Shown: one piece after another, positions 1 to 64,000 of the stretch
Layout: each line of letters starts with the position of its first letter
Numbering within the stretch: position 1 is the first letter of the stretch
Origin: an uncultured Candidatus Saccharibacteria bacterium
GTDB taxonomy: Bacteria; Patescibacteriota; Minisyncoccia; Minisyncoccales; PEYH01
Reading direction: 5' to 3'
Length of the DNA: 64,000 nucleotides
NCBI GenBank assembly: GCA_964388775.1
Contig: CAYMBW010000001.1
Coordinates: forward strand, 71,317 to 135,316
Position numbers and translations under genes: made by a program
The notes under the pieces: generated by a model
The model's database searches: none
What the model saw: the letters and a program-made list of their open reading frames with translations, nothing else
Told to the model about the DNA's origin: nothing

Positions 1-486
1 TTTGATAAATATTTGGGCACTTCTGATATGCTTTTAGGAGAGGCGGTTTCTTATACTCTTGGCAAGAAAGTTGTGGAGGCCGATGGATTTTCCAATTGGC
101 AGATGATAGTGCCTTTTCACTTTAATCCAGATGATAGTATAACTGTTGGTGCGGTGGCTAAGGAAGGAACCGAATTGTATCTGTTAGAGAGTAACCCTGA
201 ACTATTTATTCAGCGACCAGCATTAGCTGTTAGGTTAGCTCGAAGCCGGGGAGAAATTTCAGAAAAAGAGATTGCCGGTGTGGTGATGGACCAGTGTGGA
301 GGGACATTGTTAGGCATTACCGAAGGCCTACCCGGCTGGAACCGGACGGTCTCCTTAATTGGTCCAGCTGCCGGAGAGGCACCATTCTTAGGAGTATCCA
401 ATTTAGGACCTTATGGTCATTTCCTGGGAATAGGAAATAGGTACGGAGAAGTGACAGCTTCGATAATTGTCTTTAGTAAAGATTAA
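1..486 (+). CDS. C-terminal fragment of a larger protein running off the window start; FIST-C-like sensory domain (tentative)
   Basis: Frame is open back to position 1 with no upstream stop; the tool's M at 13 is TTG; GFSNWQMIVPF...GPYGHFLGIGN resembles FIST_C; lies beside a signalling cluster. Confidence 0.35.
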   Translation, partial: FDKYLGTSDMLLGEAVSYTLGKKVVEADGFSNWQMIVPFHFNPDDSITVGAVAKEGTELYLLESNPELFIQRPALAVRLARSRGEISEKEIAGVVMDQCGGTLLGITEGLPGWNRTVSLIGPAAGEAPFLGVSNLGPYGHFLGIGNRYGEVTASIIVFSKD

Positions 487-557
487 AGATTTTATAAAGA
501 CAGAATAAATGTAGGCAAATTTTTGTTGTTTCTTTATTTTAGGGTTTAAAAAATTTA

Positions 558-1550
558 ATGACTCACAAAAGTTTAAAAGTAAAATTTGTTATTTATTTAA
601 TTCCTTTGATTTTGCTGATTTCTTGCGCCTTTTTATTTTTTTATTTATTCAGGTCTAGTTATTCTATAAAAGAACAATTATCAGAATTTGGTTTTCATTT
701 AGCAAAAGATTTATCTTATTCTTCCCAGCTGGCGGTAGCGTCAGAAGACCCAGTTTTACTCCAGCCTAGTTTGGAGGGCGTGCTCGAAGAAGAAGAGGCG
801 CTTTTAGTGGTAGTTTATAATAAGGCGGGCCATATTATTCTTTCAGAAAGTAAGAGAGAAATTGAAGAACGGATGCCCTTAGATGTGTTGGAAGAGCTTT
901 CAAGGGGAGGGGGGCCATTAAAGAAGCTTAGCCAGAGCAAAGACGATAAGAAGATATATGATTTTTATTCCCCTATTTTCATAAAGAAGACCTTTATGCC
1001 TTTTCCAACTGCTGAAGCTGGCAAATTAGCCGGCTTTGTCAGGGTTAGCTTGTCTTTAGAAAAGATTAAGACAGAGAATAGGGCAGTACTTTTTCAGGGA
1101 TTGAGTATAACTGGCTTGGTTATCTTATTGGGTTTTTTCGTGTCAATTTTCTTGGCTGAGCGATTAGTAATGCCCATTAGAATTTTCATAAAGGGAACGG
1201 AAGAAATCACTAAAGGAAATTTGGATTATCGGTTTGAAATGAAAACAGGGGACGAGATTGAACAATTAGCTGAACAGTTTAATCAGATGACCGAGAGTTT
1301 GAAAGAGTCGCGCAAAGAATTAGAAAAAGCGAGGGATGTTTTAGAGATAAGGGTGGCGGCGCGGACTAGAGAATTGAAGGAATTTGCCGAAGGGCTGGAG
1401 GAAAATATTAAATTAAGAACCAAGGAGTTGCAAGAGAGAATTGACGAATTAGAATCCTTTCATAAGCTTACCGTTGGCCGGGAATTAAAAATGATTGAGC
1501 TCAAGAAAGAGATAGAGTCCCTGAAAGAGCAATTAATTAAAAAAAGATGA
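558..1550 (+). CDS. membrane protein with HAMP domain and C-terminal coiled coil (no kinase domain)
   Basis: N-terminal TM helix, second TM then HAMP-like segment (MPIRIFIKGTEEITKGNLDYRFEMKTGDEIEQLAEQFNQM) followed by heptad-rich coiled coil. Confidence 0.6.
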   Translation: MTHKSLKVKFVIYLIPLILLISCAFLFFYLFRSSYSIKEQLSEFGFHLAKDLSYSSQLAVASEDPVLLQPSLEGVLEEEEALLVVVYNKAGHIILSESKREIEERMPLDVLEELSRGGGPLKKLSQSKDDKKIYDFYSPIFIKKTFMPFPTAEAGKLAGFVRVSLSLEKIKTENRAVLFQGLSITGLVILLGFFVSIFLAERLVMPIRIFIKGTEEITKGNLDYRFEMKTGDEIEQLAEQFNQMTESLKESRKELEKARDVLEIRVAARTRELKEFAEGLEENIKLRTKELQERIDELESFHKLTVGRELKMIELKKEIESLKEQLIKKR

Positions 1551-1554
1551 GAAA

Positions 1555-2157
1555 ATGGCTCAAAAAGTAGAAAAAGAGACAGCGCGTAATCTGATGATTA
1601 TTCCCGGGAACGTAAGAGGAACCGTTATTTTGGCGGATGCGGAATATATCCGCCAGAAATTGGGCAATCAGGGCCTTAAATTAACCGAAAAGCGCTTGCG
1701 AGAATTAGGATGTCCCTTCTTATTTGACGAAATCAAGCCAATGGAATATTATCCCGAGGCGTTTAGTGTTTTAGTTATTCTGCTGGCCAGGGAATTATTG
1801 GATTTAGACGATGAAGGAGTTTTTGAAATGGGAAAGTCAGGCCTGAAACATTCTTTTTTTGTGAGAATTTTAACAAAATATTTTCTTTCTGCCAAAAGGT
1901 GTTTTGAGGAAAGCCCGACATATTGGAAAAAACATTTTGATTTTGGAACAGTGGAGACCGTAAAATTTGACGAACAAAAACGTTCTGCGGTTTTTAGAGT
2001 CAAGGGATATAAATTTCATCCCATTATGTGCATCTATCATGAAGGTTATTTTCAGCAAATCGCTCAAATGGCGATAGGCAAAAAAGACGTTACCATAGAG
2101 GAAACAAAATGTGTGTTTAAGGGAGAGCCGTATCATGAGTATATAATTCGCTGGTGA
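1555..2157 (+). CDS. hypothetical protein co-operonic with sensor kinase
   Basis: 200-aa ORF tightly packed between the HAMP protein and the histidine kinase (4-bp and 10-bp gaps); no recognisable motif. Confidence 0.4.
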   Translation: MAQKVEKETARNLMIIPGNVRGTVILADAEYIRQKLGNQGLKLTEKRLRELGCPFLFDEIKPMEYYPEAFSVLVILLARELLDLDDEGVFEMGKSGLKHSFFVRILTKYFLSAKRCFEESPTYWKKHFDFGTVETVKFDEQKRSAVFRVKGYKFHPIMCIYHEGYFQQIAQMAIGKKDVTIEETKCVFKGEPYHEYIIRW

Positions 2158-2167
2158 CATTGATACA

Positions 2168-3766
2168 ATGAGGAATAAATTTGACTCCAATCAAAAAAGT
2201 TTAAATACTGTGCCGGAATATCAGAGAGAAATAGAAAGATTACAAGAAGACCTAAATGAAGTTACTGCTTATTTGGGTGATTTCCTTTCTTTTTTGCCTT
2301 TGCCGATTTGCGATGTAAGCCCGGCTGGAATGATAAGCAACGTGAACAAGGCCTTTGAGAAATTAACCGGCTTTCGTTTCAGCGAGGCGGTGGGCGAATA
2401 TTTATCAAAGTTTTTTACAGAGCGAGGCGACGTTAATACCTGTCTCACAACATCGGAGAAAGATAATGTGGTACAGAACAAAGAATTATCTTTAGTCACC
2501 AAGGATAATAGGAAAGTATCGGTGAGCGTGTCTTTTGCGGCGAAACGCGATAACAGAGGAGAATTAATGGGTTATTTCGTAGGGGTTACAGACATTACTC
2601 TTCTGAAAGATTTGCAAACCAGAACAGAGGAAAAAATCAAGGTCAGAACAAAGGACTTAGAGAATTCGAGAACCGCTTTGCTCAATATGCTTGAGGACGC
2701 CGAAGTGGCTAAACAGCAAATAGAAAAGGAAAAAAATAGAAGTCAGGTAATTTTTAGCAATTTTATTGATGGGCTGCTGATATTTAATCCTAAAGGAGAA
2801 TTGGAGTTTTTAAACCCCCAAGCGGAGTATTTCTTAAAGATAAAACAAACAACCTTGATTGGGAGAACAACTAAGCAATTGGTTGAGTTGCCGGAAATGC
2901 GGGATTTAGCAAAAATGCTTGCAGATAGAAAGAAAGATATTTTTAGAAAAGAGCTTCCTTTTGAAAAGGGAGAATTAGTTGTGGAAGTCACAACCCAGAC
3001 ATTGAATCCCGGAGAAGAAGACGCATCGACTCTTGTAATCCTTCATGATATTTCAAGAGAGAAGGTCATAGAGCGCCTAAAAAGTCAGTTTGTTTCGGTA
3101 GCCGCTCATCAGCTCAGAACCCCATTGTCTATTATAAAATGGTCATTGTCTATGATTTTGGAAGAGGAAATGGGACCACTTAATTCTGAACAGAAAGAAA
3201 TGCTGTCTCGGGCGAATCAGACAAACGAAAGAATGATTCGATTGATTAATGATTTGTTAAATGTCGCCAGGATAGAAGAAGGAAGATTTATGTATCGCCC
3301 GACGATAATAGATTTAGGTGAATTTGTGGAATCAATCGTTATTTCGTTAAAACCATTAGCCCAGAAGAAGAAAATAAAGCTCGGTCTCAAAATATCCAAA
3401 ACTAAAGCGCCGAAAGTTATAAGAGCTGATATTGAAAAATTAAACTTGGCAATCAAGAATATCATTGAGAACGCCATATTCTATACTGATTCCGGGGGCA
3501 GCGTTGAAGTTTCTTTAAGCAGAAAAAAGGATGAGGTGGAATTGTCTGTTAAGGACAATGGAATTGGTATTCCGAAAGACCAACTGGACAGAGTGTTCGC
3601 TAAATTTTTCAGAGCCGATAATGCCGTAAGGAAAGAGACCGAGGGCACGGGCTTGGGTTTGTTTATCGCCAAGAATGTTGTAGAAGCCCATAGGGGCAAG
3701 ATTTCGTTTGTTTCAGAAGAAAAAAAAGGCACGACCTTTACTATCTCTTTGCCGGCCATAGGGTGA
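2168..3766 (+). CDS. PAS-domain sensor histidine kinase
   Basis: HisKA H-box AAHQLRTPLSIIKWSL, N/G boxes NIIENAIFYT...GTGLGLFIAKNVVEAHRGKISF (HATPase_c); upstream PAS-like segments and coiled coil. Confidence 0.85.
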   Translation: MRNKFDSNQKSLNTVPEYQREIERLQEDLNEVTAYLGDFLSFLPLPICDVSPAGMISNVNKAFEKLTGFRFSEAVGEYLSKFFTERGDVNTCLTTSEKDNVVQNKELSLVTKDNRKVSVSVSFAAKRDNRGELMGYFVGVTDITLLKDLQTRTEEKIKVRTKDLENSRTALLNMLEDAEVAKQQIEKEKNRSQVIFSNFIDGLLIFNPKGELEFLNPQAEYFLKIKQTTLIGRTTKQLVELPEMRDLAKMLADRKKDIFRKELPFEKGELVVEVTTQTLNPGEEDASTLVILHDISREKVIERLKSQFVSVAAHQLRTPLSIIKWSLSMILEEEMGPLNSEQKEMLSRANQTNERMIRLINDLLNVARIEEGRFMYRPTIIDLGEFVESIVISLKPLAQKKKIKLGLKISKTKAPKVIRADIEKLNLAIKNIIENAIFYTDSGGSVEVSLSRKKDEVELSVKDNGIGIPKDQLDRVFAKFFRADNAVRKETEGTGLGLFIAKNVVEAHRGKISFVSEEKKGTTFTISLPAIG

Positions 3767-3820
3767 GCGCTGGTAAAAATTAACCGTATATTGTATTATG
3801 AAAGATGGGAATTAACATTT

Positions 3821-3849
3821 GACAGGGACTACTGAAGAGTTAAAATGAT
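3821..3849 (+). promoter_or_regulatory. sigma70-like promoter upstream of receiver genes
   Basis: TTGACA, 16-nt spacer, TAAAAT; 25 nt upstream of the ATG at 3874. Confidence 0.3.
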
Positions 3850-3873
3850 AATATTATTAAATATCAAGAAATT

Positions 3874-4257
3874 ATGGCCAAAAAGATTTTAATTATAGAA
3901 GATGAAGAGCTGCTTTTAAATCTTTTAAAAAACAAGCTAAGCGAATTGGGCTACGAGGTTTTTACAGCCATCGATGGCTTGCAGGGGTTAGAGGGCATTA
4001 AGGAACTCGCGCCTGACTTAGTATTGCTGGATATAGTGATGCCCAAAATGGGGGGATTTGAAGTGTTGGAGAAAAAACAGGAGGATGATTCCATCAAAAA
4101 TATTCCCGTGATTATTATTTCCAATTCCGGCCAGCCGGTGGAATTAGAAAAGGCAAAACAGTTGGGCGTCAATGATTGGCTGGTGAAAACAGAGTTTGAC
4201 CCCATAGAAGTAGTGGAAAAGGTTATAAAACAAATCGGAGACAGTAACAATAATTAA
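3874..4257 (+). CDS. single-domain response regulator (CheY-like receiver)
   Basis: KILIIEDEELL...PDLVLLDIVMPKMGGFEVL...IIISN...K receiver signature; 127 aa, no output domain. Confidence 0.8.
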   Translation: MAKKILIIEDEELLLNLLKNKLSELGYEVFTAIDGLQGLEGIKELAPDLVLLDIVMPKMGGFEVLEKKQEDDSIKNIPVIIISNSGQPVELEKAKQLGVNDWLVKTEFDPIEVVEKVIKQIGDSNNN

Positions 4258-4274
4258 ATCGGCTAAGCAAAATT

Positions 4275-4670
4275 ATGCAGGAACATATTCTCATAGTAGA
4301 AGATGATAAATTCCTGAGAGAGCTCATATCAAGAAAGCTTTTAAACGAAGGGTTTAAAATAGATGAAGCGATAGACGGAGAAGAAGCTTTAAGAAAAATA
4401 GAGGAGGCAAAACCGGATTTGGTTTTGCTTGACCTTATCTTACCCGGCTTAGATGGTTTCGAGGTTTTGGAGAGAATAAAGGACAATCCGAGCACGAACA
4501 TAGTACCGGTGCTTATCCTTTCAAATTTGGGGCAGAGAGACGAGATTGAAAGAGGGCTGAAACTGGGAGCGGTTGATTTTTTGGTAAAGGCGCATTTTAC
4601 GCCCGAGGAAATAGTGGATAAAATTAAAACTATTTTCCAAAAAAAGCCCGTAACCGGCAAAAACGAATAA
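4275..4670 (+). CDS. single-domain response regulator (CheY-like receiver)
   Basis: HILIVEDDKFL...PDLVLLDLILPGLDGFEVL...LILSN receiver signature; 131 aa. Confidence 0.8.
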   Translation: MQEHILIVEDDKFLRELISRKLLNEGFKIDEAIDGEEALRKIEEAKPDLVLLDLILPGLDGFEVLERIKDNPSTNIVPVLILSNLGQRDEIERGLKLGAVDFLVKAHFTPEEIVDKIKTIFQKKPVTGKNE

Positions 4671-4682
4671 TTTTACGAGTTT

Positions 4683-5675
4683 TTGACAGGAGGAATTTCG
4701 AGAAAAGTCCCGAGCAAGGACTTTTCTTTGCGCAATATGCTTATTTTAATTTTTGGCAAAGATACATATAGAGGATGGCAAAAGCTTAAAGAGATAGTCG
4801 GCGATTTCGAGCAAGAGAACAATATTTCTTTGTCTTTGGATTCTTTGGAAAATGATACTTTTACAATAGAGGATTTGAAAAACGAATTAAGGCATGGCTC
4901 AATGTTTGAGAAAAAAAAGATAGTAGTTTTGAGGAACGGCTTTAGCAAGACGAACTTTAAAGAAGGGTTTATGAAAGAAATTAAAGGCCTATCAGGATAT
5001 AAAGATGCTTTAATGGTTTTTTATGAAGAAGGAGAGGCCTCAATAAATGCGGATTTTTTGAAACTTCTCAAGAAATACGGCGATGTTTACAAGTTCGATT
5101 TTTTAAAAGACAGCGACTTGAAAGAATGGGTTAAAAAAGAGTTATCTTTATTAGGGGCAAGGGTGAACCCGGATGCTCTGGCGTTATTAATTAATTCAAC
5201 GGGTGGCGACTTGTGGCGGTTATCAGCGGAGATTAAAAAACTTGTTGCCTATAAAGTGAGCGAGAAGAATATTGAGAAGAAAGACGTGGAGCTTTTAGTG
5301 AGGCCCAATGTTAATGCCGTGATTTTTAAAACCATTGATGCGATCGCCGCGGGAGACAAAAAAATCGCTCTTGATTTGATATATAGACATTTAGAAAAAG
5401 GCGATTCCCCGCTTTATCTCTTTTCAATGATAATATTTCAATTTAGAAATCTATTGGTTGTTAAAGAATTGGAGGAACGGTCTTTTGAAGAAAAAGTAAA
5501 AATTTTAAAACCTATGCGCCCTTTTGTGGTAAGAAAAAGCTCTTGGTTGGCGGGCAGGTTTTCTCTGAAGCAGCTACAAGACATCTATTTGAAAATTTTT
5601 AAGATGGATTTGGCGATTAAGAAGGGGAAAATAAAACCAGAGACAGCTCTGGAATTATTGGTTGCAGATATCTAA
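4683..5675 (+). CDS. holA: DNA polymerase III delta subunit; start probably the internal ATG near 4736
   Basis: Length and pattern (MLILIFGKDTY... C-terminal IDAIAAGDKKIALDLIYRHLEKGDSPLYLFSMIIFQFRNLL) typical of HolA; 5' end overlaps the preceding gene, so the start is uncertain. Confidence 0.65.
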   Translation: MTGGISRKVPSKDFSLRNMLILIFGKDTYRGWQKLKEIVGDFEQENNISLSLDSLENDTFTIEDLKNELRHGSMFEKKKIVVLRNGFSKTNFKEGFMKEIKGLSGYKDALMVFYEEGEASINADFLKLLKKYGDVYKFDFLKDSDLKEWVKKELSLLGARVNPDALALLINSTGGDLWRLSAEIKKLVAYKVSEKNIEKKDVELLVRPNVNAVIFKTIDAIAAGDKKIALDLIYRHLEKGDSPLYLFSMIIFQFRNLLVVKELEERSFEEKVKILKPMRPFVVRKSSWLAGRFSLKQLQDIYLKIFKMDLAIKKGKIKPETALELLVADI

Positions 5676-5716
5676 AAAGTGTTTGATTTCCGAAATCAGA
5701 CAATCTGATAAGTGTT

Positions 5717-5971
5717 TTATTTCAAAACCCGGGTAATGCTGGATTTTTTTCTGGCCGCCGTATTTTTCTTGATAACATTTTCTTTGGCCGCCTTGTCCAC
5801 CGCCTTATAATACTTAGAGAGCAGTTCGCGCGCTTCTTTTATTTTGTTTTCTTTTTGCAGAGCAAGGATTTGCTTTTGCAGTCCCTTAATGATTTTTTTG
5901 TAGCGCAAATTAGACGCTCTGTTTCGGCGCTCTTTTCTCAATGATTTAATGGCTGATTTTGTAATAGGCAT
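5717..5971 (-). CDS. rpsT: 30S ribosomal protein S20
   Basis: MPITKSAIKSLRKERRNRASNLRYKK...; ATG verified at 5969-5971 on the minus strand; the tool ORF carries a 5-aa upstream extension. Confidence 0.85.
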   Translation of the reverse strand: MPITKSAIKSLRKERRNRASNLRYKKIIKGLQKQILALQKENKIKEARELLSKYYKAVDKAAKENVIKKNTAARKKSSITRVLK

Positions 5972-6080
5972 GTTTCCTTTGGTCAAATTAAAAAATTAAA
6001 ATGAAAAATTAAGAATAAGAATAAAATATTTCTTGTGGTTAATACAATATCATACCCTTTATTTTTTTTCAAGCTTGAGC

Positions 6081-6118
6081 GGTTGAAAGCAAGCGGGGAA
6101 TAGGGAAATTAAATTTGA
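6081..6118 (+). repeat. promoter-like direct repeat, copy 1 (GTTGAAARCAAGCRGGRAATAGGG), upstream of the DGR
   Basis: About 30-nt core shared with 9375-9417 (4 mismatches); contains -35-like TTGAAA. Confidence 0.5.
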
Positions 6119-6126
6119 CTTTGTTT

Positions 6127-6162
6127 TGACAATGTGTTATGATGATGTTGTTATTATAATGA
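6127..6162 (+). promoter_or_regulatory. candidate promoter for the DGR target gene
   Basis: TTGACA followed 20-23 nt later by TATTATAAT; strong SD AAGGAGG 8 nt before the ATG at 6300. Confidence 0.3.
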
Positions 6163-6299
6163 AGTTCTTTGAAAAAAGAGGTTCAACCTTATGAGGCGAG
6201 TTCTTTGGGCGTCCCTCAAAAGGGATTTCTAAAGGTCTCGTCTCATAAAAGAGACAAGACGTTTATCCGAGCGAATCGGGTAAGCAAAACAAAAGGAGG

Positions 6300-7208
6300 A
6301 TGACGATGCCAAAAGCATTGATCACTAGCCGTGACGACAAAGGTCGTCATGCGGTCCACTTGTTCGAGATTGAGTATGACAAAGCAAGACTCGATGATGC
6401 ACGCGCGCAGCGGCTCAACGAGCGTGGAGGCGAACTCCAGGAAGGCATCGCAAAGCTCATCGCAGAGCTCTCGGTGTCCAACCGGTTCGCTGACGAGGAA
6501 ATGGAGTCGAGTTACACCTACCCAGGGGAGTACAAGGGGCCGAAGCCGATCGAGGAGCAGATCAAGGCAATCGCCAAGATCTTTGGACTTGACCCGAGTC
6601 AGGCGTTGGAATACGCCAAGAACTTGCCGGCGCTCCCCGAGGGTGCCGAAGGGTGGTTCGCAATCCCGTCGGTCGACGCACTTGCCAAGAGGCACTTCCC
6701 CGAAGTGACTGACCCGGTTGAGAAGTACTGCCGAGCTGTTCAGCTCGTTCACGCCAAGATCGCGGAATTTCGAACGTTCTGCAACTACCGCGAGGGGCAG
6801 ATCACACCTGACCACCTTCGGATGCATGCTCATACGGCACGCACACTCGAGCAGATCGCTGAGACGCAGAAGGGTGATATCCTAATCATCGCTGCTGAGC
6901 TCGGCATGAGGCACGGGAATCCGATTGCCCGCTCTGTTCGCAGAGCTCGTGAGGTTTTCATCGATAACGAGTTCGGCCTCGGATCAGTGGCAGGAGGATC
7001 CATCCTTCTGACTCATCCAGAGAGAGAGGTTCGATGGGAACAGCTTCACATGGTTCTTCCTGGCGATGAGTTTGCCCCGGGAGCCGGTGGCGATTTCTCG
7101 GGCGCGCCCTGCTTCTACTTCCACGACGGCAGGCTCGGGTTCGGCACGTACTGGCTCGACAATGCCAATCAGAACTATGGCTCGGCGTCCGGCTTTCTCC
7201 CGCAGTAG
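6300..7208 (+). CDS. DGR target (variable) protein with C-terminal variable repeat; no signal peptide; GC-rich relative to host
   Basis: Last 41 codons (AGGDFSGAPCFYFHDGRLGFGTYWLDNANQNYGSASGFLPQ) form the VR; gene is about 55-65% GC in a roughly 34% GC genome; SD AAGGAGG. Confidence 0.85.
   Translation: MTMPKALITSRDDKGRHAVHLFEIEYDKARLDDARAQRLNERGGELQEGIAKLIAELSVSNRFADEEMESSYTYPGEYKGPKPIEEQIKAIAKIFGLDPSQALEYAKNLPALPEGAEGWFAIPSVDALAKRHFPEVTDPVEKYCRAVQLVHAKIAEFRTFCNYREGQITPDHLRMHAHTARTLEQIAETQKGDILIIAAELGMRHGNPIARSVRRAREVFIDNEFGLGSVAGGSILLTHPEREVRWEQLHMVLPGDEFAPGAGGDFSGAPCFYFHDGRLGFGTYWLDNANQNYGSASGFLPQ
7083..7205 (+). repeat. DGR variable repeat (VR), 3' end of target gene
   Basis: 123 nt aligning with 7640-7762; 12 mismatches, every one at an A in the TR copy; identical GC-rich 3' end (IMH-like). 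Confidence 0.85.
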
Positions 7209-7282
7209 TACTTTGGACTCTTGGGACTTTTGAACCCTTTTGGGGGTTTGACTTCTTGTCTCGGGGGCTAACAAGACATCAA

Positions 7283-7325
7283 TGAGGGCTGTTCACCACG
7301 CATGACAGCCCTCACTCTTTTTTTA
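7283..7325 (+). terminator. rho-independent terminator after the target gene
   Basis: GAGGGCTGT-tcaccacgcatg-ACAGCCCTC followed by a T-run; preceded by a second hairpin TCTTGT-ctcgggggcta-ACAAGA (7252-7276). Confidence 0.6.
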
Positions 7326-7639
7326 TTTTCTAAACCTGATATACTGATAGACGAGTATAGGCTAATGTATGGCAGTTTACGCCCGCCTGCAGCGCTTTGC
7401 GCAGCAATGCGGGCAGGGATTGCTATCGCCGAACTCTCTCTTCAATAAAAAGAGATTAAACAACCAGAATCTTGACGACTACGGTTTTCAAGAGCGAGTT
7501 GTCTTGAGGAGATACTGCTTGCTCTTGTCTGGGGCAGATGCCTCGAGTTTATCGAGGGGCTGCTGCCGAATAAAATACAGGAAGAAAAGATTTTCTTAAC
7601 TTCCAGTGATATGGATGGACAAGGGCAAATTAACCGGAA

Positions 7640-7762
7640 GCCGATGGCGATTTCTCGAACGCGCCCTACTTCAACTTCAACGACGGCAAGCTCAAGTTCG
7701 ACACGAACTGGCTCGACAATGCCAATCAGAACTATGGCTCGGCGTCCGGCTTTCTCCCGAAG
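7640..7762 (+). repeat. DGR template repeat (TR)
   Basis: Encodes ADGDFSNAPYFNFNDGKLKFDTNWLDNANQNYGSASGFLPK in the VR frame; the variable codons are AAC, AAG, GAC, GAT and TAC; about 29 A residues, 12 substituted in the VR. Confidence 0.85.
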
Positions 7763-7765
7763 TCT

Positions 7766-7806
7766 CTTCTCAAAGAACAAAGAGTGTCTGTTTTAAGACA
7801 CTCTTT
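7766..7806. terminator. perfect 14-bp hairpin immediately 3' of the TR, also at the 3' end of avd on the minus strand
   Basis: AACAAAGAGTGTCT-gtttta-AGACACTCTTTGTT; possible bidirectional terminator or DGR structural element. Confidence 0.5.
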
Positions 7807-7815
7807 GTTTATCAG

Positions 7816-8166
7816 TTAATTATTCAAGGACCTTATCCAACCGCCGAGCATTCGGCCGATTTCATCAATTTCTTTTTCAATCAAGATATATTTTTTATTA
7901 TCCAATGCCTTTGTATCTTTTAATAAGCGCATAAATATGCGGAGCATATCAAGCATAGAATCAATATTTCTTAAATCTTTAAGTTTTTCATTTTTAGGAA
8001 GACGGCTTACTTTAAGAATGGACTCTATAATCTCAAGCAGGGCATCCTCTGTTTTTGCATATATCGTAAATCTGTCCTGTTTAGGAATCAGGTACCTGAA
8101 TTCATGAAGTAATTTGTATAATTCATACAACTTTTTGAAAATGGGGATTTCATCTTCAATATTCAT
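7816..8166 (-). CDS. avd: DGR accessory variability determinant (Avd-like four-helix-bundle protein)
   Basis: 116 aa; C-terminus EIDEIGRMLGGWIRSLNN and overall pattern match Bordetella bAvd / 23S-IVS four-helix-bundle family (EVGRILGSWIARVN). Confidence 0.75.
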   Translation of the reverse strand: MNIEDEIPIFKKLYELYKLLHEFRYLIPKQDRFTIYAKTEDALLEIIESILKVSRLPKNEKLKDLRNIDSMLDMLRIFMRLLKDTKALDNKKYILIEKEIDEIGRMLGGWIRSLNN

Positions 8167-8187
8167 TTCTTTTAATCTTAATTATAT

Positions 8188-9240
8188 ATGGACTTATTTA
8201 ATCAAATAATTTCTTTAGAGAATTTATTTTTGGCTTGGGATAAATTCAAGAAAGGAAAGGGGAATAAATTAGATGTCCAGGAATTTGAATTTAATCTTGA
8301 AAAGAATATATTCCAACTTCACAAGGATCTTAAAAATAGATGCTATATCCATTCGCCATATGAAAGTTTTTTTATTAAAGATCCGAAAAGAAGGAATATC
8401 CATAAGGCCACTGTCCGAGATCGTGTAGTCCATCATGCTATATTTGCGATAATTAACCCGATTTTTGAGCCGACCTTTATTTCCAATTCTTTCTCTTGTA
8501 GGGTTGGCAAGGGAAATCATAAAGGCGTAGATGCCCTCGCAAGAATGATAAGGAAAGCAAGTAATAATGGTTTTAAAAATTGTTTTATTCTTAAATGCGA
8601 TATTAAAAATTTTTTTGGAACAATTGACCATAGAATTTTATTAGACATTGTCCGCAAGCGGATAAAAGACGATGACTCAATGCGGCTCTTGGAAGAAATT
8701 ATTGAAAGTTTTTCTTCCCAATATTCAACTCTTTTTGAACGAAAAGGTTTGCCGATAGGCAATTTAACTTCTCAATTGTTTGCCAATATCTACCTTAATA
8801 AATTTGACCAATTTATTAAGCACAAATTAAGGATTAAGAATTATCTAAGATATACTGATGATTTTGTAATTTTATCAGGAGATAAAATCTATTTAGGAAA
8901 ACTTATCTCAACGATTAGTTTATTTCTCTCGGATAATCTTGCTCTTAAATTACATCCTAAAAAAGTTACAATTCGCAAATTTCATCAAGGGATAGATTTC
9001 CTTGGCTACATACTTCTGCCGCATTATCGTCTTCTGCGGGCGAAAACAAGACGGCGAATATTTAGAAAGATAGGGGAGCGAATTAGGGAATATAAAAATG
9101 GGACAATCAGTGAGCAGTCCCTCGTACAATCATTACAATCATATCTTGGCGTCCTATCACATGCTAATACATATGAGCTTGAACAAGAATTGAGAAATCA
9201 ATTTTGGTTTTGGCTCAATTCGGTTCCGTCAACCCGATAG
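8188..9240 (+). CDS. DGR reverse transcriptase
   Basis: RT motifs include the DGR-specific GLPIGNLTSQLFANIYL (I/LGxxxSQ) and YxDD box RYTDDFVIL; N-terminal LFLAWDKFKKGK. Confidence 0.9.
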   Translation: MDLFNQIISLENLFLAWDKFKKGKGNKLDVQEFEFNLEKNIFQLHKDLKNRCYIHSPYESFFIKDPKRRNIHKATVRDRVVHHAIFAIINPIFEPTFISNSFSCRVGKGNHKGVDALARMIRKASNNGFKNCFILKCDIKNFFGTIDHRILLDIVRKRIKDDDSMRLLEEIIESFSSQYSTLFERKGLPIGNLTSQLFANIYLNKFDQFIKHKLRIKNYLRYTDDFVILSGDKIYLGKLISTISLFLSDNLALKLHPKKVTIRKFHQGIDFLGYILLPHYRLLRAKTRRRIFRKIGERIREYKNGTISEQSLVQSLQSYLGVLSHANTYELEQELRNQFWFWLNSVPSTR

Positions 9241-9374
9241 TAAGCGATAGCACTCTTTCTATCCGTTCGTTCCATATGTTGCTACGCCACCTTGTTATGT
9301 GCGAGTCCTCTTTACATTGAGTGGAGCATAAAGTCAAATTTTGAAAATAATTGTTTGAAAATTATGGCGAGTGG

Positions 9375-9417
9375 GTAGTTGAAAACAAGCAGGAAATAGG
9401 GTAATATTAAAGTGGAT
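9375..9417 (+). promoter_or_regulatory. direct repeat copy 2 / sigma70-like promoter for the downstream toxin pair
   Basis: TTGAAA, 17 nt, TAATAT; homologous to 6081-6118. Confidence 0.45.
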
Positions 9418-9720
9418 ATGAAACAAATACCCCAATTTTTGCAGAAATATTTTTGGGATGTAGATTTTTTAACTCTAAATGTAAAACAGCATCCCCGATT
9501 TGTTATTGAGAGGATTTTAGAATACGGAGATAAAAAATCAATTAAATGGATGGAAGATAATTTTTCTTTAGGAGAAATTAAGAATACCCTTTTTATTTCT
9601 AAAAATCTTTCGCAAAAATCAGCCAATTTTTGGCAGCTTATTTTCGGCTTAGATAAAGATAAAATTCTATGCTTGAGGAAATCATTTCAAAAAAGACACA
9701 AAGCAATTTGGAGATATTAA
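9412..9720 (+). CDS. small protein upstream of nucleotidyltransferase, putative antitoxin partner (ATG at 9418)
   Basis: 102-aa ORF overlapping the next gene by about 50 nt in another frame (typical TA operon layout); no strong motif. Confidence 0.35.
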   Translation: MDMKQIPQFLQKYFWDVDFLTLNVKQHPRFVIERILEYGDKKSIKWMEDNFSLGEIKNTLFISKNLSQKSANFWQLIFGLDKDKILCLRKSFQKRHKAIWRY

Positions 9721-10283
9721 TAAAATCAGACATAATTGCCGATTTTTATCTTGCCGGCGGGACAGGGTTGGCTTTATATTTAAACCATCGCCTTTCCGTT
9801 GATTTAGATTTTTTTAGCAAAAAAGAATTTGATAATAAATCCCTGCTTCAAGAGATTAAAAAAATAGGCAAATTTTCAATCGGGAAAGAGTCGGAGAATA
9901 CTTTAGCGGGTGTTTTTAATGATACAAAAATCGCTTTTTTGACATACGATTATCCTCTTCTTTTTCCATTAAAAAAAATTAGAAATATTAACGTTGCCGA
10001 TATCAAAGACATTGCTTGTATGAAAATCTCCGCGATTTCTTCGCGGGGCAGTAAAAAAGATTTTATTGATTTATACTTTATTTGCCAGCAGGGCATTTCA
10101 TTAAAACAGGTATTAATGCTGTTTGGAAGAAAATACAGGGGCATTGATTATAATATGATGCATATTTTGAAAAGTTTGGTCTTTTTTAATGACGCCGATA
10201 GCGACCCTATGCCAAAAATGTTGGTTCCTGTTACTTGGGAACAGGTCAAGAAATTTTTTCAAGGAAAAGTAAAAACAAATTAA
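9669..10283 (+). CDS. nucleotidyltransferase of AbiEii/DUF1814-like toxin family (tentative)
   Basis: FYLAGGTGLALYLNHRLSVDLDFF matches the GGTAL...HRxSxDLDF nucleotidyltransferase signature. Confidence 0.5.
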   Translation: MLEEIISKKTQSNLEILIKSDIIADFYLAGGTGLALYLNHRLSVDLDFFSKKEFDNKSLLQEIKKIGKFSIGKESENTLAGVFNDTKIAFLTYDYPLLFPLKKIRNINVADIKDIACMKISAISSRGSKKDFIDLYFICQQGISLKQVLMLFGRKYRGIDYNMMHILKSLVFFNDADSDPMPKMLVPVTWEQVKKFFQGKVKTN

Positions 10284-10852
10284 TGATTTCTTTTATCAGA
10301 GGCAATATCAGAGCGAAAAATGAGGAATTTGTTATTGTCGAAAACAATGATATTGGTTTTAAGGTTTTTGTTTCTCCCAAGACCCTGGAAAAATTGAGTA
10401 TAGGAGAGACCGTAGAATTTTTTATCTTTTTTGCCATTCGCAACGAAAAACCGGAATTATATGGTTCCTTAAGCCAGGAAGAACTGAAAGTTTTTGAAAT
10501 AATAGAAAAAGTTTCCGGGGTCGGCCCCAAAGGAGCGATGCTTATTGCTTCATTGGGGACATTTGACGAGCTTAAAAAAGCGATAGAAATTCAAGATTTC
10601 GAATTTTTTTCCAAGATTAAAGGAATTGGGAAGAAAAAAATCCAAAAGATTATTTTAGAATTAGGCGGGACCATAAGAAGGATTGAAGAAATTGGAAACA
10701 AAGACCTTCAAAACGACGAAGCGTTTAAAGGATTGCTGGCATTAGGGTTTTCTTCCAAGGAAGCGGGAAAGGCGCTGGATAATGTTCCAAAGGATGTAAA
10801 AGACGCAAGCCAAAGGGTTCAGCAGGCCTTAAGGCGCTTCACAAAAAAATGA
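10283..10852 (+). CDS. ruvA: Holliday junction branch migration protein RuvA
   Basis: MISFIRGNI... OB fold, HhH motifs GVGPKGAMLIAS and IKGIGKKKIQKIILEL; ATG at 10283. Confidence 0.85.
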   Translation: MISFIRGNIRAKNEEFVIVENNDIGFKVFVSPKTLEKLSIGETVEFFIFFAIRNEKPELYGSLSQEELKVFEIIEKVSGVGPKGAMLIASLGTFDELKKAIEIQDFEFFSKIKGIGKKKIQKIILELGGTIRRIEEIGNKDLQNDEAFKGLLALGFSSKEAGKALDNVPKDVKDASQRVQQALRRFTKK

Positions 10853-12138
10853 CAAAGAGAATTTTAAAAAAGATTATTCCCCAATTTTTCCTAAACTGGT
10901 ATTACCAGTTTTTTCCTCTATTAGGCGCTGTCTTGTATCGTTTTCCATCAAGAAAGATAATGGTGGTCGGAGTGACCGGAACTAACGGAAAATCCACGAC
11001 CGTTCAGTTGGTTTCAGATGTTTTGAGACAGGCGGGGTTCAACGTTGCTTCTATTTCTTCAATTCGTTTTCAGACAGGAGACGAGATATTGCCGAACAAG
11101 CTTAAAATGACGATGCCCGGTCGATGTAAACTTCAGCGTTTTTTGAGAAAAGCGGTCAATAGCGGATGCCAGTATGCTGTGCTGGAAGTGACTTCTGAAG
11201 GAATCAAGCAGTTCCGCCATAAATTTATTAACTTTGACGCGACAATTTTTACTAATTTAGAGAAAGAACACATTGAGTCGCATGGTTCGTTTGAAAAATA
11301 TAAGCAAGCTAAAGGAAAACTATTTCAAATATCCGGAATCAAAACTTCTATAATCAATTTGGACGATGGTTATACTGATTACTTTTTGAGTTTTCCGATC
11401 AAGGAGAAATGGGGATACCAAATGAAGTCAAAAGTTAAAAGTCAAAAATTAAAAATGAAAAATCCAAATTTGAATATCGTGGAGGGGGAGGAAATAAAAC
11501 TTTTTGAGGACCATTCTGAATTTTTTGTAAACGGACAAGATTTTTCCATCTCATTAGTGGGAGAGTTTAATATTTATAATGCTTTAGCAGCAATTTCTTT
11601 TGGGCTGTCGCAGGGGATAGATTTAAATGTGATGGCAGAGGCGCTGAAAAAAACAGAAGGGCTTTCAGGCAGAATGGAGTTTGTAATAAAAGAGCCGTTC
11701 CGGGTGGTAGTGGATTATGCCCACACGCCCAAAGCGCTTGAAAATGTATACAAAACGCTTTCTATTGGGAAACCGCAGAATGGCAAAAGCAAACTGATAT
11801 GTGTTTTGGGCTCTTGCGGAGGAGGGAGGGATAAGTGGAAGAGGCCGGTATTTGGGGCCTTGGCAGGACAATATTGCGATAGGATTATTTTAACCAACGA
11901 AGACCCTTATGACGAAGACCCGATTCAAATTATTGAGCAGGTTGAAGCGGGCGTTCCGCAGGGCGCTGATTATGAGAAAATTTTTGACAGGCGCGAGGCG
12001 ATTAAAAGAGCGTTGTCTTCAGCTAATCCCGGAGACACGATAGTTGTTACCGGTAAGGGCGGCGAGCCCTGGATTTGTGTAGCTGGAGGGAAAAAAATTC
12101 CTTGGGACGACCGGCAGATAGTCAGGGAAGAATTGTAA
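10849..12138 (+). CDS. Mur ligase family protein (MurE-like UDP-MurNAc-peptide ligase)
   Basis: P-loop VVGVTGTNGKSTT, DYAHTPKAL, C-terminal Mur ligase domain; contains a 7-nt tandem repeat insert (11427-11475). Confidence 0.75.
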   Translation: MTKRILKKIIPQFFLNWYYQFFPLLGAVLYRFPSRKIMVVGVTGTNGKSTTVQLVSDVLRQAGFNVASISSIRFQTGDEILPNKLKMTMPGRCKLQRFLRKAVNSGCQYAVLEVTSEGIKQFRHKFINFDATIFTNLEKEHIESHGSFEKYKQAKGKLFQISGIKTSIINLDDGYTDYFLSFPIKEKWGYQMKSKVKSQKLKMKNPNLNIVEGEEIKLFEDHSEFFVNGQDFSISLVGEFNIYNALAAISFGLSQGIDLNVMAEALKKTEGLSGRMEFVIKEPFRVVVDYAHTPKALENVYKTLSIGKPQNGKSKLICVLGSCGGGRDKWKRPVFGALAGQYCDRIILTNEDPYDEDPIQIIEQVEAGVPQGADYEKIFDRREAIKRALSSANPGDTIVVTGKGGEPWICVAGGKKIPWDDRQIVREEL

Positions 12139-12238
12139 AAAAAGGATTAAAGCTTGCAAAAACAAAGAATTTTGCTAAAGTGTCATTAACCATTAATCAT
12201 TGGTGGTTGCAAAGGGAGAATAAAGAATTAAAAAATTT

Positions 12239-12472
12239 ATGAATAAAAGAATGCCCAAAAGCGTTAGCAAGCATATTCGTCAAGAAAAGGCTCGTATTCG
12301 CAGGGAGAATTCAGATCCCGGAATTAAAGAAGAGATGATTAAACATTTATATGCTCAGTTTAATCCCGTGGCGCAGAAAGAGACAACATCTAAAAAAACA
12401 GACCCAAAACCAAAAATTTTAAAAACGTTTAAAAAAGCAAAGATGCTTAAAAAAGTAAAAACGCCCAAATGA
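12239..12472 (+). CDS. small basic hypothetical protein
   Basis: 77-aa Lys/Arg-rich ORF, 4-nt overlap with the next gene. Confidence 0.3.
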   Translation: MNKRMPKSVSKHIRQEKARIRRENSDPGIKEEMIKHLYAQFNPVAQKETTSKKTDPKPKILKTFKKAKMLKKVKTPK

Positions 12473-13422
12473 TGAGAATAAAAGATATCTATAATTTAGC
12501 TCTTCAGATGGGGATAGCTGCTGACCTTAGGGGAAAAGAAGCGGTAGAAAGATTTTTAAGCAAAAAACAGCGCGATTATGAAAAGCTTTCTGAAAAAGAA
12601 AAGCAGAATTTTGATTTAGAAATGCTCCAAAATCCTTATTCTGATTCCCGTATTTTAAATATATCTGATGACAGAGAGATAAAAAGGATTTTAGTCGGGA
12701 TAGACATAGACCCGGCTGAACTTTTAATGGCAAAAGAAATCGGGAATATTGATTTGATGATTTCTCATCACCCATTGGGAAAGGCCTTAGCCACTCTCCA
12801 TGAAGTGATGGAGCTTCAATGTGAGGTTCTCTCTCAATATGGCGTTCCGATAAATATAGCAGAGGGGTTGATGAAAGAGAAGATATCAGAGGTGGCTCGG
12901 GGCCTGAATAAATCAAATTCCGAAAGAACGGTTGATGCGGCTAAGCTTTTGAAATCTAATTTAATTTGTCTCCATACGGTTTGCGATAATCTGGCAGCCG
13001 ATTTTCTAAAAAAAGCTATTGAGAGCCATGGGCCGGAAACAGTGGGAGAGCTACTGGAGATTATAGAAAAGATTCCTGAATACCAATTATCGGCTAAAAA
13101 TGGAATTGGGCCTAAGATTTTTGTGGGCAAGGAAGAAAACCGTTGCGGGAAAATTGCTTTTACTGAAATCACCGGAGGCACCGAGGGCTCGCCAAAACTT
13201 TATGAAAAGATGGCGCAGGCAGGGATTGGAACTGTTGTCGGAATGCATGTTTCGGAAGAGCATAGGAAAGAGGCCGAGTCAGCTCTTATCAATATGGTAA
13301 TAGCCGGGCATATGCCCTCCGATTCTTTAGGCGTAAATTTATTTTTAGATGAGCTGGAGAAAAGAGGCATTGAGATTATCCCTTGTTCCGGCCTGATTAG
13401 AGTTTCCCGTATTAATAACTAA
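12469..13422 (+). CDS. NIF3 family (GTP cyclohydrolase 1 type 2-like) dinuclear metal centre protein
   Basis: DLMISHHP motif and overall NIF3 architecture with an inserted domain. Confidence 0.65.
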   Translation: MMRIKDIYNLALQMGIAADLRGKEAVERFLSKKQRDYEKLSEKEKQNFDLEMLQNPYSDSRILNISDDREIKRILVGIDIDPAELLMAKEIGNIDLMISHHPLGKALATLHEVMELQCEVLSQYGVPINIAEGLMKEKISEVARGLNKSNSERTVDAAKLLKSNLICLHTVCDNLAADFLKKAIESHGPETVGELLEIIEKIPEYQLSAKNGIGPKIFVGKEENRCGKIAFTEITGGTEGSPKLYEKMAQAGIGTVVGMHVSEEHRKEAESALINMVIAGHMPSDSLGVNLFLDELEKRGIEIIPCSGLIRVSRINN

Positions 13423-13437
13423 CCCGCCCGGGGCGGG
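13423..13437. repeat. GC-rich palindrome CCCGCCCGGGGCGGG (recurs at 62459; related CGCCCATGGCGGGC at 23347)
   Basis: Perfect palindrome directly after the NIF3 stop codon, followed by an AT-rich AATNAATAAT tract and a second palindrome GGCCATGGGCC (13484-13494). Confidence 0.6.
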
Positions 13438-13656
13438 CGAGTGATTAATGATAAATAATCAATAATTAATAATTGGCCATGGGCCGATTTTTTGTTATAA
13501 TAAAGTCATATAATAAAATAAGATGAAAAAATATTTTTCCAAACAAGCCAAAAGAGGCAAGGCGGGCAATACTGCCTTTAGAACCCCTTCTCCTTTTATC
13601 AGCAGAAAATGTCAGACAAAGCGCAAGATAATTCAAGGGAAATAAAAAACGAAGAA

Positions 13657-15258
13657 TTATTTTAGCTTTTTTATCATATATGTGTCTTTGAGAAAATAGC
13701 CGAGATGTCTGTAATAATCTCTTACCCCGACCCCGGAAATGACGGCAATATTTTTCAAACCGAATTCTTTTTGAACAATTTTTTCCGCTTCTTTCATTAA
13801 TCTCTTCCCAAGCCCTTGATGCTGGGGAGCTTTTGTTCTTTGGGAGATGGGCACTAATTTTCCATAAGTGTGAAGTTCCCTTATAATGCCGGAGTCCTTC
13901 AGGGCCGGCAGGACAATTTGGCCGGGAATCCTTAGGCGCAATAAACTGTGGATACGAGTTCGGTCTTTATTCTCAAAACTTAAGAATATCTCCTTTCCCT
14001 TGGAGGCCTCATAATCAGTCCGGAAAAGATATATTTTTTCTTTTGGATTGTAGTTGTCTTTAACTTCCCTGCATCTGATGCATTTGCATCGCCATCCTTG
14101 CTGTTTTGCGATTATTGTTATCATTTGCCTTAAATTAGATGTTTTGGTTCCGCCCTGCACCACATATTGGGAGGGGATGTCTCGGACAATTCTCTGTATC
14201 CGGCAGTAATACGGAACTGTTTTTTTGATTGCAATTATAATTTCCAAGAGCTGTTTTTCTGTGTACGGCTTGTATCCCTGTTTTTTCCAGATGTTATATA
14301 AAGGAGCTTTTTTTAGCAGGGCGCAGGGATATATTTTTAAATAATCAGGCCTAAAATCCGGATTAGAGAAAAGCTCTTTGAACATCTCAACATCCTTGTT
14401 GGGGGCGGCCCCCAACAGGTTGGGCATCATTTGAAAACAAATTTTGAAACCGGCATCTTTCAAGAGCCGGGTTGCCCTTATCGTCGCATCAATATTGTGC
14501 CCCCTTTTGTTTAACTTTAAAACACTGTCATAAACGCTCTGAACACCGAGCTCAACCCTTGTTATGCCCAGTTCTCTTAATCGTCTTATTTCTTTTCCAT
14601 CAATAAAATCCGGTCTTGTTTCAATTGTTATTCCGATTATTCTATGTTTGGCCTTTTCGTTTTCTTTTTGGGCATCCTTTAATTTTTTATTTTTTAGTTT
14701 CCGTTTTATATTTTCCGTTTTACATTTTTCATTATATTCGTTCGCCCCCCTAAAACATTCTTTAATAAACCAATTCTGGTAATTTTTCGGGTAAAAAGAC
14801 CAGGTTCCGCCGATAATCCTTAAATCAATTTTGTCGGTAGGGTGACCGATTGCTTCCAGGGCCTTGATTCTTACCTGAACCTGTTGAAAAGGACGGTACT
14901 TCATCATTATGGCCCGGGCCACGGCCGGCTCTTCTTTCAAATAACTTTTTGGAACTTTATCTTGGCTTGGGCAGAAAATACATTTTCCCGGACAGGGGAA
15001 AGCTTTTGTGAGTACGGCAACAATAACTATTCCTGAAAGCGAGCGGATTTTTCTGATTCGCAAAACTTCCTCAATTTTCGGATTGGGCTTTAATCTTTTA
15101 TCTTTGATTAAGATGTGATAAGCTTCTAATAATTGGGAGTTGGGAATCATTTTTGCGCTTTTTTTCTTGGAATAGAAACGTTTTAGGGAATTCAAAATTT
15201 CAGAGTTCAAGACCTTTTCCTTAGTAAGAGCAATAATGATTTCTTTCGCCGGTTCCAT
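13657..15258 (-). CDS. elp3: Elp3-like radical-SAM/GNAT tRNA wobble-uridine modification enzyme
   Basis: Radical SAM cluster FPCPGKCIFCP, C-terminal GNAT motif QHQGLGKRLMKEAEKI; 533 aa. Confidence 0.85.
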   Translation of the reverse strand: MEPAKEIIIALTKEKVLNSEILNSLKRFYSKKKSAKMIPNSQLLEAYHILIKDKRLKPNPKIEEVLRIRKIRSLSGIVIVAVLTKAFPCPGKCIFCPSQDKVPKSYLKEEPAVARAIMMKYRPFQQVQVRIKALEAIGHPTDKIDLRIIGGTWSFYPKNYQNWFIKECFRGANEYNEKCKTENIKRKLKNKKLKDAQKENEKAKHRIIGITIETRPDFIDGKEIRRLRELGITRVELGVQSVYDSVLKLNKRGHNIDATIRATRLLKDAGFKICFQMMPNLLGAAPNKDVEMFKELFSNPDFRPDYLKIYPCALLKKAPLYNIWKKQGYKPYTEKQLLEIIIAIKKTVPYYCRIQRIVRDIPSQYVVQGGTKTSNLRQMITIIAKQQGWRCKCIRCREVKDNYNPKEKIYLFRTDYEASKGKEIFLSFENKDRTRIHSLLRLRIPGQIVLPALKDSGIIRELHTYGKLVPISQRTKAPQHQGLGKRLMKEAEKIVQKEFGLKNIAVISGVGVRDYYRHLGYFLKDTYMIKKLK

Positions 15259-15261
15259 GTT

Positions 15262-15969
15262 ATGAAAAGCGATTACGCGGAATTTTTATTAGAGAAGACG
15301 AGGCGGGATTATGACGCGATTGCGGATGATTTTGATAAAAAACGGGATTATCTCCCCCCTGATTTTGCGATTTTACAGGATTATGTTGACAAGGGGGATA
15401 AGATTTTGGATTTGGGCTGCGGAAACGGACGACTTAAAGAAGTAATCGGAGACCGGGCTGATTATCACGGAACAGATATCTCCGGTTCTCTCATCAGAAT
15501 CGCTAAAAAGAAATATCCGGATGCCAATTTTTTTGTCAGCAAGCCGTTATCCCTGCCCTTTGAGGATAATTTTTTTGACAAGGTTTTTTGTTTGGCTGTT
15601 TTTCATCATATCCCATCAGTAAGGATAAGAAAAGAGTTTTTAAAGGAAATCAGGCGGGTTTTAAAGCCCGAAGCCCGGATTATCTTAACTGTCTGGGATT
15701 TAAATGGCAGCAAGAAAGCAAAGCGACTTTTATTAAAGTACACCCTGCTCAAATTAACAGGCAGGTCCAAACTTGATTTTAAAGATATTTTTTATCCCTG
15801 GAAGAACAGCGCCGGAAAAGTTGTCATAAACAGGTATATTCATATTTTCTCGGAAAAGGAGCTGGAAGAGATTATTAAAAGCGCCGGATTTATAATAAAA
15901 GAAAAGGGCATTTTGGAAAGAAGTCAAAAAGGAAAGAATATTTTTATAATCGCCCAAAAACCAAAATAG
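15262..15969 (+). CDS. class I SAM-dependent methyltransferase
   Basis: ILDLGCGNGRL motif I; divergent from elp3 with a 3-bp gap. Confidence 0.75.
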   Translation: MKSDYAEFLLEKTRRDYDAIADDFDKKRDYLPPDFAILQDYVDKGDKILDLGCGNGRLKEVIGDRADYHGTDISGSLIRIAKKKYPDANFFVSKPLSLPFEDNFFDKVFCLAVFHHIPSVRIRKEFLKEIRRVLKPEARIILTVWDLNGSKKAKRLLLKYTLLKLTGRSKLDFKDIFYPWKNSAGKVVINRYIHIFSEKELEEIIKSAGFIIKEKGILERSQKGKNIFIIAQKPK

Positions 15970-16024
15970 TTATAACTTTGTAACTTTGGAAACCAGTTGG
16001 GAACCTGGTTCCCAAAATGAGTCA

Positions 16025-16096
16025 GTCCCTGTGGTTCAACGGATAAAACACCTCCCTCCGGAGGAGGAAATGGCTGTTCGAATCAGCCCAGGGACA
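16025..16096 (+). tRNA. tRNA-Arg (anticodon CCG)
   Basis: Hand-folded cloverleaf: acceptor GTCCCTG/CAGGGAC, anticodon stem CCTCC/GGAGG with loop CTCCGGA, T-arm GGCTG-TTCGAAT-CAGCC, discriminator A; CCA not encoded. Confidence 0.7.
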
Positions 16097-16278
16097 CAAA
16101 AGTCCATGGGAGGAAGCATGGAGGGAAGTCCGACTTCCCCCTTTCCCTCGGAATAATTAACCTACAAATCATACTTGATTTTGGTCAGAAATTAAATGAC
16201 TTAACCAATGCCCCTATGTGCCCTTATGGTTAGATTTTAGATGATTCAATGCGAGGCATCGCAAGAATAGAGATTTTT

Positions 16279-16287
16279 TGGTATAAT
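16279..16287 (+). promoter_or_regulatory. extended -10 promoter element (TGgTATAAT) upstream of 16371
   Basis: TG-n-TATAAT about 84 nt upstream of the ATG. Confidence 0.3.
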
Positions 16288-16370
16288 AAACAAAAGAAAG
16301 GTCGGGTTAAGGTTAATTATTAATCGTTTATCACTAATTAATAATTACTTATCATTAATTGTTATCAACT

Positions 16371-16634
16371 ATGCCTGAAGAGGAAATCGAAGGTAAACTA
16401 ATCGGTAAAGTCATTCATTTTTTTGACAAGATTCAAGTTGCGGTGATTGAGCTTTCTGGTCCCCTCAAGACAGGAGACGCGGTCAGGATTATCGGTGGCG
16501 ATACGGACTTTGAACAAACGATAGAATCAATGCAAGTTGACCATAAAGAGATAGTAAAAGCCAAGAAGGGAGATGAAGTTGGATTGAAAATTTCTGAAAA
16601 AGTAAGGGAGGGCTACCGAGTTTATAAAATTTAG
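16371..16634 (+). CDS. small beta-barrel protein resembling EF-Tu domain 2 / translation-factor-like
   Basis: 87 aa; GKVIHFFDKIQVAVIEL...GDAVRIIG...KEIVKAKKGDEVGLKI pattern; the tool ORF begins at an upstream TTG. Confidence 0.45.
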   Translation: MPEEEIEGKLIGKVIHFFDKIQVAVIELSGPLKTGDAVRIIGGDTDFEQTIESMQVDHKEIVKAKKGDEVGLKISEKVREGYRVYKI

Positions 16635-16657
16635 CGACTTAACCAGTTTTTCCCAAA

Positions 16658-17776
16658 ATGACAGCTTTTTGGAAAGCGTTATCTGTTTTTGTTAGCACAA
16701 TTATAGGCGTGGGCATATTCGGTTTGCCCTGGGTCGCTTTTAAAAGCGGATTTTTTGTTTTAATCGGCTATTTTTTAATATTAGGGGCGATAGCCATGGT
16801 CGTTCATTTGACTCTGGGTAAAATTATTGTTGGGACAAAAGAGCAACATCGTTTTCCGGGATATGTTAAGCAATATTTGGGCAGAAAATGGGGGAGGGTT
16901 TCTTCTGTCTCAATGTGCGCAGGACTTTTCGGCGCCCAGTTAGCTTATTTGATAGTCGGCGGGGAATTTTTAGCCAATCTTTTAATCCCTTACTTTGGGG
17001 GAACCAGATTAATTTATATCTTGATTTTCTTTGCCATAGGAAGCATATTAATTTATAAAGATATCAAAAGTGTATCTTTCACGGAGTTTTTAATTTTATT
17101 TTTCTTCTTTGGCATCCTGACCTTTTTTGTCGTTAAGGCCGTGCCCCACATGAATCCTATCAATTTTTTGCAAACTAATTTTAAATATGTTTTTTATCCC
17201 TATGGAGTGATAATGTTTGCTTTGTGGGGCACGGCCATCTTGCCGGAAGTAAAAGAAATTTTAGGGAGAAATAAAAAAGATTTAAATAAGGTAATCCTTT
17301 GGGGGATATGTTTGTCAGTATTTGTTTATCTTGTTTTTATCGTGGCGATATTGGGAGCGAGCGGGACGATAACATCTGAGGACGCAATCTCTGGTTTTGG
17401 TTTGGCCTTGGGAGGCAATGTCGCGAAAATAGGGTTTATTTTCGGACTTCTTACTTGTTTTAGTTCGTATTTAACATTAGGGCTTACTCTGAAAAAGGTT
17501 TTTTGGTATGACCTCAAGTTATCGGAAAAATTTTCTTGGGGCATCGCTTCTTTTATCCCTATGGCATTGTTTGTTCTCGGTGCCAGGGAATTTATCAGCA
17601 TTATTGGCCTGACCGGCGCAGTGGCAGGGGGCATAGAGGGAATTACTATTGTCTTTGTTTATAGGAGTTTTTTAAAGAAAATGGCGGGGCGAAAAATGAG
17701 GCCCGCCTATTTTCTGCTGTCGATATTTTTTGTTTTGGGGATAATCGCGGAAATCTCTCATTTTTTCTGGGGATAG
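16658..17776 (+). CDS. polytopic membrane transporter, amino-acid permease-like (APC/HAAAP-type)
   Basis: About 11 predicted TM helices, N-terminal GVGIFGLP motif typical of amino acid transporters. Confidence 0.55.
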   Translation: MTAFWKALSVFVSTIIGVGIFGLPWVAFKSGFFVLIGYFLILGAIAMVVHLTLGKIIVGTKEQHRFPGYVKQYLGRKWGRVSSVSMCAGLFGAQLAYLIVGGEFLANLLIPYFGGTRLIYILIFFAIGSILIYKDIKSVSFTEFLILFFFFGILTFFVVKAVPHMNPINFLQTNFKYVFYPYGVIMFALWGTAILPEVKEILGRNKKDLNKVILWGICLSVFVYLVFIVAILGASGTITSEDAISGFGLALGGNVAKIGFIFGLLTCFSSYLTLGLTLKKVFWYDLKLSEKFSWGIASFIPMALFVLGAREFISIIGLTGAVAGGIEGITIVFVYRSFLKKMAGRKMRPAYFLLSIFFVLGIIAEISHFFWG

Positions 17777-17795
17777 CCATAATTTTTCAAGCGGT

Positions 17796-17825
17796 TGTTG
17801 CTCTACCGCTTTTTTTATTTTCGGA
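17796..17825 (+). terminator. rho-independent terminator
   Basis: GCGGT-tgttgctct-ACCGC followed by TTTTTTT. Confidence 0.5.
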
Positions 17826-17905
17826 CAAGCAACTTGACAAGGTGTTTTTAATGATTAAAATGAAAATGTAACATAGAATGTATCAAGGTTTATAAAAGTA
17901 AAACC

Positions 17906-18379
17906 ATGGACATAGAGAGAGAAATTTATCTTACAAAAGAGGGGCTGAGGAATCTTGAACAGGAGTATGAAGAGCTCAAGGCCATAAAAAGCCAGAGGAC
18001 AAAAGAAAATTCTCCTACCACTGCCGCTTCTTTGGAAATTGATTCTGAATACATATCATTTCAGGACGATTTGAATTTGTTAGAGTCAAGAATCGCTGAA
18101 TTGGAAACAATTTTAAAGAATCATAAATTAATAACAACGCCTGCCAAAGGCGTCCATAAAGAGGTTTTGTTGGGAGCAACGGTCATTGTGGAAGTAGAGG
18201 GACAGGAGGATGAATTTATGATAGTCGGCTTTTTGGAAGCGAATCCTATGCTCGGCAGAATCAGCAATGAGTCGCCGGTGGGTAGGGCCTTATTGGGGCG
18301 AAGAACCGGAGATGAAGTAAAAGTCCAGTCATCGGTCGCGACTGTTTATAAAATTAAAAAAATTACATATCGACTTTAG
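17906..18379 (+). CDS. greA: transcription elongation factor GreA
   Basis: N-terminal coiled coil LTKEGLRNLEQEYEELK, C-terminal FKBP-like domain ISNESPVGRALLGRRTGDEV. Confidence 0.85.
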   Translation: MDIEREIYLTKEGLRNLEQEYEELKAIKSQRTKENSPTTAASLEIDSEYISFQDDLNLLESRIAELETILKNHKLITTPAKGVHKEVLLGATVIVEVEGQEDEFMIVGFLEANPMLGRISNESPVGRALLGRRTGDEVKVQSSVATVYKIKKITYRL

Positions 18380-18421
18380 AATTAAACATAAAAGAGGGCT
18401 ATGCCCTCTTTTTAAAACTCA

Positions 18422-19768
18422 ATGAGTCCTTTGCTTGATTTTTTTATAAAACTTGGGAAATTAAAAACCAACAAAAGAAAAGGGTGGATTCTCTCCGGGA
18501 TAAAAAACCCGGCATCGACCGCTGACCATATTTTCAGAGCCGCTATTTTAGGTTGGGTTTTAAATAGTGTTAACGAGAAGAAAGCGCTTAATGACGCGAG
18601 AATTATTAAAAGCATTTTAATCCATCATTTAGCCGATATATATATCGGCGAGGAGACTCCCTATGACTCTCTTTGCCCCAAGGATATTGGTTCTGGAAAA
18701 GAGCAGGACATCATTCAAGAAATCCTTAAAAAATTGCCGCAGATTTCCGCCGGATTAGAGAAAAAAAGAGCGGTTCGAAGGCAGCAGCTTGAAGAGAAGA
18801 CTTTTCAGAGGATTGTGACCAAGCTGCCAAACGAAATTAAAAAAGAGCTGGAAGACCTATGGTCAGAGTTGAATAAAAGGAGGACCAATCTAAGTAAATT
18901 CGCTTGGGAGTCAGCCAAGTTGGAAAGCTATCTTCAGGCGTTGGAGTATTATAGAGCAGAAGGGAAGATTCAGTATAAATTATGGAGTAAATGGGTAAAA
19001 AAGAATTTGAAAGAATCATTTGTAATAAAATTCCGGAAAGAAATAGACAAATATTTGTTGGATAAGCATAGAAAATGCGGGAAAGACACCTTGTGCGAGC
19101 TGATTCATTTTTTGGCTGAAGTCGGCAAACTGAAATCGCTCAAAAGGACTGGTTGGATTTTGAGGCGGGTTAAGAAACCGGAAAGCGTTGCTCAACACAC
19201 TTTTCAAATGACAATAATGAGTTGGTTGCTGGGACAAGTGAAAGGACTGGATACCGATAGAATTGTTAAAATCGCTTTAGTCCACGATTTATGTGAGGTT
19301 TATGCCGGAGACCAAACCCCTTACGACCCCATATTGGTGGCAGACAAGGAAGTAGTGCGTAAGCTCCTTGAAAAAGCACCTAGAGTTCCCAGGGCCCAGC
19401 GAATGGAGTGGCTTTTCAAGAAGCGGGAAAAAGAATGGAAAGCAATAGTGGAAATTACTTCTAATCTCCCAAAAATTTTACAAAAAGAGATTATTAGTTT
19501 ATGGCTGGATTGTGAAGAGGGGCTGACCAAAGAAGGAAGATTTGTGTCGCAGGTGGATAAATTGGTCAATCTTTTTCAGGCTATTGAATATTGGAAAAAG
19601 GATAATAAGTTTCCAATTGAGGGCTGGTGGGTTTTTATAAAAGAAAGGGTAGACGACCCTTTGTTATTGAAATTTACCGATGAATTAGATAAAGAGTTTG
19701 CTATAGCAAACAGAATATCTAAAAAAAACAAAAAGTCCAAAAAGGCGAAGAGGCCAAGAAAAAAATAA
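18422..19768 (+). CDS. tandem-duplicated YfbR-like HD-domain phosphohydrolase with Lys-rich tail
   Basis: Two HD modules (HIFRAAILGW...IHHLADIYIGEETPYD and HTFQMTIMSW...VHDLCEVYAGDQTPYD). Confidence 0.65.
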   Translation: MSPLLDFFIKLGKLKTNKRKGWILSGIKNPASTADHIFRAAILGWVLNSVNEKKALNDARIIKSILIHHLADIYIGEETPYDSLCPKDIGSGKEQDIIQEILKKLPQISAGLEKKRAVRRQQLEEKTFQRIVTKLPNEIKKELEDLWSELNKRRTNLSKFAWESAKLESYLQALEYYRAEGKIQYKLWSKWVKKNLKESFVIKFRKEIDKYLLDKHRKCGKDTLCELIHFLAEVGKLKSLKRTGWILRRVKKPESVAQHTFQMTIMSWLLGQVKGLDTDRIVKIALVHDLCEVYAGDQTPYDPILVADKEVVRKLLEKAPRVPRAQRMEWLFKKREKEWKAIVEITSNLPKILQKEIISLWLDCEEGLTKEGRFVSQVDKLVNLFQAIEYWKKDNKFPIEGWWVFIKERVDDPLLLKFTDELDKEFAIANRISKKNKKSKKAKRPRKK

Positions 19769-19846
19769 ATTTACCATAGACATCTTTAAAAGCCCGAGCC
19801 AGGGCTTTTTGCTTTTTAGAAAACAAAGAGATGTGATAAAATAAGA

Positions 19847-20839
19847 TTGATTATGATTAATCAGGAATTGGCAAACATTTTTTACGAAATTGGATATTTT
19901 CTTGAAATGGAAGAAGCGGCTTTCAGGCCTCAGGCCTATGAAAAGGCAGCGATTGTTTTGGAGAGCACAAAAGAGAGTGTGCGCGATATCTATAAAAAAG
20001 GCGGAATCAAAGCGCTTATTGCGATGCCCGGAGTCGGCGAAAGCATTGCGAAAAAAATTGAGGAGTATCTTCAAACAGGAGAAATCCAATATTATGAAAA
20101 GTGGAAGAAGAAAGTGCCGGTTGATATTGAAGGACTAATGGCAATAGAGGGAGTGGGGCCAAAGACAATTCGGGTTTTATACGATGAACTCGGAATCACT
20201 AATATAAAAGAGTTGGAGCTGGCAGCGATGAACCATAAAATTTCTCCCCTTTTTGGATTTGGCGCCAAAAAAGAAAAAAATATTTTGCAAAACATTGTTT
20301 TTTTAAAGGCGACAAGAGAAAAATTTCCTTTTGAAAGAATTTTTCCCACAGCAAGAGACATCAAAACCAAATTAAACTCCTTAAAAGAGGTGAAGAAAGT
20401 TGATTTGGCCGGGTCATTGCGCCGAAGAGAGGATATGGTTGGCGATATTGACATTTTAGCAATAACTTCATGCCCGGAAAAAGTGGTGTCCTTTTTTGTT
20501 GGCTTGCCGGAGGTGATGAAGATTTGGGGCAAGGGCAAGACCAAGGCATCCGTCCGTTTGAAGCAGGGCATAGACGCGGACTTGAGAGTGGTGCCGGAGA
20601 TTAGCTATGGCGCGGCTCTTCAATATTTTACCGGTTCTAAAGAACATAATGTGGCTTTAAGAAAAATAGCCATTGAAAAAGGAATGAAACTTAATGAATA
20701 CGGGCTTTTTAAGGGGAAAAGAAGGATTGCCGGACAGAAAGAAAAAGATATTTATACAGCCCTTGGCGTCAAGTGGATTTTGCCTGAATTAAGGAAAGGC
20801 AAAAAAGAGATTGAATTTTTGATTGACGACAAGAGGTAG
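19847..20839 (+). CDS. DNA polymerase X family (Pol-beta-like, no PHP domain)
   Basis: HhH motifs (GVGESIAKKI, GVGPKTI) and nucleotidyltransferase motif GSLRRREDMVGDIDIL. Confidence 0.75.
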   Translation: MIMINQELANIFYEIGYFLEMEEAAFRPQAYEKAAIVLESTKESVRDIYKKGGIKALIAMPGVGESIAKKIEEYLQTGEIQYYEKWKKKVPVDIEGLMAIEGVGPKTIRVLYDELGITNIKELELAAMNHKISPLFGFGAKKEKNILQNIVFLKATREKFPFERIFPTARDIKTKLNSLKEVKKVDLAGSLRRREDMVGDIDILAITSCPEKVVSFFVGLPEVMKIWGKGKTKASVRLKQGIDADLRVVPEISYGAALQYFTGSKEHNVALRKIAIEKGMKLNEYGLFKGKRRIAGQKEKDIYTALGVKWILPELRKGKKEIEFLIDDKR

Positions 20840-20904
20840 CATTATCTGCGAGATTTTGTTATTATTAACAAAGGTTTAATAATTAATAATTAATAACTGA
20901 TAAT

Positions 20905-23172
20905 ATGAATCAAAAATACGCAAAAATTTCAATAGTTTCTCTCTTTTTGCTGTCTTTTGCTTTTGGCGCTTCAGCCCTGACCGCTGAATCTTCTTGCGGG
21001 TCCTTATACGAAATGCATATGAAGATTATTGATAGATACGATAGCGACCAAAACAAAAAAATATCTTTACAAGAATCATATAGTGCCGTATCCGCTTGGT
21101 TTGATTCTGTTTGGACTGATGCGGATTTATTGGGATTATTAAAATTTGCTAGGCAGGAATGCGTTATTCCCTCTATTGAGAATGACCCGGCGTCTGGGAC
21201 GCTTTCCGCTTCCGCTACCCAAGTAAATGTCGGAGAAACAATTATACTGACAGTAATTGGCAAAGACAACGACGGTCTGCAAAATCTGTGGGTCTATTAT
21301 CAAGGGAGTTGGCATAATAAACCAACGCAAGGGACAATTGCCACTACCACATTTTCTTTTTCAGAGCCAAAGGCAGGAACTTATATTTATAAAGGGTATA
21401 TATATGGAAGTCAGCCGAGTGGAGTGAAAGAAACCGCCTGGACCATTCCCCAAGAGGTAAGGGTAACAGTTTTGCCAGCAGCAGTTATTGATTGCCACTA
21501 TTATTATTGGTTTGACAGCGATACAACCGCTTGTGGCTATAAGCAATTTTGCGGCGAGTTTATGTATTATGGATTAAGAACTTTTTCCACCCAGCAAGAG
21601 TGCGAACAGGCATTGCCAGTAAATCCTTCTCAAAATGACCCGGTTTCCGGAACATTATCTGTTTCATCTGCGACAGTAGAGCCGGGAGACAATATTATTC
21701 TGACTATTACAGGGCAGGACGATAATGGATTGTATGCCCTTTTGACCTATTATCAAGGGGAATGGCACCAAAAATTAATTCAAGGAACGGCTGCTGACGC
21801 AACCTTTACTTTTTCCGAGTCCCAAGAGGGAGTTTACACCTATTTAGGGTATGTTTATGGCAAGACGGCTAACAATAATTTGGAGTTTGGCTGGACTGAG
21901 CCGAAGATGCTAAGTGTTACGGTTCGCAAGAAACCGACAGAAGGCCCGGATTTGATTATCTCCTCGGTGAGCACAAACCCGGTTTCTCTTACTTCGTCAG
22001 ACGAGGTTGATTTCAAGGTGATTATTAAGAATATCGGTTCAGAGCGAATGCCGGTGGTGGATGGAGGAATTATAACAAAAATTTCCTCTTCTTCTATGGT
22101 AGATTCGGGTTATAGAATTTGTGACGCTATGACAACTCGCTTAGGAGCGGGAGAAAGCGCGACCATAGATTGTCCGATTGTGCAAACTCTTTCTGTTGGT
22201 ACTCATAACTTTACATTTTCAACAGATGACGGAAACAGGTTGTCAGAGGCCAACGAAAACAATAACGGAAAAACAATTTCCCTAACAGTGGGACAGACCT
22301 CAACTCTTTCAGTCAATCTTACTGCCTCTCCTTCTTCCGGTGTCGTTCCTTTGACCGTGGTAGAGCTAAAAGCTACTGCGTCAGGGACAGCAGTTGGAGA
22401 TACCACTTTCCGGTTTGATTGTACTAACGATGGAGTTTGGGATGGAACATATTCCAATCGTCCAGAAGCCAGTCGCTATCATTATTGCGACTATTTTCAA
22501 GCCGGCGCATACACTGCAAAAGTTCGGGTTGAAGCAGGAGGACTAACAGCTCAAGATACGGCAACCATAATAGTTTCTGCAACAGGAACAGGGCAAAGCG
22601 ACCCGATATCAGGAATATTCTCTACAAGCGCGGCAAGTGTTGCGGAAGGAGAATTCTTCACTCTCAAAGTAGTGGCGCAGGATGACCAGGGAGTGGATAA
22701 AATTAAGATTTATTACAAGGGTTCGTGGCATACTTTTGATTGTGGAAGACAGACATCCTGCACTAAGAGTTATGAACTATATGAGTCAACGGCCGGGGCC
22801 TATACATACTATGCTAAGGTTTATGGGTACGATTTAAGCGGGAATTCAGAGAATAATGATGCCAGCCCGAATTATCTAAGAGTTACAGTAACAACGCCAG
22901 TTGTTGCTACTTGTACGGACTCTGATGGAGGGGCGAATTATTCTGTTAAGGGCAGTTCATCCTCAACCGTTTCTGGGGTTGAAGGGAGAGTCGATTGTTG
23001 CAAATTAGAATATTCAACCTATATGGGTGATTCAGTTAATCATATTGGTACAGGAGGAGGAGCTTGTGTAACAAGCGGTCCCTATCTCTATGAAGCGATT
23101 TGTCAGAACGGAGTGCCTTATACCACGGTATATACTTGTCCCTGGGGTTGCCAAGATGGCATTTGCAAGTAA
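20905..23172 (+). CDS. secreted/cell-surface protein with three ~100-aa internal repeats, CARDB-like and PKD-like domains and a Cys-rich C-terminus
   Basis: Signal peptide; repeats NDPASGTLSASATQV..YYQGSWH, NDPVSGTLSVSSATV..YYQGEWH, SDPISGIFSTSAASV..YYKGSWH; PDLIISSVSTNPVS...IKNIGS (CARDB). Confidence 0.7.
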   Translation: MNQKYAKISIVSLFLLSFAFGASALTAESSCGSLYEMHMKIIDRYDSDQNKKISLQESYSAVSAWFDSVWTDADLLGLLKFARQECVIPSIENDPASGTLSASATQVNVGETIILTVIGKDNDGLQNLWVYYQGSWHNKPTQGTIATTTFSFSEPKAGTYIYKGYIYGSQPSGVKETAWTIPQEVRVTVLPAAVIDCHYYYWFDSDTTACGYKQFCGEFMYYGLRTFSTQQECEQALPVNPSQNDPVSGTLSVSSATVEPGDNIILTITGQDDNGLYALLTYYQGEWHQKLIQGTAADATFTFSESQEGVYTYLGYVYGKTANNNLEFGWTEPKMLSVTVRKKPTEGPDLIISSVSTNPVSLTSSDEVDFKVIIKNIGSERMPVVDGGIITKISSSSMVDSGYRICDAMTTRLGAGESATIDCPIVQTLSVGTHNFTFSTDDGNRLSEANENNNGKTISLTVGQTSTLSVNLTASPSSGVVPLTVVELKATASGTAVGDTTFRFDCTNDGVWDGTYSNRPEASRYHYCDYFQAGAYTAKVRVEAGGLTAQDTATIIVSATGTGQSDPISGIFSTSAASVAEGEFFTLKVVAQDDQGVDKIKIYYKGSWHTFDCGRQTSCTKSYELYESTAGAYTYYAKVYGYDLSGNSENNDASPNYLRVTVTTPVVATCTDSDGGANYSVKGSSSSTVSGVEGRVDCCKLEYSTYMGDSVNHIGTGGGACVTSGPYLYEAICQNGVPYTTVYTCPWGCQDGICK

Positions 23173-23275
23173 TTTGACGATGAAAATTCTTTTTCGCAAG
23201 AGAGTTTATCGGGCGGAAAAAATATTTCTCCCGGAAAAACTTCTTAAAAAAGAGGGAGTGCTTTAAAAAACTCAA

Positions 23276-23306
23276 AAACCCGCTTCAAGCGGGTTTTTGA
23301 GTTTTC
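23276..23306. terminator. bidirectional rho-independent terminator between convergent genes
   Basis: AAAAACCCGCTTCAAGCGGGTTTTT flanked by A- and T-runs. Confidence 0.7.
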
Positions 23307-23385
23307 AGTAGTTAGTAATCAACAATCAATAGTTAATAATCAATCGCCCATGGCGGGCAAGTAATTAATGATTAGTGATAAATGA

Positions 23386-23733
23386 TTATTTGACCGCTTC
23401 TTTTACAATCTCTTCAAATATTTTTGGTTGTTCTTGGGCCAATTGGGCCAAAATTTTTCTGTCTATTGCGATATTTTTCTTCTTCAAGGCGCCCATTAGC
23501 TTACTGTAGGAAATATTTTGTTTTCTGGAACCGGCATTAATCTGGACTTGCCATAGTTGTCTTTTCTCCCGTTTTCTCACTTTTCTATCTCTGTAATTAT
23601 AAGCCAGGGCATGGAACAATGCTTCTTTGGCTAAGGTATATCTGTTTTTTCTGCCCCAACGGAATCCCTTGGTTTGTTCTAATAGTTTTTTTCTGCGTTT
23701 GTGGGCTGTTGTCCCTCGTTTTACTCTTACCAT
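23386..23733 (-). CDS. rplT: 50S ribosomal protein L20
   Basis: MVRVKRGTTAHKRRKKLLEQTKGFRWGRKN... Confidence 0.9.
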   Translation of the reverse strand: MVRVKRGTTAHKRRKKLLEQTKGFRWGRKNRYTLAKEALFHALAYNYRDRKVRKREKRQLWQVQINAGSRKQNISYSKLMGALKKKNIAIDRKILAQLAQEQPKIFEEIVKEAVK

Positions 23734-23734
23734 A

Positions 23735-23956
23735 TTATATAGACATCAATTTTTTAATTTTTTTGGACTCGGACTTTGGCAATTCCACCCATTTTCTTTT
23801 CTCCTGTATTATTTTCCCTGATTTCTTTGACCGAAAATGATTCTGCCCGGTTGCTTTGCGTAAAAGTTTTCCGCTTTTGGTTAGTTTAAATCTTTTGGTC
23901 AACGACTTTTTTGTCTTCGCCTTTCTTGTCTTCGTTTTTTTTGTCTTCTGCGACAT
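23735..23956 (-). CDS. rpmI: 50S ribosomal protein L35
   Basis: KSLTKRFKLTKSGKLLRKATGQNHF; conserved infC-rpmI-rplT order; start probably a non-ATG codon downstream of the tool start. Confidence 0.8.
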   Translation of the reverse strand: MSQKTKKTKTRKAKTKKSLTKRFKLTKSGKLLRKATGQNHFRSKKSGKIIQEKRKWVELPKSESKKIKKLMSI

Positions 23957-24470
23957 TTTTTTGTCCTCGTTTAATAATAAGAATTAATATATTTGGTAAT
24001 CTCCTGGGCGGCTGTTCGGTTTCTATCGGGACTTGGTTGCCCAATATCTCCACAAATTTTTTTATCTGTTCTTCGGCGTGTTGCCGCAGCGCTCTTTCTC
24101 GTCCCCTTAATCGCAATTCTATCTTAATTTTGTTTCCCTGTTTCAGAAATTTGTACGCTTGATTTGCCTTGGTTTCTATATCGTGGATAGAAGTATTAAA
24201 TTTTATCCTTACTCCCTTAATCTCTCCGCCCTTTTGGCGGGATTGCTTTTTTTCTTTCTTTTTTAATTGATAAAGATATTTTCCATGGTCGCCGAGCTTG
24301 CATATCGGGGGAGAGGCCTTGTCAGTGACCTGTATTAAATCTAAACCGCGCTCGGAAGACATTTTGAGCGCTTGTTCCAGGGATACTATTCCTACCTGTT
24401 TATCGTCTTCGTCAATCAATCTTACCTCTTTTGCTTTTATTTGATGATTTAATAAGGGTTTGTGCAGAAT
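23886..24470 (-). CDS. infC: translation initiation factor IF-3 with non-AUG (probably AUU/AUA) start upstream of the tool ORF
   Basis: The tool M at 24419 is TTG; in-frame upstream codons give ...HQIKAKEVRLIDEDDKQVGIVS, matching the IF3 N-terminus; the C-terminal domain is conserved. Confidence 0.85.
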   Translation of the reverse strand: MLHKPLLNHQIKAKEVRLIDEDDKQVGIVSLEQALKMSSERGLDLIQVTDKASPPICKLGDHGKYLYQLKKKEKKQSRQKGGEIKGVRIKFNTSIHDIETKANQAYKFLKQGNKIKIELRLRGRERALRQHAEEQIKKFVEILGNQVPIETEQPPRRLPNILILIIKRGQKNVAEDKKNEDKKGEDKKVVDQKI

Positions 24471-24491
24471 ACTTTTATAATTATTTATTTT

Positions 24492-24870
24492 AGTGGAGAT
24501 GGCGGGATTTGAACCCGCGTATGGGAAGGCGTTTGAATTGTTTCTACAAGCTTACCTTGATTAATGTTGTCGGTCAGAGGCCTTGAATCAAGGGAAACAG
24601 CTTCTGGCTTAGGCCTAATTTTGGCAATTCTTTTCGGCCAACGAAGAATCGCTTATCTCGATAAATTACACCCGTTTTGCTTATCGAGAGTCCGCAAAAC
24701 AGATGGGCGTTGATTATTGCTAATCAAGCGCCGACCGTGGCGTTATGCATAAGCATAAGCCGGTCTTTGAAATAAGTTGGCACTTATTTGATTCTTGGAA
24801 GTTTAGCCAGATTCCAAGAGCTGGGCTTGCGCAATTCATCAGCTGTTTCCTATCGATGCCTTTCACCCCC
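24492..24870 (-). ncRNA. ssrA: tmRNA (SsrA)
   Basis: 5' GGGGGTGAAAGGCATCG..., 3' tRNA-like end GGGTTCAAATCCCGCCATCTCCAC; candidate tag frame GCC AAC TTA TTT CAA AGA CCG GCT TAT GCT TAT GCA TAA (ANLFQRPAYAYA); adjacent to smpB. Confidence 0.7.
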
Positions 24871-25315
24871 ATTCTTTAAGCTCTCTTCTGATGTCTTTTT
24901 CCGTTGCTCTTTTTTTAAGGATATCTCTTTTGTCAAATTTGCTTTTATGTTTGGCAATTGCTATTTCAATCTTTATTTTTCCGTGCTTAGTATACATTTT
25001 TAAAGGCACCAATGTCAAGCCCTTTTGCGCTGATTTCCCTATCAGATGCTTGATTTCCGATTTATTTAACAGTAACTTTCTGGTTCTTCTTTCGTTGTAA
25101 TTATTAGGAGTGTTGTTTGGCTGATAAGGAGGGACGCTGGCATTAAGGAGATAGGGGTCCTCGTCTTTGAAAACCACAAAAGCTCCCTGCAGGTTGGCCC
25201 TGCCGAGCTTGATTGATTTTACTTCAAAGCCGTTTAAGACAATACCCGCCTCAAATTTTTCAATAGGGAGGTAGTCAAAAAAGGCCTTTTTGTTTTCTGC
25301 TAAATTCTTTGCCAT
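24863..25315 (-). CDS. smpB: SsrA-binding protein SmpB
   Basis: FFDYLPIEKFEAGIVLNGFEVKS...LLLNKSEIKHLIGKSAQKGLTLVPL. Confidence 0.9.
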   Translation of the reverse strand: MAKNLAENKKAFFDYLPIEKFEAGIVLNGFEVKSIKLGRANLQGAFVVFKDEDPYLLNASVPPYQPNNTPNNYNERRTRKLLLNKSEIKHLIGKSAQKGLTLVPLKMYTKHGKIKIEIAIAKHKSKFDKRDILKKRATEKDIRRELKEWG

Positions 25316-25419
25316 TGTTTTATGGTATCATAAACAAGCGAAATAGTAAGGGGAATGGAAAAATATTAATTGGAAAAGGTCGGGAAGATACAATCATTAA
25401 TCATTAAATATTTTTTAAT

Positions 25420-26229
25420 ATGGAGGATACAAAACAATTTTTTCATCACCGACATCCCAAAGGGATTTTGAGAGGAGTTTTAGTTTTATTTCTACTCGCT
25501 TTGACCATTTCCGTGTCGGTGGGAATTTCTAATCAAATAAAGACAGGCAGATATATTGGTCAGGATGTGGTTTCAAGAAATACTGTTTCTGTCAGTGGAA
25601 CAGGGGAAATATATGCTAAACCGGATTTGGCGATTACCGCTTTTTCAGTAAAAACAGAAGCCAAAACAGTAGAAGGGGCGATGTCGGACAATACCAAAAA
25701 AATGAATGCCGTTATTGAGGCGATGAAAGGTGCCGGGGTTGAAGAAAAAGACCTGAAGACAACTAATTTTAATATTTCTCCGAGATATGAATATGTGACT
25801 GATTATTCTGTTGACTATTGGCCAAAACCACAAAAAAGAGTTTTAACAGGATATGAAATTACTCAATCAATTGAAGTCAAGATAAGAGATATGGCCAAAA
25901 TTGGAGATATTATTCAAAAAGCGGTTGATGCCGGGGCCAATCAGGCAGGAGGGCTTCAGTTCACTTTTGATGACCCGGATGGCTTGAAGAATCAAGCGCG
26001 AGAAGAAGCGATTAAGGAAGCAAAAGAAAAAGCAGAATTATTGGCAAAACAGCTTGGCGTGAAATTAACCAAGATAACCAATTTTAGCGAAGGGGGTTAT
26101 TATCCGCCGGTTTATTATGATAACGCAATAAGCGCTAAGGCAATGGGCGAAGCGGAAGCTGCCCCGCAGATAGAAACAGGAGAGAATAAAATCACGGTGA
26201 ATATAACCATCACCTACGAAATAAATTAA
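25420..26229 (+). CDS. SIMPL/DUF541 domain protein with N-terminal membrane anchor
   Basis: Signal/anchor helix, then the DUF541 pattern (AKPDLAITAFSVKTEAKT...). Confidence 0.65.
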   Translation: MEDTKQFFHHRHPKGILRGVLVLFLLALTISVSVGISNQIKTGRYIGQDVVSRNTVSVSGTGEIYAKPDLAITAFSVKTEAKTVEGAMSDNTKKMNAVIEAMKGAGVEEKDLKTTNFNISPRYEYVTDYSVDYWPKPQKRVLTGYEITQSIEVKIRDMAKIGDIIQKAVDAGANQAGGLQFTFDDPDGLKNQAREEAIKEAKEKAELLAKQLGVKLTKITNFSEGGYYPPVYYDNAISAKAMGEAEAAPQIETGENKITVNITITYEIN

Positions 26230-26282
26230 GCTCTGTTAGTTCTGTTAGGGTCAGACCCTAACAGAACAGATAACATTTGCCA

Positions 26283-26310
26283 AAATTACGAGGCCCGGCC
26301 TCGTAATTTT
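26283..26310. repeat. palindromic hairpin element AAATTACGAGGCC-CG-GGCCTCGTAATTT (copy 1 of 3)
   Basis: Perfect 12-bp stem; other copies at 26353-26373 and 58691-58717; a distinct hairpin TCTGTTAGGGTC/GACCCTAACAGA at 26241-26270. Confidence 0.7.
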
Positions 26311-26352
26311 GGCAAAACGCCGGAACCCACGTCAGTGTTGAGGATTCTCACT

Positions 26353-26373
26353 ACGAGGCCCGGCCTCGTAATT
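26353..26373. repeat. palindromic hairpin TACGAGGCCCGGCCTCGTA (copy 2)
   Basis: Same core as 26283 and 58691. Confidence 0.7.
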
Positions 26374-26421
26374 TTTTGGAAAAAGTTATCCACAGGGCAG
26401 AGAGGATTGAAATGCGAATAG

Positions 26422-26452
26422 TTGACAAAGATTTTCAAGCAGAGTTATAATT
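26422..26452 (+). promoter_or_regulatory. near-consensus sigma70 promoter
   Basis: TTGACA, 18 nt, TATAAT; 25 nt upstream of the small ORF at 26480. Confidence 0.45.
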
Positions 26453-26479
26453 AACTTAGTTATAATTAATCATAAAAAT

Positions 26480-26608
26480 ATGGATTTTAAAAAAGCTTTA
26501 ACAGGTGGTTATGGGCCAGATGACGAATATAGAGGAGATGTTTCGGGGAGAGGAGAAAGCACTCTTAGCAGAGGAGATTTTTCGGGGAGAGGAGAGCGAG
26601 GGATTTAA
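26480..26608 (+). CDS. 42-aa small protein with tandem GD(V/F)SGRGE repeat
   Basis: ATG...TAA, below the ORF-track cutoff; internal 21-nt direct repeat gatgtttcggggagaggagaa / gatttttcggggagaggagag; own promoter and terminator. Confidence 0.35.
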   Translation: MDFKKALTGGYGPDDEYRGDVSGRGESTLSRGDFSGRGERGI

Positions 26609-26635
26609 AATAATAAAAGACATTTTTGAAATTAG

Positions 26636-26665
26636 ACAAAACGCTTTTTAAGCGTTTTGTTTTTA
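26636..26665 (+). terminator. rho-independent terminator
   Basis: AAAACGC-ttttta-AGCGTTTTGTTTTT. Confidence 0.6.
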
Positions 26666-26770
26666 TTTGTTATATTATGAGGCCAGTCCTCTTTACGAGG
26701 CTGGGTCTCTTTGCGTTTTTTGCTTATAATAAAAATATGAGATAAAATTATATAATATGAGCAACTACAT

Positions 26771-27607
26771 ATGAGCAATTACTATGTCGTCAATCTAAAA
26801 GGAGAGAGAGAACCATTTTCTTTGGTAAAAGTTTTGAGAAGCGCAAGGCGCGCCGGCGCTTCAAAGGACTTAGCGCAAAAAGTGGCATTGGAAATAGAAA
26901 AGATTGTTTATCCGGGCATAAAAACCAGTGAAATTTTTAGGAAAGTCCATCAATTTCTCAAAAAAGAGGACAAACAATCAAGTTTGCGATTCAGCTTGAA
27001 GGAAGCGATGAGGAAATTGGGCCCTAGCGGTTTTCCTTTTGAGAAATACATAGGGGAAATTTTCTCCGCGCATAAATACGAGGTCTCGTTAAATCGGAAA
27101 ATAAAAGGAAAATTCGCTCTTCATGAAATTGATTTTTTGGCGCGGAATAAAGAAAAATTATATATTGGAGAATGTAAATTCCGTATTTTTCCCGGAGAAA
27201 AAATTGATTTAGCGATAGTTCTGGCATTTTATGCCAAATTTTTAGACCTCAAGAATGGCAATTATTTTAATCTGCCAAGAAACGTTGTTTTAAAGCCAAT
27301 TTTGGTTACCAACGCAAAATTCAGCTCGCAAGCCATCAGGTACGCCAATGGTATGGAAATTGAGCTTTTGGGTTGGAGACATCCGCCAAGCAGGGGGCTG
27401 GAGTTCATGATTGAGGCGGAACAACTTTATCCCATTACAATTTTACCTTCATTTAAGGGATATTTAATGGAAGCGTGTTCGCAGGCAAGATTGATGTTCG
27501 CCAGAGATATGTTGAAAAGGAGTTCCGGAGAAATTGCCGGAGAGATTGGCATTGACGAGAACAAACTTTCTCCTTTGGTTAAAGAAGCCAAAACATTATT
27601 GGAATAG
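26771..27607 (+). CDS. ATP-cone domain fused to a restriction-endonuclease-like (Mrr/PD-(D/E)xK) domain
   Basis: N-terminal ATP-cone pattern (VVNLKGEREPFSLVKVLRSARRAG), then EIDFLARNKEKLYIGECKF (PD-ExK-like). Confidence 0.5.
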   Translation: MSNYYVVNLKGEREPFSLVKVLRSARRAGASKDLAQKVALEIEKIVYPGIKTSEIFRKVHQFLKKEDKQSSLRFSLKEAMRKLGPSGFPFEKYIGEIFSAHKYEVSLNRKIKGKFALHEIDFLARNKEKLYIGECKFRIFPGEKIDLAIVLAFYAKFLDLKNGNYFNLPRNVVLKPILVTNAKFSSQAIRYANGMEIELLGWRHPPSRGLEFMIEAEQLYPITILPSFKGYLMEACSQARLMFARDMLKRSSGEIAGEIGIDENKLSPLVKEAKTLLE

Positions 27608-27686
27608 CTTGGAAAAAAATTAAAAGACCGTTTTCACGCGGTTTTTGGTTTTACAAAACCATATTTTAAGGTTAAACTGAAAAAAT

Positions 27687-29402
27687 ATGGACAAAGAGGA
27701 ATTAATAGGCCTTGTCAAAAAGGCGATTTTAATAGCTCAAAAAGAAGGCAAACTTCCTGATTTTAATATTGCGGAAATCTCGATAAATTATTCTGAAAAA
27801 AAGGAATATGGAGATTACAATACTCCGATAGCGTTTTCTATTGCCAAACAAATCAATCAGACCCCGGATTCAGTGGCAAAAATTTTGGCTGATTATCTAT
27901 CACAGAAAGAAGAGACAAAATCTGCAAAAGCACAGGGCGGGTTTGTAAACTTTTATCTTACAGATAAAGACCTGCAAGATTCCTTGAAAATTATTTTGAA
28001 ACAGAAAGACAAATACGGCTCCAGCAACAAAGGCAAAGACAAAACAATGGTCATAGATTATTCCGCGCCCAATATTGCCAAGCCGTTTGGAGTCGGTCAT
28101 TTGCGTTCTACAATTATCGGGCAGGCAATCTATAATTTGTATAAATTTTTGGGCTGGAAGTGCATAGGCGACAATCATCTCGGCGATTGGGGAACTCAAT
28201 TCGGTAAACTTATTATTGCAATCAAGAAATGGAATAAAAAGCCGTTAAAAGAATTAACTGTCTTGGATTTGCAGGCATTATATGTTCGGCTCCATACGGA
28301 AGCGGAAACCCAGCCAGAACTTTTAAAAGAATCAAGAGAATGGTTTAGAAAGCTTGAACAGGGAGATAAAGAGGCCCAAGAAATTTGGAAAATATGTGTG
28401 GATATAAGTATGGAAGAATTTAAAAAGATTTATGATATTCTTGGGGTTAAGATAGATGAGGCCTTGGGAGAAAGTTTTTATGAGGATAAAATGAAAGCGA
28501 TAATTGAGAGCGCTAAAAAAAAGGGCATCGCCCAAAAGAGCCGAGGTGCATTAGTAATCGTCTTGCCCGGGATGAATGTTCCTTTAATGCTTTTAAAATC
28601 AGATGGAGCCACTACTTACGAAACAAGGGATTTGGCAACCATCAAATATAGGTTGGAAAAATGGAAACCGGACTTGATTGTCTATGAAGTTGGGGCTGAC
28701 CAACGGTTTCATTTTGAAAAAGTATTTAAGGCAGCAGAAATGCTCGGCTACAGCAAGGGCATTAAGCTCAAACATATTGCCCATGGATTGATTCGCTGGG
28801 AAGATAGAAAATTTTCTACCAGAAAAGGAGACACTATTGCCTTGGAAGAGGTCTTGAACGAAGCGGTCAAAAGAGCCAAAGATATTATTTTAAAATCAAA
28901 AGAAAATCAAGATATCAGCGCTGAACAGAGAGAGCAAATTGCCGAGCAGGTCGGAATCGGGGCGGTGAAATATAATGACTTATCCCGCCAACCGGAGAAA
29001 GATATTATATTTGACTTGGACGATATGGTAACATTGGAAGGTAATTCGGGTCCCTATCTTCAATATACCGCTGTGCGATGCCAAAGCGTTTTGGACAAGG
29101 CCGGCAAAATAAAGAAAGAGACAGGGATTGCTGCTTTAAACCCAGAAGAAAAATCCGTAATATGTCTTTTAAAAATTTTCCCGGAGATTATAGAAGAATC
29201 AGCCAAAACTTTTTCCCCGAATTTGATTTGTAATTTTGCTTTTGATTTGTCTCAAAAATATAATATTTTTTATGAAAAATGCTCAATTTTAAATGCCGAT
29301 AGCGAGCAGAAGAAGCTCCGCCTTGCCATAACCGCTGCGACCAGGCAAGTTTTAGAAAATAGCTTGGAATTATTGGGAATAGCCGTTCCCGAAAAAATGT
29401 AA
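27687..29402 (+). CDS. argS: arginyl-tRNA synthetase
   Basis: PNIAKPFGVGHLRSTIIGQAI (HIGH region), DALR anticodon-binding domain; 571 aa. Confidence 0.9.
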   Translation: MDKEELIGLVKKAILIAQKEGKLPDFNIAEISINYSEKKEYGDYNTPIAFSIAKQINQTPDSVAKILADYLSQKEETKSAKAQGGFVNFYLTDKDLQDSLKIILKQKDKYGSSNKGKDKTMVIDYSAPNIAKPFGVGHLRSTIIGQAIYNLYKFLGWKCIGDNHLGDWGTQFGKLIIAIKKWNKKPLKELTVLDLQALYVRLHTEAETQPELLKESREWFRKLEQGDKEAQEIWKICVDISMEEFKKIYDILGVKIDEALGESFYEDKMKAIIESAKKKGIAQKSRGALVIVLPGMNVPLMLLKSDGATTYETRDLATIKYRLEKWKPDLIVYEVGADQRFHFEKVFKAAEMLGYSKGIKLKHIAHGLIRWEDRKFSTRKGDTIALEEVLNEAVKRAKDIILKSKENQDISAEQREQIAEQVGIGAVKYNDLSRQPEKDIIFDLDDMVTLEGNSGPYLQYTAVRCQSVLDKAGKIKKETGIAALNPEEKSVICLLKIFPEIIEESAKTFSPNLICNFAFDLSQKYNIFYEKCSILNADSEQKKLRLAITAATRQVLENSLELLGIAVPEKM

Positions 29403-29403
29403 C

Positions 29404-32400
29404 ATGGAAATAATTTTTCCTAAAATTGAAGAGAAAATAATAAAGTTTTGGAAAGAAAACCGGATTTTTGAAAAATCCTTGGAGAAAAAAGGAGGAGATT
29501 TTATTTTTTATGAAGGTCCGCCAACGGCCAATGGAAAGCCGGGAGTTCATCACGTTTTAGCGAGAGCGCTAAAAGATATAATCTGCCGTTATCAGACAAT
29601 GAAAGGGAAAAGGGTTTTAAGAAAAGCGGGATGGGATGTGCATGGGCTTCCGGTTGAACTGGAAGTTGAAAAACAGCTTGGATTACGGGATAAGAAAGAC
29701 ATAGAGAAATACGGAATAGCGCAATTTAATAAAGAGTGCAAGAAATCCATTTGGAAATATGCCGGCGAGTGGAAGGACCTTACGGAAAGAATTGGCTATT
29801 GGCTGGATATGGAGAATCCTTATGTCACTTCCGACCCTTATTATATGGAAAGTGTTTTTTATATAATTAAAAGGGTCTGGGAAAAGGGGCTGTTGTATCA
29901 AGGATATAAAGTTCTGCCTTATTGTCCGCGTTGCGGGACCGGGCTTTCGTCCCATGAAGTGGCGCAGGGATACAAAAAAATAGCGGAGAAAGCCATATAT
30001 GTGAAGTTTAAAGTCCAAAGTCCAAAGTCAAAAGTCCAAAGTCCAAAGTCCAAGGTCAAAAATGTAGAGACGGAAGACAATACTTATTTATTGGTTTGGA
30101 CAACAACCCCGTGGACCTTGCCGGCAAATGTGGCCATAGCCGTTAATCCGAAAATTGAATATGTCTTGGCAGAAAAAAATGGAGAGCAATTAATTTTGGC
30201 TAAAGCGAGGCAGGCAGTTTTGGGTGATGATTTTGAAATAATGCAGGAATTTAAAGGAAAGGATTTGGTCGGATTAAATTATGCTCCATTGTTCGACGAG
30301 AGCGTTGTTTCCGCGCAATCAGAAGGAAAGAATATTTATCAAGTTTTGCCGGCGCACTTTGTCACCACAGAGGAAGGAACCGGATTAGTCCATATTGCTC
30401 CTGCCTTTGGTCAGGATGATATGGAACTTATAAAAAGTCAAAATACAAAACCCAAAACAAAAAGTGGCGGAAGCGGAGAATTTCCGATTTTATTACCCGT
30501 GGATGAAAGCGGTAGATTCAGGCCGGAGGTAAAAGAATGGGCAGGGATATTTGTAAAAGACGCTGACCCGTTGATTACGGAACACTTGAGACAAAAGGGG
30601 CTTCTATTTAAGGAAGAAACACATGAACATGATTATCCATTTTGCTGGAGGTGCGATACTCCGCTTTTATACTACGCCAAAAAAAGCTGGTTTATAAAAA
30701 CAACAGCTCTTAAGAATAAATTAATAAGCAATAATCAAAAAATTAACTGGATGCCTTTGCACATAAAGGATGGAAGATTCGGCGAGTGGTTAAACGAGCT
30801 TAAGGATTGGGCTATTTCCCGCGAAAGATATTGGGGCACGCCCTTACCTATTTGGGAATGCCAAAAGTGCGCCGAAAAAATAGTTATTGGTTCAAGAAGT
30901 GATTTATTAAAACAAACATTTACGGCTAACAAATATTTTGTATTAAGGCACGGAGAGGCCGTCTCTAATGTAGAGGATTCGTTTTCTTCTTGGCCGGAGG
31001 GCAAAAAAGCGCCGCTTACTGAAAAAGGAAAAGAACAGCTGAAAAAACAAATACCATCATTGAAAAATAAAAAAATTGATTTAATAATTTCGTCAGATAT
31101 TTTGCGGACTTCGCAAACCGCGGAGATAATGGCAGATGCCCTGGGCGCCCAGGTTGTTTATGATGAACGTTTACGCGAGATAAACACCGGCTTATTGAAC
31201 GGAAGAGCGGTTCAGGAGGGAGTCAAGTACTTTAACCCGGACAATAGTTTGACTCGCGACCAGATTCTTTTGAAAAGATTTGAAGCCCAATTCCCCGAGG
31301 GAGAGAATTATTCAGAGGTAAAATTAAGAGAGCTGGATTTCATAGATGATATTAATAGAAAATATAAGGGCAAAAAGATATTGCTCGTGAGCCACGAGTT
31401 GCCAATTATGATGCTTAAAAGCATTGTCCTTGGTTTGACGAATAAAGAGTTCGTTGATAACGAGGAGGACCTTTCTATCGATACGGGAAAATTTCAGGAA
31501 TTGGATTTTCGTGCTTTTCCATATAATACAGAGGGAGAATTGGATTTTCATAGGCCATATATTGATGAAATAAAATTTGCTTGTCCCAAATGCGGAGGGA
31601 TAATGCAGCGAGTGCCGGAAGTTATGGATTGCTGGCTTGACTCCGGCTCAATGCCATTCGCTCAAGGCCATTGGCCCCTTAATGACCAATTATCAATAAT
31701 CAAAAATCATTTAGCGCCGCCGGAGTTATTCCCTGCTGACTACATCAGCGAGGCGATAGACCAAACAAGAGGATGGTTTTATACTCTTTTAGCGATTTCC
31801 ACTTTATTGGGATTCGGGCCGAGCTATAAAAATGTGATTGTTTCGGGGCACGTGCTGGATGAGAATAGTCAAAAAATGTCTAAATCCAAGGGCAATGTGG
31901 TTGACCCCTGGGAGATGGTGAAGAAATATGGAGCAGACGCTTTAAGATGGTATTTTTATACGGTTAACCAGCCGGGAGACCCAAAATCATTTATTGAAAA
32001 AGATGTTGATAACGCCCTAAAGAAATTCATTCTCACTTTATGGAATTGTCATATTTTCCTCCAGACATACAAGCCCAAAAATTTAGACCTAAATTCGCAG
32101 AGATTAAAGCCAAACAATTTGCTTGACAAATGGATTCTGTCTAAACTTAATGGTTTAATTATGGAAGTAACCGTCAACATTGATGCCTATAATATTACTG
32201 CCGCAGCGCGTCTGATTGAGGATTTTGTCATAAATGATTTGTCCCTATGGCATATTAGACGTTCCCGCAATCGATTGCAGAGACCCAAGGACGCAAAAGA
32301 AGCGGAAGAATCAGCATCTATTTTAGCAGCCGTTCTTACCAATATTTGTAAATTAACTGCGCCATTTATTCCTTTTTTGAGCGAAGAGATTTATCGAGAG

Positions 32401-32982
32401 ATAAATGGAAAAGACAAGAGCGTTCATTTAGCAAGCTGGCCGAAAGCGGATAAGGCGAAAATTAACAAGGAATTGGAAGAAGAAATGAAGGCGATTAGAG
32501 AGATTGTCGCCCTTGGCCTTAAAATAAGGAGCGATGAAGGAATCAAAGTAAGGCAACCGCTCAAAAAACTAAAAATTAAAAATGAAAAATTAAAAGTAGG
32601 GGAAGGACTGATTGAGTTGATAAAAGAGGAATTAAATGTTAAAGAGGTGGAGTTTCAGGTTGATGGAGAAAAGAGTGACAGTTGGGATTTGGAATATGAC
32701 CTTGAAATCACCGAAGAGCTTAAAAACGAAGGGATTATTAGGGACATTATCAGACAGATTCAAAATATGAGGAAAAAATCCGGGTGTAAACCAGAGGACA
32801 GAATTACGATTTATTACTCCGCAATAGGGAGTTTGTCCGGGTTGATGACCGGGAAAAAACAGGAATTATTGTCTCAAGTCGGAGCAGAGGATTTAATTTC
32901 TTCAAAAGAAGACAAGGGACTTAAAATAGAATCAATTTCAAAAATAGACGGTCAAGAGCTTTGGTTGGGCTTAAAATTATAG
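29404..32982 (+). CDS. ileS: isoleucyl-tRNA synthetase with ~200-aa inserted histidine-phosphatase (PGAM-like) domain and a 7-nt-repeat insert
   Basis: HIGH (PPTANGKPGVHHVLA), KMSKS (KMSKSKGN); an RHGE domain (VLRHGEAVSN...LTEKGKEQ...SSDILRTSQTA...SHE) lies between the CQKC and CPKCGG zinc motifs; KVQSPKSKVQSPKSKV encoded by 30012-30060. Confidence 0.9.
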   Translation: MEIIFPKIEEKIIKFWKENRIFEKSLEKKGGDFIFYEGPPTANGKPGVHHVLARALKDIICRYQTMKGKRVLRKAGWDVHGLPVELEVEKQLGLRDKKDIEKYGIAQFNKECKKSIWKYAGEWKDLTERIGYWLDMENPYVTSDPYYMESVFYIIKRVWEKGLLYQGYKVLPYCPRCGTGLSSHEVAQGYKKIAEKAIYVKFKVQSPKSKVQSPKSKVKNVETEDNTYLLVWTTTPWTLPANVAIAVNPKIEYVLAEKNGEQLILAKARQAVLGDDFEIMQEFKGKDLVGLNYAPLFDESVVSAQSEGKNIYQVLPAHFVTTEEGTGLVHIAPAFGQDDMELIKSQNTKPKTKSGGSGEFPILLPVDESGRFRPEVKEWAGIFVKDADPLITEHLRQKGLLFKEETHEHDYPFCWRCDTPLLYYAKKSWFIKTTALKNKLISNNQKINWMPLHIKDGRFGEWLNELKDWAISRERYWGTPLPIWECQKCAEKIVIGSRSDLLKQTFTANKYFVLRHGEAVSNVEDSFSSWPEGKKAPLTEKGKEQLKKQIPSLKNKKIDLIISSDILRTSQTAEIMADALGAQVVYDERLREINTGLLNGRAVQEGVKYFNPDNSLTRDQILLKRFEAQFPEGENYSEVKLRELDFIDDINRKYKGKKILLVSHELPIMMLKSIVLGLTNKEFVDNEEDLSIDTGKFQELDFRAFPYNTEGELDFHRPYIDEIKFACPKCGGIMQRVPEVMDCWLDSGSMPFAQGHWPLNDQLSIIKNHLAPPELFPADYISEAIDQTRGWFYTLLAISTLLGFGPSYKNVIVSGHVLDENSQKMSKSKGNVVDPWEMVKKYGADALRWYFYTVNQPGDPKSFIEKDVDNALKKFILTLWNCHIFLQTYKPKNLDLNSQRLKPNNLLDKWILSKLNGLIMEVTVNIDAYNITAAARLIEDFVINDLSLWHIRRSRNRLQRPKDAKEAEESASILAAVLTNICKLTAPFIPFLSEEIYREINGKDKSVHLASWPKADKAKINKELEEEMKAIREIVALGLKIRSDEGIKVRQPLKKLKIKNEKLKVGEGLIELIKEELNVKEVEFQVDGEKSDSWDLEYDLEITEELKNEGIIRDIIRQIQNMRKKSGCKPEDRITIYYSAIGSLSGLMTGKKQELLSQVGAEDLISSKEDKGLKIESISKIDGQELWLGLKL
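30012..30060 (+). repeat. 7 tandem units of the heptanucleotide AGTCCAA/GTCCAAA inside ileS
   Basis: Period 7 nt; in frame overall (encodes SKVQSPK heptads); related arrays at 11427-11475, 43048-43075, 46214-46248, 46893-46920, 47164-47195 and 47570-47625. Confidence 0.85.
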
Positions 32983-32994
32983 TAAAATAAATAT

Positions 32995-33429
32995 ATGGCG
33001 ATTCCTAAATTTTTAAAAACTTTTTTAACTACGGTCAGCTCCAAGCCCCAGTCATCTACGGGGAGTTTTGGCGAAAAGCGTGCTCTTGAAGGGGAAATTA
33101 CGAAACGTCTCGGCGGAGACAAGGGGCTTTTCAAGGGGAAGCCCTTTCTAAGGAGACCTGATTTTCGTCGGGCGTTGAAAAAGGCGCCGGAAAGATTCCC
33201 CGGAGTAGTCGGCGGATTTACCGAAAAAGAGAGAGTGGCCCTTGAAGAAGGATTATTCCCGAAAGAGAAATTCGGAGTATATATTACACCCTATGAAGTG
33301 AACCGCCGCTTAAAGAGTTTAAAGAGCGAGATGATACGCGAAAGGGACATAGGCAGAAAACTCGAAACAAGAAAACAAATGCAGTATTTAGAAGCATTAA
33401 AGGGGAAAAAAGAAGAAAATGAGAAATAA
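32995..33429 (+). CDS. hypothetical basic protein
   Basis: 144-aa ORF; 11-bp overlap with the next gene. Confidence 0.35.
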   Translation: MAIPKFLKTFLTTVSSKPQSSTGSFGEKRALEGEITKRLGGDKGLFKGKPFLRRPDFRRALKKAPERFPGVVGGFTEKERVALEEGLFPKEKFGVYITPYEVNRRLKSLKSEMIRERDIGRKLETRKQMQYLEALKGKKEENEK

Positions 33430-35056
33430 AATATTGCTTATTATCATAGTCGCCTTTTTTATTTTAGGAGCAGTTGGCTATTGGCTCTATCAAAGAAACG
33501 ATTATTCTAAAGAGGTTTTACGGGTGGACATTTTGGGACCGGATTCCGCTTCCGCAGGACAACAAGTGGAATACACCGTAAGGATTAAAAATAACGGTGA
33601 TGTTCGTTTAGAAGAACCTCGTCTTATTTTTGAATTTCCAAATACTGTTCAGCCGATGAATGGCGAGGGATTAAGAGTAACGAAAGAAAGCGATGCGTTC
33701 GATGATAGGGCAATATACCCCGGACAAGAAAAAACTTTCCGTTTCCAAGCGATAATTTTTGGGAAACAGGGAGAGCTGAAAGAGGCAAAAGCGACGGTTT
33801 CTTACCATCCAAAAAACATCAAAGCAACATATGTTTCGAGAACCAGCCAGCTGATGACTATCAATGATGTCCCCTTGACTTTTGAATTTGATATTCCTTC
33901 AAGTTTGGGAGGAGGGCAGGAATTGGATTTTTCCTTAAATTATTTTTCCAGCATTGATTATCCTTTGTCTGATTTACAGATTAAAATCACTTATCCTTCG
34001 GATTTCTCTCTTAAAGAAACCGACCCGAAGGGGCTCTCTGATATTGAGTGGAGCATCCCTTTGTTGAATAAGGCAGAAGGCGGAAGAATTGATATAAAGG
34101 GGAGTTTGTCAGGAGAGGTCGGTTCAACAAAAATATTTAAAGCCGAGCTTGGGATGTGGAAAGACGGCAATCTCATAGTTCTTAAAGAAACGGCAAAACA
34201 GGTAAAAATCGTAGAGCAGTCGTTGTATATTACCCAGATAATTAATGGTTCTCCCGAGTATGTCGCTAACCCGGGAGACCTGCTCCATTACGAAATTGCT
34301 TTTAGGAACATAGGGAGTTCTCCCCTACAGAATTTGTTTTTGGCCAGTAAGCTCAATAGCCAATTATTTGATTTCGGGACTATTAAAACGCCCGACGGCC
34401 AAACGCAAACGGGCGATAACTCCATAATTTGGGACTGGCATAAAATTCCCAAACTGCAGTTTTTGGATGCCGGGGAAGAGGGCTTGGTTGAGTTCTGGGT
34501 TGAATTAAAAAGAGAAGCAGAAGGAATGAGCAGCGCCAAGATAGAGAGTGAAATTATTCTGGGACAAGCAAGAAGAAAATTTGTTAATAAGGTTAATGCC
34601 AATGTGGAGCTTGCTCAAGATGCCTTTGTGGACGATGAGATTTTTGGCAGTCAGGGCAATTTCCCGCTTACAATTGATAAAGAAAGCAATTTTACCGTTG
34701 TTTGGAAAATAAAAAATTACTATAACCCGGTTAAAGGCGCTAAGGTAAGGGCGGTTCTGCCGGCAGGCATTAGTTTGACCGGACAAATAATACCCCAGAA
34801 ACTTAGTTTTGACCCGGAGACAAGAGAAATAATTTGGACGGCCGGTGATTTGCCGGCTAATCAAGGGATAAATGAACCGCTTCAGCTCGCTTTTCAAGTT
34901 AAATTAAAACCAAATGCCAGTCAGCAAGGAAATTTTGTTGAGTTGGTGAAAGATACGGTGTTTAGCGGACTTGATGAGTGGACCGAGAAGGACCTGCAAA
35001 CAGGGCCATCACTTTTAACTACTGAAGCTTTTGGCGATAACGGAAAAGTAAGATAA
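33419..35056 (+). CDS. membrane-anchored surface protein with DUF11/CARDB-like repeat domains
   Basis: N-terminal TM helix; SASAGQQVEYTVRIKNNGDV and ANPGDLLHYEIAFRNIGSSPL resemble DUF11 repeats. Confidence 0.55.
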   Translation: MRNKILLIIIVAFFILGAVGYWLYQRNDYSKEVLRVDILGPDSASAGQQVEYTVRIKNNGDVRLEEPRLIFEFPNTVQPMNGEGLRVTKESDAFDDRAIYPGQEKTFRFQAIIFGKQGELKEAKATVSYHPKNIKATYVSRTSQLMTINDVPLTFEFDIPSSLGGGQELDFSLNYFSSIDYPLSDLQIKITYPSDFSLKETDPKGLSDIEWSIPLLNKAEGGRIDIKGSLSGEVGSTKIFKAELGMWKDGNLIVLKETAKQVKIVEQSLYITQIINGSPEYVANPGDLLHYEIAFRNIGSSPLQNLFLASKLNSQLFDFGTIKTPDGQTQTGDNSIIWDWHKIPKLQFLDAGEEGLVEFWVELKREAEGMSSAKIESEIILGQARRKFVNKVNANVELAQDAFVDDEIFGSQGNFPLTIDKESNFTVVWKIKNYYNPVKGAKVRAVLPAGISLTGQIIPQKLSFDPETREIIWTAGDLPANQGINEPLQLAFQVKLKPNASQQGNFVELVKDTVFSGLDEWTEKDLQTGPSLLTTEAFGDNGKVR

Positions 35057-35061
35057 AAAAT

Positions 35062-36384
35062 ATGGATTTAATGCAAAAAATCATATCTCTTTCAAAACGC
35101 CGGGGATTTATCTTCCCCTCTTCGGAAATTTACGGCGGATTCGGGTCCAGTTATGATTTTGGCCCCTTAGGAGTGTTGTTGAAAAACAACATCAAAAAAG
35201 CGTGGTTGGGTGAAATGCTCAAGAAACAAGATAATATTGTCGGACTTGACGCAGCCATTTTAATGTCGCCGAAAGTTTGGGAGGCCTCCGGTCACCTTAC
35301 GGCGGGATTCGCCGACGAATTGGTGGAATGCCTGTCCTGCCACAAAAGATTTCGCGTAGATGAGATTAAAAAGGATAAATGTCCGGAATGCGGAGGAAAG
35401 CTTACAAAGCCGAAGCAATTTAATTTAATGATGAAAACATTTGTCGGTTCTCTTGAAGATGAAAGCGCGATTGCTTATCTGCGCGCCGAAACCTGTCAGG
35501 GAATCTACATTAATTTCAAAAATGTTCTAAATTCCGGACGGCTGAAACTGCCGTTCGGCATCGCCCAAATCGGAAAATCGTTTCGCAACGAAATTACTAC
35601 CAAGAATTTTATTTTCCGGATGAGAGAATTTGAGCAAATGGAGATGCAGTGGTTCTGCCATCCCAAGGAGGCGGATAAATGGTTTGAGTATTGGAAAGAG
35701 CAACGGCTTAATTGGTATTTTGATTTAGGTGTAAAAAAGGAAAACTTAAAATTATTGGAAGTTCCCGAGGGCAAAAGAGCGCACTATGCCAAAAGACAAA
35801 TTGATTTGGAATATAATTTTCCATTCGGCTGGCAGGAGATTGAAGGTATCCATAACCGCGGGGATTGGGATTTATCCCAGCACCAGAAACATAGTGGTCA
35901 GGATTTGAGCTATAAAGACCCGGTAACAGGAGAAGAATATATTCCTCACATAATTGAAACATCGGCGGGAGTTGAAAGGAGCTTTCTGGCATTTTTCACG
36001 GAAGCGTATCAGGAAATTTCAGGGGGAAGGACAGAGACCACGGAAGCAACCAAAGAAGAAGAAATATTGCTGAAGCTTGATAAAAAATTAGCTCCGATTA
36101 AAGTGGCGGTTTTGCCTTTAGTTAAAAACAAGCCGGATATCTCCAAGAAAGCCAAAGAGGTTTATCAGCTTATTAAGCCCCGTTTTATGGCGCGATATGA
36201 TGAATCCGGTTCTATCGGCAGACGATATCGCCGGCAGGATGAAATAGGCACGCTTTACTGCGTCACTATTGATTTTGATACCTTAGACGATAATGATGTC
36301 ACTGTCAGAGACAAAGACACAATGAAGCAAAAAAGAGTGAGAATAGAAAAACTTTTAGATTACCTCGCCGAAAAATTAAATTGA
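35062..36384 (+). CDS. glyQS: glycyl-tRNA synthetase (class II, dimeric archaeal/eukaryotic type)
   Basis: FIFPSSEIYGGFGSSYDFGPLG N-terminus, zinc ribbon CLSCHKRFR...CPECGG, class II motifs. Confidence 0.9.
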   Translation: MDLMQKIISLSKRRGFIFPSSEIYGGFGSSYDFGPLGVLLKNNIKKAWLGEMLKKQDNIVGLDAAILMSPKVWEASGHLTAGFADELVECLSCHKRFRVDEIKKDKCPECGGKLTKPKQFNLMMKTFVGSLEDESAIAYLRAETCQGIYINFKNVLNSGRLKLPFGIAQIGKSFRNEITTKNFIFRMREFEQMEMQWFCHPKEADKWFEYWKEQRLNWYFDLGVKKENLKLLEVPEGKRAHYAKRQIDLEYNFPFGWQEIEGIHNRGDWDLSQHQKHSGQDLSYKDPVTGEEYIPHIIETSAGVERSFLAFFTEAYQEISGGRTETTEATKEEEILLKLDKKLAPIKVAVLPLVKNKPDISKKAKEVYQLIKPRFMARYDESGSIGRRYRRQDEIGTLYCVTIDFDTLDDNDVTVRDKDTMKQKRVRIEKLLDYLAEKLN

Positions 36385-36415
36385 ACCCACGGGCTTTGGA
36401 AAAATTAAGAGAAAA

Positions 36416-37675
36416 ATGATGGCGAACAAAGAAGACGATTTTGACGTGGCTGTTATTGGAGCCGGCCCGGCCGGAATGATTGCCGCAGGCAGGGCTGGAG
36501 AACTTGGCGCAAAAGTTATTTTATTGGAAAGAAACAAAAAACCGGGCAGAAAATTGATTTTAACCGGTAAAGGGAGATGTAATCTTACTAACGCTGAGTT
36601 TAATTTAAATAAGCTTGTTGAAAATTACGGCAAGAAAGGAAAATTTTTATTCCATTCTTTTTTTGTTTTCGGACCTAAAAATGTCATTAATTTGTTTGAA
36701 AAGCTCGGAGTAAAGACAAAGATTGAAAGAGGAAAAAGAGTTTTTCCGGAAAGCGACAAGGCGGGCGACATATTGATGGCATTGGTTAAATATTTATTGA
36801 AAGGGAGAGTAAAAATCGTTTACAATTCAGAAGTAGCCGGAATTGTTCGCCAGAAAAATAGGATTAAAAAATTAATACTAAAAGACAAGACCGTCATTGC
36901 CAAGAAATATATTTTTTGTACCGGCGGAAAATCATATCCTTTAACCGGCTCAACGGGCGACGGACTTAAGTGGGCAAAAATTTTAGGCCATAAAATCGAA
37001 GAATTATCCCCTGTCTTGGTCCCGATTAAAATAAAAGAAAGCTGGGTTTGGGACCTTCAAGGGTTGGGTCTAAAAAATGTGAAAGTGAGCGCTTGGCAGG
37101 ACGGTGAGAAGCAATGTAGCGGATTCGGGGAATGTCTTTTTACCCATTTCGGATTAAGCGGGCCGATTATTTTGGACATAAGTAAGAAAGTCGGGGAGTT
37201 ATTAAAAAACGGAAAAGTAAAAATAGCCATTGATTTAAAGCCGGCGTTGGACTTGGTAAAATTAGATGAGCGTATTAAAAGGGATTTTCAAAAATATCAA
37301 AATAAATCATTCAAAAATTCCTTAAATGATTTATTGCCTCGCAATTTAATAGGTATTGTCGTGAGAATGTCTAGAATAGACCCGGAGAAAAAAGCGAATA
37401 GCATAACTAAAGAAGAAAGGGCTCGTTTAGCAAAAATTTTAAAAAATTTGGAAATGACTGCGGAAGGATTGCTTGGGTTTGATTCAGCCATAGTCACCGA
37501 AGGAGGAATTTCCTTGAAAGAAATAGAGAGCCGGACAATGAAGTCAAAAATAATTGATAATCTGTATTTTGCCGGAGAAATCATTGATATAGATGGCCCG
37601 ACCGGTGGTTTTAATCTTCAGTTGTGCTGGAGCACCGGTTTCTTGGCCGGAGAAAACGCGGCAAAAGAAGAATAA
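36416..37675 (+). CDS. HI0933/YhiN-like FAD-dependent flavoprotein
   Basis: VAVIGAGPAGMIAAGRAGELGAKVILLERNKKPGRKLILTGKGRCNLTN. Confidence 0.75.
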   Translation: MMANKEDDFDVAVIGAGPAGMIAAGRAGELGAKVILLERNKKPGRKLILTGKGRCNLTNAEFNLNKLVENYGKKGKFLFHSFFVFGPKNVINLFEKLGVKTKIERGKRVFPESDKAGDILMALVKYLLKGRVKIVYNSEVAGIVRQKNRIKKLILKDKTVIAKKYIFCTGGKSYPLTGSTGDGLKWAKILGHKIEELSPVLVPIKIKESWVWDLQGLGLKNVKVSAWQDGEKQCSGFGECLFTHFGLSGPIILDISKKVGELLKNGKVKIAIDLKPALDLVKLDERIKRDFQKYQNKSFKNSLNDLLPRNLIGIVVRMSRIDPEKKANSITKEERARLAKILKNLEMTAEGLLGFDSAIVTEGGISLKEIESRTMKSKIIDNLYFAGEIIDIDGPTGGFNLQLCWSTGFLAGENAAKEE

Positions 37676-37687
37676 TGCGATTGATAT

Positions 37688-38218
37688 ATGGCGCTGGATA
37701 CAAGCATTTTCTATTTTTTAAACGGATTAGCAGGCAAATCGCATGTCTGCGATATTTTAATTATTTTTTCTGCCCAGTATTTCCAATACTTGTTGATTAT
37801 TGCGTTTTTCGTATTTCTTTTCTATTGTTTAAAGGACAAACGGGAGAAAATCCGCATTTTTCTGGCGATTGTTATTTCCATTATTGTGTCACGGGTTTGT
37901 GTTGCCGGAGTTATCCGGTTTTTTTATCATCGTCCCCGGCCGTTTATCTTTGATGATGTTCACCAATTAATATTTCCTAATGGCTATTCTTTTCCTTCGG
38001 GGCATTCGGCATTTTTTTTCGCAATGGCAACAGCGATTTATTTTTACAACAAAAAATTAGGCATAATTTTTTTTATCGCAGCGCTCTTTATGAATGTAAG
38101 CCGAGTTATTGCCGGGGTCCATTATCCTTCTGACATCATCGGAGGAATGATTATAGGCGCAATATCCGCCTTATTTGTGCATTTTCTCACGATGAAGAGA
38201 TATAATAAAAAAATTTAA
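37688..38218 (+). CDS. PAP2-family phosphatase (undecaprenyl-diphosphatase-like)
   Basis: PSGHS and SRVIAGVHYPSDIIGG motifs, TM helices. Confidence 0.8.
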   Translation: MALDTSIFYFLNGLAGKSHVCDILIIFSAQYFQYLLIIAFFVFLFYCLKDKREKIRIFLAIVISIIVSRVCVAGVIRFFYHRPRPFIFDDVHQLIFPNGYSFPSGHSAFFFAMATAIYFYNKKLGIIFFIAALFMNVSRVIAGVHYPSDIIGGMIIGAISALFVHFLTMKRYNKKI

Positions 38219-38270
38219 TAATTCATTTTATAAAAAAATTTATTTGCCGAATTGTTAATAACTTTTTCTA

Positions 38271-38300
38271 TTGACACGCATTGTGTGTAATCTATTATTA
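38271..38300 (+). promoter_or_regulatory. sigma70-like promoter (TTGACA, 16 nt, TATTAT) driving a short structured transcript
   Basis: Followed by hairpin CCTTACCGCCTTTC-gttg-GAAAGCGGTTTGGTAAGG (38330-38367), a 9-codon ORF and a terminator. Confidence 0.35.
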
Positions 38301-38414
38301 ATAATAGAAAGGGACATTAAGGGTTGGTCTCCTTACCGCCTTTCGTTGAAAGCGGTTTGGTAAGGCAAGGGATAATTTAGATTATTCTTTTTGCCCCAGA
38401 GAGCCGTTGGTCAA

Positions 38415-38444
38415 ATGCCAGCAAAGAAAAAGAAGAAGAAATAA
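38415..38444 (+). CDS. mini-ORF MPAKKKKKK (candidate leader peptide; speculative)
   Basis: ATG then 6 consecutive Lys codons, stop, and an intrinsic terminator 7 nt later. Confidence 0.2.
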   Translation: MPAKKKKKK

Positions 38445-38450
38445 AACAGA

Positions 38451-38477
38451 AGGCACCCTTGCGGTGCCTTTTGTTTT
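38451..38477 (+). terminator. rho-independent terminator
   Basis: AGGCACC-cttgc-GGTGCCT followed by TTTTGTTTT. Confidence 0.6.
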
Positions 38478-38507
38478 GGCTCGAATCCCATTTCTGGATA
38501 ACTCCAC

Positions 38508-38535
38508 TTGACAGTTTTTTTAGTTAGAATATAAT
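38508..38535 (+). promoter_or_regulatory. consensus sigma70 promoter (TTGACA, 16 nt, TATAAT)
   Basis: Both hexamers perfect; followed by a 15-bp 5' hairpin GAATGATTTTATGAG...CTCATAATCATTC (38552-38588). Confidence 0.45.
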
Positions 38536-38650
38536 TTTCTCAGAATGATTTTATGAGGTTGGTCTCTCATAATCATTCAGGTAAAATATGGACTTGATTG
38601 TATCAAGGAGCAGAAATATTCTTAAGATATTAGCAGGCCCATAAAAAATA

Positions 38651-38779
38651 ATGATTAACGACGAATTAATGTTTGATGACTGGGAGGAAGATGCGGAAGA
38701 AGAAAAGTCAGGAGAAGAAGATGTCGAGGGATTGTCTTCGGAGGGAGACGACGAAGATGAGGAGGGTGACGAAGAGTAA
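38651..38779 (+). CDS. 42-aa highly acidic small protein (MINDELMFDDWEEDAEEEKSGEEDVEGLSSEGDDEDEEGDEE)
   Basis: ATG...TAA with a consensus promoter upstream and a terminator immediately downstream; the tool's minus-strand Ser-rich ORF 38551-38796 is its antisense. Confidence 0.3.
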   Translation: MINDELMFDDWEEDAEEEKSGEEDVEGLSSEGDDEDEEGDEE

Positions 38780-38800
38780 AGGGTGAAGAAGAGCAAAAAA

Positions 38801-38835
38801 GAAGCGCCGATTAAGGCGCTTCCTTTTTGCTTTTT
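38801..38835 (+). terminator. rho-independent terminator
   Basis: GAAGCGCC-gattaa-GGCGCTTC followed by CTTTTTGCTTTTT. Confidence 0.65.
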
Positions 38836-38896
38836 AAACCTTGTTTAATGTGATATTGTAGAATAGAATAGAAGTCATTAATTGTTCTGATTATTT

Positions 38897-40165
38897 ATGT
38901 ATCAAAAAACTGTTTTAAAAAATGGGCTAAGAATTATCGCTGTGCCGGACAAGAGTACCCAAGCAGTGACGGTTTTACTTTTGGTGAAAATAGGAAGCAA
39001 ATATGAGATTAAAGGAACCAGCGGCATTTCCCATTTTTTGGAGCATATGCTTTTTAAGGGGACCAAAAAGCGTCCCACTTCCACCGATGTCGCAGAAGCG
39101 CTGGATAAGGTGGGGGGAAATTATAACGCTTTTACCGGCGAAGAATTCACCGGCTATTTTGCTAAAGTAGAGTCGTCCCACTTTGACTTGGCCCTGGACT
39201 GGGTGGCAGATATTTATTTAAATTCCCTTTTGCCCGAAAAAGAAATCAAAAAAGAGAAAGGAGTGATAGTGGAAGAAATCAATATGTACCACGATAATCC
39301 AATGGCGCATATCCAGAATTTATGGAAAAAATTACTTTATGGAGACCAGCCGGCTGGCTGGAGTGTGGCAGGCGAAAAATCAGGCGTAAAGAAGATTACC
39401 AAAGAACAACTATCGTCTTACCGAAAAAACCATTACACCGCCTCAAATTCTTTGGTCTGCATAGCCGGCAATTTTGATGGGGCAGAAGCAAAGAGAAAAG
39501 TAAGGGAATATTTTTCTAAATTGTCGAAAGGTAAAGTTCATCTTAAGCCAAAAGTTATTGAAAGCCAAAAAAAGCCGAATTCCTTGATTCATTTTAGAAA
39601 AATCGACCAAACGCATCTTTGTTTGGGGGTTCGGGCATACAATCTTTTCCATCCCCAAAGATATGCTTTAGAATTGTTAGCCGTAATATTAGGCGGAATG
39701 ATGAGTTCCCGCTTGTTTGTAGAAGTGCGCGAGAAATTAGGGCTTGCCTATTATGTTGTCACCTTGCCGGAAAGCGACTCGGACACTGGCTTTCTGTTAA
39801 CAAGGGCAGGAGTGGATAACAAAAATGTTGATAAAGCCATTAAGGCGATTTTAAGAGAATACAAGAAGATAAAAGAAGAGCTTGTTGGGCCGGCAGAACT
39901 CCAAAAAGCAAAGGATTATATTAAAGGCAAAATGGCTCTTTCTCTGGAAGTATCCGATGCCTTGGCTGCTTTTTACGGAGGCCAGGAACTTTTAGAAAAT
40001 AGGATTTTAAGCCAAAAACAAATTTTTAAAAAGATTGATAGCGTTAAATCAAAAGATATTTTAGAGGTGGCGCAGGATATTTTTCAACCGCAGAAATTAA
40101 ATCTTGTTTTACTTGGTCCGCTGAAAGACAAAAAAGCATTTGAAAACTTATTAAAAGAGTTTTAA
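38897..40165 (+). CDS. M16 family zinc peptidase (pitrilysin/insulinase-like)
   Basis: HFLEHMLFKGT (HxxEH) zinc motif; two M16 domains. Confidence 0.85.
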   Translation: MYQKTVLKNGLRIIAVPDKSTQAVTVLLLVKIGSKYEIKGTSGISHFLEHMLFKGTKKRPTSTDVAEALDKVGGNYNAFTGEEFTGYFAKVESSHFDLALDWVADIYLNSLLPEKEIKKEKGVIVEEINMYHDNPMAHIQNLWKKLLYGDQPAGWSVAGEKSGVKKITKEQLSSYRKNHYTASNSLVCIAGNFDGAEAKRKVREYFSKLSKGKVHLKPKVIESQKKPNSLIHFRKIDQTHLCLGVRAYNLFHPQRYALELLAVILGGMMSSRLFVEVREKLGLAYYVVTLPESDSDTGFLLTRAGVDNKNVDKAIKAILREYKKIKEELVGPAELQKAKDYIKGKMALSLEVSDALAAFYGGQELLENRILSQKQIFKKIDSVKSKDILEVAQDIFQPQKLNLVLLGPLKDKKAFENLLKEF

Positions 40166-40175
40166 TATTAATGTA

Positions 40176-41252
40176 ATGGATGAGGAACGGCCACTGAATT
40201 ATATTCCGGAAAATATCGGAAGAGGCAACGGCTCCCGTGTTTTAGATATTTCCTGGGCGACTATCCTAAAAATTATTTTTGCCTTAGGCGCGCTTTATTT
40301 TGTCTTTTTAGTAAGAGATATCCTTATTTGGTTTATTTTTGCGCTGGTAATTTCTATCCTGTTCAACCCAGCTATAAATTTTCTCCACAAGTTGCATATT
40401 CCAAGAGTGATGGCGGCGATTTTGGTTTATTTAAGCATTTTTGTTTTTTTGGGAGTGTTTATGTATATCCTCGCTCCTTTGCTTTTTTCCGAATTACAGC
40501 AATTCAGTGTTAACTTGCCCACTTATTTTGACCAAGGAGCTCCATATTTCAGCGGTCTAAAAATAGAGGCCTTGCAAAATTTTCAATCATTTACCGAAGC
40601 ATTGAGCAAAGGGCTTTCTAATGCTTCATCTAATATATTCACTGCTATGTCAGCCATTTTCGGAGGCATTGCCTCTACAATAGCTATCTTTTCCATTGCT
40701 TTTTTCTTGTCGCTGGAAGAAGAAGGTTTGCTCAAAGCGATAATGCTTGTTTCCCCGCCTCGTTATAAAACAAAGATTCTGACCGTCTGGCAGAGAAGTC
40801 AGAAAAAAGTGGCTTCTTGGTTTGGGGTAAGGATTATTTGTTGTTTCTTCATAGGGCTGACAATAGGAATCGCCTGCTATGTTTTGGATATTAGATATGC
40901 CGCCTTTCTTGGACTTTTCGCCGGACTCTTTAATATAATTTTTACAATCGGTCCATTCTTAAGTGGAACCGCTATTACCTTGTTTATTTTGGCGATTGCC
41001 GGTTTGCCCAAAGCGATTATATTCCTTATTATATTTTTTGTCGCGCAGGAAATAGAAAGCTATGTCATTATGCCGGTTTTGACCAAAAGACTTTTACGGC
41101 TTTCACCTTCTCTTGTGTTAATATCTTTATTAATCGGCGCTAAACTCTGGGGGCTTCTGGGAGCGATTTTAGCCATTCCCTTGGTGGGGATGTTCTTTGA
41201 GTTTGCCCAAGGATTTCTTACAAAAAGAGAAGCTATAGAGCAAGAGCTGTAA
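40176..41252 (+). CDS. AI-2E family transporter (PerM/UPF0118)
   Basis: 8 TM helices and AI-2E-like topology. Confidence 0.65.
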   Translation: MDEERPLNYIPENIGRGNGSRVLDISWATILKIIFALGALYFVFLVRDILIWFIFALVISILFNPAINFLHKLHIPRVMAAILVYLSIFVFLGVFMYILAPLLFSELQQFSVNLPTYFDQGAPYFSGLKIEALQNFQSFTEALSKGLSNASSNIFTAMSAIFGGIASTIAIFSIAFFLSLEEEGLLKAIMLVSPPRYKTKILTVWQRSQKKVASWFGVRIICCFFIGLTIGIACYVLDIRYAAFLGLFAGLFNIIFTIGPFLSGTAITLFILAIAGLPKAIIFLIIFFVAQEIESYVIMPVLTKRLLRLSPSLVLISLLIGAKLWGLLGAILAIPLVGMFFEFAQGFLTKREAIEQEL

Positions 41253-41262
41253 CAGAATTAGA

Positions 41263-41949
41263 ATGCCAGAATTTTTTGTCGTTGCTACTCCAATAGGAAA
41301 TCTTCAAGATATATCCTTCCGAGCCCTTGAAGCGCTGAAAAGGGCTGATTTCATTTTGTGCGAGGATACGAGAGTAAGCCAAAAATTGTTAAATCACTTC
41401 GGAATAAGCAAGCCATTGATAAGTTATCATCAGCATTCAAAATCGGCAAAAGTAGAATCAATTATAAGATTATTAAAGCAAGGCAAGAATGTTGCCCTTA
41501 TAACTGATGCCGGCACGCCGGGCATATCTGACCCGGGGAATAAGTTGATATGGGACATAACTCAAGAGCTGGGTGAGAGCGTAAATATTATTCCGATTCC
41601 CGGGCCATCTGCGCTCGCAACAATCGCCTCAGTGGCAGGCATCCCTATGGACAAGTTTTTGTTCTTAGGTTTCCCGCCTCAGAAAAAAGGAAGAAATAAA
41701 TTTTTCAAGGAAGTTATTGATTCTAAATATCCGGTAATTTTTTATGAGTCGCCCTATAGAATTATAAAATCCCTTAAACAACTTCAAGAATTAGACCTGG
41801 AAATTGAGGCAATAGTTGGCAGGGAATTGACTAAAAAATTTGAAACAATTTATCGCGGGAGAATTGACAAAGTGATAGAGTTAATAGAAAAAGACAAGAC
41901 AAAAGGCGAATTCGCCGTTATTGTCAAAAGAGATGGCAAAGAAAAATAA
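41263..41949 (+). CDS. rsmI: 16S rRNA (cytidine1402-2'-O)-methyltransferase
   Basis: FFVVATPIGNLQDISFRALEALKRADFILCEDTR (tetrapyrrole methylase fold). Confidence 0.85.
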   Translation: MPEFFVVATPIGNLQDISFRALEALKRADFILCEDTRVSQKLLNHFGISKPLISYHQHSKSAKVESIIRLLKQGKNVALITDAGTPGISDPGNKLIWDITQELGESVNIIPIPGPSALATIASVAGIPMDKFLFLGFPPQKKGRNKFFKEVIDSKYPVIFYESPYRIIKSLKQLQELDLEIEAIVGRELTKKFETIYRGRIDKVIELIEKDKTKGEFAVIVKRDGKEK

Positions 41950-43396
41950 AAAATTCTATATCTCCACGGCCTTGCCTTATGTCAATTCCATTCCCCATAT
42001 CGGCTTTGCTTTGGAAATCATATATGCAGATGTCTTGGCCCGTTATCATCGCAGTTTAGGCGAGGATGTCTTCTTTTTGACCGGCACTGACGAAAATGGG
42101 TTGAAAATTGCTCGGGCAGCGGAAGAATCAGGAGTTCCGGTGAAAGAATTTGCCAGGAAGAATGCCGAGGCCTTCCGCGAACTCAAAGAAATCCTTAACT
42201 TGTCTTTTGATGATTTTATAAGAACCACCGAAGAAAGGCATATTAAAGCGGTTTATAAATTATGGCAGACGTGTAAGCAAGATATCTATAAAAAGAAGTA
42301 TCAAGGCCTTTATTGTGTCGGATGCGAACGATTCTATAAAGAAGAAGATTTGGCCGATGGACTGTGTCCGGAACACAAAACAAAACCGGAATTTATAGAA
42401 GAAGAAAATTATTTTTTTAAGCTTTCTAAATACGAAGAACAGCTCAAAGAATTGATAGAAGAAGATATTTTGAAAATTGTCCCGCAAACCCGCAAAAACG
42501 AAGTTTTAAGTTTTATTAACAAAGGGCTTGAGGATATTTGTATTTCTCGTTCGTCTAAGAGAGCGAGGAATTGGGGCATACCGGTGCCGGGCGACGAGAG
42601 CCAATTTTGCTGGTGCTGGTTTGATGCGGTGATAAACTATATCAGTGCTTTGGGATATGGGGTTGATGATAAAAATTTTCAGCAATGGTGGCAGGCAAAT
42701 AATAATAATAAAATTCATGTTATTGGCAAGGGAATTTTAAATTTCCATGCCCTTTACTGGCCCGCAGCCCTTCTGTCCGCTGGATTATCCCTGCCTAATA
42801 TTTTGTTTGTTCACGGTTATGTCACCGTGGGAGGGCAGAAAATGTCTAAAAGTTTGGGGAACATTGTTAGCCCCAAAGAATTAGCCGGGAAATACGGGAT
42901 TGACGCGGTGCGATACTTTTTTTTAAGAGAGGCATCTCCTTTTGATGACAGCGATTTTACCATTGAGAAATTTGAAGAGAGATATAATGCGGATTTGGCG
43001 AAGGGGCTGGGGAATCTCGTTGCGAGGGTAGTAACCCTCGCAAGTAAGTCCAAAGTCCAAAGTCCAAAGTCCAAAGTAAAAATTACAATTCAAAACCCAA
43101 AACCAAAAGAAGAAATAGCCAAAACTCAAGAGAATTATAAAAGGGCATTAGAGGAATTTAAATTTAATGAAGCGTTGCGAACAATCTGGGGGCTAATAGG
43201 ATTTTGCGATAGATATATTGAGCAGGAGCGGCCTTGGGAGGGCACGGAAAACAAATCATTAATTATTAATGATTTGTTGTTGGCAATTGAAGAAGTCGCC
43301 AAATTACTTGAACCATTCTTGCCAGAGACCTCGCAAAAAATAACGGCCCAACTCCAATCCTTAGAATCTGTTCCTCTCTTTCCCCGTTTGGCCTGA
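41921..43396 (+). CDS. metG: methionyl-tRNA synthetase (short form) with 7-nt-repeat insert
   Basis: YVNSIPHIGF (HIGH-like), KMSKSLGN, zinc knuckle CVGCERF...CPEH; SKSKVQSPKSKVKI encoded by GTCCAAA repeats at 43048-43075. Confidence 0.9.
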   Translation: MSKEMAKKNKKFYISTALPYVNSIPHIGFALEIIYADVLARYHRSLGEDVFFLTGTDENGLKIARAAEESGVPVKEFARKNAEAFRELKEILNLSFDDFIRTTEERHIKAVYKLWQTCKQDIYKKKYQGLYCVGCERFYKEEDLADGLCPEHKTKPEFIEEENYFFKLSKYEEQLKELIEEDILKIVPQTRKNEVLSFINKGLEDICISRSSKRARNWGIPVPGDESQFCWCWFDAVINYISALGYGVDDKNFQQWWQANNNNKIHVIGKGILNFHALYWPAALLSAGLSLPNILFVHGYVTVGGQKMSKSLGNIVSPKELAGKYGIDAVRYFFLREASPFDDSDFTIEKFEERYNADLAKGLGNLVARVVTLASKSKVQSPKSKVKITIQNPKPKEEIAKTQENYKRALEEFKFNEALRTIWGLIGFCDRYIEQERPWEGTENKSLIINDLLLAIEEVAKLLEPFLPETSQKITAQLQSLESVPLFPRLA

Positions 43397-43432
43397 TTTT
43401 TAATTTCAATATGTTATTTTTCGTTTTTCATT

Positions 43433-44311
43433 ATGTTCATAGACACCCACGCCCATCTTAATTTCCCTGCTTTTGTGAAAGACAGGGATAAGCTCATAAA
43501 AGAGTGCCTTAAAAAAGATATTTGGCTTATAAATGTTGGCACTAATCTTTTTACTTCCAAAAAAGCAGTTGAAATTGCCCAGCGTTATGGTGAGGGAGTT
43601 TACGCTTCAATTGGTCTGCATCCGCTTAATCTTGACACCGGTTTTGTCAAAATAAAAATTGACAAGGATGAAGTAGACAAGGAAGAAAGTCCGTTTGAAT
43701 CAGAATTTGATTATGAGACCTATCAAAAACTCGCTTTTGACAAAAAAGTAGTGGCAATAGGGGAAATCGGGCTGGATTATTATTGGAAACCGAAAACCAA
43801 AATAAAATTGGAGAAATTTAAAGAGGCCCAGAATATTTTATTCCGTCAACAGTTAAGATTGGCGAAAGAATTGGATTTACCGATTATCATCCACTGCCGA
43901 ATGGCTCATGATGATTTAATAAGAATTTTGAAAGAGCAATCCTTAATTTATGATTCCAATTTCAAGGGAGTAATTCATTGTTTCACCGGCAACTGGGAAC
44001 AGGCAAGGGCCTATATGGCAATGGGATTTCATATCGGGTTCAATGGTATAATTTTTAAATTTGATCAAGACGATATTATTAAGAAAATGCCTTTAGAAAA
44101 AATGTTAATTGAGACAGATTGTCCCTATTTGTTACCGCCAAAATATAAGAAAAAAATCAATGACCCGATGGGCGTGGAATATGTGGCTAAGGAAATCGCT
44201 AAAATCAGAAACATTTCTCTTAAAGAGGTTGCTGACCAAACCACCCAAAACGCCCAAAAATTGTTCATTGGCATTAGTAAGCTGGTTGACAAAAGTGGCA
44301 AAAAAGTTTAA
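43433..44311 (+). CDS. tatD: TatD family metal-dependent hydrolase
   Basis: MFIDTHAHLNF..., conserved His/Glu/Asp pattern. Confidence 0.85.
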   Translation: MFIDTHAHLNFPAFVKDRDKLIKECLKKDIWLINVGTNLFTSKKAVEIAQRYGEGVYASIGLHPLNLDTGFVKIKIDKDEVDKEESPFESEFDYETYQKLAFDKKVVAIGEIGLDYYWKPKTKIKLEKFKEAQNILFRQQLRLAKELDLPIIIHCRMAHDDLIRILKEQSLIYDSNFKGVIHCFTGNWEQARAYMAMGFHIGFNGIIFKFDQDDIIKKMPLEKMLIETDCPYLLPPKYKKKINDPMGVEYVAKEIAKIRNISLKEVADQTTQNAQKLFIGISKLVDKSGKKV

Positions 44312-44336
44312 AATAAAACCAATTCAGAGATTCAAG

Positions 44337-44462
44337 GAGGAAAGACATGAAATGGAATCCAATTTCCCCAATAAAGAGGGACCTGAAGAAAGATTTAACA
44401 GTTCTTTTCAATTGGCTTATTGGTTTAGCCAAAAGACATAAGAACAGACCCCGCTCTTATTG
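44337..44462 (+). CDS. 41-aa small hypothetical protein
   Basis: Strong SD AAGGAGG 7 nt upstream of the ATG; followed by a terminator; below the ORF-track cutoff. Confidence 0.3.
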
Positions 44463-44487
44463 GGATGTTTAGTATGAGGAGATTATA

Positions 44488-44512
44488 ACCGAGCCTAGCT
44501 CGGTTTTTTTTA
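44488..44512 (+). terminator. rho-independent terminator
   Basis: ACCGAGC-cta-GCTCGGT followed by TTTTTTTT. Confidence 0.7.
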
Positions 44513-44541
44513 TTGAAAAATTTGGGGATTCTGGATAGAAT
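44513..44541 (+). promoter_or_regulatory. promoter copy 1 (TTGAAA, 17 nt, TAGAAT); duplicate of the leuS promoter
   Basis: 40-nt direct repeat with 45469-45508 (TTATTGAAAAATTTGGGGATTYTG..TAGAAT). Confidence 0.5.
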
Positions 44542-44598
44542 AGAATTAGTGTTTTTTTATTTTAACTGTTTTATCACTTTTTCCATTCCGTTATCCAT

Positions 44599-44620
44599 TT
44601 CGTTACCGAGTAACGAAACG
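44599..44620 (+). repeat. REP-like palindrome TTCGTTACCGAGTAACGAAA (copy 1)
   Basis: Second direct copy at 44640-44660; inverted copy at 45413-45431 on the far side of the transposase gene. Confidence 0.7.
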
Positions 44621-44639
44621 ATATTACAGATATTAGATA

Positions 44640-44660
44640 TTCGTTACCGAGTAACGAAAT
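44640..44660 (+). repeat. REP-like palindrome (copy 2)
   Basis: TCGTTACCGAGTAACGAAAT. Confidence 0.7.
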
Positions 44661-44699
44661 ATGTAACGAAATATAACGAAATGGAATGAAATATATTAT

Positions 44700-45383
44700 A
44701 TGAGAAAAACGCAATTGGTTTCGGGAGAATATTATCATATCTATAATCACGGAGTTGATGATCGTAAAGTTTTTGAAAATAATACTGATTTTATGAGAGC
44801 AGCAGTCAATCTAACGGTTTTTAATGATGCGAAGTCTTCTCCCGGAATACTTTCTCGTTTTGTTAAAGACCCCTCAAAACTTATTGATTCCTATATGCCC
44901 GATAATCGAGAACGGTTGATCGATATTATTGCTTTCACATTAAACTCTAATCATTATCATCTTTTTGTAAGGCAAAAAGCTGAAAAAGGAATTTCTCGTT
45001 TTATGCATTCTTTTGACAAAGGTTATGCCCGCTATTTTAATCTTAAAAACGATCGAAGGGGCGCGCTTTGGGAAGGCAGTTTTGGAATTAAACTAATTGA
45101 TAATGAGTCCTATTTTTTTCACATCATGGACTATGTCCATCTGAATGTTCTTGATAATTTCCAACCCAAGTGGCGTGATGGCAGGATAGAGAATTGGGAA
45201 AGGGCTGCTGTAGACATGAAGAATTATATTTGGTCAAGCTATCCTTATTATCGCACCGGGACAAGTCAAATTCCTTTTATGAATTTGATAATCACAAGAC
45301 CTGATTGGTTAAAGGAATATTGTCCAAAGCCAGAGGATTTTGAGAAAAGCGTTCATCTTTGGTCAATGCGAAACACTTTATGA
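44700..45383 (+). CDS. REP-associated tyrosine transposase (RAYT, IS200/IS605-like Y1 HUH transposase)
   Basis: YYHIYNHGVDDRKVF (motif I), HuH motif NHYHLFV, catalytic Tyr region NYIWSSYPYY; flanked by inverted REP palindromes. Confidence 0.7.
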   Translation: MRKTQLVSGEYYHIYNHGVDDRKVFENNTDFMRAAVNLTVFNDAKSSPGILSRFVKDPSKLIDSYMPDNRERLIDIIAFTLNSNHYHLFVRQKAEKGISRFMHSFDKGYARYFNLKNDRRGALWEGSFGIKLIDNESYFFHIMDYVHLNVLDNFQPKWRDGRIENWERAAVDMKNYIWSSYPYYRTGTSQIPFMNLIITRPDWLKEYCPKPEDFEKSVHLWSMRNTL

Positions 45384-45412
45384 ATATTATGATAGCTATC
45401 GTTATCCGCGTA

Positions 45413-45431
45413 TCGTTACTCGGTAACGAAA
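45413..45431 (-). repeat. REP-like palindrome (inverted copy)
   Basis: TCGTTACTCGGTAACGAAAG, reverse complement of the upstream copies (the central CGA/TCG gives the orientation). Confidence 0.7.
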
Positions 45432-45474
45432 GATAACACTAAGTGGATGATGTCATATGAACCAGCGCATTTTA

Positions 45475-45503
45475 TTGAAAAATTTGGGGATTTTGCGTAG
45501 AAT
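45475..45503 (+). promoter_or_regulatory. leuS promoter (TTGAAA, 17 nt, TAGAAT) giving a leaderless or near-leaderless mRNA
   Basis: -10 hexamer ends 8 nt before the leuS ATG at 45512. Confidence 0.5.
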
Positions 45504-45511
45504 GAAGAGTA

Positions 45512-48085
45512 ATGAACAGTTATGACCCAAAAGCAATAGAGGGCAAATGGCAGGCAAAATGGGAAGAGGGGAAGATGTTTGAAGCCAAGGATTCTTCAAA
45601 AAAACCCAAGTTTTTTGTTTTGGATATGTTCCCCTATCCTTCGGGTGACGGTCTTCATGTCGGTCATCCGCGGGGATATGTGGGGACTGATGTGATTGCC
45701 CACTATATGAGGATGAAAGGATATAATGTCTTGCATCCTATGGGTTGGGATGCTTTTGGTTTGCCGGCAGAGAATTACGCCATTAAAACAGGAATTCTTC
45801 CTGCTATTTCCACAAAGAAAAACATAGCAAGATTTAAAGAGCAGATGAAGTTAATCGGCCTTTCTTATGATTGGTCGCGGGAAATTAATACCACTGACCC
45901 GAATTATTATAAATGGACTCAATGGATTTTTCTTTTACTTTTTGAACGAGGCCTTGCGTACCAAGAAACATTGCCGATTAATTGGTGTCCTTCCTGTAAA
46001 ACGGGCCTTGCCAACGAAGAAGTAGTAGCCGGCAGATGTGAGCGTTGTGGCGCGGAAGTTACGAAAAAGAACATTAAACAGTGGGTTTTGAAAATTACGG
46101 ATTATGCGGAAGAATTACTTGAAGGATTAAATAAATTGGATTGGCCGGAAAAAATAAAAGAGATGCAGAGAAATTGGATAGGGAAATCTGTTGGCGCGGA
46201 TATAATATTTCAAGTTAAAAGTCCAAAGTTAAAAGCCCAAAGTCCGAATCCGGAAATCGGAAATTTTATCAAAGTATTTACAACGAGGCCGGATACGATT
46301 TTCGGAGCGACATTTATGGTCTTAGCGCCCGAACATGAATTGGTAGAAAAAATTACCACTCCGGGACAATCGGCTCGGGTGAAGGAATATCAAGAAAATA
46401 CAAAAAACAAGATGGATATTGAGCGTCAACTTGAGGACAAAGAGAAAACAGGAGTTTTTACCGGCGCTTTCGCTATCAATCCGGCCAATAGCAAAGAAAT
46501 CCCGATTTATATTGCGGATTATGTCTTGCCTTTTTATGGCTACGGCGCAATTATGGCAGTGCCGGGGCACGATGAGAGAGATTTTTCATTCGCCAAAAAA
46601 TATAATCTGCCGATTGTAAAAGTGATAGAGGACCAAGGCCCAAAGTTCGAAGTCCAAAATTTAGAAGAAAGAGGAATAGAGGAGGTTTATGAAGGGGAGG
46701 GGATTTTGATTAACTCCGACAGATTTGACGGGACGGAATCCGAAAAGGCGGGCAAAAAGATTGTAAAATGGATAGAGGGAGCTGAGCCGACCGTGAATTA
46801 TAAATTAAGGGATTGGATATTTTCAAGACAAAGATATTGGGGAGAGCCCATCCCGCTAATTTTTTGCGAGAACTGCAAAAAATTAGCGGAAAATCCAAAG
46901 TCCAAAATTCAAAAACCAAAATTTAGCAAAGGAGAATTATTAAATCCGGGATGGATTGCTTTGCCAAAAGAGAATTTGCCTTTAGTTTTGCCGGAGCTTG
47001 AAAAATATGAGCCGACCGGCACGGGCGAGTCGCCTTTGGCAAGCCGGCCTGAGTGGGTAAAAACAATTTGTCCCAGGTGCGGCGGCCGGGCTTTCCGTGA
47101 GACCAATACAATGCCCCAGTGGGCTGGCTCTTGTTGGTATTTCCTCGCGTATGTAATGCGAGAAAATCCAAAATCCAAAATCCAAAATCCAAAATTGGTT
47201 TGGGACAAAAAGAAGATTAAATATTGGTTGCCTGTTGATTTCTATATTGGCGGGGCAGAACACGCCGTCTTACATCTTTTGTACTCCCGCTTTTGGATAA
47301 AAGTTTTATCTGACGCAAAAATTATAGAATTTGACGAGCCGTTTAAAAAGTTGGTTACCCTCGGCTTGATTTTGGCGTCCAATGGTCAAAAAATGTCCAA
47401 GTCGCGGGGCAATGTAATTAATCCAGACGATATTATTGAGCAATACGGAGCTGATGCGTTCCGTCTTTATGAAATGTTTATGGGTCCCTTCAACCAGCCG
47501 ATTGCTTGGGATACTGAAAATATCATAGGGGTTAGAAGATTTTTAGAGAAAATCTGGAAGTTTTTTGAAAAATCTCAAATTCCAAATTCCAAATCTCAAA
47601 AAAATTCCAATATTCAGAATACAAACATTGAAAGAATGCTGCATCAAACAATAAAGAAAGTTACCGGAGATATTGAAACTCAAAAATTTAATACTGCCAT
47701 TGCTTCTATGATGGAGCTTATTAATAAAATTCAAAATTCGAAAGCTCAAATTCAAATCAATACCTTAGAAACTTTTTTAAAGATTTTAGCGCCGTTTGCC
47801 CCGCATATTGCGGAAGAGCTATGGAGCAGATTGGGACATGAAGAATCTCTATTCAAGGAGAAATGGCCGGAATATAATCCGAAGATGATTGTTGAAGAAG
47901 AAGTCAAATTAGTCATTCAAATTAATGGCAAGGTTCGTGGTACGATTGTTGTTTCGGCGGATTTGCCTGGAAAAGAGGCGGTCAAATTAGCCATTGAGTC
48001 CGATGTTGCCGAAAAATGGCTTGAGAACAAAAAAATCCAAAAAACGATTTTTGTCAAAGGCAAATTAATTAATTTTGTGATTTAG
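45512..48085 (+). CDS. leuS: leucyl-tRNA synthetase with several 7-nt-repeat inserts
   Basis: HVGHPRGY (HIGH), KMSKSRGN; inserts KSPKLKAQSPNP, ENPKSKIQKPKF, ENPKSKIQNPK and KSQIPNSKSQKNSNIQ encoded by heptanucleotide repeats. Confidence 0.9.
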   Translation: MNSYDPKAIEGKWQAKWEEGKMFEAKDSSKKPKFFVLDMFPYPSGDGLHVGHPRGYVGTDVIAHYMRMKGYNVLHPMGWDAFGLPAENYAIKTGILPAISTKKNIARFKEQMKLIGLSYDWSREINTTDPNYYKWTQWIFLLLFERGLAYQETLPINWCPSCKTGLANEEVVAGRCERCGAEVTKKNIKQWVLKITDYAEELLEGLNKLDWPEKIKEMQRNWIGKSVGADIIFQVKSPKLKAQSPNPEIGNFIKVFTTRPDTIFGATFMVLAPEHELVEKITTPGQSARVKEYQENTKNKMDIERQLEDKEKTGVFTGAFAINPANSKEIPIYIADYVLPFYGYGAIMAVPGHDERDFSFAKKYNLPIVKVIEDQGPKFEVQNLEERGIEEVYEGEGILINSDRFDGTESEKAGKKIVKWIEGAEPTVNYKLRDWIFSRQRYWGEPIPLIFCENCKKLAENPKSKIQKPKFSKGELLNPGWIALPKENLPLVLPELEKYEPTGTGESPLASRPEWVKTICPRCGGRAFRETNTMPQWAGSCWYFLAYVMRENPKSKIQNPKLVWDKKKIKYWLPVDFYIGGAEHAVLHLLYSRFWIKVLSDAKIIEFDEPFKKLVTLGLILASNGQKMSKSRGNVINPDDIIEQYGADAFRLYEMFMGPFNQPIAWDTENIIGVRRFLEKIWKFFEKSQIPNSKSQKNSNIQNTNIERMLHQTIKKVTGDIETQKFNTAIASMMELINKIQNSKAQIQINTLETFLKILAPFAPHIAEELWSRLGHEESLFKEKWPEYNPKMIVEEEVKLVIQINGKVRGTIVVSADLPGKEAVKLAIESDVAEKWLENKKIQKTIFVKGKLINFVI
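48035..48084 (+). repeat. 50-bp direct repeat copy 1 (native 3' end of leuS)
   Basis: ATCCAAAAAACGATTTTTGTCAAAGGCAAATTAATTAATTTTGTGATTT identical to 48814-48863; both copies end in a stop codon (TAG vs TGA). Confidence 0.8.
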
Positions 48086-48196
48086 TCAACGGAACATTGA
48101 GGTTAATTTTATTTTTCTAATGTTTGTCCTCTGGTGTCCAGAATCTCCGGTTTTGTTTTCTTGAAAGTAGATTTTTATTGTGGTACATTAAAGGAT

Positions 48197-48412
48197 ATGA
48201 ACCATATCATCGCTAATCCAAAAGTTTTTGGAGGCAAACCCATTGTTAAGGGAACCAGGATTTCTGTTGAATTTATTATGGAATTGACCGCTTCTGGTAT
48301 GACGATTGATGAAATCGTGAAAGAATACCCGATTCTTAAGAGAGGTGATATCCTGGCAGCCATTAAATACGCCACTCAGGTCTTCAAAAAGCAAGAGCTT
48401 GTTTTTGCTTAA
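48197..48412 (+). CDS. DUF433-family small protein (putative antitoxin)
   Basis: MNHIIANPKVFGGKPIVKGTRISVEFIMELTASGMTIDEIVKEYPILKRGDILAAIKYA matches the DUF433 consensus; SD AAAGGA. Confidence 0.6.
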   Translation: MNHIIANPKVFGGKPIVKGTRISVEFIMELTASGMTIDEIVKEYPILKRGDILAAIKYATQVFKKQELVFA

Positions 48413-48420
48413 TTTTTCCT

Positions 48421-48777
48421 ATGAAATTTTTAGCTGATGCTAATATTGCTCCGAGGACAATTAAAGCTCTTAGACAAGCGGACTTTAATGTTAAGAGCAT
48501 AATCGAGGAAGGCCAAGGAGAGATATCCGACGAAAAAGTAATTAAGTTGGCCACCAAAGAGAGTCGTATCATTTTGACGCACGATAAAGATTTCGGAAAT
48601 ATTTTAATTTACCCCGTCTTAAAACACAAAGGGGTTATTTTAATTCGGCTTAGAAATCAAAGACCCCAGAATGTTATTAGACGTCTTGTTCCTTTTTTGG
48701 AGGCAATCTCTCTAAAGAAAATAAAAAATAATCTTATAATTTTAACCGAGAAAGGAATTAGAGCATATAAAGAATAA
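48421..48777 (+). CDS. DUF5615-family PIN-like protein (putative toxin partner of DUF433)
   Basis: MKFLADANIAPRTIKALRQADFNV...ILTHDKDFG; 8-nt spacing after the DUF433 gene. Confidence 0.55.
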   Translation: MKFLADANIAPRTIKALRQADFNVKSIIEEGQGEISDEKVIKLATKESRIILTHDKDFGNILIYPVLKHKGVILIRLRNQRPQNVIRRLVPFLEAISLKKIKNNLIILTEKGIRAYKE

Positions 48778-48813
48778 AAAAAGTTAATATTTATGAATTT
48801 ATTGAATAAAAAG

Positions 48814-48863
48814 ATCCAAAAAACGATTTTTGTCAAAGGCAAATTAATTAATTTTGTGATTTG
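48814..48863 (+). repeat. 50-bp direct repeat copy 2
   Basis: Identical to 48035-48084 except for the terminal stop-codon bases. Confidence 0.8.
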
Positions 48864-48886
48864 ATTGATTTTTATTTTGTTCCTTT

Positions 48887-48920
48887 ATTTTTAACTTTTC
48901 ACTTTTAATTTTTAACTTGG
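48887..48920 (+). repeat. T-rich element ATTTTTAACTTTTCAYTTTTAAYTTTTAAYTTG (second copy at 58728-58760)
   Basis: About 33-nt near-identical direct repeat in two distant intergenic regions. Confidence 0.5.
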
Positions 48921-48949
48921 ACAAGCCCGCTTTGAGGGGGCGAAGGAAT

Positions 48950-50779
48950 ATGTGCGGTATAATTGGATACATTGGTAAAAAAGATGCCCTTCCTATAATC
49001 ATGGAAGGGCTAAAGCGACTTGAGTATAGGGGATACGACTCGGCCGGAGTCGTTATTTTAGACAAAAACAATAGTGCTCAAGTTGTGAAAGCAAAAGGCA
49101 AAATCAAAGATTTGGAGGAAAAATTAAGGGGAAAAGAGATAAAAGGAAATTTCGGAATTGGACATTCAAGATGGGCAAGTCACGGGCAACCATCAGAGAT
49201 AAATGCACATCCGCATTGGGATTGCAAAAAAGAAATTTTTGTTGTCCACAATGGAATCATTGAAAATTATTCAATATTGAAGGAAGTATTAGAAAAAGAG
49301 GGGCACAAATTTATTAGCGAAACAGACACAGAAATTTTGGCTCATTTGATTGAAAAATATTTTAAGGGAAACTTGGAAGAGGCGACGCGATTAGCCCTGA
49401 AAGAAGTTGTTGGCGCTTATGCAATTGCTGTTGTTTCTCCCAAAGACCCTAATAAAATTGTTTTTGCCCGCCAGTCGAGCCCCTTGCTTGTTGGCTTGGG
49501 CGATGAAGAAAATTTTGTTGCCTCTGACGCCCCGGCAATTTTGGGGCACACAAGACAAGTTATTTATTTAGAGGATGGAGAAATGGGGGTAATTACTCCA
49601 AATGATTTTCAGATTTTTAACTTAAATAGGGAAATAATAAACAAAGAAACTAATCATTTGGAATGGAATATTCAACAGGCAGAAAAGGGTGGCTATGAGT
49701 ATTTTATGCTTAAGGAAATTATGCAAGAGCCGGAAGCGATTAGGAATGCGATTAGAGGAAGAATAATTTTAAATGAAGGGACCGCTAAATTAGGCGGGAT
49801 AGAATCTATAGCTGATAAATTGAAAGGAATAGATAGATTAATAATCGTTGGCATGGGAAGCGCTCTCTTGGCGGGTAGAGTCGGGGAATATATGATTGAA
49901 GAATATGCCGGTATTTCAGTAGAGATTGAGGACGCTTCGGAATTTCGGTATAAGAAACAAGTGTTTCGTAAAAATGATGCAATTTTGGCAATTTCTCAAT
50001 CAGGGGAAACAGCTGACACGCTTTTTGCCGTTAAAGAAGCAAAAAGAAAAGGAATTTTATGCTTGTCTATTGTTAATGTGGTCGGCTCAAGCATTACCAG
50101 AGAGGTAGACGCCGGGATTTATAATCATGCTGGTCCGGAGATAGGAGTGGCTGCCACTAAATCCTTTGTTGCCCAATTATCTATCTTAGCGCTTTTAACT
50201 GTATTTTTAGGAAGACAAAGGGAGATGTCTTTGGTTATGGGGAAAAGAATCTTAGAAGAACTTGCCAAAATGCCGGATTTAATAATGGACGTTCTCGTGC
50301 AGAAAGATAAAATTAAAGAGCTCGCTCAAAAATATTATCAATACAAAAATTTTCTTTATCTTGGACGGAAGTATAATTCTCCGATTGCCTTTGAAGGAGC
50401 ATTAAAATTAAAAGAAATTTCTTATATCCATGCCGAAGGTCTTGTTGCAGGAGAAATGAAGCATGGTTCTATAGCAATGATAGACAAGGACTTCCCTTGC
50501 TTTGTTGTCGCCCTCAAAGACAGTGTTTATGAGAAAATGATTTCAACTATCCAAGAAATTAAAGCTAGGAACGGAAAGGTTATTGCATTGACCACGGAAG
50601 GCAATCAAGAGATTTTGAATCTAGTGGATGATTGTATTTTCATTCCAAAAATTTTAGAAATACTTACGCCTATTTTGTCAGTTATTCCTTTCCAGCTTTT
50701 CGCTTATTATGTGTCGGTTTTGCGTGGTTATGACCCGGATAAGCCGAGAAATCTGGCAAAAAGCGTTACCGTCGAATAA
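48950..50779 (+). CDS. glmS: glutamine--fructose-6-phosphate aminotransferase
   Basis: MCGIIGYIGKK N-terminal nucleophile, two SIS domains; ATG at 48950 with a GAAGGA SD. Confidence 0.9.
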   Translation: MCGIIGYIGKKDALPIIMEGLKRLEYRGYDSAGVVILDKNNSAQVVKAKGKIKDLEEKLRGKEIKGNFGIGHSRWASHGQPSEINAHPHWDCKKEIFVVHNGIIENYSILKEVLEKEGHKFISETDTEILAHLIEKYFKGNLEEATRLALKEVVGAYAIAVVSPKDPNKIVFARQSSPLLVGLGDEENFVASDAPAILGHTRQVIYLEDGEMGVITPNDFQIFNLNREIINKETNHLEWNIQQAEKGGYEYFMLKEIMQEPEAIRNAIRGRIILNEGTAKLGGIESIADKLKGIDRLIIVGMGSALLAGRVGEYMIEEYAGISVEIEDASEFRYKKQVFRKNDAILAISQSGETADTLFAVKEAKRKGILCLSIVNVVGSSITREVDAGIYNHAGPEIGVAATKSFVAQLSILALLTVFLGRQREMSLVMGKRILEELAKMPDLIMDVLVQKDKIKELAQKYYQYKNFLYLGRKYNSPIAFEGALKLKEISYIHAEGLVAGEMKHGSIAMIDKDFPCFVVALKDSVYEKMISTIQEIKARNGKVIALTTEGNQEILNLVDDCIFIPKILEILTPILSVIPFQLFAYYVSVLRGYDPDKPRNLAKSVTVE

Positions 50780-50823
50780 TTCCGGTTTATCTTCTTCTTC
50801 TTATATGATAAAATATCTTTACT

Positions 50824-52500
50824 ATGGATATTGCAAAATTACTCTATAAACCAGCTGGCGAGAGAGCGATTCTCTTGGGGAATTTTGCGGTGATAAGGGG
50901 AGCTCTGGAATCAGGGGTTCAGTTTGTCTCAACATATCCGGGCACGCCGGCCTCGGAAATCGGCGATGGATTTTCCTTGCTCGAAAAAGCAGGCAAGAGT
51001 AGTTTTTATTTTGAATATTCCACCAATGAAAAAGTTGCCTTAGAAGCCGGCATCGGAGCCAGTTTTTCTAATTTAAGAACCTTGGTGGCAATGAAAAGCT
51101 TTGGCTTGAATGTGGCGAGCGATGCCTTATTGCCTTTTGTCTATACCGGCTCCAAGGGCCCTACGGTTATAGTGGTGGCAGATGACCCCTCTTGCCACAG
51201 CTCTGGGCAAGAAGAAGAGAATGCCAGAGGATTTGCCTATTTGGCGCACATACCCATTCTTGAGCCGTCAGACCCGCAGGAATGCAAGGATTTTACAAAG
51301 ATTGCTTTTGAACTCTCTGAAAAATTTAAAATTCCGGTTATTTTGCGTTTAACCACAAGAGTTGCCCACCAAAGCAGTATTGTGAAATTGGGCAAAATAG
51401 AAAAAGCAAATAGGAAGGTCGGATTTCAAAAGGATTACCAAAGATTCGTTACTATGCCCCCTAGGGTTTTGGAAATGCATCAGGAGCTTTTGGAAAAATT
51501 GCGAAAGATTAGAGAGTTTTCAAAAAATTCTCCCATAAATTGTCTGTTGAAATCTGATTTCAACAGACGAGGAGTGGGAATAATCACTTCAGGCGTAAGC
51601 TATTTATATACACAAGAAGCTCTCCAATCCCTTAACTTGAAAATTCCTGTTTTGAAATTGGGATTCTTTTATCCCTTGCCGGAGAAAAAAATAGAGAAGT
51701 TTATAAAGCCACTGAAAAAAGTTTTAATAGTGGAAGAATTGGAATCGTATCTGGAAAAAGAAATAAAGATTTTAGCAAAAGACATTAATCCAAAATTGGA
51801 GGTATTTGGCAAAAATTTACTTCCCGAAGTAAGAGAATTAAGGCCGGAGCAGGTTATGGAAGCAATCGCCAGAGTGGCCGGAAAGAAATATCGCGTGCCT
51901 AAAGTTAAACTGCCTGTCGGTATCAAAAGGTTTCCTAACCTTTGCCCCGGCTGCCCTTATTGGTCTATTTTTAACGGCGTTAAACAGGCCCTGAAAGAAG
52001 CGGGCGTAAAAAAAGAAGATGTGGTTTTCGGCGGAGGAATTGGCTGTTATATGCTGGCTTCTTTTGCTCCGCACAACCTGCAGGACTACTTGCTTTGTAT
52101 GGGCTCATCCATAGGCATAGCTCATGGCATTAAAAAGGCGAATAAAAAACAAAAATTGATTTCTTTTGTCGGCGATTCAAGTTTTTTCCACGCCGGAATT
52201 CCCGCGCTCATCAATATCGTCCACAACCAATCAAATCCCTTGATTATTTTAATGGATAATCAAATTACAGCAATGACCGGCCAACAACCCTATCCTGGCA
52301 TTGCCGAGTCAGGCAGAAAAGAAAAAGGGCAGAAAGTTAAATTAGAAGAGATTGTGAAAGCGTGCGGGGTAAAATATTTGAAAGTGATTGAGCCGGCAGA
52401 GGATTATAAGAATTTTGTAGAAACAGTGAAGGACTTTCTTAAAAAGGAAACGGTGGCCGTTATTATCGCTCGCCGTCCTTGTGTCCGAATAAAGCGATGA
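50824..52500 (+). CDS. iorA: indolepyruvate/2-oxoacid:ferredoxin oxidoreductase alpha subunit (TPP-binding)
   Basis: N-terminal pattern AILLGNFAVIRGALESGVQFVSTYPGTPASEI; TPP-binding domain with GDS motif. Confidence 0.8.
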   Translation: MDIAKLLYKPAGERAILLGNFAVIRGALESGVQFVSTYPGTPASEIGDGFSLLEKAGKSSFYFEYSTNEKVALEAGIGASFSNLRTLVAMKSFGLNVASDALLPFVYTGSKGPTVIVVADDPSCHSSGQEEENARGFAYLAHIPILEPSDPQECKDFTKIAFELSEKFKIPVILRLTTRVAHQSSIVKLGKIEKANRKVGFQKDYQRFVTMPPRVLEMHQELLEKLRKIREFSKNSPINCLLKSDFNRRGVGIITSGVSYLYTQEALQSLNLKIPVLKLGFFYPLPEKKIEKFIKPLKKVLIVEELESYLEKEIKILAKDINPKLEVFGKNLLPEVRELRPEQVMEAIARVAGKKYRVPKVKLPVGIKRFPNLCPGCPYWSIFNGVKQALKEAGVKKEDVVFGGGIGCYMLASFAPHNLQDYLLCMGSSIGIAHGIKKANKKQKLISFVGDSSFFHAGIPALINIVHNQSNPLIILMDNQITAMTGQQPYPGIAESGRKEKGQKVKLEEIVKACGVKYLKVIEPAEDYKNFVETVKDFLKKETVAVIIARRPCVRIKR

Positions 52501-53099
52501 AAAAGAAGAATCGACAATTCAATATAGTACTTTTAGGAGTAGGCGGACAGGGCCTGATAACTTTGGGAAACATAATCACCCAGGCCGGATTTTTAGAGGG
52601 TAATGAGGTGAAAATGTCCGAGCTTCATGGTCTTTCCCAAAGAGGCGGTTCGGTCGCAGTGCAGATTCGGCTCGGAAAAGACATTTTTTCACCCCTGATT
52701 CCTCAAGGAGAGGCGGATTTAGTTCTGGCAATGGAAAGAAACGAATCTTTAAAAGGTTGTTATTTTTCTTCCAAGAAGAAAACAATATTTCTAATTAATG
52801 ATTTTGAAATCTATTCCCCGTCTTTCGGAGGCCAAAAACTTCCCGGATTAGGGGAAGTTATTTCTGAAATTAAGCCATTCGCTAAAAAAGTTTACAGCAT
52901 TAAGGCCTCGGATATTGTAAAAGAACACTTGGGATTAGGTATTTTGGCCGGAGTTTTTATGTTATCCGGAGCAACCCACAAAGAACTGATTCCCATAAGT
53001 CCGGCTAATGTTTTAAAAGCGATTAAGGAAAATGTGCCAAGAGAGTTCGGGCTGAATAAGAAGGCCTTTTTTTTGGCTAAAAATAATTTTAACTTGTAA
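52479..53099 (+). CDS. iorB: indolepyruvate ferredoxin oxidoreductase beta subunit / POR-gamma family
   Basis: NIVLLGVGGQGLITLGNIITQAG; overlaps iorA by 22 nt. Confidence 0.7.
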   Translation: MCPNKAMKKKNRQFNIVLLGVGGQGLITLGNIITQAGFLEGNEVKMSELHGLSQRGGSVAVQIRLGKDIFSPLIPQGEADLVLAMERNESLKGCYFSSKKKTIFLINDFEIYSPSFGGQKLPGLGEVISEIKPFAKKVYSIKASDIVKEHLGLGILAGVFMLSGATHKELIPISPANVLKAIKENVPREFGLNKKAFFLAKNNFNL

Positions 53100-53106
53100 T
53101 GTTAAG

Positions 53107-54048
53107 ATGCCTAAAAAAATTGTGGCGATGGGCGGAGGAAATGCAATGCCAAAAACTGTTTTGGCAGGATTGAGGGACTCGGAGGTAGAGCTTTTCGTAA
53201 TTTGCGCTATGCTTGATACTGGAGGATCCAGCGGTAGATTAAGGAAAGATTATAAAATTTTAGCGCCCGGAGACATAAGGAGGGCGTTTCTGGCTTTGGC
53301 TCACACATCGCCCGTAATAGAGAATCTTTTCAATTATCGTTTTGAAGCAGGAGAGCTTAAGGGGCATAATATGGCGAATCTTTTGATTGCGGCCTTAGAA
53401 CTTTCCGCCCAAAACTACGAGGACACGATAGAAGTTTTAAGTGAGATTCTTAATGTAAATCATCATGTCTTGCCGGTTACGTTAGAAAAATCAGAGGTTT
53501 GCGCAGTACTGGAGAATGGCCAAGTCGTTAAGGGAGAAAAAAATATTGATAAGCCGAAACATAAGCCGGAATTTAAGATACATAGCATCTACCTGGATCC
53601 TCCTGCCCGGGCCTACCCTAAGGCCATAGAAGCAATCAAAAACGCGGACTTGATTGTAATCGGACCCGGAGACCTTTATTCAACACTGGCCCAAATTCTT
53701 TTATGCGAAGGGGTAAAGGAGGCAATAATGGAAAGTAAAGGAAGGACTGCTTATATCGTAAATGTAATGACCAAACAAGGGGAGACAAACAATTATGGAG
53801 TCATTGATTTTACGCTGGCAATTGAAAAATTTTTAGGGGACGAATTGGATTATGTGATATATAACAACAATATTCCTTCGGCAGAGCGGGTTAGAAAATT
53901 TAAAGAGATTCATCCTGAATTATTGGAAATTACAAAAATAGACGAAAAACTTTCAGGGGATAAATTTATGGGCGCTGATTTGATAAATGATGATGGGGAG
54001 ATAGTCCATAATCCTTTTAAAATAGCGAAATTATTATTGGATATTTAA
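53107..54048 (+). CDS. YvcK/CofD-family (UPF0052) gluconeogenesis-factor-like protein
   Basis: IVAMGGGNAMPKTVLAGLRD...TGGSSGRLRKDY. Confidence 0.7.
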   Translation: MPKKIVAMGGGNAMPKTVLAGLRDSEVELFVICAMLDTGGSSGRLRKDYKILAPGDIRRAFLALAHTSPVIENLFNYRFEAGELKGHNMANLLIAALELSAQNYEDTIEVLSEILNVNHHVLPVTLEKSEVCAVLENGQVVKGEKNIDKPKHKPEFKIHSIYLDPPARAYPKAIEAIKNADLIVIGPGDLYSTLAQILLCEGVKEAIMESKGRTAYIVNVMTKQGETNNYGVIDFTLAIEKFLGDELDYVIYNNNIPSAERVRKFKEIHPELLEITKIDEKLSGDKFMGADLINDDGEIVHNPFKIAKLLLDI

Positions 54049-54050
54049 AA

Positions 54051-55286
54051 ATGTTTTTATTACTTAAGAAACCAAAAGAAAGAAAATATGGCGCAGATGG
54101 CTTAAACGCTGTTATTATGGCGGCAGGCCGAGGGGAAAGGATGCAGCCCCTTTCATCTGAAAAACAAAAACATTTGTTGAAGATATTGGGTAAAAGTATT
54201 TTAGAACACAACTTAGAACAATTAGATGGGTTAGTGGGAACTGCGATTTTAGTAATTAGGCCGGATGAGAGATGTAAAGAGATTAGAAGGATAATCGGAA
54301 GAAAATATGGAGGAGTTAAAATAAAATACGCGCTGGAAGAAGAGCCATTAGGCACGGCAGATGCTGCTAAAGCCGCCTTGCCTCTTATCAAGGAAAGATT
54401 TTTGCTTCTGAACGGAGATGATTTGTACAGTCGCGATGATATTAAAAATGTCTTGGACAAGTTTCCTTGTATTTTGGTTAAAAAAGTTGAGCAGCCAAAA
54501 TTCTTCGGGATTGTGGGCGTTGCTAATAAAATAGCAGAATCATTTGTAGAAAAACCGAAAATTCCAACTTCTAATTTGGCCAATACGGGGATGTACTATT
54601 TACCGAGAGATATTTTTAGTTTTTCAATTGAAAAATCCGAAAGAGGAGAATACGAATTTACTGACTATATTAAACAGTTCATCGCCAAAGAAAAACTTAA
54701 CGTTCAGGAGGCAGAGCAATGGATTCCGATTTCATTCTGCTGGCATCTTATCGAGGCCAGTGAGGCGCTATTAAAAAAAGCAGGAGGAGCCAATCAGGGG
54801 AGGATAGATGAGAATTGCGTGGTTTCCGGAAATTTATTGATAGGCAAGGGAACGATTATAGAAAAAGGGACACGAGTGGAAGGCCCTGTCTATATCGGAA
54901 AAAGTTGTTTGATTGAGCCAAATTGCTTTATTAGAAAATTTAGCAGTATCGGAGATGGAGTTAAGGTAAGAGAAGGGGCAACTATTGATAACACTGTTAT
55001 TGGTAGTAATACGGAGATAGGCCCCAAGTGTTTAGTCGCTGATTCTGTAATTGGAGATAACTGCAATTTAGGGGCAGGGACAACCACCTTGAATTTTAAC
55101 GAAGATGGAACAACGGTAAGAACGTCGGCCAAAGGAAAAATTGTTGACACCAAAAGGGCAAAATTTGGAGCAGTCATAGGGGACAAAGTAAAGACCGGAG
55201 CCGGAGTCATTATTTCTCCGGGTAAAAAGATTTGGCCCAATAGGTCATTGCCTGACGGCCAAAGAGTTACGGAAGACATTCGATAA
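54051..55286 (+). CDS. bifunctional sugar-phosphate nucleotidyltransferase / hexapeptide-repeat (left-handed beta-helix) protein, GlmU-like
   Basis: NAVIMAAGRGERM NTP-transferase motif; C-terminal hexapeptide repeats. Confidence 0.65.
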   Translation: MFLLLKKPKERKYGADGLNAVIMAAGRGERMQPLSSEKQKHLLKILGKSILEHNLEQLDGLVGTAILVIRPDERCKEIRRIIGRKYGGVKIKYALEEEPLGTADAAKAALPLIKERFLLLNGDDLYSRDDIKNVLDKFPCILVKKVEQPKFFGIVGVANKIAESFVEKPKIPTSNLANTGMYYLPRDIFSFSIEKSERGEYEFTDYIKQFIAKEKLNVQEAEQWIPISFCWHLIEASEALLKKAGGANQGRIDENCVVSGNLLIGKGTIIEKGTRVEGPVYIGKSCLIEPNCFIRKFSSIGDGVKVREGATIDNTVIGSNTEIGPKCLVADSVIGDNCNLGAGTTTLNFNEDGTTVRTSAKGKIVDTKRAKFGAVIGDKVKTGAGVIISPGKKIWPNRSLPDGQRVTEDIR

Positions 55287-55298
55287 ACATTCAATAAA

Positions 55299-56237
55299 TT
55301 GCTGATGAAAAAAGCAAGAGCATTGGTTTTACTGTCAGGCGGGTTAGATTCTATCCTGACGGTTAAATTATTATTGGAGCAAAAGATAAAAGTAGAAACC
55401 CTGGTTTTTAAGAGTTGTTTTTTTGGTTCCGAACATGCGCAAATAACAGCCGAAAAACTTGGCGTTAATCTTAAAATAGTTGACTTTTCTCGCAAGCATT
55501 TTGAAATGGTTAAAAATCCAAGGCATGGTTATGGTAAAAATATGAATCCCTGTATAGATTGCCATATGTTGATGCTTAGAGTTGCCAAAGAGATAATGAC
55601 GAGAAAGGGCTTTGATTTTGTCGCCACCGGAGAGGTTTTGGGAGAAAGGCCGATGTCTCAAAATAAACAATCTCTAAAGTTGATAGAAAAACAGAGCGGA
55701 CTTAAGGGATATCTTTTGAGGCCTTTGTCGGCTAAGTTGCTTGAACCGACAGAGGCAGAGAAGCAAGGGCTTATTAACAGGAGTAAGCTTCTGTCAATCA
55801 GCGGCCGCTCGCGAAAAGAACAATTGGCAATGGCAAAAAAATGGAAAATTGATTGGTTCCCTACACCCAGTGGAGGATGCCTCTTGACTGATTCCCGGTT
55901 CTCCGAAAAATTAAGGGACTTAATCAAGAATATTGCAAAGCCGAGTATGGATGATATTGATTTGTTGAAAGTAGGCAGGCATTTTTGGGATAATGGCGTT
56001 AAAATAATTATAGGAAGAAACCACCAAGAGAATTTAAAATTGAGAGAGTTAGGTAAAAATAACGATGTCTTGTTGGAAATGAAAGAGCCGGCCGGTCCGA
56101 CTGCCTTGATAAGGGGATATAAAAAAGAAATTAGCGAAAAATCAATTCAAAAAGCAAAAGAATTGATAAGGGCGTATGCCCCAAAAGCAAGGGATAAGAA
56201 AAGAATATCTTTTGATATGTTTTCACTGGATTCTTGA
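55299..56237 (+). CDS. PP-loop ATP pyrophosphatase, ThiI/tRNA-thiolation-like (no THUMP domain)
   Basis: SGGLDS PP-loop; NPCIDCHMLM and GEVLGERPMSQN resemble the ThiI catalytic region. Confidence 0.55.
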   Translation: MLMKKARALVLLSGGLDSILTVKLLLEQKIKVETLVFKSCFFGSEHAQITAEKLGVNLKIVDFSRKHFEMVKNPRHGYGKNMNPCIDCHMLMLRVAKEIMTRKGFDFVATGEVLGERPMSQNKQSLKLIEKQSGLKGYLLRPLSAKLLEPTEAEKQGLINRSKLLSISGRSRKEQLAMAKKWKIDWFPTPSGGCLLTDSRFSEKLRDLIKNIAKPSMDDIDLLKVGRHFWDNGVKIIIGRNHQENLKLRELGKNNDVLLEMKEPAGPTALIRGYKKEISEKSIQKAKELIRAYAPKARDKKRISFDMFSLDS

Positions 56238-56292
56238 TTTGGGCTAATTGTTTGCATCTGTTATAATATAAAAATATAGATTCTAAAAAGAA

Positions 56293-57393
56293 ATGATAAA
56301 CATAGCCGTTATAAAAGATTATTTATCTCAAGCATTGAGCAATAGGCCGGAGGTATTAAGCAAAGTTTTTTGGGGAAATACGTTTTTTGATTACTTGATA
56401 GCGTTTTTTGTTTTTATAGTGGTTATTTTAATTTTAAGAATTTTTAAGGAGTTTATAATCGTAAAATTAAAGAATTTCGCAAAGCACACTAAAACCAAAA
56501 TTGACGATGTGTTGGTTAGAGTTATTGATTCCGTGGGTTGGCCCCTATATGTTATTCTTTCTTTTTATTTGGCATTCCTTTTTATCCGTATTCCGGAAGC
56601 CATAGAGAAATATTTTCCGACAGTAATTTTTGTTTTCTTGGTTTTTTACATAGTAAAAGCCGTTCAGGTTTTGATAGATTACAGCACAGAGAGAGCCGTA
56701 TCAGAAGATGAAAAAGACGGGAAGATAGATCGTCCGGGCCTGCGGTTTGTCGGCAAATTAACAAAGGTTATAGTATGGGCATTTGGATTTATTGTCATCT
56801 TGCGGTCTTTTGGATATAATGTCACCGCTTTGGCAGCCAGCTTGGGAATCGGCGGTATCGCTATCGCTTTTGCTTTACAAAATGTTCTGGCCGATATTTT
56901 TGCTTCGTTTGCGATTGACATTGACCGACCCTTCAAAGTAGGGGATTTTATTTCTATTGGCGAAGAAATGGGCAAAGTAAAGAGTATTGGGATAAAATCT
57001 ACTCGTTTGCAAAGTTTACAAGGAGAAGAATTGGTTATCTCCAACAAGGAGCTCACTAATTCTCGAATTCATAATTTCGGCCAAATGCAGAGAAGAAGGT
57101 CTGTTTTTATGATAGGAGTTGCTTATGATACGCCGCTAAAAAAATTAGAAAAAATTCCCGGAATAATCAAGGATATTTTAAAAAACATTAAAGGAGTTAT
57201 GGTGGATAGGGTATATTTTAAAGAATTTGGGACATTTAATTTGGGGTTTGAAATCGCCTATTTTTTCAAATCAGCCAATTTCAATGACTTTGTTAAAGTC
57301 AGGGAAACGATTAATTTTGGCATTAAAAAGGCCTTTGACAAAGAAGGGATTTCCATAGTCAATTCGGCGCCGAGAGTTCTACCAAAGAAATAA
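56293..57393 (+). CDS. small-conductance mechanosensitive channel (MscS family)
   Basis: TM helices followed by the MS_channel beta-domain FKVGDFISIGEEMGKVKSIGIKSTRLQSLQGEELVISN. Confidence 0.8.
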   Translation: MINIAVIKDYLSQALSNRPEVLSKVFWGNTFFDYLIAFFVFIVVILILRIFKEFIIVKLKNFAKHTKTKIDDVLVRVIDSVGWPLYVILSFYLAFLFIRIPEAIEKYFPTVIFVFLVFYIVKAVQVLIDYSTERAVSEDEKDGKIDRPGLRFVGKLTKVIVWAFGFIVILRSFGYNVTALAASLGIGGIAIAFALQNVLADIFASFAIDIDRPFKVGDFISIGEEMGKVKSIGIKSTRLQSLQGEELVISNKELTNSRIHNFGQMQRRRSVFMIGVAYDTPLKKLEKIPGIIKDILKNIKGVMVDRVYFKEFGTFNLGFEIAYFFKSANFNDFVKVRETINFGIKKAFDKEGISIVNSAPRVLPKK

Positions 57394-57453
57394 CTTTATT
57401 AGAGAAAAAAAGGCCGGGTCTCGCGACTCGGCTTTACTCGTTTCCGCTGTTTC

Positions 57454-57807
57454 TCAATTTTCCGGAGAGAGCATTCTCCGAACCGTTTCGCCCACTTGTT
57501 CCGGGCGGCAGAATTCGCATCCTAACTTTTCAAAAACCGTACGTTCGTAGGAAAACTGTGAGACAGCGACAGCAGTCATCCCCGGCCTATTGACGATAGA
57601 AAAGGCAACAGCGCGCGGGTCCTCGTAGTGGTCTCCGTCAAACCCGCGAGCATTGAAAAGGACGATGTCGGGATGAATCTCACCGATTTGCCGCATTCCT
57701 GTTTCCTCGGTCAACGCCACAGCAAGGTTGCACTTGCCTTTTGCCACTTCTTTTTCTATCTCTCGGCGTACTCCTTCGGGTGTGTTTATCAGTAGCACTG
57801 TCTTCAT
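57454..57807 (-). CDS. GC-rich hypothetical protein with receiver-like (CheY-fold) pattern lacking the phospho-acceptor Asp residues
   Basis: KTVLLINT...PDIVLFNARGFDGD resembles a receiver domain with Asn in place of Asp; the gene is about 52-55% GC in a roughly 34% GC background. Confidence 0.35.
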   Translation of the reverse strand: MKTVLLINTPEGVRREIEKEVAKGKCNLAVALTEETGMRQIGEIHPDIVLFNARGFDGDHYEDPRAVAFSIVNRPGMTAVAVSQFSYERTVFEKLGCEFCRPEQVGETVRRMLSPEN

Positions 57808-57915
57808 TTTTTGTTTCCCCCTTCAGAAGTTAGAGTAATTTAAATATTACCATATAGTTGTTGCGAAGTCAAATTTTAAATTGTGTTTTTAAGGCAAATA
57901 TACTAACCTATAATA

Positions 57916-58665
57916 ATGGTTAAAATTATTGCTTTAGCCAATTTGAAGGGCGGAACAGGGAAGACAAATGTGGCGGTAAATCTTTCTATGTTTCTTTCTG
58001 CTCTTGGGAAAAGGGTTTTACTCATTGATTTAACTCCGCAAGGAGATGCCACTTTTTCTTTGGGAATCAAAAGCAGCCCGAATTATGTGGGCGATGTTTT
58101 ATTGCAAAAAATCAGACCAAAATTGGCGGTCAAAAGCACCCCTTATTTCGCTTTTGATATTATGCCTTCTTTCCCGGAGCTAATCTCTGCCATCAGTAAA
58201 CTAAGAGAAGTGCGCAAGCCGGAAACTCGACTGAAAGAAGCGATTGAGAAAATGGAAGAGGACTACGATTTTGTTATTGTAGACACTTGCCCGGATTTTA
58301 ATATTCTTACCCTTAACGCTCTTTATACCGCTGATGAAATTATGATTCCAATTCAATCAGAATGCCTGGCCCTAAGAAATGCTAATCAATTAGTTTCTAT
58401 GATTCATTCTTTTATCTCTCTGAAAGAAAAAGAAGTGAGCGCTGTCTTGACAATGTATGGTTGGAGAAGCAAGATTTCAAGAAGCGTTTCCAAGGCGGTT
58501 AAAAACGAATTTGAAGGTTATGTTTATAATACTGTTATTCCCAGAACCGCTATTTTATCCCAAGTAACGGGTTCAAAAGAGCCGATTTTAAAATCCGCTC
58601 CCAATTCCCGCGCCGCTCGCGCGTTCAAGCAGTTAGCCGAAGAAGTAATCTCCCGCACCCCATAA
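57916..58665 (+). CDS. parA: ParA/Soj-family partitioning ATPase
   Basis: Deviant Walker A KGGTGKTNVAVNLS. Confidence 0.85.
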   Translation: MVKIIALANLKGGTGKTNVAVNLSMFLSALGKRVLLIDLTPQGDATFSLGIKSSPNYVGDVLLQKIRPKLAVKSTPYFAFDIMPSFPELISAISKLREVRKPETRLKEAIEKMEEDYDFVIVDTCPDFNILTLNALYTADEIMIPIQSECLALRNANQLVSMIHSFISLKEKEVSAVLTMYGWRSKISRSVSKAVKNEFEGYVYNTVIPRTAILSQVTGSKEPILKSAPNSRAARAFKQLAEEVISRTP

Positions 58666-58690
58666 TCAATAATCACTAATCACTAATTAA

Positions 58691-58717
58691 AAATTACGAG
58701 GCCCGGCCTCGTAATTT
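58691..58717. repeat. palindromic hairpin AAATTACGAGGCCCGGCCTCGTAATTT (copy 3)
   Basis: Identical to the 26283 copy; directly after the parA stop. Confidence 0.7.
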
Positions 58718-58792
58718 TGGTTTCTCTATTTTTAACTTTTCATTTTTAACTTTTAATTTGAGCGAAGTTCGCCCAAGGCGGACAAGCGATTG

Positions 58793-58876
58793 TGCCGGAG
58801 GAGGGAATCGAACCCACAAGTCCTTGCGGACAATGGATTTTGAATCCATCGTGTTTACCTATTTCACCACTCCGGC
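58793..58876 (-). tRNA. tRNA-Leu (anticodon CAA)
   Basis: Minus strand reads GCCGGAGTGGTGAAATAGGTAAACACGATGGATTCAAAATCCATTGTCCGCAAGGACTTGTGGGTTCGATTCCCTCCTCCGGCA: 7-bp acceptor, long variable arm, T-loop TTCGATT, anticodon loop TTCAAAA. Confidence 0.8.
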
Positions 58877-58902
58877 ATATTTATCTATTAGCAAATTTAA
58901 TG

Positions 58903-60948
58903 CTATTTTTCAACTTTTTTAGAGGTTTCTCCGCACTCTTTATTTGAGCATTTTGTTTGCTTCCTTTTTGTTATTATCATTAATGCTCCGCATTGCTCGC
59001 ATTTTTTACCGGTTGGCTTGTCCCATAAAGCAAAATCGCATTTCGGAAATTTATTGCAACCGTAAAATATTTTTCCTTTTTTAGTCCGTTTTTCAGTAAT
59101 TTCTCCTTGTTTGCATTTGGGGCAGGGAATTCCGAGTTTATTGTCTTTAAGCGATTCCGTATACCGGCATTTTGGGAAATTGGTGCAGGCGTAAAATTTG
59201 CCGAACCTCCCTAATTTTATAATCAATTCCGCTCCGCATTCGGGGCATTTTTTATCGGTTTTTTCTTCCGCAATTTCCTGCTTGGAAAGCTCTTTTTCCT
59301 TTCTGGACAACGTCTCGGCGAATGGCTGATAAAAATCACTTACTACTTTCTGCCATTCCTTTTCCCCTTCGGCGATTTCATCTAAATCCGCCTCCATTTT
59401 AGCGGTGAATTCAATATCAACAATTTTAGGAAAATTTTCCACCAGCAAATCATTTACCACCGTGCCGATTTCTGTTGGTTGGAATTTTTTTTGTTCGTTC
59501 TTAGAAACATAATTCCGCCTTTGGATGGTAGAAATAATCGGGGCATAAGTGGATGGCCGGCCGATTCCGTATTGTTCCAATGCTTTGATTAAAGAGGGCT
59601 CGTTATAGCGGGCAAGGGGCTGAGTAAAATGTTGTGAAGGAGTCAGTTTGATTAATTCCAATATTTCTTTTTCTTGAAGTTCCGGAATCTCATTTTCTCC
59701 AAATTGCAATGGATAAATTTTCAAAAATCCCTCAAATTTTAATATTTGTCCTCTTGCCTGAAAAATATATTTGCAGGACTCCGGATTTCTCGCTTCAATC
59801 TTTACATCCGTAGAATCAATAATCGCTTCGCTCATTTGGCTTGCCATAAATCTTGACCAGATTAATTGATAAAGTTTTGCTTGGGCCCCTTCTAAATTAA
59901 GTTTTTGGGGGTCGTTTTGGGGGTTGGAAGGCCTGATTGCTTCGTGCGCTTCCTGTGCTCCTTTGCTTTTTGTTTTGTATTTACGCGAAAAACCGGGCCA
60001 ATATTTTTCTCCAAAATTTTCAATAATATATTTTTTGGCTGCGAAAGTGGATTCAGCGGAAAGATTTAAAGAATCGGTCCGATGATAGGAAATCAGCCCT
60101 CTTTCATAAAGGTTTTGAGCCAGAGACATTGTTTTGTATGAGCTTAACCGCAATCGTTGTCCGGCGGTTTGTTGGAGCGTGCTGGTGGTGAATGGGGGAA
60201 GAGGATTTCTTTTCGTCGCCTTCTTATCAATAGATGTTACTTCAAAAATCGCATCCTTTAAATCATTGACTATCGTTTCCGCTTCTTTCTGCGTCTTAAT
60301 CCCCAATTTCGGAATTTTTTTGTCGTCTTTTTCTATCAAAATAGCGTCAAATTCGTTTTTCGTTTTGAGTGAAGCGATTATATTCCAATATTCTTCTGCT
60401 TTGAATTTTTCGATTTCCCTTTCCCGTTCCACTATTAGCCGGACTGTTGCTGACTGGACTCGACCGGCAGAAAGTCCGCGAGCGACTTTTTTCCACAAGA
60501 GAGGCGATAGTTTATAGCCCACGATTCTATCTAACACTCTTCGCGCCGTTTGAGCGTCCACTAAATTCAGATAAAGCTGACGCGGATTTTTCAGCGCTTC
60601 CTTGATTGCTTTTTCAGTTATTTCGTGAAAAACGATTCTTTGATAACTTTTTAAACCCAAAATTTCTTTAAGATGATAGGCAATCGCTTCTCCTTCTCTG
60701 TCCTCGTCGGTAGCGAGGATGACTTCAGAAGCATCTTTAACCAATTTTTTCAAAGAATTTACGGTTTTTCTTGATTTTGTGGGGATGACATACTGAGGGG
60801 CAAAATTATTTTCAATATCAACGCCCAATTTTGATTTGGGCAAATCTCTGACATGGCCAAAACTGGCCGCGAGCTCATACTCTTTGCCCAAGAAGTTGCC
60901 GAGAGTTTTTCCCTTAGTAGGGCTTTCCACAATAATTAATTTTGCCAT
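58903..60948 (-). CDS. topA: DNA topoisomerase I
   Basis: Toprim N-terminus LIIVESPTKGKT, catalytic Tyr region, C-terminal Cys4 zinc ribbons. Confidence 0.9.
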   Translation of the reverse strand: MAKLIIVESPTKGKTLGNFLGKEYELAASFGHVRDLPKSKLGVDIENNFAPQYVIPTKSRKTVNSLKKLVKDASEVILATDEDREGEAIAYHLKEILGLKSYQRIVFHEITEKAIKEALKNPRQLYLNLVDAQTARRVLDRIVGYKLSPLLWKKVARGLSAGRVQSATVRLIVEREREIEKFKAEEYWNIIASLKTKNEFDAILIEKDDKKIPKLGIKTQKEAETIVNDLKDAIFEVTSIDKKATKRNPLPPFTTSTLQQTAGQRLRLSSYKTMSLAQNLYERGLISYHRTDSLNLSAESTFAAKKYIIENFGEKYWPGFSRKYKTKSKGAQEAHEAIRPSNPQNDPQKLNLEGAQAKLYQLIWSRFMASQMSEAIIDSTDVKIEARNPESCKYIFQARGQILKFEGFLKIYPLQFGENEIPELQEKEILELIKLTPSQHFTQPLARYNEPSLIKALEQYGIGRPSTYAPIISTIQRRNYVSKNEQKKFQPTEIGTVVNDLLVENFPKIVDIEFTAKMEADLDEIAEGEKEWQKVVSDFYQPFAETLSRKEKELSKQEIAEEKTDKKCPECGAELIIKLGRFGKFYACTNFPKCRYTESLKDNKLGIPCPKCKQGEITEKRTKKGKIFYGCNKFPKCDFALWDKPTGKKCEQCGALMIITKRKQTKCSNKECGETSKKVEK

Positions 60949-61814
60949 TTGTTTTTTATAATAAAGACATTGCTTCCTAAATTTTTTATTATCCCTGTCA
61001 TTTCTAAATTAATCAAACAAGAATTTATTTTCATTGGAGATAATTTGGTCTTTTCAATTATTTGATTGATATGCAAGGCCTGATTTTTTAGGGCGTTTAA
61101 TATTGATTTTTCCTCATTTGTCGCGCTTACCAGTTTTTGGCTTATTATTTTTGGAGTAATTCCAAATTCTTTCAAAATATCTTCTCCGTTTTCAACCAAT
61201 TTTGCCCCGCATTTAATAAGGCCGTTACATCCTCTGGAATTTAGGGCATAAATGGAGCCGGGTAAAGCAAAAATCGTTTTTTTCTGTTGGAATCCGTGGC
61301 GAGCGGTAATCAAAGCGCCGGACCGTTCTTTCGCCTCAATTACCAAGAGGGCATTGCTGATTCCTGAAATTATCCTGTTTCTTTTCGGAAAATTGCTTTT
61401 ATGGCCCGGTGTGTTTGGGGGATACTCTGAAATAACGGCCCCGTTGCTTTCAATAATTTTTTGGAACAAGCCGAGGTTTTCTTGGGGATAAACACTCTTT
61501 TCGTCAAGGCCGGTTCCCAGTACGGCGATTGTTTTGGAATTATAGTCCAATGCGGTTTGGTGAGCAATGGTGTCAATGCCTTTTGCCATTCCGCTTACGA
61601 TTACAAATCCGGCTTGGGCCAGCTTGGAAACAATTTCTATTGTTGCCTGTTTCCCATAATCCGAGCATCGCCTTGTGCCGACAACGGCTATCACCGGCTC
61701 TCTGCCGAGACCTAAGTTTCCTTTATAATATAAGACCCTTGGCGGGTCAATTATTTCTTTCAGCAGTCGGGGATAGAAAGGGTCATCTATACCGATTGTT
61801 TTTATATCTTCCAT
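60936..61814 (-). CDS. dprA: DNA processing protein DprA
   Basis: Rossmann-like GIDTIAHQTAL...LGTGLD...ISEYPPNTP...RNRIISG. Confidence 0.85.
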   Translation of the reverse strand: MEDIKTIGIDDPFYPRLLKEIIDPPRVLYYKGNLGLGREPVIAVVGTRRCSDYGKQATIEIVSKLAQAGFVIVSGMAKGIDTIAHQTALDYNSKTIAVLGTGLDEKSVYPQENLGLFQKIIESNGAVISEYPPNTPGHKSNFPKRNRIISGISNALLVIEAKERSGALITARHGFQQKKTIFALPGSIYALNSRGCNGLIKCGAKLVENGEDILKEFGITPKIISQKLVSATNEEKSILNALKNQALHINQIIEKTKLSPMKINSCLINLEMTGIIKNLGSNVFIIKNKWQN

Positions 61815-61832
61815 TAGGGTCCTGATGTTTTT

Positions 61833-62363
61833 CTATAAAGAAGAGAATAAAGAGATTATCGCTTCTTCCTTTATATTTTTTAGTTGTTTTGATTCTTCTT
61901 TGGTAAATTTTTGCAAAACAAATTTTTTTGTATCTATTTTGCTTTTTGCTTTGTTTAGAATACCTATTTTAAGCTGTTTAAAATTTTTGTTCCCGAGTAA
62001 AGAGATAATGGATTCAATTCCTTTGTGTCCGCCGGAGCCAGATTCATTTTTAATTCTTATTTTTCCGAATTCCAAATCTATATCATCATGCACAATCCAA
62101 AGTTCGTCCGGCGATATTTTATAAAAAGCGGTTAATGGTTTTACCGCTTCGCCGGAATTGTTCATAAATGTTTGGGGCTTTGCCAGAATCAATTTTTTAT
62201 CTCCGTATTCCCCGATACACAACTTTGTTTTAAGCCGTTTTTTATTTTCCCAAACAGAAAAATCGCCATTTTTTCTTATTTGGTCCAAGATTTCAAATCC
62301 AATATTATGGCGGGTGTTTTTAAATTTTAGACCCGGGTTTCCAAGCCCGACTATCAAAATCAT
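61833..62363 (-). CDS. pth: peptidyl-tRNA hydrolase
   Basis: ILIVGLGNPGLKFKNTRHNIGF. Confidence 0.9.
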   Translation of the reverse strand: MILIVGLGNPGLKFKNTRHNIGFEILDQIRKNGDFSVWENKKRLKTKLCIGEYGDKKLILAKPQTFMNNSGEAVKPLTAFYKISPDELWIVHDDIDLEFGKIRIKNESGSGGHKGIESIISLLGNKNFKQLKIGILNKAKSKIDTKKFVLQKFTKEESKQLKNIKEEAIISLFSSL

Positions 62364-62456
62364 GTTTTCATTATATATCTATTTTTAAAAATCAGGCAAT
62401 CAATCAATGTCAATAATAAAATTTGTTCCGTCGGTTTTGAATTATTATGTTATTTT

Positions 62457-62473
62457 ACCCGCCCGGGGCGGGT
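62457..62473. repeat. GC-rich palindrome ACCCGCCCGGGGCGGGT in a divergent promoter region
   Basis: Same 15-nt palindrome as 13423-13437; here it lies between the divergent pth and lepB genes, so it is not simply a terminator. Confidence 0.6.
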
Positions 62474-62624
62474 AATTTTTCACATTTGCGCAGGAAGGGA
62501 GATGTCTCCTCCTCAAATAATAGAAAACTATCTTCCAATGGCGCAGTTTAGAATTGAGAGGTTCTTCTAACTCTTGCGTTTTCGGCTCATCAGCGTGGAT
62601 TACCAACCGGCCCCCGCTTTTTTG

Positions 62625-62653
62625 TTGTCAAAACATCGCTTTTGGTTTACAAT
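62625..62653 (+). promoter_or_regulatory. sigma70-like promoter for lepB (TTGTCA, 17 nt, TACAAT)
   Basis: 31 nt upstream of the ATG at 62685. Confidence 0.35.
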
Positions 62654-62684
62654 GATTGAATTGTCACTAAATTGTTATCAGATT

Positions 62685-63218
62685 ATGAAAAAATTTATTC
62701 TTTTTATTTGGGAGATAGTTAAGATAAGCATTATCGCTTTGCTCATAGTCGTGCCTATCAGGGCTTTTGTTTTCCAGCCCTTTTTTGTGAGTGGTGCGAG
62801 CATGGAACCCAATTTCCATGATTATGACTATATCATAGTTGATGAAATTTCTTATCGTTTAGGCAGCCCTCATCGGGGCGATGTGATAATTTTCTATAAC
62901 CCGCAAGATACGAGCAAAAGATTAATAAAAAGGGTGGTTGGCTTACCCGGAGAGACGATAAAAGTCCTTGATGGGCAGATTTTTATAAAAAATGACGATG
63001 AGGATTTTTCTATCTTAAATGAATCAAAATATTTGCCTTTTGAAACTAAAACTGCCGGGCATCTTGAAATAACCCTTGACGATAATCAATATTTTGTTTG
63101 CGGCGATAATCGCAATGTTTCCTTGGACTCCCGGTCGTTCGGTCCCTTGAAAAAGGATTTAATTATCGGCAGAAGCGTCTTCCGATTATGGCCCTTAAAT
63201 ACTTTTGTCAGCAAATGA
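62685..63218 (+). CDS. lepB: signal peptidase I
   Basis: TM anchor, Ser box SGASMEPNF, RVVGLPGETI, GDNRNVSLDSRSFGP; the tool ORF has an unsupported 37-aa N-terminal extension. Confidence 0.8.
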   Translation: MKKFILFIWEIVKISIIALLIVVPIRAFVFQPFFVSGASMEPNFHDYDYIIVDEISYRLGSPHRGDVIIFYNPQDTSKRLIKRVVGLPGETIKVLDGQIFIKNDDEDFSILNESKYLPFETKTAGHLEITLDDNQYFVCGDNRNVSLDSRSFGPLKKDLIIGRSVFRLWPLNTFVSK

Positions 63219-63221
63219 TGA

Positions 63222-64000
63222 TATGACAGGAAAACAGGTGAGCAAAAAAATTCAGGCGCCTCAGGGAATGTTTGATATTCTCCCGGAAGAACAGCCGTTT
63301 TATAAGAAGGTTTACGGAACCGGAGAAAAAATTTCTTCATTTTATGGATTTAAAGAAATCACTCCGCCGATTTTAGAATCAACTGAACTTTTTGAGAAAG
63401 GTACCGGTGAAGCAACCGAAATAGTAGAAAAACAAATGTATTCGCTTAGGACTAAAGGCGGGGATTCCTTAACTCTGAGGCCGGAATTTACTCCGTCCCT
63501 GGCAAGGGTCTATCTTGAACAAGGGATGATAAGTTTGCCTCAGCCGGTCAAAATGTTTTCTTTTGGTCCGGTCTTCAGACACGAGAGGCCGCAGGCAGGC
63601 AGGTACCGCCAATTTAACCAATTCAATCTGGAGGTTTTTGGTTCCGAGCACCCGATAGTGGACGTGGAAGTTATTTATGTCTTTTATAATATTCTTCAAT
63701 CCCTGGGGATTAAAAAATTGATTATTGAACTTAACAGTATCGGAGACAAAGAGTGTATAGGAGAATATAAGAAGCTTTTAGTAAGATATTTAAAGAAAAA
63801 CGAGGATTCTTTATGCGCAGATTGCAAAAGACGGCTCAAGGCAAATCCTTTGAGGATAATGGATTGCAAGCAGGAAAGGTGTAAGCAGATAGCTCTTGGC
63901 GCCCCCCAAATTATTGACCATCTTTGTAAAGAATGCCATAATCATTTCAAAAAGGTTTTGGAGTTTTTAGATGGCTTAGGTCTGCCCTATAGTCTGAATC
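63222..64000 (+). CDS. hisS: histidyl-tRNA synthetase (3'-truncated by the window end)
   Basis: ATG 4 nt after the lepB stop; GMFDILPEE, class II motifs FRHERPQAGRYRQFNQ; absent from the ORF track because no stop is reached. Confidence 0.9.

Follow-up and report, generated by a model that had tools for sequence, protein, structure and literature searches.

A DGR of published architecture B3 from the CPR lineage and its apparently undescribed, conserved leader RNA 5' of the template repeat

The stretch of DNA analysed here (64 kb, the window) holds an intact diversity-generating retroelement (DGR), with adenine-specific differences between its template repeat (TR) and its variable repeat (VR), the VR at the 3' end of the target gene, a reverse transcriptase (RT) of the DGR clade and an Avd. 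The layout, target(VR)-TR-(inverted avd)-RT, is confirmed as the already published architecture B3 and as the norm of the lineage. More interesting than the inverted avd is, to judge from alignments of relatives, a leader that runs into the TR from its 5' side and appears to be a conserved folded RNA, apparently undescribed. The genes and repeats of the cassette are:

6300-7208, plus strand: DGR target gene, 302 aa (ORF list; VR at its 3' end)
7077-7206, plus strand: VR, a 130-nt direct repeat of the TR with 90% identity
7634-7763, plus strand: TR, from the 130-nt repeat pair with the VR
7816-8166, minus strand: avd accessory gene, 116 aa, ATG start (PF22296 and NF033474 matches)
8167-8187, between the strands: divergent intergenic gap, 21 nt (avd ATG at 8166, RT ATG at 8188)
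8188-9240, plus strand: DGR reverse transcriptase, 350 aa, motif IGNLTSQ (RVT_1, PDB 8ub7)

All the TR/VR mismatches (13/13) lie opposite TR adenines, the VR ends within the stop codon of the ORF at 6300-7208, and the final ~57 nt of the repeat (7150-7206), where IMH and IMH* would be expected, show a single VR/TR difference, at position 7203, in spite of the adenines that they contain. The target gene, which has no family in Pfam or NCBIfam, has a GC content of 56-60% compared to ~33% in its surroundings; a promoter-like site lies upstream of it (6115-6143, score 10/12), and a hairpin is present downstream of the VR (7230-7251). There was no second Avd, RT, TR or VR in the 64 kb.

The RT ORF matches RVT_1 (E 1.2e-21); its best match among solved structures, over the full length, is 8ub7 'Reverse transcriptase' (E 1.9e-42, versus 9e-26 for the group II intron RTs, which rank behind it among the PDB matches), and it falls under all the NCBIfam cut-offs for group II, retron and DRT RTs. 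The IGNLTSQ of this protein fits the [I/L]GxxxSQ motif, which we take to be diagnostic of DGR-clade RTs. These similarities place the RT in the DGR clade, nearer to the BPP-1 bRT than to the group II intron or retron RTs. The comparison set comprised 80 RT relatives, nearly all of them from Patescibacteria/CPR MAGs; the closest are found in Kuenenbacteria MAGs (71% identity), and on this evidence the window DGR would belong to the CPR lineage of DGRs.

The original prediction placed avd on the strand opposite to the RT, divergent from it across a 21-bp gap, and the coordinates listed above agree with it on both points. The minus-strand ORF is homologous to Avd by two curated HMMs, with scores above the cut-off in both cases: Pfam PF22296 bAvd (E 5.2e-19, 69.1 bits, cut-off 40); and the equivalog NCBIfam NF033474 DivGenRetAVD (86 bits, cut-off 80). 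When the Avd profile was run against all the six-frame ORFs of the 64 kb, this ORF was the sole match, with no Avd-like ORF on the plus strand; the search for a co-directional Avd, as the true accessory gene, included the VR-TR spacer (the canonical place of avd), and none was found. The ORFs present in this spacer showed no Pfam match at E<=10 and no conservation among the relatives. Third-codon entropy is 1.3-1.6 bits along the entire avd, with at most a slight dip at both ends, and such free wobble positions are typical of purifying selection acting on the protein. Two observations speak for the minus-strand ORF being a decaying or unrelated four-helix-bundle gene, with the true accessory factor elsewhere or absent: its weak sequence similarity to the BPP-1 Avd (the top PDB match of the product is 4dwl, Bbp7, with an E of 0.22), and the fact that avd is altogether missing from 26% of DGRs. 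Against them stand the intact ORF, above the cut-offs of two independent models, the retention of avd at the same position in 64 relatives with its wobble positions free, and the lack of any other Avd-like ORF in the 64 kb or of conserved ORFs in the spacer; this explanation is therefore hardly credible.

The order of the genes had been presented as a departure from the described DGRs, an idea that does not survive the comparison with the published architecture classes: the window corresponds to B3, whose definition is TR-(avd)-RT with a reverse-strand avd and which makes up 90% of the CPR-set DGRs (n=126; Wu et al. 2018, Nucleic Acids Res, PMC5758913). In the window the TR and the RT are on the plus strand and avd is on the minus strand, without a further accessory gene. 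The CPR-set B3 cassettes share with the window the order and orientation, the single adjacent upstream target and the inverted avd between TR and RT, and there is no difference in layout; the published B3 description (PMC5758913) does not mention a structured leader 5' of the TR. Of the 66 relatives with a detectable Avd, 64 carry it in inverted orientation right next to the start of the RT, and the only two with a co-directional avd are non-CPR MAGs with an RT identity of 33-35%. The TR lies on the RT strand, right before the 3' end of avd, in about 50 loci, and TR and RT have the same orientation in about 50/52. BPP-1 and most of the non-CPR DGRs do have avd, TR and RT co-directional, which is the one argument for a non-canonical, previously undescribed DGR architecture; with B3 already published for nine tenths of the CPR set and the same layout in nearly all the relatives examined, we consider such a novelty very improbable.

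The gap between avd and the RT is 21 nt in the window and 0-11 nt in close relatives, and it is larger in the window because the window RT lacks the MKIY N-terminal extension. A perfect TATAAT is located on the minus strand (8186->8181), 14 nt upstream of the avd ATG, and is a candidate avd promoter. For the RT, no clear -35/-10 pair and no Shine-Dalgarno were found in the 0-21 nt gap of the window and its relatives. An RT promoter inside the avd coding sequence, as originally proposed, is plausible, the alternative being read-through from the TR unit, which explains the missing promoter equally well. The consensus promoter scan stays close to background in this AT-rich DNA (12 sites vs 8.1 expected). 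In a more distant subclade, a TAGAAT box is located within the gap, 7-13 nt upstream of the RT ATG, and suggests that the RT has its own promoter there.

The region between the target gene and avd contains, besides the TR, the following elements:

7283-7329, plus strand: terminator-like hairpin of the target gene; TGAGGGCTGT (7283-7292) pairs with ACAGCCCTCA (7305-7314), then a T-run
7337-7345, plus strand: extended -10-like box TGATATACT, candidate promoter of the TR RNA (sequence inspection)
7355-7633, plus strand: structured leader RNA, ~280 nt, running into the TR (covariation in alignments)
7360-62/7428-30, plus strand: leader helix H1 (alignment A1)
7367-78/7417-27, plus strand: leader helix H2 (alignment A1)
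7461-64/7498-7501, plus strand: leader helix H3 (alignment A1)
7470-79/7484-93, plus strand: leader helix H4 (alignment A1)
7519-30/7617-28, plus strand: leader helix H5 (alignment A1)
7534-44/7556-66, plus strand: leader helix H6 (alignment A1)
7567-79, plus strand: near-invariant unpaired leader stretch CGAAUAAAAUACA, A-rich (alignment A1)
7580-84/7600-04, plus strand: leader helix H7 (alignment A1)
7775-7810, either strand: 15-bp stem-loop common to the convergent TR RNA and avd (inverted repeat, conserved position)

The fold of the leader is carried by covariation. In alignment A1 (22 loci), compensatory changes occur at 48/57 pairs and 97.5% of the cells are paired, compared to 42-50% in the slid controls; the observed values were reached by 0/500 shuffles, and the MFE z-score of the leader is -5.0. 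An independent alignment of 19 loci from the more distant subclade has the same domain plan, with 34/46 pairs compensatory. In all the loci where the leader was detected (46/46), it is on the same strand as the TR and directly adjoins it. The H7-H9 arm is shortened in the window, and this arm therefore cannot be essential. One domain of the leader is designated by its sequence, GAAUAAAAU. Between the target gene and the leader lie a terminator-like hairpin and a promoter-like block: the relatives have a homologous hairpin and T-run in the same place as 7283-7329, the probable terminator of the target gene, and an AT-rich TATAAA/ATAnAAT block directly upstream of the conserved leader start, where the box at 7337-7345 would be the promoter of the TR RNA.

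Rfam 15 gave no relevant covariance-model match at E<=1 in the window interval 5500-10500, and this includes RT-1 to RT-19, the motifs of structured RNAs described beside bacterial reverse-transcriptase genes (Weinberg et al. 2017, PMC5737381). Two eukaryotic Rfam matches located elsewhere in the interval were attributed to chance. Scanning viral contigs with the invariant 15-mer of the leader produced 44 matches, also due to chance, none of them accompanied by a leader, an RT or an Avd. No description of the leader was found in the full-text literature searched, a scope outside which falls Paul et al. 2017 (CPR/DPANN DGRs, Nat Microbiol).

On the other side of the TR, the hairpin announced by the original prediction exists, although the positions given for it (7766-7806) were several bases off: its perfect 14-bp arms lie at 7776-7789 and 7796-7809, G7775-U7810 extends them to 15 bp, and the loop has 6 nt. 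The hairpin begins 12 nt past the TR and ends 5 nt from the avd stop codon. When the 70 nt that follow the TR were shuffled, a stem of equal length appeared in 0/300 cases. The TR is followed by a significant hairpin of 10-17 bp in 24/29 close relatives, the stems covarying and differing in sequence, and in the distant subclade the hairpin is still there, overlapping the avd stop codon. The window hairpin has U-rich tails on both strands; the 8 nt past the GC core contain five or more T in 14/25 hairpins on the plus strand and in 11/25 on the minus strand, and termination at this point may be leaky or absent. By analogy, 7775-7810 is a candidate Avd-binding stem-loop, a candidate bidirectional terminator, or both. 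The interval from TR to RT is, as claimed, mostly antisense avd. Scanning the relatives, no covarying helix was found joining the post-hairpin sequence or the antisense avd to the leader or the TR, the only signals being A/T-run artefacts; together with the free wobble positions, this suggests that the antisense avd is under no RNA-level constraint. Inspection by eye likewise showed no convincing priming duplex of 4-6 nt, conserved across the relatives, that would join the post-hairpin sequence to the 3' end of the TR; 4 bp are too few to be detected in this way.

The reference for these elements is BPP-1, whose order is mtd-avd-TR-spacer-brt (Handa et al. 2018, PMC6182149; preprint 10.1101/2023.10.23.563531). 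In its RNA, the Avd-binding stem-loop is Sp3-33, with 11 bp; the priming adenosine lies 23 nt beyond it; and an 11-bp stop duplex adjoins the TR 5' end, after which come a stem-loop, adenosines that are unpaired, and the long stem-loop that binds the RT (10.1101/2023.10.23.563531). The window resembles BPP-1 in its homologous RT (the 8ub7 match), its Avd of the same family, the adenine-specific TR/VR differences, the stem-loop right after the TR (15 bp in the window), and a duplex of 11-12 bp that ends close to the TR on its 5' side; after the duplex strand come, in order, a stem-loop, unpaired A-rich sequence and another stem-loop arm. The BPP-1-type stem-loop directly 3' of the TR was thus found in the window, in most of the close relatives and in the distant subclade, its binding of Avd being putative. 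The differences are that avd precedes the TR in BPP-1, whereas in the window it is inverted between TR and RT; that a conserved spacer RNA of 140 nt on the 3' side of the TR is absent from the window; and that the ~280-nt leader, on the 5' side of the TR, holds both strands of the window duplex and the elements following it, besides an additional 5' domain (H1-H4). The BPP-1-type pairing of the 3' spacer with the sequence 5' of the TR was not found in the window, where the latter sequence pairs within the leader, in H5. The correspondence between the two RNAs is a likeness in order and position, with no sequence homology shown. If the BPP-1 priming geometry holds, the RNA must reach at least ~20 nt into the antisense avd.

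We consider it probable that the cassette works as four units, with a stand-alone template RNA that Avd and RT bind in trans. The analysis shows the gene identities, the adenine-specific TR/VR differences, the conserved layout and the covariation in leader and hairpin; where the transcripts end, that the RNA acts in trans and what its elements do is inferred. The target gene would be transcribed from its own promoter-like site to its own terminator; the template RNA (~460 nt) would run from the box near 7340 through the leader and the TR to the stem-loop at 7775-7810; avd, on the minus strand, would converge on this same stem-loop; and the RT would be expressed back-to-back with avd, divergent from it. 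The post-TR stem-loop would be, by analogy, the counterpart of the BPP-1 Avd-binding stem-loop, and the 12-bp closing duplex of the leader, which ends 5 nt upstream of the TR, that of the BPP-1 duplex at which cDNA synthesis stops, on the 5' edge of the TR. The scaffold RNA, located 3' of the TR in BPP-1 (the 140-nt spacer), would here be placed 5' of it, so that an antisense avd between TR and RT would do no harm. The proposal of the original prediction, a template RNA with its end at the hairpin and an action in trans, remains a prediction, supported by the hairpins of the close relatives (24/29), the inverted TR module of locus L026 described below, the apparently unconstrained antisense avd and the folded RNA 5' of the TR; the end at the hairpin fares less well, with a clear U-tract in about half of the hairpins. 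A broader generalisation, by which the template RNA of CPR-type (B3) DGRs is permuted, with the protein-binding scaffold in a conserved ~250-280-nt 5' leader and only the Avd-binding stem-loop 3' of the TR, is offered tentatively; in BPP-1 terms, the permuted scaffold might comprise the partner strand of the stop duplex, the small stem-loop, the unpaired adenosines and the RT-binding arm, an assignment about which we are somewhat doubtful.

The main alternative is a plus-strand transcript that starts before the leader and reads through the hairpin and the antisense avd into the RT, with co-transcription of TR and RT as in BPP-1, the hairpin serving only as a protein-binding stem-loop and the RT lacking a promoter of its own. 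In its favour are the short distance from the avd start codon to that of the RT, where the RT has neither a clear -35/-10 pair nor a Shine-Dalgarno; the strand shared by TR and RT in about 50 loci; the hairpins (about half) without a good U-tract; and the Avd-binding stem-loops predicted after the TR in 207/278 DGRs, CPR included (Handa et al., 10.1101/2023.10.23.563531). In L026, however, the target-leader-TR-hairpin module is inverted relative to avd and RT, the hairpin staying with the TR, and 18/19 of the TR/VR differences are still adenine-specific; TR-RT co-transcription is therefore not obligatory in the lineage. In another locus, L028, an insertion of ~1.4 kb separates the leader and TR from avd; the TAGAAT box of the distant subclade suggests an RT promoter there; read-through would be expected to collide head-on with avd transcription; and the antisense avd appears to be free of RNA-level constraint. 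Co-transcription by read-through is, on this balance, rather unlikely, both as regards the transcript itself and as regards a hairpin limited to protein binding and an RT without its own promoter, and the four-unit cassette remains the reading that we favour. The shared orientation of TR and RT in the relatives could reflect selection for co-transcription and not plain inheritance, an observation that weighs against an independent TR unit.

The inverted avd itself changes nothing, being part of the standard CPR DGR layout, and to say so keeps it from being taken wrongly for a novelty; what deserves further work is the leader RNA, which may matter for the study and the engineering of DGRs. The mechanism of the DGR ribonucleoprotein is known from one phage element only, in which the scaffold RNA is downstream of the template. 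A large bacterial radiation appears to build its template RNA differently, as a self-contained gene with a promoter-like box, a strongly covarying 5' scaffold and a 3' stem-loop, and this gene appears to be separable from the RT and avd genes. If true, the permuted RNA would explain the inverted avd between TR and RT across the whole radiation, and would constitute an undescribed class without an Rfam family, a compact stand-alone gene for a trans-acting template RNA. If confirmed, it would provide a natural trans-acting template cassette for programmable mutagenesis, and a second, independent RNA architecture for testing which of the ribonucleoprotein contacts are universal.

The region 6300-9240 is a complete DGR cassette, with these features along the window:

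6300-7208, plus strand: target ORF, carrying the VR at its end
7077-7206: VR (130 nt), at the 3' end of ORF 6300-7208
7283-7329: terminator-like hairpin and T-run, after the target gene
7337-7345: AT-rich promoter-like block, TGATATACT
7355-7633: leader, a ~280-nt element continuous into the TR
7519-7530 with 7617-7628: closing duplex of the leader, ending 5 nt before the TR
7567-7579: invariant unpaired stretch within the leader, CGAAUAAAAUACA
7634-7763: TR, repeat partner of the VR
7816-8166, minus strand: avd ORF (116 aa), with Pfam and NCBIfam matches
8188-9240, plus strand: RT ORF, with an RVT_1 match and the IGNLTSQ motif

The TR and the VR differ at 13 positions, all of them adenines in the TR. 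The minus-strand ORF scored above the cut-offs of Pfam bAvd (PF22296; E 5e-19, 69 bits, cut-off 40) and of the NCBIfam equivalog DivGenRetAVD (NF033474; 86 bits, cut-off 80), confirming the Avd homology that had been proposed for checking by HMM; the top solved-structure match of the RT was 8ub7 (E 1.9e-42), with group II intron RTs far behind. Since all the cassette elements are present as listed, the original prediction was right in placing avd opposite to the RT, with 21 nt between the start codons (8166 and 8188). No plus-strand Avd-like ORF that might be the true accessory gene was found in the window, nor was a second Avd, RT, TR or VR. The predicted hairpin after the TR also exists, but at slightly different coordinates: its perfect 14-bp arms (7776-7789/7796-7809; 15 bp counting a terminal G-U) lie 12 nt past the TR and 5 nt short of the avd stop codon, and shuffled local sequence never gave a stem as long. 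Directly 3' of the RT (9412-10283), a DUF6922 ORF (E 6e-15) overlaps an AbiEii nucleotidyltransferase toxin ORF (E 7e-17); together they resemble a toxin-antitoxin pair of type IV.

Canonical cassettes have avd between the VR and the TR, and the layout seen here had been taken as a departure from described DGRs. This did not hold: among the 372 DGRs sorted into architecture classes by Wu et al. 2018 (PMC5758913), it corresponds to B3, 'TR-(avd)-RT' (parentheses denoting the reverse strand). The same study notes that two or more transcription units are needed when components are on different strands. One genome per species was scanned, which gave 80 loci encoding relatives of the window RT (top identity 71%), nearly all in Patescibacteria/CPR MAGs. 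An Avd homologue could be detected at 66 loci; at 64 it was opposite to the RT strand and abutted the start of the RT, and the remaining two, both co-directional, were the most distant and non-CPR (Muribaculaceae, Clostridia; RT identity 33-35%). In about 50 loci the TR shared the strand of the RT and immediately preceded the avd 3' end, with the VR 480-560 nt upstream. What was observed for avd is correct, and the architecture is a known one, typical of the lineage. In one relative's locus (L012:1-470), another TR/VR-like pair (366-427 versus 1-62), whose differences fall at adenines in 9 of 9 cases, precedes the main cassette by ~3.5 kb. It is accompanied by a plus-strand match to Avd that is weak (25% identity), and may be a second DGR.

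The divergent starts were compared using window 8160-8200 and an alignment of 25 loci. The 21-nt gap is rather long (0-11 nt in close relatives), the junction reads CATATG in four loci (L019, L023, L024, L031), and an extension of four codons, MKIY, has been lost from the window RT. No Shine-Dalgarno sequence was found at the back-to-back starts in this alignment. The window has a perfect minus-strand TATAAT (8186->8181), 14 nt upstream of the avd ATG, and relatives encode TATAAA within RT codons 3-5. Taken together, these features hint that the divergent promoters overlap and that the mRNAs are (near-)leaderless. In the distant subclade (loci L034-L061), 6-11 consecutive G in the gap are followed by a TAGAAT-like box, 7-13 nt upstream of the RT ATG.

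Base composition also varied along the locus (window 6250-7800 compared with 7800-9300 and flanks): GC was 45-60% in the target gene, leader and TR, and 30-40% in avd, RT and chromosomal flanks, the same pattern appearing in ~50 loci. Recent transfer does not account for the contrast, since it is still seen at RT identities as low as 45%, and the positive AT skew of the target argues against adenine depletion.

The VR-TR spacer (7209-7633) is conserved in sequence and in length (mostly 330-400 nt in relatives). In its first part, relatives repeat the motif CTTGA(A/G) three to four times within ~70 nt of the VR, and the window (7209-7282) has a small GC hairpin at 7230-7251 just downstream of the VR; these may serve in recognition of the target site, comparable to the hairpin that follows the IMH. 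The remainder is dominated by the leader, for which RNAalifold on a 22-locus alignment predicted 57 base pairs, 48 of them with compensatory double changes (16-21 after sliding the 3' partners by 1-3 columns). With the structure held fixed, standard pairs filled 97.5% of cells, compared with 42-50% after sliding, and none of 500 column shuffles reached the observed value of any measure. The window's own sequence folded into the same helices (z-score -5.0), and no reading frame of the leader stays open across relatives. When 19 loci of a subclade further away (RT identity 45-52%) were aligned independently, the same plan emerged, with compensatory changes in 34 of 46 pairs: hairpins at the 5' end precede a long-range duplex of 12 bp, which closes right before the TR and encloses a small stem-loop, the near-invariant stretch GAAUAAnAU and another stem-loop. 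A leader sequence profile matched in 46 loci (homologues of ~250-280 nt, among L001-L077, the RT-relative loci), always on the TR strand and adjoining the TR 5' end. Neither an Rfam family matching the leader nor an earlier description in the searchable literature was found.

In BPP-1, a functional template RNA includes 20 nt of avd upstream of the TR and, downstream, 140 nt out of a spacer of 144 nt (PMC6182149). In the cryo-EM preprint (10.1101/2023.10.23.563531), the 11-bp stem-loop formed by Sp3-33 right after the TR is bound by the Avd pentamer; Sp53-56 base-pairs to the 3' region of the TR, A56 being the primer; Sp59-70 and avd369-379, just before the TR, form the duplex stopping cDNA synthesis; and next come a short stem-loop, adenosines that stay unpaired and make A-minor contacts, and a long stem-loop that binds the RT. 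Of 278 DGRs with an Avd, those of CPR among them, that study predicted a post-TR stem-loop for 207; upstream of the TR it examined 40 nt only (10.1101/2023.10.23.563531). The window's 3' stem-loop resembles the Avd-binding element in position and form, and the leader 3' domain follows the order of Sp59-139 (duplex strand, stem-loop, A-rich unpaired stretch, stem-loop arm), its duplex ending beside the TR 5' edge; in contrast to BPP-1, both duplex strands lie upstream of the TR. The arm H7-H9 varies among relatives and is truncated in the window. Tentatively, the leader/TR RNA could be a permuted version of the BPP-1-type RNA, a likeness of order and position rather than proven homology.

The proposal that the template RNA ends at the hairpin and acts in trans was partly supported by comparison. 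One line of support is the leader itself, which keeps its place and strand next to the TR in all 46 loci where the profile matched. In L026:2063-3993 the target-leader-TR-hairpin block is inverted relative to avd/RT, so that avd, target and TR are co-directional and the RT alone diverges; this TR shows adenine-specific differences to two VRs (18/19 and 12/13) and still has a 13-bp hairpin 3' of it, though no avd converges on it. In L028:833-2757 an insertion of ~1.4 kb, possibly a mobile element, separates the TR unit from avd. (It interrupts the post-TR hairpin just beyond the loop and carries two minus-strand ORFs of 298 and 144 aa.) TR/RT co-transcription is therefore no requirement in this lineage, and the hairpin is part of the TR unit. 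Post-TR stems of 10-17 bp occurred in 24 of 29 close relatives (<=1% of shuffles) with quite different stem sequences, and the distant subclade keeps the hairpin, overlapping the avd stop codon.

Alternatively, the plus-strand transcript might continue past the hairpin into the RT. The TR is on the same strand as the RT in nearly all loci, a good U-tract (either strand) accompanies just about half of the post-TR hairpins, and the RT promoter was searched for and could not be located, all of which speak against a clean stop. On the other side, no covarying helix joins the antisense-avd stretch to the leader or TR, and avd third-codon positions are free over the whole gene (1.3-1.6 bits), so no BPP-1-like structured spacer is seen in antisense avd. 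Together with the rearranged loci, we consider read-through unlikely, and an independent template-RNA unit, stopping at the hairpin and acting in trans, the probable arrangement as judged from sequence comparison.

The leader 5' of the TR is the result worth following up, by RACE and reconstitution; with it, the template RNA of CPR DGRs looks like a stand-alone gene.

Follow-up and report, generated by a model that had tools for sequence, protein, structure and literature searches.

Translated heptanucleotide repeat arrays in aminoacyl-tRNA synthetase and Mur ligase genes of a Patescibacteria lineage

According to the portions of the literature drawn on here, heptanucleotide repeats are over-represented in prokaryotes, and polymerase slippage has been proposed to account for them (Mrazek et al. 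2007; PMC4679880, PMC4692102). The heptamer families described in these portions include the cyanobacterial STRR and GGGGA(T/C)T repeats, the GGGAATC repeats of Xanthomonas, and the TAACTGA repeats of Beggiatoaceae and cyanobacteria (PMC4679880, PMC4692102). As marks of such heptamer LSSRs we took head-to-tail 7-nt copies beyond chance, a genome-specific unit at dispersed loci, whole-unit copy-number change between relatives, a sporadic phylogenetic distribution, and an intergenic majority. The arrays analyzed here, in a window that is the whole 64-kb stretch of DNA examined, resemble the LSSRs portrayed in these sources in their tandem 7-nt units, in the over-representation of heptamers, in a genome-specific consensus at dispersed sites, and in being sporadic across the phylogeny and denser in non-coding DNA. 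They depart from them in that the described repeats are mostly intergenic and under-represented in coding sequence, whereas 13 of the 20 arrays of the window lie in genes, mostly those of essential housekeeping enzymes, and are translated. The units read here are A-rich and stop-free, unlike the G-rich (G-quadruplex-forming) or stop-containing units of the described families, and the earlier surveys, as represented in these sources, tied long-unit repeats to large genomes, whereas the host here is a member of the CPR with a small genome. Known since 2007, the heptanucleotide excess of bacteria has so far been regarded as an intergenic curiosity. In the present case, repeats of this kind are translated within the most conserved enzymes of a minimal genome.

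A heptamer inside coding sequence is described for neuO of the E. coli K1 phage CUS-3, where the AAGACTC array is translated only at a copy number divisible by 3 and this number is altered by slippage (PMC13001214). As in neuO, a 7-nt unit yields here a heptapeptide repeat in three frames, and read-through needs a preserved frame. However, neuO is non-essential and phase-variable, with 3 to 53 repeats at its 5' end and most strains OFF, whereas the arrays of the window are 2 to 7 units long (at most 7.4), internal to their host genes, located in essential genes, and free of ON/OFF variation. Reading them as contingency loci, switched on and off by single-unit slippage as in neuO, would fit a unit whose length is not divisible by 3 and which is placed within a gene. 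This reading is nevertheless very improbable, since the hosts are single-copy and essential, so that an OFF state would be lethal, and since the arrays are short and not near the 5' end. ON/OFF switching was not found on the near-clonal contigs, and the hosts are ileS, leuS, metG, and murE, not a dispensable surface or virulence gene with long 5' arrays. Within the species, no length, copy-number, or frame variants occurred among the members of the 90% clusters, which differed solely in the start-codon call or in a single residue, or among the independent contigs, which are so near-clonal (1 SNP in ~60 kb outside the DGR variable region) that this comparison has little power. Two metagenome scans for a pattern anchored on the ileS flanks, which does match the window, gave no hits, evidently because the collection scanned does not contain the organism.

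In the AT-rich genome of Plasmodium falciparum and in other AT-rich genomes, Asn/Lys-rich low-complexity inserts occupy surface loops of essential enzymes, aminoacyl-tRNA synthetases (aaRS) included. These inserts are lineage-specific, turn over fast, and are ascribed to DNA-level expansion in A-rich sequence; their DNA period is 3 nt or a multiple of it, which gives homopolymeric or short peptide repeats. The arrays described here, by contrast, have a 7-nt period and therefore a 7-residue peptide period, and they require steps of 21 nt. Their translated segments have the properties of low-complexity inserts, being hydrophilic and placed in variable surface loops with conserved blocks on either side.

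Diversity-generating systems of the DGR type, which are frequent in CPR genomes, likewise rewrite a defined coding segment at the DNA level with its length kept. Unlike the arrays, a DGR needs a template repeat, alters only adenine-templated positions, and hits a C-terminal variable region; the arrays are tandem, lack a template copy, and have no adenine-specific pattern. We rejected the DGR as their cause, as the sole template/variable pair in the window is 7634-7763 / 7077-7206 and the arrays have no such partner. A literature search on the unit, the encoded peptides, and heptamer repeats in CPR found nothing relevant.

We consider the arrays to be most plausibly a genome-wide heptanucleotide microsatellite family, produced by slippage and homogenisation and filtered by selection (probability about 0.6). 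Its carriers are the Patescibacteria lineage of the window, an uncultured, ultra-small, and Paceibacteria-like bacterium, and a part of the relatives of that lineage.

Arrays were detected with TRF and with our own scan of periods 2 to 15, compared with Markov shuffles. At a score of at least 11, the 64-kb window contains 8 period-7 arrays versus 0.1 in the shuffles; period 14 equals period 7 in array count, and all remaining periods of 2 to 15 give 0 to 2. Head-to-tail 7-nt copies beyond chance were thus found by both counts, as in heptanucleotide LSSRs. Periods 3, 6, 9, and 12 are not enriched in the window relative to the shuffles. When recurrences of 5-mers were counted, period 7 and its multiples 14 and 21 were the only periods above the shuffles, and masking the arrays removed the excess identity at lags 7, 14, and 21. 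The dimer AAADTCCAAADTCC, with at most 1 mismatch, occurs 15 times versus 1.5 expected, every time on the plus (sense) strand; AAA[AGT]TCC is present at no fewer than 6 loci of the window, and the AAAGTCC unit is found in ileS, metG, and two leuS sites. Rfam matches in the window are limited to tmRNA and two tRNAs.

The initial annotation had reported seven arrays in ileS, metG, leuS, and a Mur ligase gene. All were recovered where it had placed them, and NCBIfam supported the gene identities (the ligase being MurE). It had also attributed their periodicity to the DNA level, which agrees with the existence of perfect 7-nt arrays, with the same period in intergenic arrays, and with the lack of any other enriched period. 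That the arrays are sequencing or assembly artefacts can be practically discounted: identical proteins are encoded on 10 to 35 contigs from JGI, ENA, NCBI, and Logan, four sources of independent assemblies, no reading frame is broken, and six other species have homologous arrays. The arrays of ileS are as follows; here and below, "added" marks arrays that the initial annotation had not listed.

29404 to 32982, plus strand: ileS gene, 1192 aa (NCBIfam TIGR00392, 902 bits), with four array sites
30010 to 30061, plus strand: ileS site A, AAAGTCC x7.4, 88% matches, encoding KVQSPKSKVQSPKSKVK
30433 to 30465, plus strand: ileS site B, degenerate A-rich AAAAGTC AAAATAC AAAACCC AAAACAA, encoding KSQNTKPKTKS; added
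31687 to 31709, plus strand: ileS site C, weak array CAATAAT x3.3; added
32564 to 32595, plus strand: ileS site D, AAAAACT AAAAATT AAAAATG AAAAATT, encoding KLKIKNEKLK; added

The ileS gene also carries an inserted histidine-phosphatase domain (Pfam tRNA-synt_1 and His_Phos_1). Site A lies in the beta-hairpin immediately ahead of the CP1 editing domain. Compared with the solved IleRS 8c8w, there are 17 extra aa at site A and ~12 in the site B loop. The same positions carry arrays in two relatives, L315 and L316, with other units. At site A the units of both differ from those of the window; at site B, L316 has CAAAACA x3.7 and L315 AAAACGA-type units; and at site C, L316 has GCAAAAT x3.9 with a longer insert. 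The hairpin arrays of L315 and L316 differ by exactly 21 nt, that is, 3 x CAAAATT, a whole-unit copy-number change between relatives of the LSSR type and the step of 3 units that had been predicted for copy-number change. At site D, L316 has a segment of equal length written in its own unit AAAAGCC: two neighbouring units bear an identical 3-position change, the length is unaltered, and the result is the unit of the L316 site A array, 2.6 kb distant. Among close relatives at 76 to 79% identity, the ileS segment from YVKF to WTTT measures 31, 37, or 49 aa.

Five arrays occupy leuS.

45512 to 48085, plus strand: leuS gene, 857 aa (NCBIfam TIGR00396, 1055 bits)
46212 to 46248, plus strand: leuS site 1, AAGTTAA AAGTCCA AAGTTAA AAGCCCA AAGTCCG
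46890 to 46922, plus strand: leuS site 2, AAAATCC AAAGTCC AAAATTC AAAAACC
47163 to 47195, plus strand: leuS site 3, perfect AAAATCC x4.7, 100% matches, encoding NPKSKIQNPKL
47570 to 47625, plus strand: leuS site 4, degenerate AAATCTC/AAATTCC units, encoding KSQIPNSKSQKNSNIQNTN
47726 to 47756, plus strand: leuS site 5, AAAATTC-type array; added

Site 1 is a hairpin ahead of the editing domain, 11 aa longer than in the T. thermophilus LeuRS; in the relative L143, four perfect AAATTTC units fill exactly the length of the ancestral loop. Site 2 falls within a 24-aa segment missing from the T. thermophilus LeuRS and is 2 aa longer than in the nearest CPR ortholog. Site 3 is longer than in array-free orthologs by 7 aa, or three units (21 nt), and its AAAATCC unit is common to the window and the relative L141, the flanks in L141 being saturated with changes. 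In the AF2 model, pLDDT is below 50 at aa 241-249 (site 1), 464-467 (site 2), 547-576 (site 3), and 690-699 (site 4).

The remaining coding arrays belong to metG, murE, and less expected hosts.

41933 to 43396, plus strand: metG gene (NCBIfam NF008900, 530 bits)
43046 to 43110, plus strand: metG array, perfect AAGTCCA x4.6 (43046-43077, 100% matches) followed by a decayed 7-nt tail, encoding KSKVQSPKSKVKITIQNPKPK
10849 to 12138, plus strand: murE gene (NCBIfam TIGR01085, 368 bits)
11425 to 11475, plus strand: murE array, degenerate, AAGTCAA AAGTTAA AAGTCAA AAATTAA AAATGAA AAATCCA, encoding KSKVKSQKLKMKNPN
14678 to 14733, minus strand: array of period 7/14 in a radical-SAM gene, A-rich on the sense strand of the gene; added
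61937 to 61952, minus strand: short pth array, AAAGCAA x2.3 on the sense strand; added

Within the anticodon-binding domain, the metG array occupies a loop and makes it just 2 aa longer than in the solved MetRS 2csx; the metG site (~aa 367) also bears arrays in L140 and L143, with the units AAAACTC and AAAATGC. The murE array adds just 3 aa relative to the solved MurE. Differences so small indicate that these two arrays replace existing loop sequence and are not new additions. The proposal that all arrays stand at sites absent from canonical enzymes therefore stood, in comparison with solved homologs, for ileS (17 aa) and for leuS sites 1 (11 aa) and 3 (7 aa), and did not for metG and murE. 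Likewise, alignment with orthologs bore out the location in variable loops that had been expected of lineage-specific inserts, whereas the metG and murE arrays mostly overwrite what was there. Throughout, the array loops correspond to gaps or variable segments in the alignment with solved LeuRS, IleRS, MetRS, and MurE and ~60 orthologs, and to low-confidence coil in the AF2 model; in the aaRS loops that bear arrays, orthologs take unrelated insertions, even whole domains.

Outside genes, period-7 arrays were found at the following positions, none of them assigned to a strand and all of them added.

13444 to 13474, unstranded: intergenic array ATTAATA/AATAATC, with stop triplets
20876 to 20904, unstranded: intergenic array TTAATAA x4.1, with a PolX-like gene on one side and a CARDB gene on the other
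23364 to 23388, unstranded: intergenic array ATTAATG x3.6
25392 to 25407, unstranded: intergenic array AATCATT x2.3
48889 to 48918, unstranded: intergenic array TTTTAAC x4.3, upstream of glmS
58662 to 58759, unstranded: two intergenic arrays by tRNA-Leu, ATAATCA x3.7 (58662-58687) and ATTTTTA/period 14 (58728-58759)

The window total is thus 20 arrays, 13 in genes and 7 in non-coding DNA. As non-coding DNA makes up 10.7% of the sequence, its array density is ~4.5 times that of coding DNA (p=0.003); by count, 13 of the 20 arrays lie in genes, and density and count thus point different ways as to the intergenic majority expected of LSSRs. The initial annotation had suggested a process that targets essential genes. 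This does not agree with the higher non-coding density, or with the arrays in the DGR reverse transcriptase and radical-SAM genes. The arrays are most plausibly the outcome of a DNA-level repeat process that is filtered by selection rather than aimed at essential genes.

What the coding arrays have in common is the way they are read. The sense strand is the A-rich one in 13 of 13, minus-strand genes of the window included, and the minus-strand genes of L140 behave likewise. Of nine arrays in aaRS genes and murE, the six purest (ileS site A, metG, and leuS sites 2 to 5) are stop-free in all three frames, as is the pth array in its three sense frames; in the other three, the degenerate arrays of murE, ileS site D, and leuS site 1, stop triplets are confined to frames that are not read. 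By comparison, on either strand of each of the 7 intergenic arrays, no more than one of the three frames is free of stop triplets. That only frame-preserving outcomes are kept in genes, as had been proposed, is in line with surviving arrays that are free of stops in the frame read. Period, distribution, strand rule, and stop rule were observed directly.

In the microsatellite reading that we favour, A-rich 7-nt units with a C-AAA(A) core (AAAGTCC, AAAATCC, AAATTCC) would be created and altered through misalignment, in a 7-nt register, as DNA is replicated or repaired, and homogenisation inside arrays, and apparently also between dispersed arrays, would give each genome its own favoured units. 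The process would be active everywhere and densest in non-coding DNA. Within genes, selection would retain arrays with a net length change that is a multiple of 3 nt, without stops in the frame read (for a pure array of at least 3 units, in all three frames), with the A-rich strand as sense, so that the heptapeptides made are basic and hydrophilic (K/S/Q/N/P/I) and not hydrophobic (G/F/W/L), and with a location in a variation-tolerant loop. LeuRS, IleRS, and MetRS (class Ia) would gather most arrays because each has several tolerant loops, and basic disordered loops may be harmless or mildly helpful in tRNA-binding enzymes. From these patterns we infer that the molecular mechanism is slippage and conversion, and that aaRS are enriched because they tolerate the arrays. 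Some observations are awkward for this reading. Single-unit slippage would frameshift an essential gene, and the stepwise birth of an array there is hard to obtain under simple slippage. AAAGAAG and other purine-only units would be favoured by composition and would encode harmless K/E/R peptides, yet they were not seen as arrays; composition and the stop filter alone therefore do not explain the choice of unit. Moreover, unlinked sites, and distant species, can have one unit in common.

The concentration in a few enzymes admits a functional interpretation. Class Ia aaRS genes hold 9 of the 13 coding arrays (p=6e-6), and leuS has 22 of the 33 arrays in four related loci. Lys-rich flexible loops could have been selected in class I aaRS (and in MurE) for tRNA or substrate binding or for interactions, with DNA repeats as the quickest mutational route, and the enrichment, with no arrays in the ligA, glmS, topA, and TPR genes of the loci although these are similarly long, could in that case reflect function rather than tolerance. 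The encoded heptapeptides have a charge of +1 to +2 per 7 residues, the LeuRS patches are kept at the same loops in lineages whose LeuRS are 55 to 70% identical to that of the window, and eukaryotic aaRS have appended tRNA-binding peptides rich in lysine. We nevertheless regard selection for such loops as unlikely. Patches are wholly missing from sister lineages that share the ecology and genome type, peptide sequence and length at each site vary freely between close relatives, and arrays are denser in non-coding DNA and occur also in unrelated genes. The ArgRS and class II aaRS of the window have no arrays. The concentration in aaRS coincides with loops that accept insertions, which makes tolerance a simpler explanation than targeting.

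Comparison with relatives indicates how the trait is distributed. In six related species, period 7 is the sole clearly enriched period, other periods giving 0 to 2, and at a score of at least 9 the arrays per locus number 11, 6, 4, and 12 in L140 to L143 and 10 and 7 in L315 and L316. Three syntenic relatives of similar GC (L310 to L312) have 0 to 1 arrays and LeuRS without low-complexity patches, which places the trait in the genome and not in the gene; many other LeuRS orthologs are also without patches. A neighbor-joining tree of LeuRS, used alone because a protein-level period-7 score on it was too insensitive for patches of 2 to 3 heptads, separates the repeat-prone L140 to L143, L315, and L316 into at least three clades, a sporadic distribution as in LSSRs. 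A LeuRS profile search of genome contigs gave matches mostly from distant phyla, with a best identity of 56% among the matches listed, and these were used solely as a background set for period counts. Shared sites and unit turnover were both seen directly: loops of ileS, leuS, and metG are array sites across species, with differing units. Identical units make up 13.1% of within-genome array pairs versus 2.9% of between-genome pairs (permutation p<2e-4), the identity expected from weighted composition being ~0.1% per unit, so that a genome-specific unit at dispersed loci, as in LSSRs, was found. The 21-nt step and the indel-free overwrite described above are direct observations as well.

The same data bear on a further explanation, that of a dedicated copying or insertion activity that spreads pre-formed arrays between loci. 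The route could be template switching, gene conversion over short tracts, or an enzyme particular to the lineage, for instance a reverse transcriptase, a small family-X polymerase, or a Y1 transposase. A-rich DNA that encodes loops would thereby receive the 7-nt unit favoured in the genome, with selection as no more than a filter. One unit at several unlinked sites of a genome (sharing of 13% within versus 3% between genomes) is consistent with it. So are the L316 ileS site D, rewritten with the site A unit without an indel, and the L143 leuS site 1, with its perfect AAATTTC x4 at ancestral loop length. The prone clades are patchy among sister lineages, as for a factor gained and lost, and among the genes of the window are those for a DGR reverse transcriptase and its Avd, for a PolX-like polymerase of 328 aa, and for a Y1 transposase. 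Such an activity seems to us improbable, if a little less so than selected loops. Around nine arrays, the flanking DNA has no sequence in common, and array flanks reveal neither shared termini nor target duplications; this, and the location of all AAADTCC arrays on one strand, led us to reject insertion of a mobile element, MITE, or REP. The Y1 transposase upstream of leuS was rejected as the cause since the non-prone L311 has it too. The DGR owns a template/variable pair, aims at another gene, and makes only adenine-specific changes, and no gene could be correlated with the trait from loci that are only partial. Ordinary RecA-dependent conversion between arrays of at least 28 nt, together with slippage, could give the same patterns with no special enzyme involved.

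In a broader form, a heritable activity may exist in some Patescibacteria, sister lineages having acquired or lost it. It would work in a 7-nt register with unit specificity, time and again overwrite and expand loop-coding DNA of essential enzymes with the heptamer proper to the genome, and homogenise dispersed arrays genome-wide; we hold this to be improbable. Behind it could be a trait of some polymerase or repair enzyme, or else a dedicated element. If true, protein loops would be created and renewed by an engine at the DNA level, and selection would act only as a filter. The repeats make and remodel protein loops over short evolutionary distances, 21-nt steps and length-neutral overwrites included. 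Sister lineages with and without the trait, together with fixed orthologous sites, make two questions directly testable: what determines the 7-nt register and the choice of unit, and what share non-triplet microsatellites have in the evolution of protein insertions. CPR proteins are lengthened by the patches, and work that relies on markers such as leuS and ileS, be it alignment, phylogeny, or structure prediction, can be misled.

Two further candidates were set aside. Short T-rich 'arrays' in a PAP2 membrane protein of L315 and L316 fall in a transmembrane segment that is Phe-rich and conserved; they are probably no true arrays, codon composition being their likely source. AAA[AGT]TCC was considered as a special cross-phylum motif and rejected, as three tandem units occur in 57 viral contigs versus 52 and 114 hits for two permuted control units of identical composition. 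Many of the viral contigs with three tandem AAA[AGT]TCC units are GC-rich.

According to our analysis, all the arrays reported by the initial annotation are present at its positions in ileS, metG, leuS and murE, whose identities were confirmed with NCBIfam, and the observation is extended by further arrays that had been overlooked (marked below).

11425-11475, murE array, degenerate
30010-30061, ileS array (site A), AAAGTCC x7.4, encoding KVQSPKSKVQSPKSKVK
30433-30465, 31687-31709 and 32564-32595, ileS sites B, C and D, overlooked
43046-43077, metG array, AAGTCCA x4.6, perfect
46212-46248, leuS array (site 1)
46890-46922, leuS array (site 2)
47163-47195, leuS array (site 3), AAAATCC x4.7, perfect
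47570-47625, leuS array (site 4)
47726-47756, fifth leuS array, overlooked
minus strand, array in a radical-SAM gene, overlooked
minus strand, pth array, overlooked
seven intergenic arrays, overlooked

A scan of periods 2-15, compared with Markov shuffles, gave 8 period-7 arrays in the window (score of at least 11) against 0.1 expected; apart from period 7 and its double no period is conspicuous, each yielding 0-2 arrays. The two-unit pattern AAADTCCAAADTCC was counted 15 times where 1.5 were expected, on the sense strand every time. Since masking the arrays abolishes the excess self-identity at lags 7, 14 and 21, the signal stems from discrete arrays. Assembly artefact was ruled out, as identical proteins are found on 10-35 contigs from four sources (JGI, ENA, NCBI and Logan). 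Independent JGI contigs match the window over ~60 kb except for 1 SNP and 13 changes in the variable region of a diversity-generating retroelement (DGR), so that the sampled population is nearly clonal; no copy-number changes were seen within the species among these contigs, which give little power to detect them. Two scans of metagenomes, anchored on the ileS flanks, yielded no match, the organism evidently being absent from the collection scanned.

The best-supported reading is that of a heptanucleotide microsatellite family, whose arrays would evolve through misalignment in 7-nt register and homogenisation, while in genes selection would retain only arrays that keep the frame, avoid stops, have a hydrophilic sense strand and sit in a permissive loop. 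As cited in later reports, heptamers are over-represented among prokaryotic simple repeats, with genome-specific units and a sporadic distribution, and polymerase slippage has been proposed as the link (Mrazek et al. 2007, via PMC4679880; PMC4692102). The families described there are mainly intergenic, whereas 13 of the 20 arrays in the window lie in genes. neuO is a known translated 7-nt repeat and resembles these arrays in that respect, but it is a dispensable, phase-variable locus (PMC13001214). The literature searched holds no mention of heptamer repeats in CPR bacteria (Patescibacteria), of these units or of these peptides.

The LeuRS and IleRS homologs all belong to Patescibacteria (Paceibacteria/Parcubacteria-like MAGs), and the DNA of nine related species was compared with the window (GC ~39%). 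Loci L140, L141, L142 and L143, whose LeuRS are 61-66% identical to that of the window and carry low-complexity patches, hold 11, 6, 4 and 12 period-7 arrays, respectively (score of at least 9, 11-23 kb), while other periods yield 0-2; their leuS genes contain 4-7 arrays each, with more in metG, tatD, a class II aminoacyl-tRNA synthetase gene and intergenic DNA. The closer and perfectly syntenic loci L315 and L316 (IleRS 79% and 76% identical) hold 10 and 7 arrays. In contrast, only 0-1 were found in L310-L312, which are syntenic, of similar GC and encode LeuRS without patches. The trait is therefore a property of the genome and not of one gene, and it is patchy on the LeuRS tree, where prone genomes form three or more separate clades. 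The slippage account leaves gaps, namely the 7-nt period, the choice of unit, birth in essential genes, where a one-unit slip is lethal, and the split between prone and non-prone sisters, which keep in play a dedicated copying activity behind the arrays, an explanation we deem rather unlikely. Heptamer repeats are also a habit of a further CPR lineage, Moranbacteria UBA4824 (L058, 196-12618), where 16.7 kb hold six perfect period-7 arrays with unrelated units (TATAACC, TGTTTCA, AATTTCT, ATTGAAA); five of the six lie outside every ORF of at least 150 aa. Separately, glmS of a related CPR species (L312, 12869-16213) contains an intein carrying a LAGLIDADG endonuclease.

The initial annotation had proposed a process targeting essential genes. 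This is not supported, since non-coding DNA, 10.7% of the window (coding fraction, 89.3%), holds 7 of the 20 arrays, which makes them ~4.5 times as dense there as in coding sequence (p=0.003). The annotation's proposal that the periodicity arises at the DNA level is supported, as period 7 and its double alone are enriched, intergenic arrays included. Within coding sequence, leuS, ileS and metG account for 9 of the 13 arrays yet for 13% of the sequence (p=6e-6). That lysine-rich loops are adaptive in tRNA-binding enzymes is kept in play by the same gaps in the slippage account, and we consider it less probable still than a dedicated copying activity.

Returning to the microsatellite reading, the A-rich strand is the sense strand in 13/13 coding arrays, minus-strand genes included; likewise, the arrays of the minus-strand metG and tatD in L140 read GTTTTGA on the plus strand. 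Nearly all units contain a C followed by an A-run, and none of the arrays has a purine-only unit. On the sense strand the encoded heptapeptides are basic and hydrophilic (KVQSPKS and KIQNPKS, for example), whereas antisense translation would yield GLWTLDF and GFWILDF. All three sense frames are free of stop triplets in the purest coding arrays (ileS site A, metG, leuS sites 2-5 and pth), and in the degenerate ones (murE, ileS sites C and D, leuS site 1) such triplets fall in unread frames only. Each of the seven intergenic arrays (units TTAATAA, AATAATC, ATAATCA, TTTTAAC and others), by contrast, is interrupted by stop triplets in two or more of the three frames per strand.

Comparison of relatives indicates that arrays are still being homogenised internally and, probably, also with one another. 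Four ileS array sites are common to the window, L315 and L316 with differing units, which at site A are AAAGTCC in the window, CAAATGT, AAATCCA and ATTCAAA in L315, and AAAGCCA in L316; the YVKF-to-WTTT segment spans 37, 49 and 31 residues, respectively. One ileS array differs between L315 and L316 by exactly 21 nt (three CAAAATT units), the multiple-of-three step that had been predicted; the proposed frame filter is supported. Site D has equal length in all three, and in L316 an identical three-position change in two adjacent units produces AAAAGCC, the unit of its site A array 2.6 kb away. The perfect AAATTTC x4 array at leuS site 1 of L143 is exactly as long as the segment in array-less orthologs. 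Within a genome, 13.1% of array pairs have an identical unit, compared with 2.9% of pairs from different genomes (permutation p<2e-4), the null for stop-free, composition-weighted units being ~0.1% per unit; leuS site 3 is AAAATCC in both the window and L141, with flanks saturated with changes. Birth followed by decay alone does not fit this turnover, overwriting and unit sharing.

The unit itself is not special, since three tandem AAA[AGT]TCC units match 57 viral contigs and two permuted controls match 52 and 114. Arrays of (AAAGTCC)n and (AAAATCC)n are carried by phage-like contigs of 57-67% GC (L137, L086, L110, L122, L138), in L137 (272-528 and 5580-6149) in short gene junctions shortly upstream of start codons in both orientations, and in L086 immediately after a start codon. 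A Verrucomicrobia MAG (L009, GC 62%, 18474-21130) has AAAATCC at three places within 3 kb, one copy lying at the N-terminus of a MoxR-type AAA ATPase and in frame (MTADNLKSEIQNPKSS), the other two being an inverted pair, (GGATTTT)n / (AAAATCC)n, on either side of a 23S_rRNA_IVP (Avd-like four-helix-bundle) gene.

Compared with solved structures, the array in the ileS hairpin lengthens the protein by 17 residues directly before the CP1 editing domain. In leuS the addition amounts to 11 residues at site 1, which is the equivalent hairpin, and to 7 at site 3, while site 2 lies inside a 24-residue segment missing from Thermus thermophilus LeuRS. The metG and murE arrays add just 2-3 residues and thus replaced existing loop sequence. 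In ~60 CPR orthologs, four array-bearing LeuRS loops are empty or hold other K/N/S/Q/I/P patches, and in some lineages entire domains. In an AF2 model of LeuRS (mean pLDDT only 71), the arrays fall in stretches of coil with pLDDT <50, which counts as supporting evidence only, because some catalytic-core segments are also poorly modelled. By Pfam, several CPR LeuRS of 960-1090 aa have an extra serine hydrolase (PF06821) or alpha/beta hydrolase domain (P0016, P0027, P0067, P0082, P0088), the ~170-aa insert of P0016 and P0027 lying in the hairpin equivalent to window 46212-46248, and the homolog P0009 has a NUDIX domain. IleRS (29404-32982) harbors at residues ~504-699 a His_Phos_1 (histidine-phosphatase, PGM-family) domain between the catalytic-core halves; solved IleRS structures do not have it, and its presence in 120/120 best Patescibacteria homologs makes it a conserved CPR feature.

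The window also contains a complete DGR (6300-9240) and three short repeats whose periods are multiples of 3.

6300-7208, DGR target gene, variable repeat 7077-7206
7634-7763, DGR template repeat, 90% identical, all differences at template adenines
~7816-8166, -, bAvd gene
8188-9240, DGR reverse transcriptase
16314-16364, period 21, after tRNA-Arg (16025-16097)
23906-23948, -, period 15, inside infC
26531-26595, period 18, upstream of an AF1548-like gene

The DGR appears active, since the 13 differences from the same-strain JGI contig all fall within the variable repeat (7092-7172), whereas the remaining ~60 kb contain a single SNP. An IS200-like Y1 transposase gene (PF01797, 44700-45383) lies directly upstream of leuS, an arrangement also found in L311 and fused as one protein in the LeuRS homolog P0085 (1067 aa); there is no correlation between the presence of this gene and repeat-proneness. 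Finally, 19847-20839 encodes a small (328-330 aa) DNA polymerase of family X, Pol-beta-like and lacking a PHP domain, with synteny kept in L315 and L316, which might, speculatively, be a candidate slippage-prone gap-filling enzyme.

Follow-up and report, generated by a model that had tools for sequence, protein, structure and literature searches.

A histidine phosphatase domain nested in isoleucyl-tRNA synthetases of Parcubacteria/Paceibacteria and its possible partnership with tRNA charging

Introduction

Accessory domains on aminoacyl-tRNA synthetases are, as a rule, either hydrolases for editing or modules that bind tRNA. In the window (the whole 64-kb stretch of DNA analysed here), ileS encodes an isoleucyl-tRNA synthetase (IleRS) that carries a histidine-phosphatase signature between its two zinc knuckles. 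What is such a domain doing inside a synthetase? A conserved, catalytically intact nested phosphatase would bring new chemistry to tRNA charging, and its hosts belong to a huge, uncultivated radiation whose biology is poorly known.

The argS-ileS locus

The ileS gene (29404..32982, + strand; 1192 aa) follows argS (27687..29402, + strand), an ORF for a 571-aa arginyl-tRNA synthetase with the Pfam domains Arg_tRNA_synt_N, tRNA-synt_1d and DALR_1. The junction sequence places the argS stop codon (TAA) and the ileS start 1 nt apart. The wider order is L20-L35-IF3-SmpB, then argS-ileS-RecO-DUF7619-class II aaRS, and a second locus (L036) has the same synteny with the insert also present. No second His_Phos gene of the insert's family was found within the 64-kb window.

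The length of 1192 aa given by the sequence-only reading is confirmed: ileS is one uninterrupted ORF with no internal stops, and the extra region is in frame. Contigs from four sources (JGI, Logan, ENA and NCBI data), at least 24 of them, encode an identical protein of 1192 aa, so the insert is no frameshift or assembly artefact; a separate gene and a chimeric assembly are likewise rejected. Recent horizontal transfer of the insert is also rejected, as there is no compositional signal (GC of 0.403 in the insert and 0.396 in the remainder of ileS) and the phosphatase copies are old, having diverged to 33-47% identity.

The IleRS and its insertion point

The window protein scores above the cut-off for TIGR00392 (ileS; 902.5 bits, cut-off 621.4) and has the Pfam domain tRNA-synt_1 and the type-2 C-terminal parts Anticodon_1 and DUF5915. 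Its HIGH signature is the variant P-G-V-H-H (GVHH, of the [A/G]XHH type; 29539..29553, + strand); among the 99 orthologues over which residue conservation was counted, H49 is invariant and H50 is conserved in at least 90%. The KMSKS signature (aa 824-828; 31873..31887, + strand) is intact, with K824, M825, S826, K827 and S828 all invariant. The editing motif TTTPWT (aa 233-238) is invariant among orthologues, and aa 189-412 match isolated editing-domain structures. Both cysteines are kept in 99/99 orthologues in the first zinc-knuckle motif, CQKC (C486 and C489; aa 486-489; 30859..30870, + strand), and in the second, CPKC (C727 and C730; aa 727-730; 31582..31593, + strand). The full-length AF2 model (pLDDT 87.8, pTM 0.81) is most similar in Foldseek to the IleRS2 of Priestia megaterium (PmIleRS2, 8c8u; E-value: 2e-95, TMt 0.80). 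With its HIGH variant, KMSKS and editing motifs all kept, this protein can be classified as a complete type-2 IleRS.

Like other type-2 (mupirocin-resistant, eukaryote-like) enzymes, such as PmIleRS2 (PDB 8C8U/8C8V/8C8W) and Thermus thermophilus IleRS (1ILE), the window IleRS has the HUP core, CP1/editing domain, zinc knuckles, KMSKS, anticodon-binding domain and DUF5915 C-terminus. Unlike PmIleRS2, it has ~197 extra residues at Pm position ~475, outside the HUP core (residues 40-168 and 513-632 of PmIleRS2; PMC10485003). In the alignment to 8c8w, query residue 503 corresponds to chain residue 476 and query residue 700 to chain residue 474, which indicates a clean single-point insertion of ~197 aa. 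The insert sits in the second zinc-knuckle loop, within the connective-peptide (CP2) region; ~37 residues further on, the catalytic core resumes with its second half. The CQKC-to-CPKC gap is 237 residues, close to the ~240 given by the sequence-only reading, and ranges from 222 to 239 aa across 99 insert-bearing sequences. The normal spacing was overstated there as 60-80 residues; it is ~30-45 in close relatives without the insert. In L029, the same knuckle holds a 25-aa low-complexity expansion.

The nested phosphatase domain

The insert (aa 504-700, ~197 residues; 30913..31503, + strand) has the conserved domain His_Phos_1 (PF00300; aa 512-684, nt 30937-31455; E-value: 2.8e-31, 109 bits, cut-off 21.7), which interrupts the tRNA-synt_1/TIGR00392 match. 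Scanned by itself, the insert segment matches His_Phos_1 with an E-value of 1.1e-32, bit scores overall being 109-114. The match extends no further along the profile than position 167 of 194, leaving the C-terminal part of the family unmatched. The Pfam scan finds no family of the Hint, intein or endonuclease kind, and His_Phos_1 is the only domain that it reports in aa 493-732.

The RHG motif (aa 515-517; 30946..30954, + strand) comprises R515 and the predicted nucleophile H516, both present in 99/99 orthologues, and G517 (96/99). The second phosphate-binding arginine is R568 (in SSDILRTSQTA; 31105..31107, + strand; 99/99), the predicted general acid is E592 (in RLREINTG; 31177..31179, + strand; E in 81/99, D in 18/99) and the distal catalytic histidine is H664 (in LLVSHE; 31393..31395, + strand; 99/99). 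Among 152 copies of all architectures, ~140 keep the catalytic signature, and most of the remaining 12 are truncated. The insert also has a 'WPE' motif of its own, in which P531 and E532 are at least 90% conserved. The nested domain is apparently active as a phosphatase.

The isolated insert is predicted by AF2 with high confidence (pLDDT 96.4, pTM 0.92). When the whole protein is modelled, block means of pLDDT are ~91-97 over the insert and its linkers, with ~95 at both junctions. Foldseek assigns a probability of 1.00 to the similarity of the insert to PspA (a phosphoserine phosphatase), PhoE, Rv2419c (a glucosyl-3-phosphoglycerate phosphatase) and dPGMs, and the nearest structures are short phosphatases (TM 0.75-0.82, rmsd 2.3-2.9 A). 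As modelled, the insert is an independently folding, PhoE/PspA/GpgP-like branch-1 histidine phosphatase. The sequence-only reading, which had named this family from its motifs and raised independent folding of the insert, is thus borne out by the domain match, the active-site residues and the model.

In fold, size and catalytic residues, the insert resembles PhoE (1H2E), PspA (4IJ5), Rv2419c (4PZ9/4QIH) and the riboflavin-pathway HFP (9MMH). It differs from such short branch-1 phosphatases in its low identity to them (20-26%), in its 'WPE' motif, in scoring under every NCBIfam equivalog cut-off and in being nested in or encoded beside a tRNA synthetase. It is not a true dPGM (dPGM_arch 93 bits, cut-off 225; pgm_1 27.9, cut-off 81.7; GpmB 89, cut-off 261), nor a member of the PspA (76, cut-off 350), CobC (73.8, cut-off 162.9) or SixA (30.9, cut-off 74.5) families. 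With a net charge of -1.5 per 100 aa, the insert is slightly acidic and therefore no obvious RNA binder, which excludes a plain electrostatic tRNA tether.

Another His_Phos domain, from the same broad branch and fused to a nucleic-acid enzyme, is found in the bifunctional RNase H/acid phosphatase (Rv2228c type, NF005567). This family is among the best NCBIfam matches of the insert, but the score (90 bits) is so far under the cut-off (326) that the insert is no member. In the Rv2228c type, the domain is joined end to end with RNase H, whereas the window domain is nested in a synthetase.

Extra catalytic domains are known on other enzymes of this kind: the CP1 editing domain is nested in IleRS, ValRS and LeuRS, and bacterial CCA-adding enzymes have an HD phosphoesterase domain. 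Together with IleRS-GNAT (NF040702), these follow the same principle as the window protein, that of an additional catalytic domain on an enzyme holding the tRNA 3' end. The window insert differs from the CP1, GNAT and HD domains in chemistry (phosphomonoester hydrolysis), fold and insertion point, and the window IleRS is no member of NF040702 (293 bits, cut-off 1999). Editing domains are recognised as insertion-only modules of synthetases (PMC13114784); that account of synthetase modules does not mention a phosphatase in IleRS.

Fused and separate forms of the phosphatase

All of the best 120 homologues, which come from Parcubacteria/Paceibacteria lineages, combine PF00133 with PF00300, so that CPR orthologues do share the insertion, a point that the sequence-only reading had proposed to check. 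A genome scan with one protein as the query gave 17 loci. Of the best 150 representatives of 50%-identity clusters matched by the insert, ~85 are IleRS fusions, and the insert-type phosphatase occurs in hundreds of sequence clusters. Judging from these homologues, an IleRS with a nested phosphatase is unusual across life, as had been supposed, but common in Parcubacteria/Paceibacteria. An apparently split ileS starting at the insert (~20 of the 150 representatives) is rejected as a genuine form: the ten that were checked come from short contigs (2-9 kb), and one of them falls into the cluster of a full-length Ca. Niyogibacteria IleRS of 1175 aa. No description of the architecture was found in the searchable literature, outside which most subscription-journal papers lie, and a 2026 survey of 96,219 IleRS sequences mentions neither a phosphatase nor the CPR.

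In sister Parcubacteria/Paceibacteria lineages, the same phosphatase subfamily is encoded by a separate ORF of ~190 aa at the same syntenic locus. The order argS-HisPhos-ileS is found in 7/9 contexts of the free-standing gene, a sample that may be biased because it was picked among relatives of an ArgRS-fused copy; the other two genes have secA/mur surroundings instead. The gap from the phosphatase gene to ileS is 2-8 nt in 4/6 co-directional loci, which suggests stoichiometric co-production. The IleRS proteins of argS-HisPhos-ileS loci are 946-976 aa long and lack PF00300; they keep both knuckles, with ~12 residues where the insert would be. RecO is the next gene in these operons, so unrelated genes are mixed in. 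From its synteny, the window IleRS represents the fused form of a phosphatase that has its own gene in sister lineages. The new element here is this separate gene, flanked by argS and ileS, in lineages whose IleRS has no insert.

The same subfamily is fused at other places. Three further IleRS insertion positions lie after window residues ~731, ~756-760 and ~891, making four in total across two IleRS sub-lineages, with multi-copy proteins among them. A ValRS carries four intact phosphatase copies at no fewer than two positions, and P0146 is an ArgRS with a C-terminal HisPhos, a read-through ArgRS-HisPhos fusion. The ValRS and ArgRS fusions are represented by one cluster representative each, and a metagenome scan for further ValRS fusions recovered only ValRS without inserts. 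A clade of TsaC proteins has the phosphatase at the C-terminus, and its gene adjoins those for the CCA-adding enzyme, TGT and TruD. All of the partners found are adenylate-forming enzymes of the tRNA pathway.

TsaC in the same bacteria alternatively bears 2H/CPDase phosphoesterase domains, and it is fused to many unrelated partners.

Proposed role of the phosphatase

Three independent comparative lines tie the phosphatase to the synthetase: gene neighbourhood, repeated fusion and a retained active site. Taken as a whole, they are best explained if the phosphatase is a dedicated, catalytically active partner of class I synthetases, a reading that we hold with evenly balanced confidence. The sequence-only reading had proposed a 'moonlighting' activity. 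That term is too modest: the separate argS/ileS gene and the repeated synthetase fusions point to a dedicated partner rather than to an incidental side activity. The data suggest that a phosphatase and tRNA charging work together in a way not described before.

The likeliest competitor, although rather unlikely, is a hitch-hiking small-molecule phosphatase (e.g. short dPGM-like, PhoE-like or phosphoserine-type) from the argS-ileS operon. Its chemistry would be unrelated to aminoacylation, and fusion to its neighbours at permissive surface loops, in streamlined and fusion-prone genomes, would secure constitutive co-expression only. The top structural and NCBIfam similarities of the insert are indeed to small-molecule phosphatases or a short archaeal dPGM, and all its close structural neighbours use small molecules, which counts against any tRNA-linked role. 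So do the unrelated genes in the operons, the unrelated TsaC partners, which show gene fusion to be rampant in these bacteria, and the 2/9 free-standing genes away from any aaRS; the variable knuckle loop, as expanded in L029, also fits hitch-hiking. Adjacency could account for the end-to-end fusion in P0146. It does not account for in-frame insertions at four positions of IleRS, spread over two sub-lineages, and it leaves the four intact copies in ValRS, at two or more positions, unexplained. The restriction of the partners found to tRNA-pathway adenylate-forming enzymes and the short gaps to ileS, with the co-production that they suggest, also speak against it.

A non-hydrolytic role is improbable. 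On this view, conservation of the catalytic residues would reflect binding and not turnover, and the domain would sense phosphate as a regulator, serve as a dimerisation or scaffold element that could link IleRS to ArgRS, or contact tRNA by recognising phosphate. His_Phos proteins often dimerise; the confidently modelled linkers look rigid, the domain is tied to ArgRS as well as IleRS, and multiple copies per protein could raise avidity. However, binding-only relatives usually lack the nucleophilic histidine or the acid residue, whereas both are invariant or conservatively replaced in the ~140 copies with the signature, which is the pattern of an enzyme; the insert also lacks net positive charge. 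The occurrence at several positions in several host genes looks superficially mobile, as would be expected of a selfish, intein-like insertion. That or an artefact (a frameshifted separate gene or chimeric assembly) is scarcely credible given the continuous ORF, the identical protein on independent contigs, the lack of intein or endonuclease domains, the host-like composition, the age of the copies and the short contigs behind the apparent split forms.

If the phosphatase is a dedicated partner, its action may be pictured as follows. The nested domain would be an active phosphomonoesterase. H516 would attack the phosphate, held by R515, R568 and H664, to form a phospho-histidine, and E592 would protonate the leaving group. 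The phosphatase would be a stoichiometric partner of the synthetase rather than an unrelated enzyme. Most speculatively, it would take away a phosphate that prevents tRNA charging or goes along with it.

The leading candidate for this last step, itself tentative and unlikely when taken singly, is that the phosphatase heals tRNA 3' ends bearing a 2'/3'-phosphate, or a pyrophosphate added by a toxin; the healed tRNA, still on the synthetase, could be charged at once. Charging is known to be blocked by phosphates in other systems: toxSAS enzymes pyrophosphorylate tRNA CCA ends (bioRxiv 10.1101/2021.04.30.441581; PMC11559606). Clearance of a nucleotide- or PPi-type product is a lesser candidate, with a small probability, and a long shot is that the domain reverses the phosphorylation of its own synthetase by a kinase toxin. 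A precedent for such a block is the phosphorylation of GltX/TrpS by HipA/HipT (PMC6581861). More broadly, the domain could be a so far unrecognised accessory 'de-blocking' phosphatase of the aminoacylation machinery, which frees tRNA or synthetase, at charging, of 2'/3'-phosphates or of (pyro)phosphates added by toxins; this too we regard as doubtful. On the de-blocking reading, the IleRS, ValRS and ArgRS of a large CPR branch would have captured the phosphatase repeatedly because nearness to the bound tRNA matters. Were the substrate a tRNA with a blocked end, or a synthetase bearing a phosphate, synthetases would be linked to resistance against translation-targeting toxins. Orthologous loci with the domain in IleRS, as a separate gene or on ArgRS provide natural controls.

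Domain organization of the isoleucyl-tRNA synthetase

The ileS gene (29404..32982, forward strand) is a single unbroken ORF of 1192 aa. Its product is identified by NCBIfam TIGR00392 as a type-2, MupA/MupB-like isoleucine-tRNA ligase (902 bits against a cut-off of 621). This protein has the Pfam domains tRNA-synt_1, Anticodon_1 and DUF5915. The IleRS match has a gap from residue ~505 to ~718, within which His_Phos_1 occupies aa 512-684 (E-value: 2.8e-31; 109 bits, cut-off 21.7). The sequence-only reading had described an embedded histidine-phosphatase domain, and every motif that it quoted is found in the protein. The insert is flanked by two zinc knuckles read from the forward-strand sequence, CQKC (aa 486-489, nt 30859-30870) and CPKC (aa 727-730, nt 31582-31593), 237 residues apart. 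The same reading put the normal spacing at 60-80 residues, which is too high: insert-free relatives show roughly 30-45. The identical 1192-aa protein occurs on at least 24 contigs (JGI, Logan, ENA and NCBI data) and the insert has the GC content of the remainder of ileS; a frameshift, chimera or recent transfer was therefore set aside, and the domain belongs to one in-frame gene, not to a frameshifted separate one.

The closest solved structure is IleRS2 of Priestia megaterium (PmIleRS2, 8c8w). Residue 503 of the window protein maps to chain residue 476 and residue 700 to 474, so ~197 residues have been added at one point. As the HUP catalytic core of PmIleRS2 comprises residues 40-168 and 513-632, this point falls in the connective-peptide region; the structure paper colours the region around residue 475 as CP2 (PMC10485003). 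The insertion lies in a Cys4 zinc-knuckle loop, ~37 residues ahead of the resumption of the core at 'DCWLDSGS'. In the insert-free IleRS of a related locus (L029, gene 5585-8515), the first zinc knuckle carries a lysine/serine-rich low-complexity expansion of ~25 residues, CQTGKSEILNPKSKINSKSKILNSKPC; thus, the same knuckle tolerates other insertions.

Fold and conservation of the phosphatase domain

Modelled alone with an alignment of 36 free-standing homologues, the insert folds with a pLDDT of 96.4 and a pTM of 0.92. The model of the whole protein has a pLDDT of 87.8 and a pTM of 0.81, with block-mean pLDDT values of ~91-97 across the insert and its two linkers. Among solved structures, the nearest folds all belong to short branch-1 phosphatases of ~200 aa (TM 0.75-0.82, rmsd 2.3-2.9 A, 20-26% identity): PspA (phosphoserine phosphatase), a histidine-family phosphatase of the riboflavin pathway, the glucosyl-3-phosphoglycerate phosphatase Rv2419c and PhoE. 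Because the insert scores below the curated thresholds of all NCBIfam equivalogs (dPGM_arch, GpmB, PspA, CobC and SixA), it is classified from its sequence as a distinct subfamily, neither a recognisable mutase nor a named phosphatase.

The architecture extends to CPR orthologues: PF00133 and PF00300 occur together in all 120 best-scoring homologues (53-100% identical), although ranking by score favours insert-bearing proteins and close IleRS proteins lacking the insert may exist. By source, these homologues are labelled Patescibacteria, Parcubacteria, Nealsonbacteria, Pacebacteria or Paceibacterota. An alignment of 99 of these homologues shows no variation at the four knuckle cysteines, and 222-239 residues separate the knuckles. 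R515, H516, R568 and H664 are likewise invariant, and residue 592 is always acidic (E in 81 sequences, D in 18). The insert has a mean pairwise identity of 47%, compared with 68-73% for the Rossmann core and 44% for the C-terminal domain. At the sequence level, the insert's conservation pattern is that of a constrained enzyme domain. The synthetase itself also looks functional, as its HIGH (as GVHH), KMSKS and editing-domain motifs are intact.

Distribution and architectures of related domains

The insert alone was searched against 1.84 billion cluster representatives, and 847 proteins matched at E<1e-10. Free-standing proteins (~190-200 aa, 42-46% identity) were the best-scoring matches, with many IleRS fusions ranking behind them. 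The best 150 of the 847 were mapped locally with HMMs; they include ~55 free-standing proteins, ~85 IleRS fusions (many are fragments at contig ends) and several other architectures. The arrangements described next come from scans with Pfam and NCBIfam and from the sequences themselves, read directly.

In a second sub-lineage of IleRS (the 'GPPFATG' type), the domain occupies other positions, with one to three copies each in P0164, P0184, P0220, P0135 and P0172; the 90% cluster of P0220 has a member on a 1.06-Mb contig. The sites, in window numbering, are ~505 between the knuckles (site A), ~731 directly past the second knuckle, ~756-760 ahead of 'FPADxI..DQTRGWF' and ~891 between the catalytic and anticodon-binding domains, and they are combined as B only, B+C, A+C or A+A'. 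One ValRS representative (P0126, a 1161-aa ENA fragment) has four intact copies at no fewer than two insertion points: one after 'SPQWF' and three after 'IPVWY', the equivalent of IleRS site A. A metagenome scan for its relatives returned insert-free ones only. In one ArgRS representative (P0146, 689 aa, 70-kb contig), the normal C-terminus runs directly into the domain, which looks like a fusion of the two adjacent genes in the argS-HisPhos-ileS order described below. TsaC (L-threonylcarbamoyladenylate synthase) proteins P0157 and P0263 carry the domain at the C-terminus.

The pattern R-H-(G/A/S)...R...(E/D)...H is kept in ~140 of 152 aligned copies, among them all copies of the multi-copy proteins; eight of the remaining 12 are truncated and four have one substitution. 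These copies are old. Site-A inserts share a mean identity of 35% among themselves versus 34% with free-standing proteins, and in a two-copy IleRS clade first copies cluster together (53-56%), as do second copies (40-45%).

Both component families are already known; what is new is their nested combination, its breadth and the operon and fusion evidence for a partnership. No description of the IleRS-phosphatase architecture was found in the searchable literature, coverage of which is incomplete. In a 2026 domain-insertion survey, editing domains are the only inserts listed for synthetases (PMC13114784), and a 2026 survey of 96,219 IleRS sequences mentions neither phosphatase nor CPR. Insert-bearing proteins sit in public databases under generic names; UniProt A0A2H0TG97 (Ca. 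Niyogibacteria), for example, is annotated only as isoleucine-tRNA ligase.

Genomic context

When the ArgRS-fused domain was used as the query, all matches were free-standing proteins of ~190 aa; one is named Ca. Paceibacterota, and JGI calls several of them 'PhoE'. The contexts of nine of these genes, a sample that may be biased to argS-adjacent genes, were viewed. In seven, the phosphatase gene lies directly between argS and ileS (six on the same strand, four of these with a gap of 2-8 nt to ileS); two are in a secA/mur context. The IleRS proteins of the seven loci have 946-976 aa, lack PF00300 and keep both knuckles, with ~12 residues at the position that holds ~200 in the window protein.

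The surrounding gene order is L20-L35-IF3-SmpB followed by argS-[HisPhos]-ileS-(small ORF)-RecO-DUF7619 protein, and in a Ca. Parcubacteria genome (L036) this order surrounds an ileS that bears the insert. In the window, argS and ileS are 1 nt apart, and downstream come a 144-aa ORF, a gene for a DUF7619-like protein and one for a class II synthetase. By this shared synteny and the placement of the phosphatase, the loci are orthologous, and the phosphatase exists in them either as a gene of its own, as a fusion to ArgRS or nested within IleRS. A rough NJ tree built from IleRS cores, which has no support values, places the separate-gene lineage L033 as sister to the window's 99-member clade and has the separate-gene and insert states interleaved elsewhere. 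A genome scan found the insert in Ca. Buchananbacteria and not in Ca. Falkowbacteria, Dehalococcoidia, Clostridia or Actinomycetota.

Proposed function

The insert is an autonomous histidine-phosphatase fold with an intact catalytic set, and several independent lines link it, physically or genetically, to class I synthetases. By analogy with the superfamily mechanism, H516 would be transiently phosphorylated, R515, R568 and H664 would bind phosphate and E592 would serve as proton donor. Comparative genomics suggests that the phosphatase acts jointly with the synthetase. Adjacency can account for fusion end to end but not for in-frame insertions at four positions in IleRS and two or more in ValRS; multiple intact copies per protein call for another explanation, and all partners found are adenylate-forming enzymes of the tRNA pathway.

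The candidate substrate ranked first, tentatively and as a rather unlikely one, is the tRNA 3' end, from which a 2'/3'-phosphate or pyrophosphate would be removed (de-blocking). The flexible CCA end would suit the varied attachment points, the TsaC fusion adjoins a CCA-adding enzyme, and TsaC in the same bacteria alternatively bears 2H/CPDase phosphoesterases. Moreover, toxSAS toxins pyrophosphorylate CCA ends, preventing aminoacylation (10.1101/2021.04.30.441581; PMC11559606). Clearing of a nucleotide- or PPi-type product ranks second and is quite unlikely; reversal of HipA/HipT-like phosphorylation of the synthetase, for which there are precedents (PMC6581861), ranks third and is very unlikely. 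The slightly acidic charge of the domain counts against a macromolecular substrate, as does the use of small molecules by all of its structural neighbours. That small-molecule chemistry also favours a metabolic phosphatase that merely hitch-hikes with the synthetases, which is unlikely yet the most credible rival to joint action; the mixed gene content of argS/ileS operons and the great promiscuity of TsaC in fusions here (Ogt, TruB, NUDIX, GNAT, glycosylase) fit it too, and the in-frame insertions and repeated intact copies are what adjacency leaves unaccounted for. A non-hydrolytic sensor or scaffold would agree with the rigid-looking linkers but fits poorly with the invariant nucleophile and acid, and is decidedly unlikely. 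That the insert is an artefact or mobile element is extremely unlikely given the unbroken frame, the recurrence of the protein across contigs, its uniform GC and a Pfam scan that reports no Hint, intein or endonuclease family.

Additional observations

TsaC/Sua5 fusion partners in Patescibacteria, including locus L034, are Ogt-type DNA_binding_1 (most), TruB, 2H/CPDase, NUDIX, GNAT and methylpurine glycosylase, which looks like a 'repair and house-cleaning' theme. Upstream of argS, a 278-aa ORF (26771-27607) has only the Pfam domain AF1548-like_C (restriction-endonuclease-like C-terminal domain); in the relatives' syntenic loci, other small genes fill the SmpB-argS interval. One base separates the argS stop TAA from the ileS start ATG (29400-29406), a spacing that suggests translational coupling of both synthetase genes. 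The HIGH motif, PGVHH (29539-29553, forward strand, aa 46-50; H49 invariant and H50 at least 90% conserved in 99 orthologues), matches the natural [A/G]XHH variant of IleRS2 linked to mupirocin hyper-resistance (Brkic et al. 2023, PMC10485003; 2026 preprint 10.64898/2026.02.03.703510). Lastly, ileS contains an in-frame 7-nt microsatellite (AAAGTCC x 7.4, 30010-30061, aa ~203-220) encoding KVQSPKS repeats at the editing-domain entry. This segment has a pLDDT <50 and is missing from PmIleRS2, and the gain or loss of one unit would frameshift the essential ileS.
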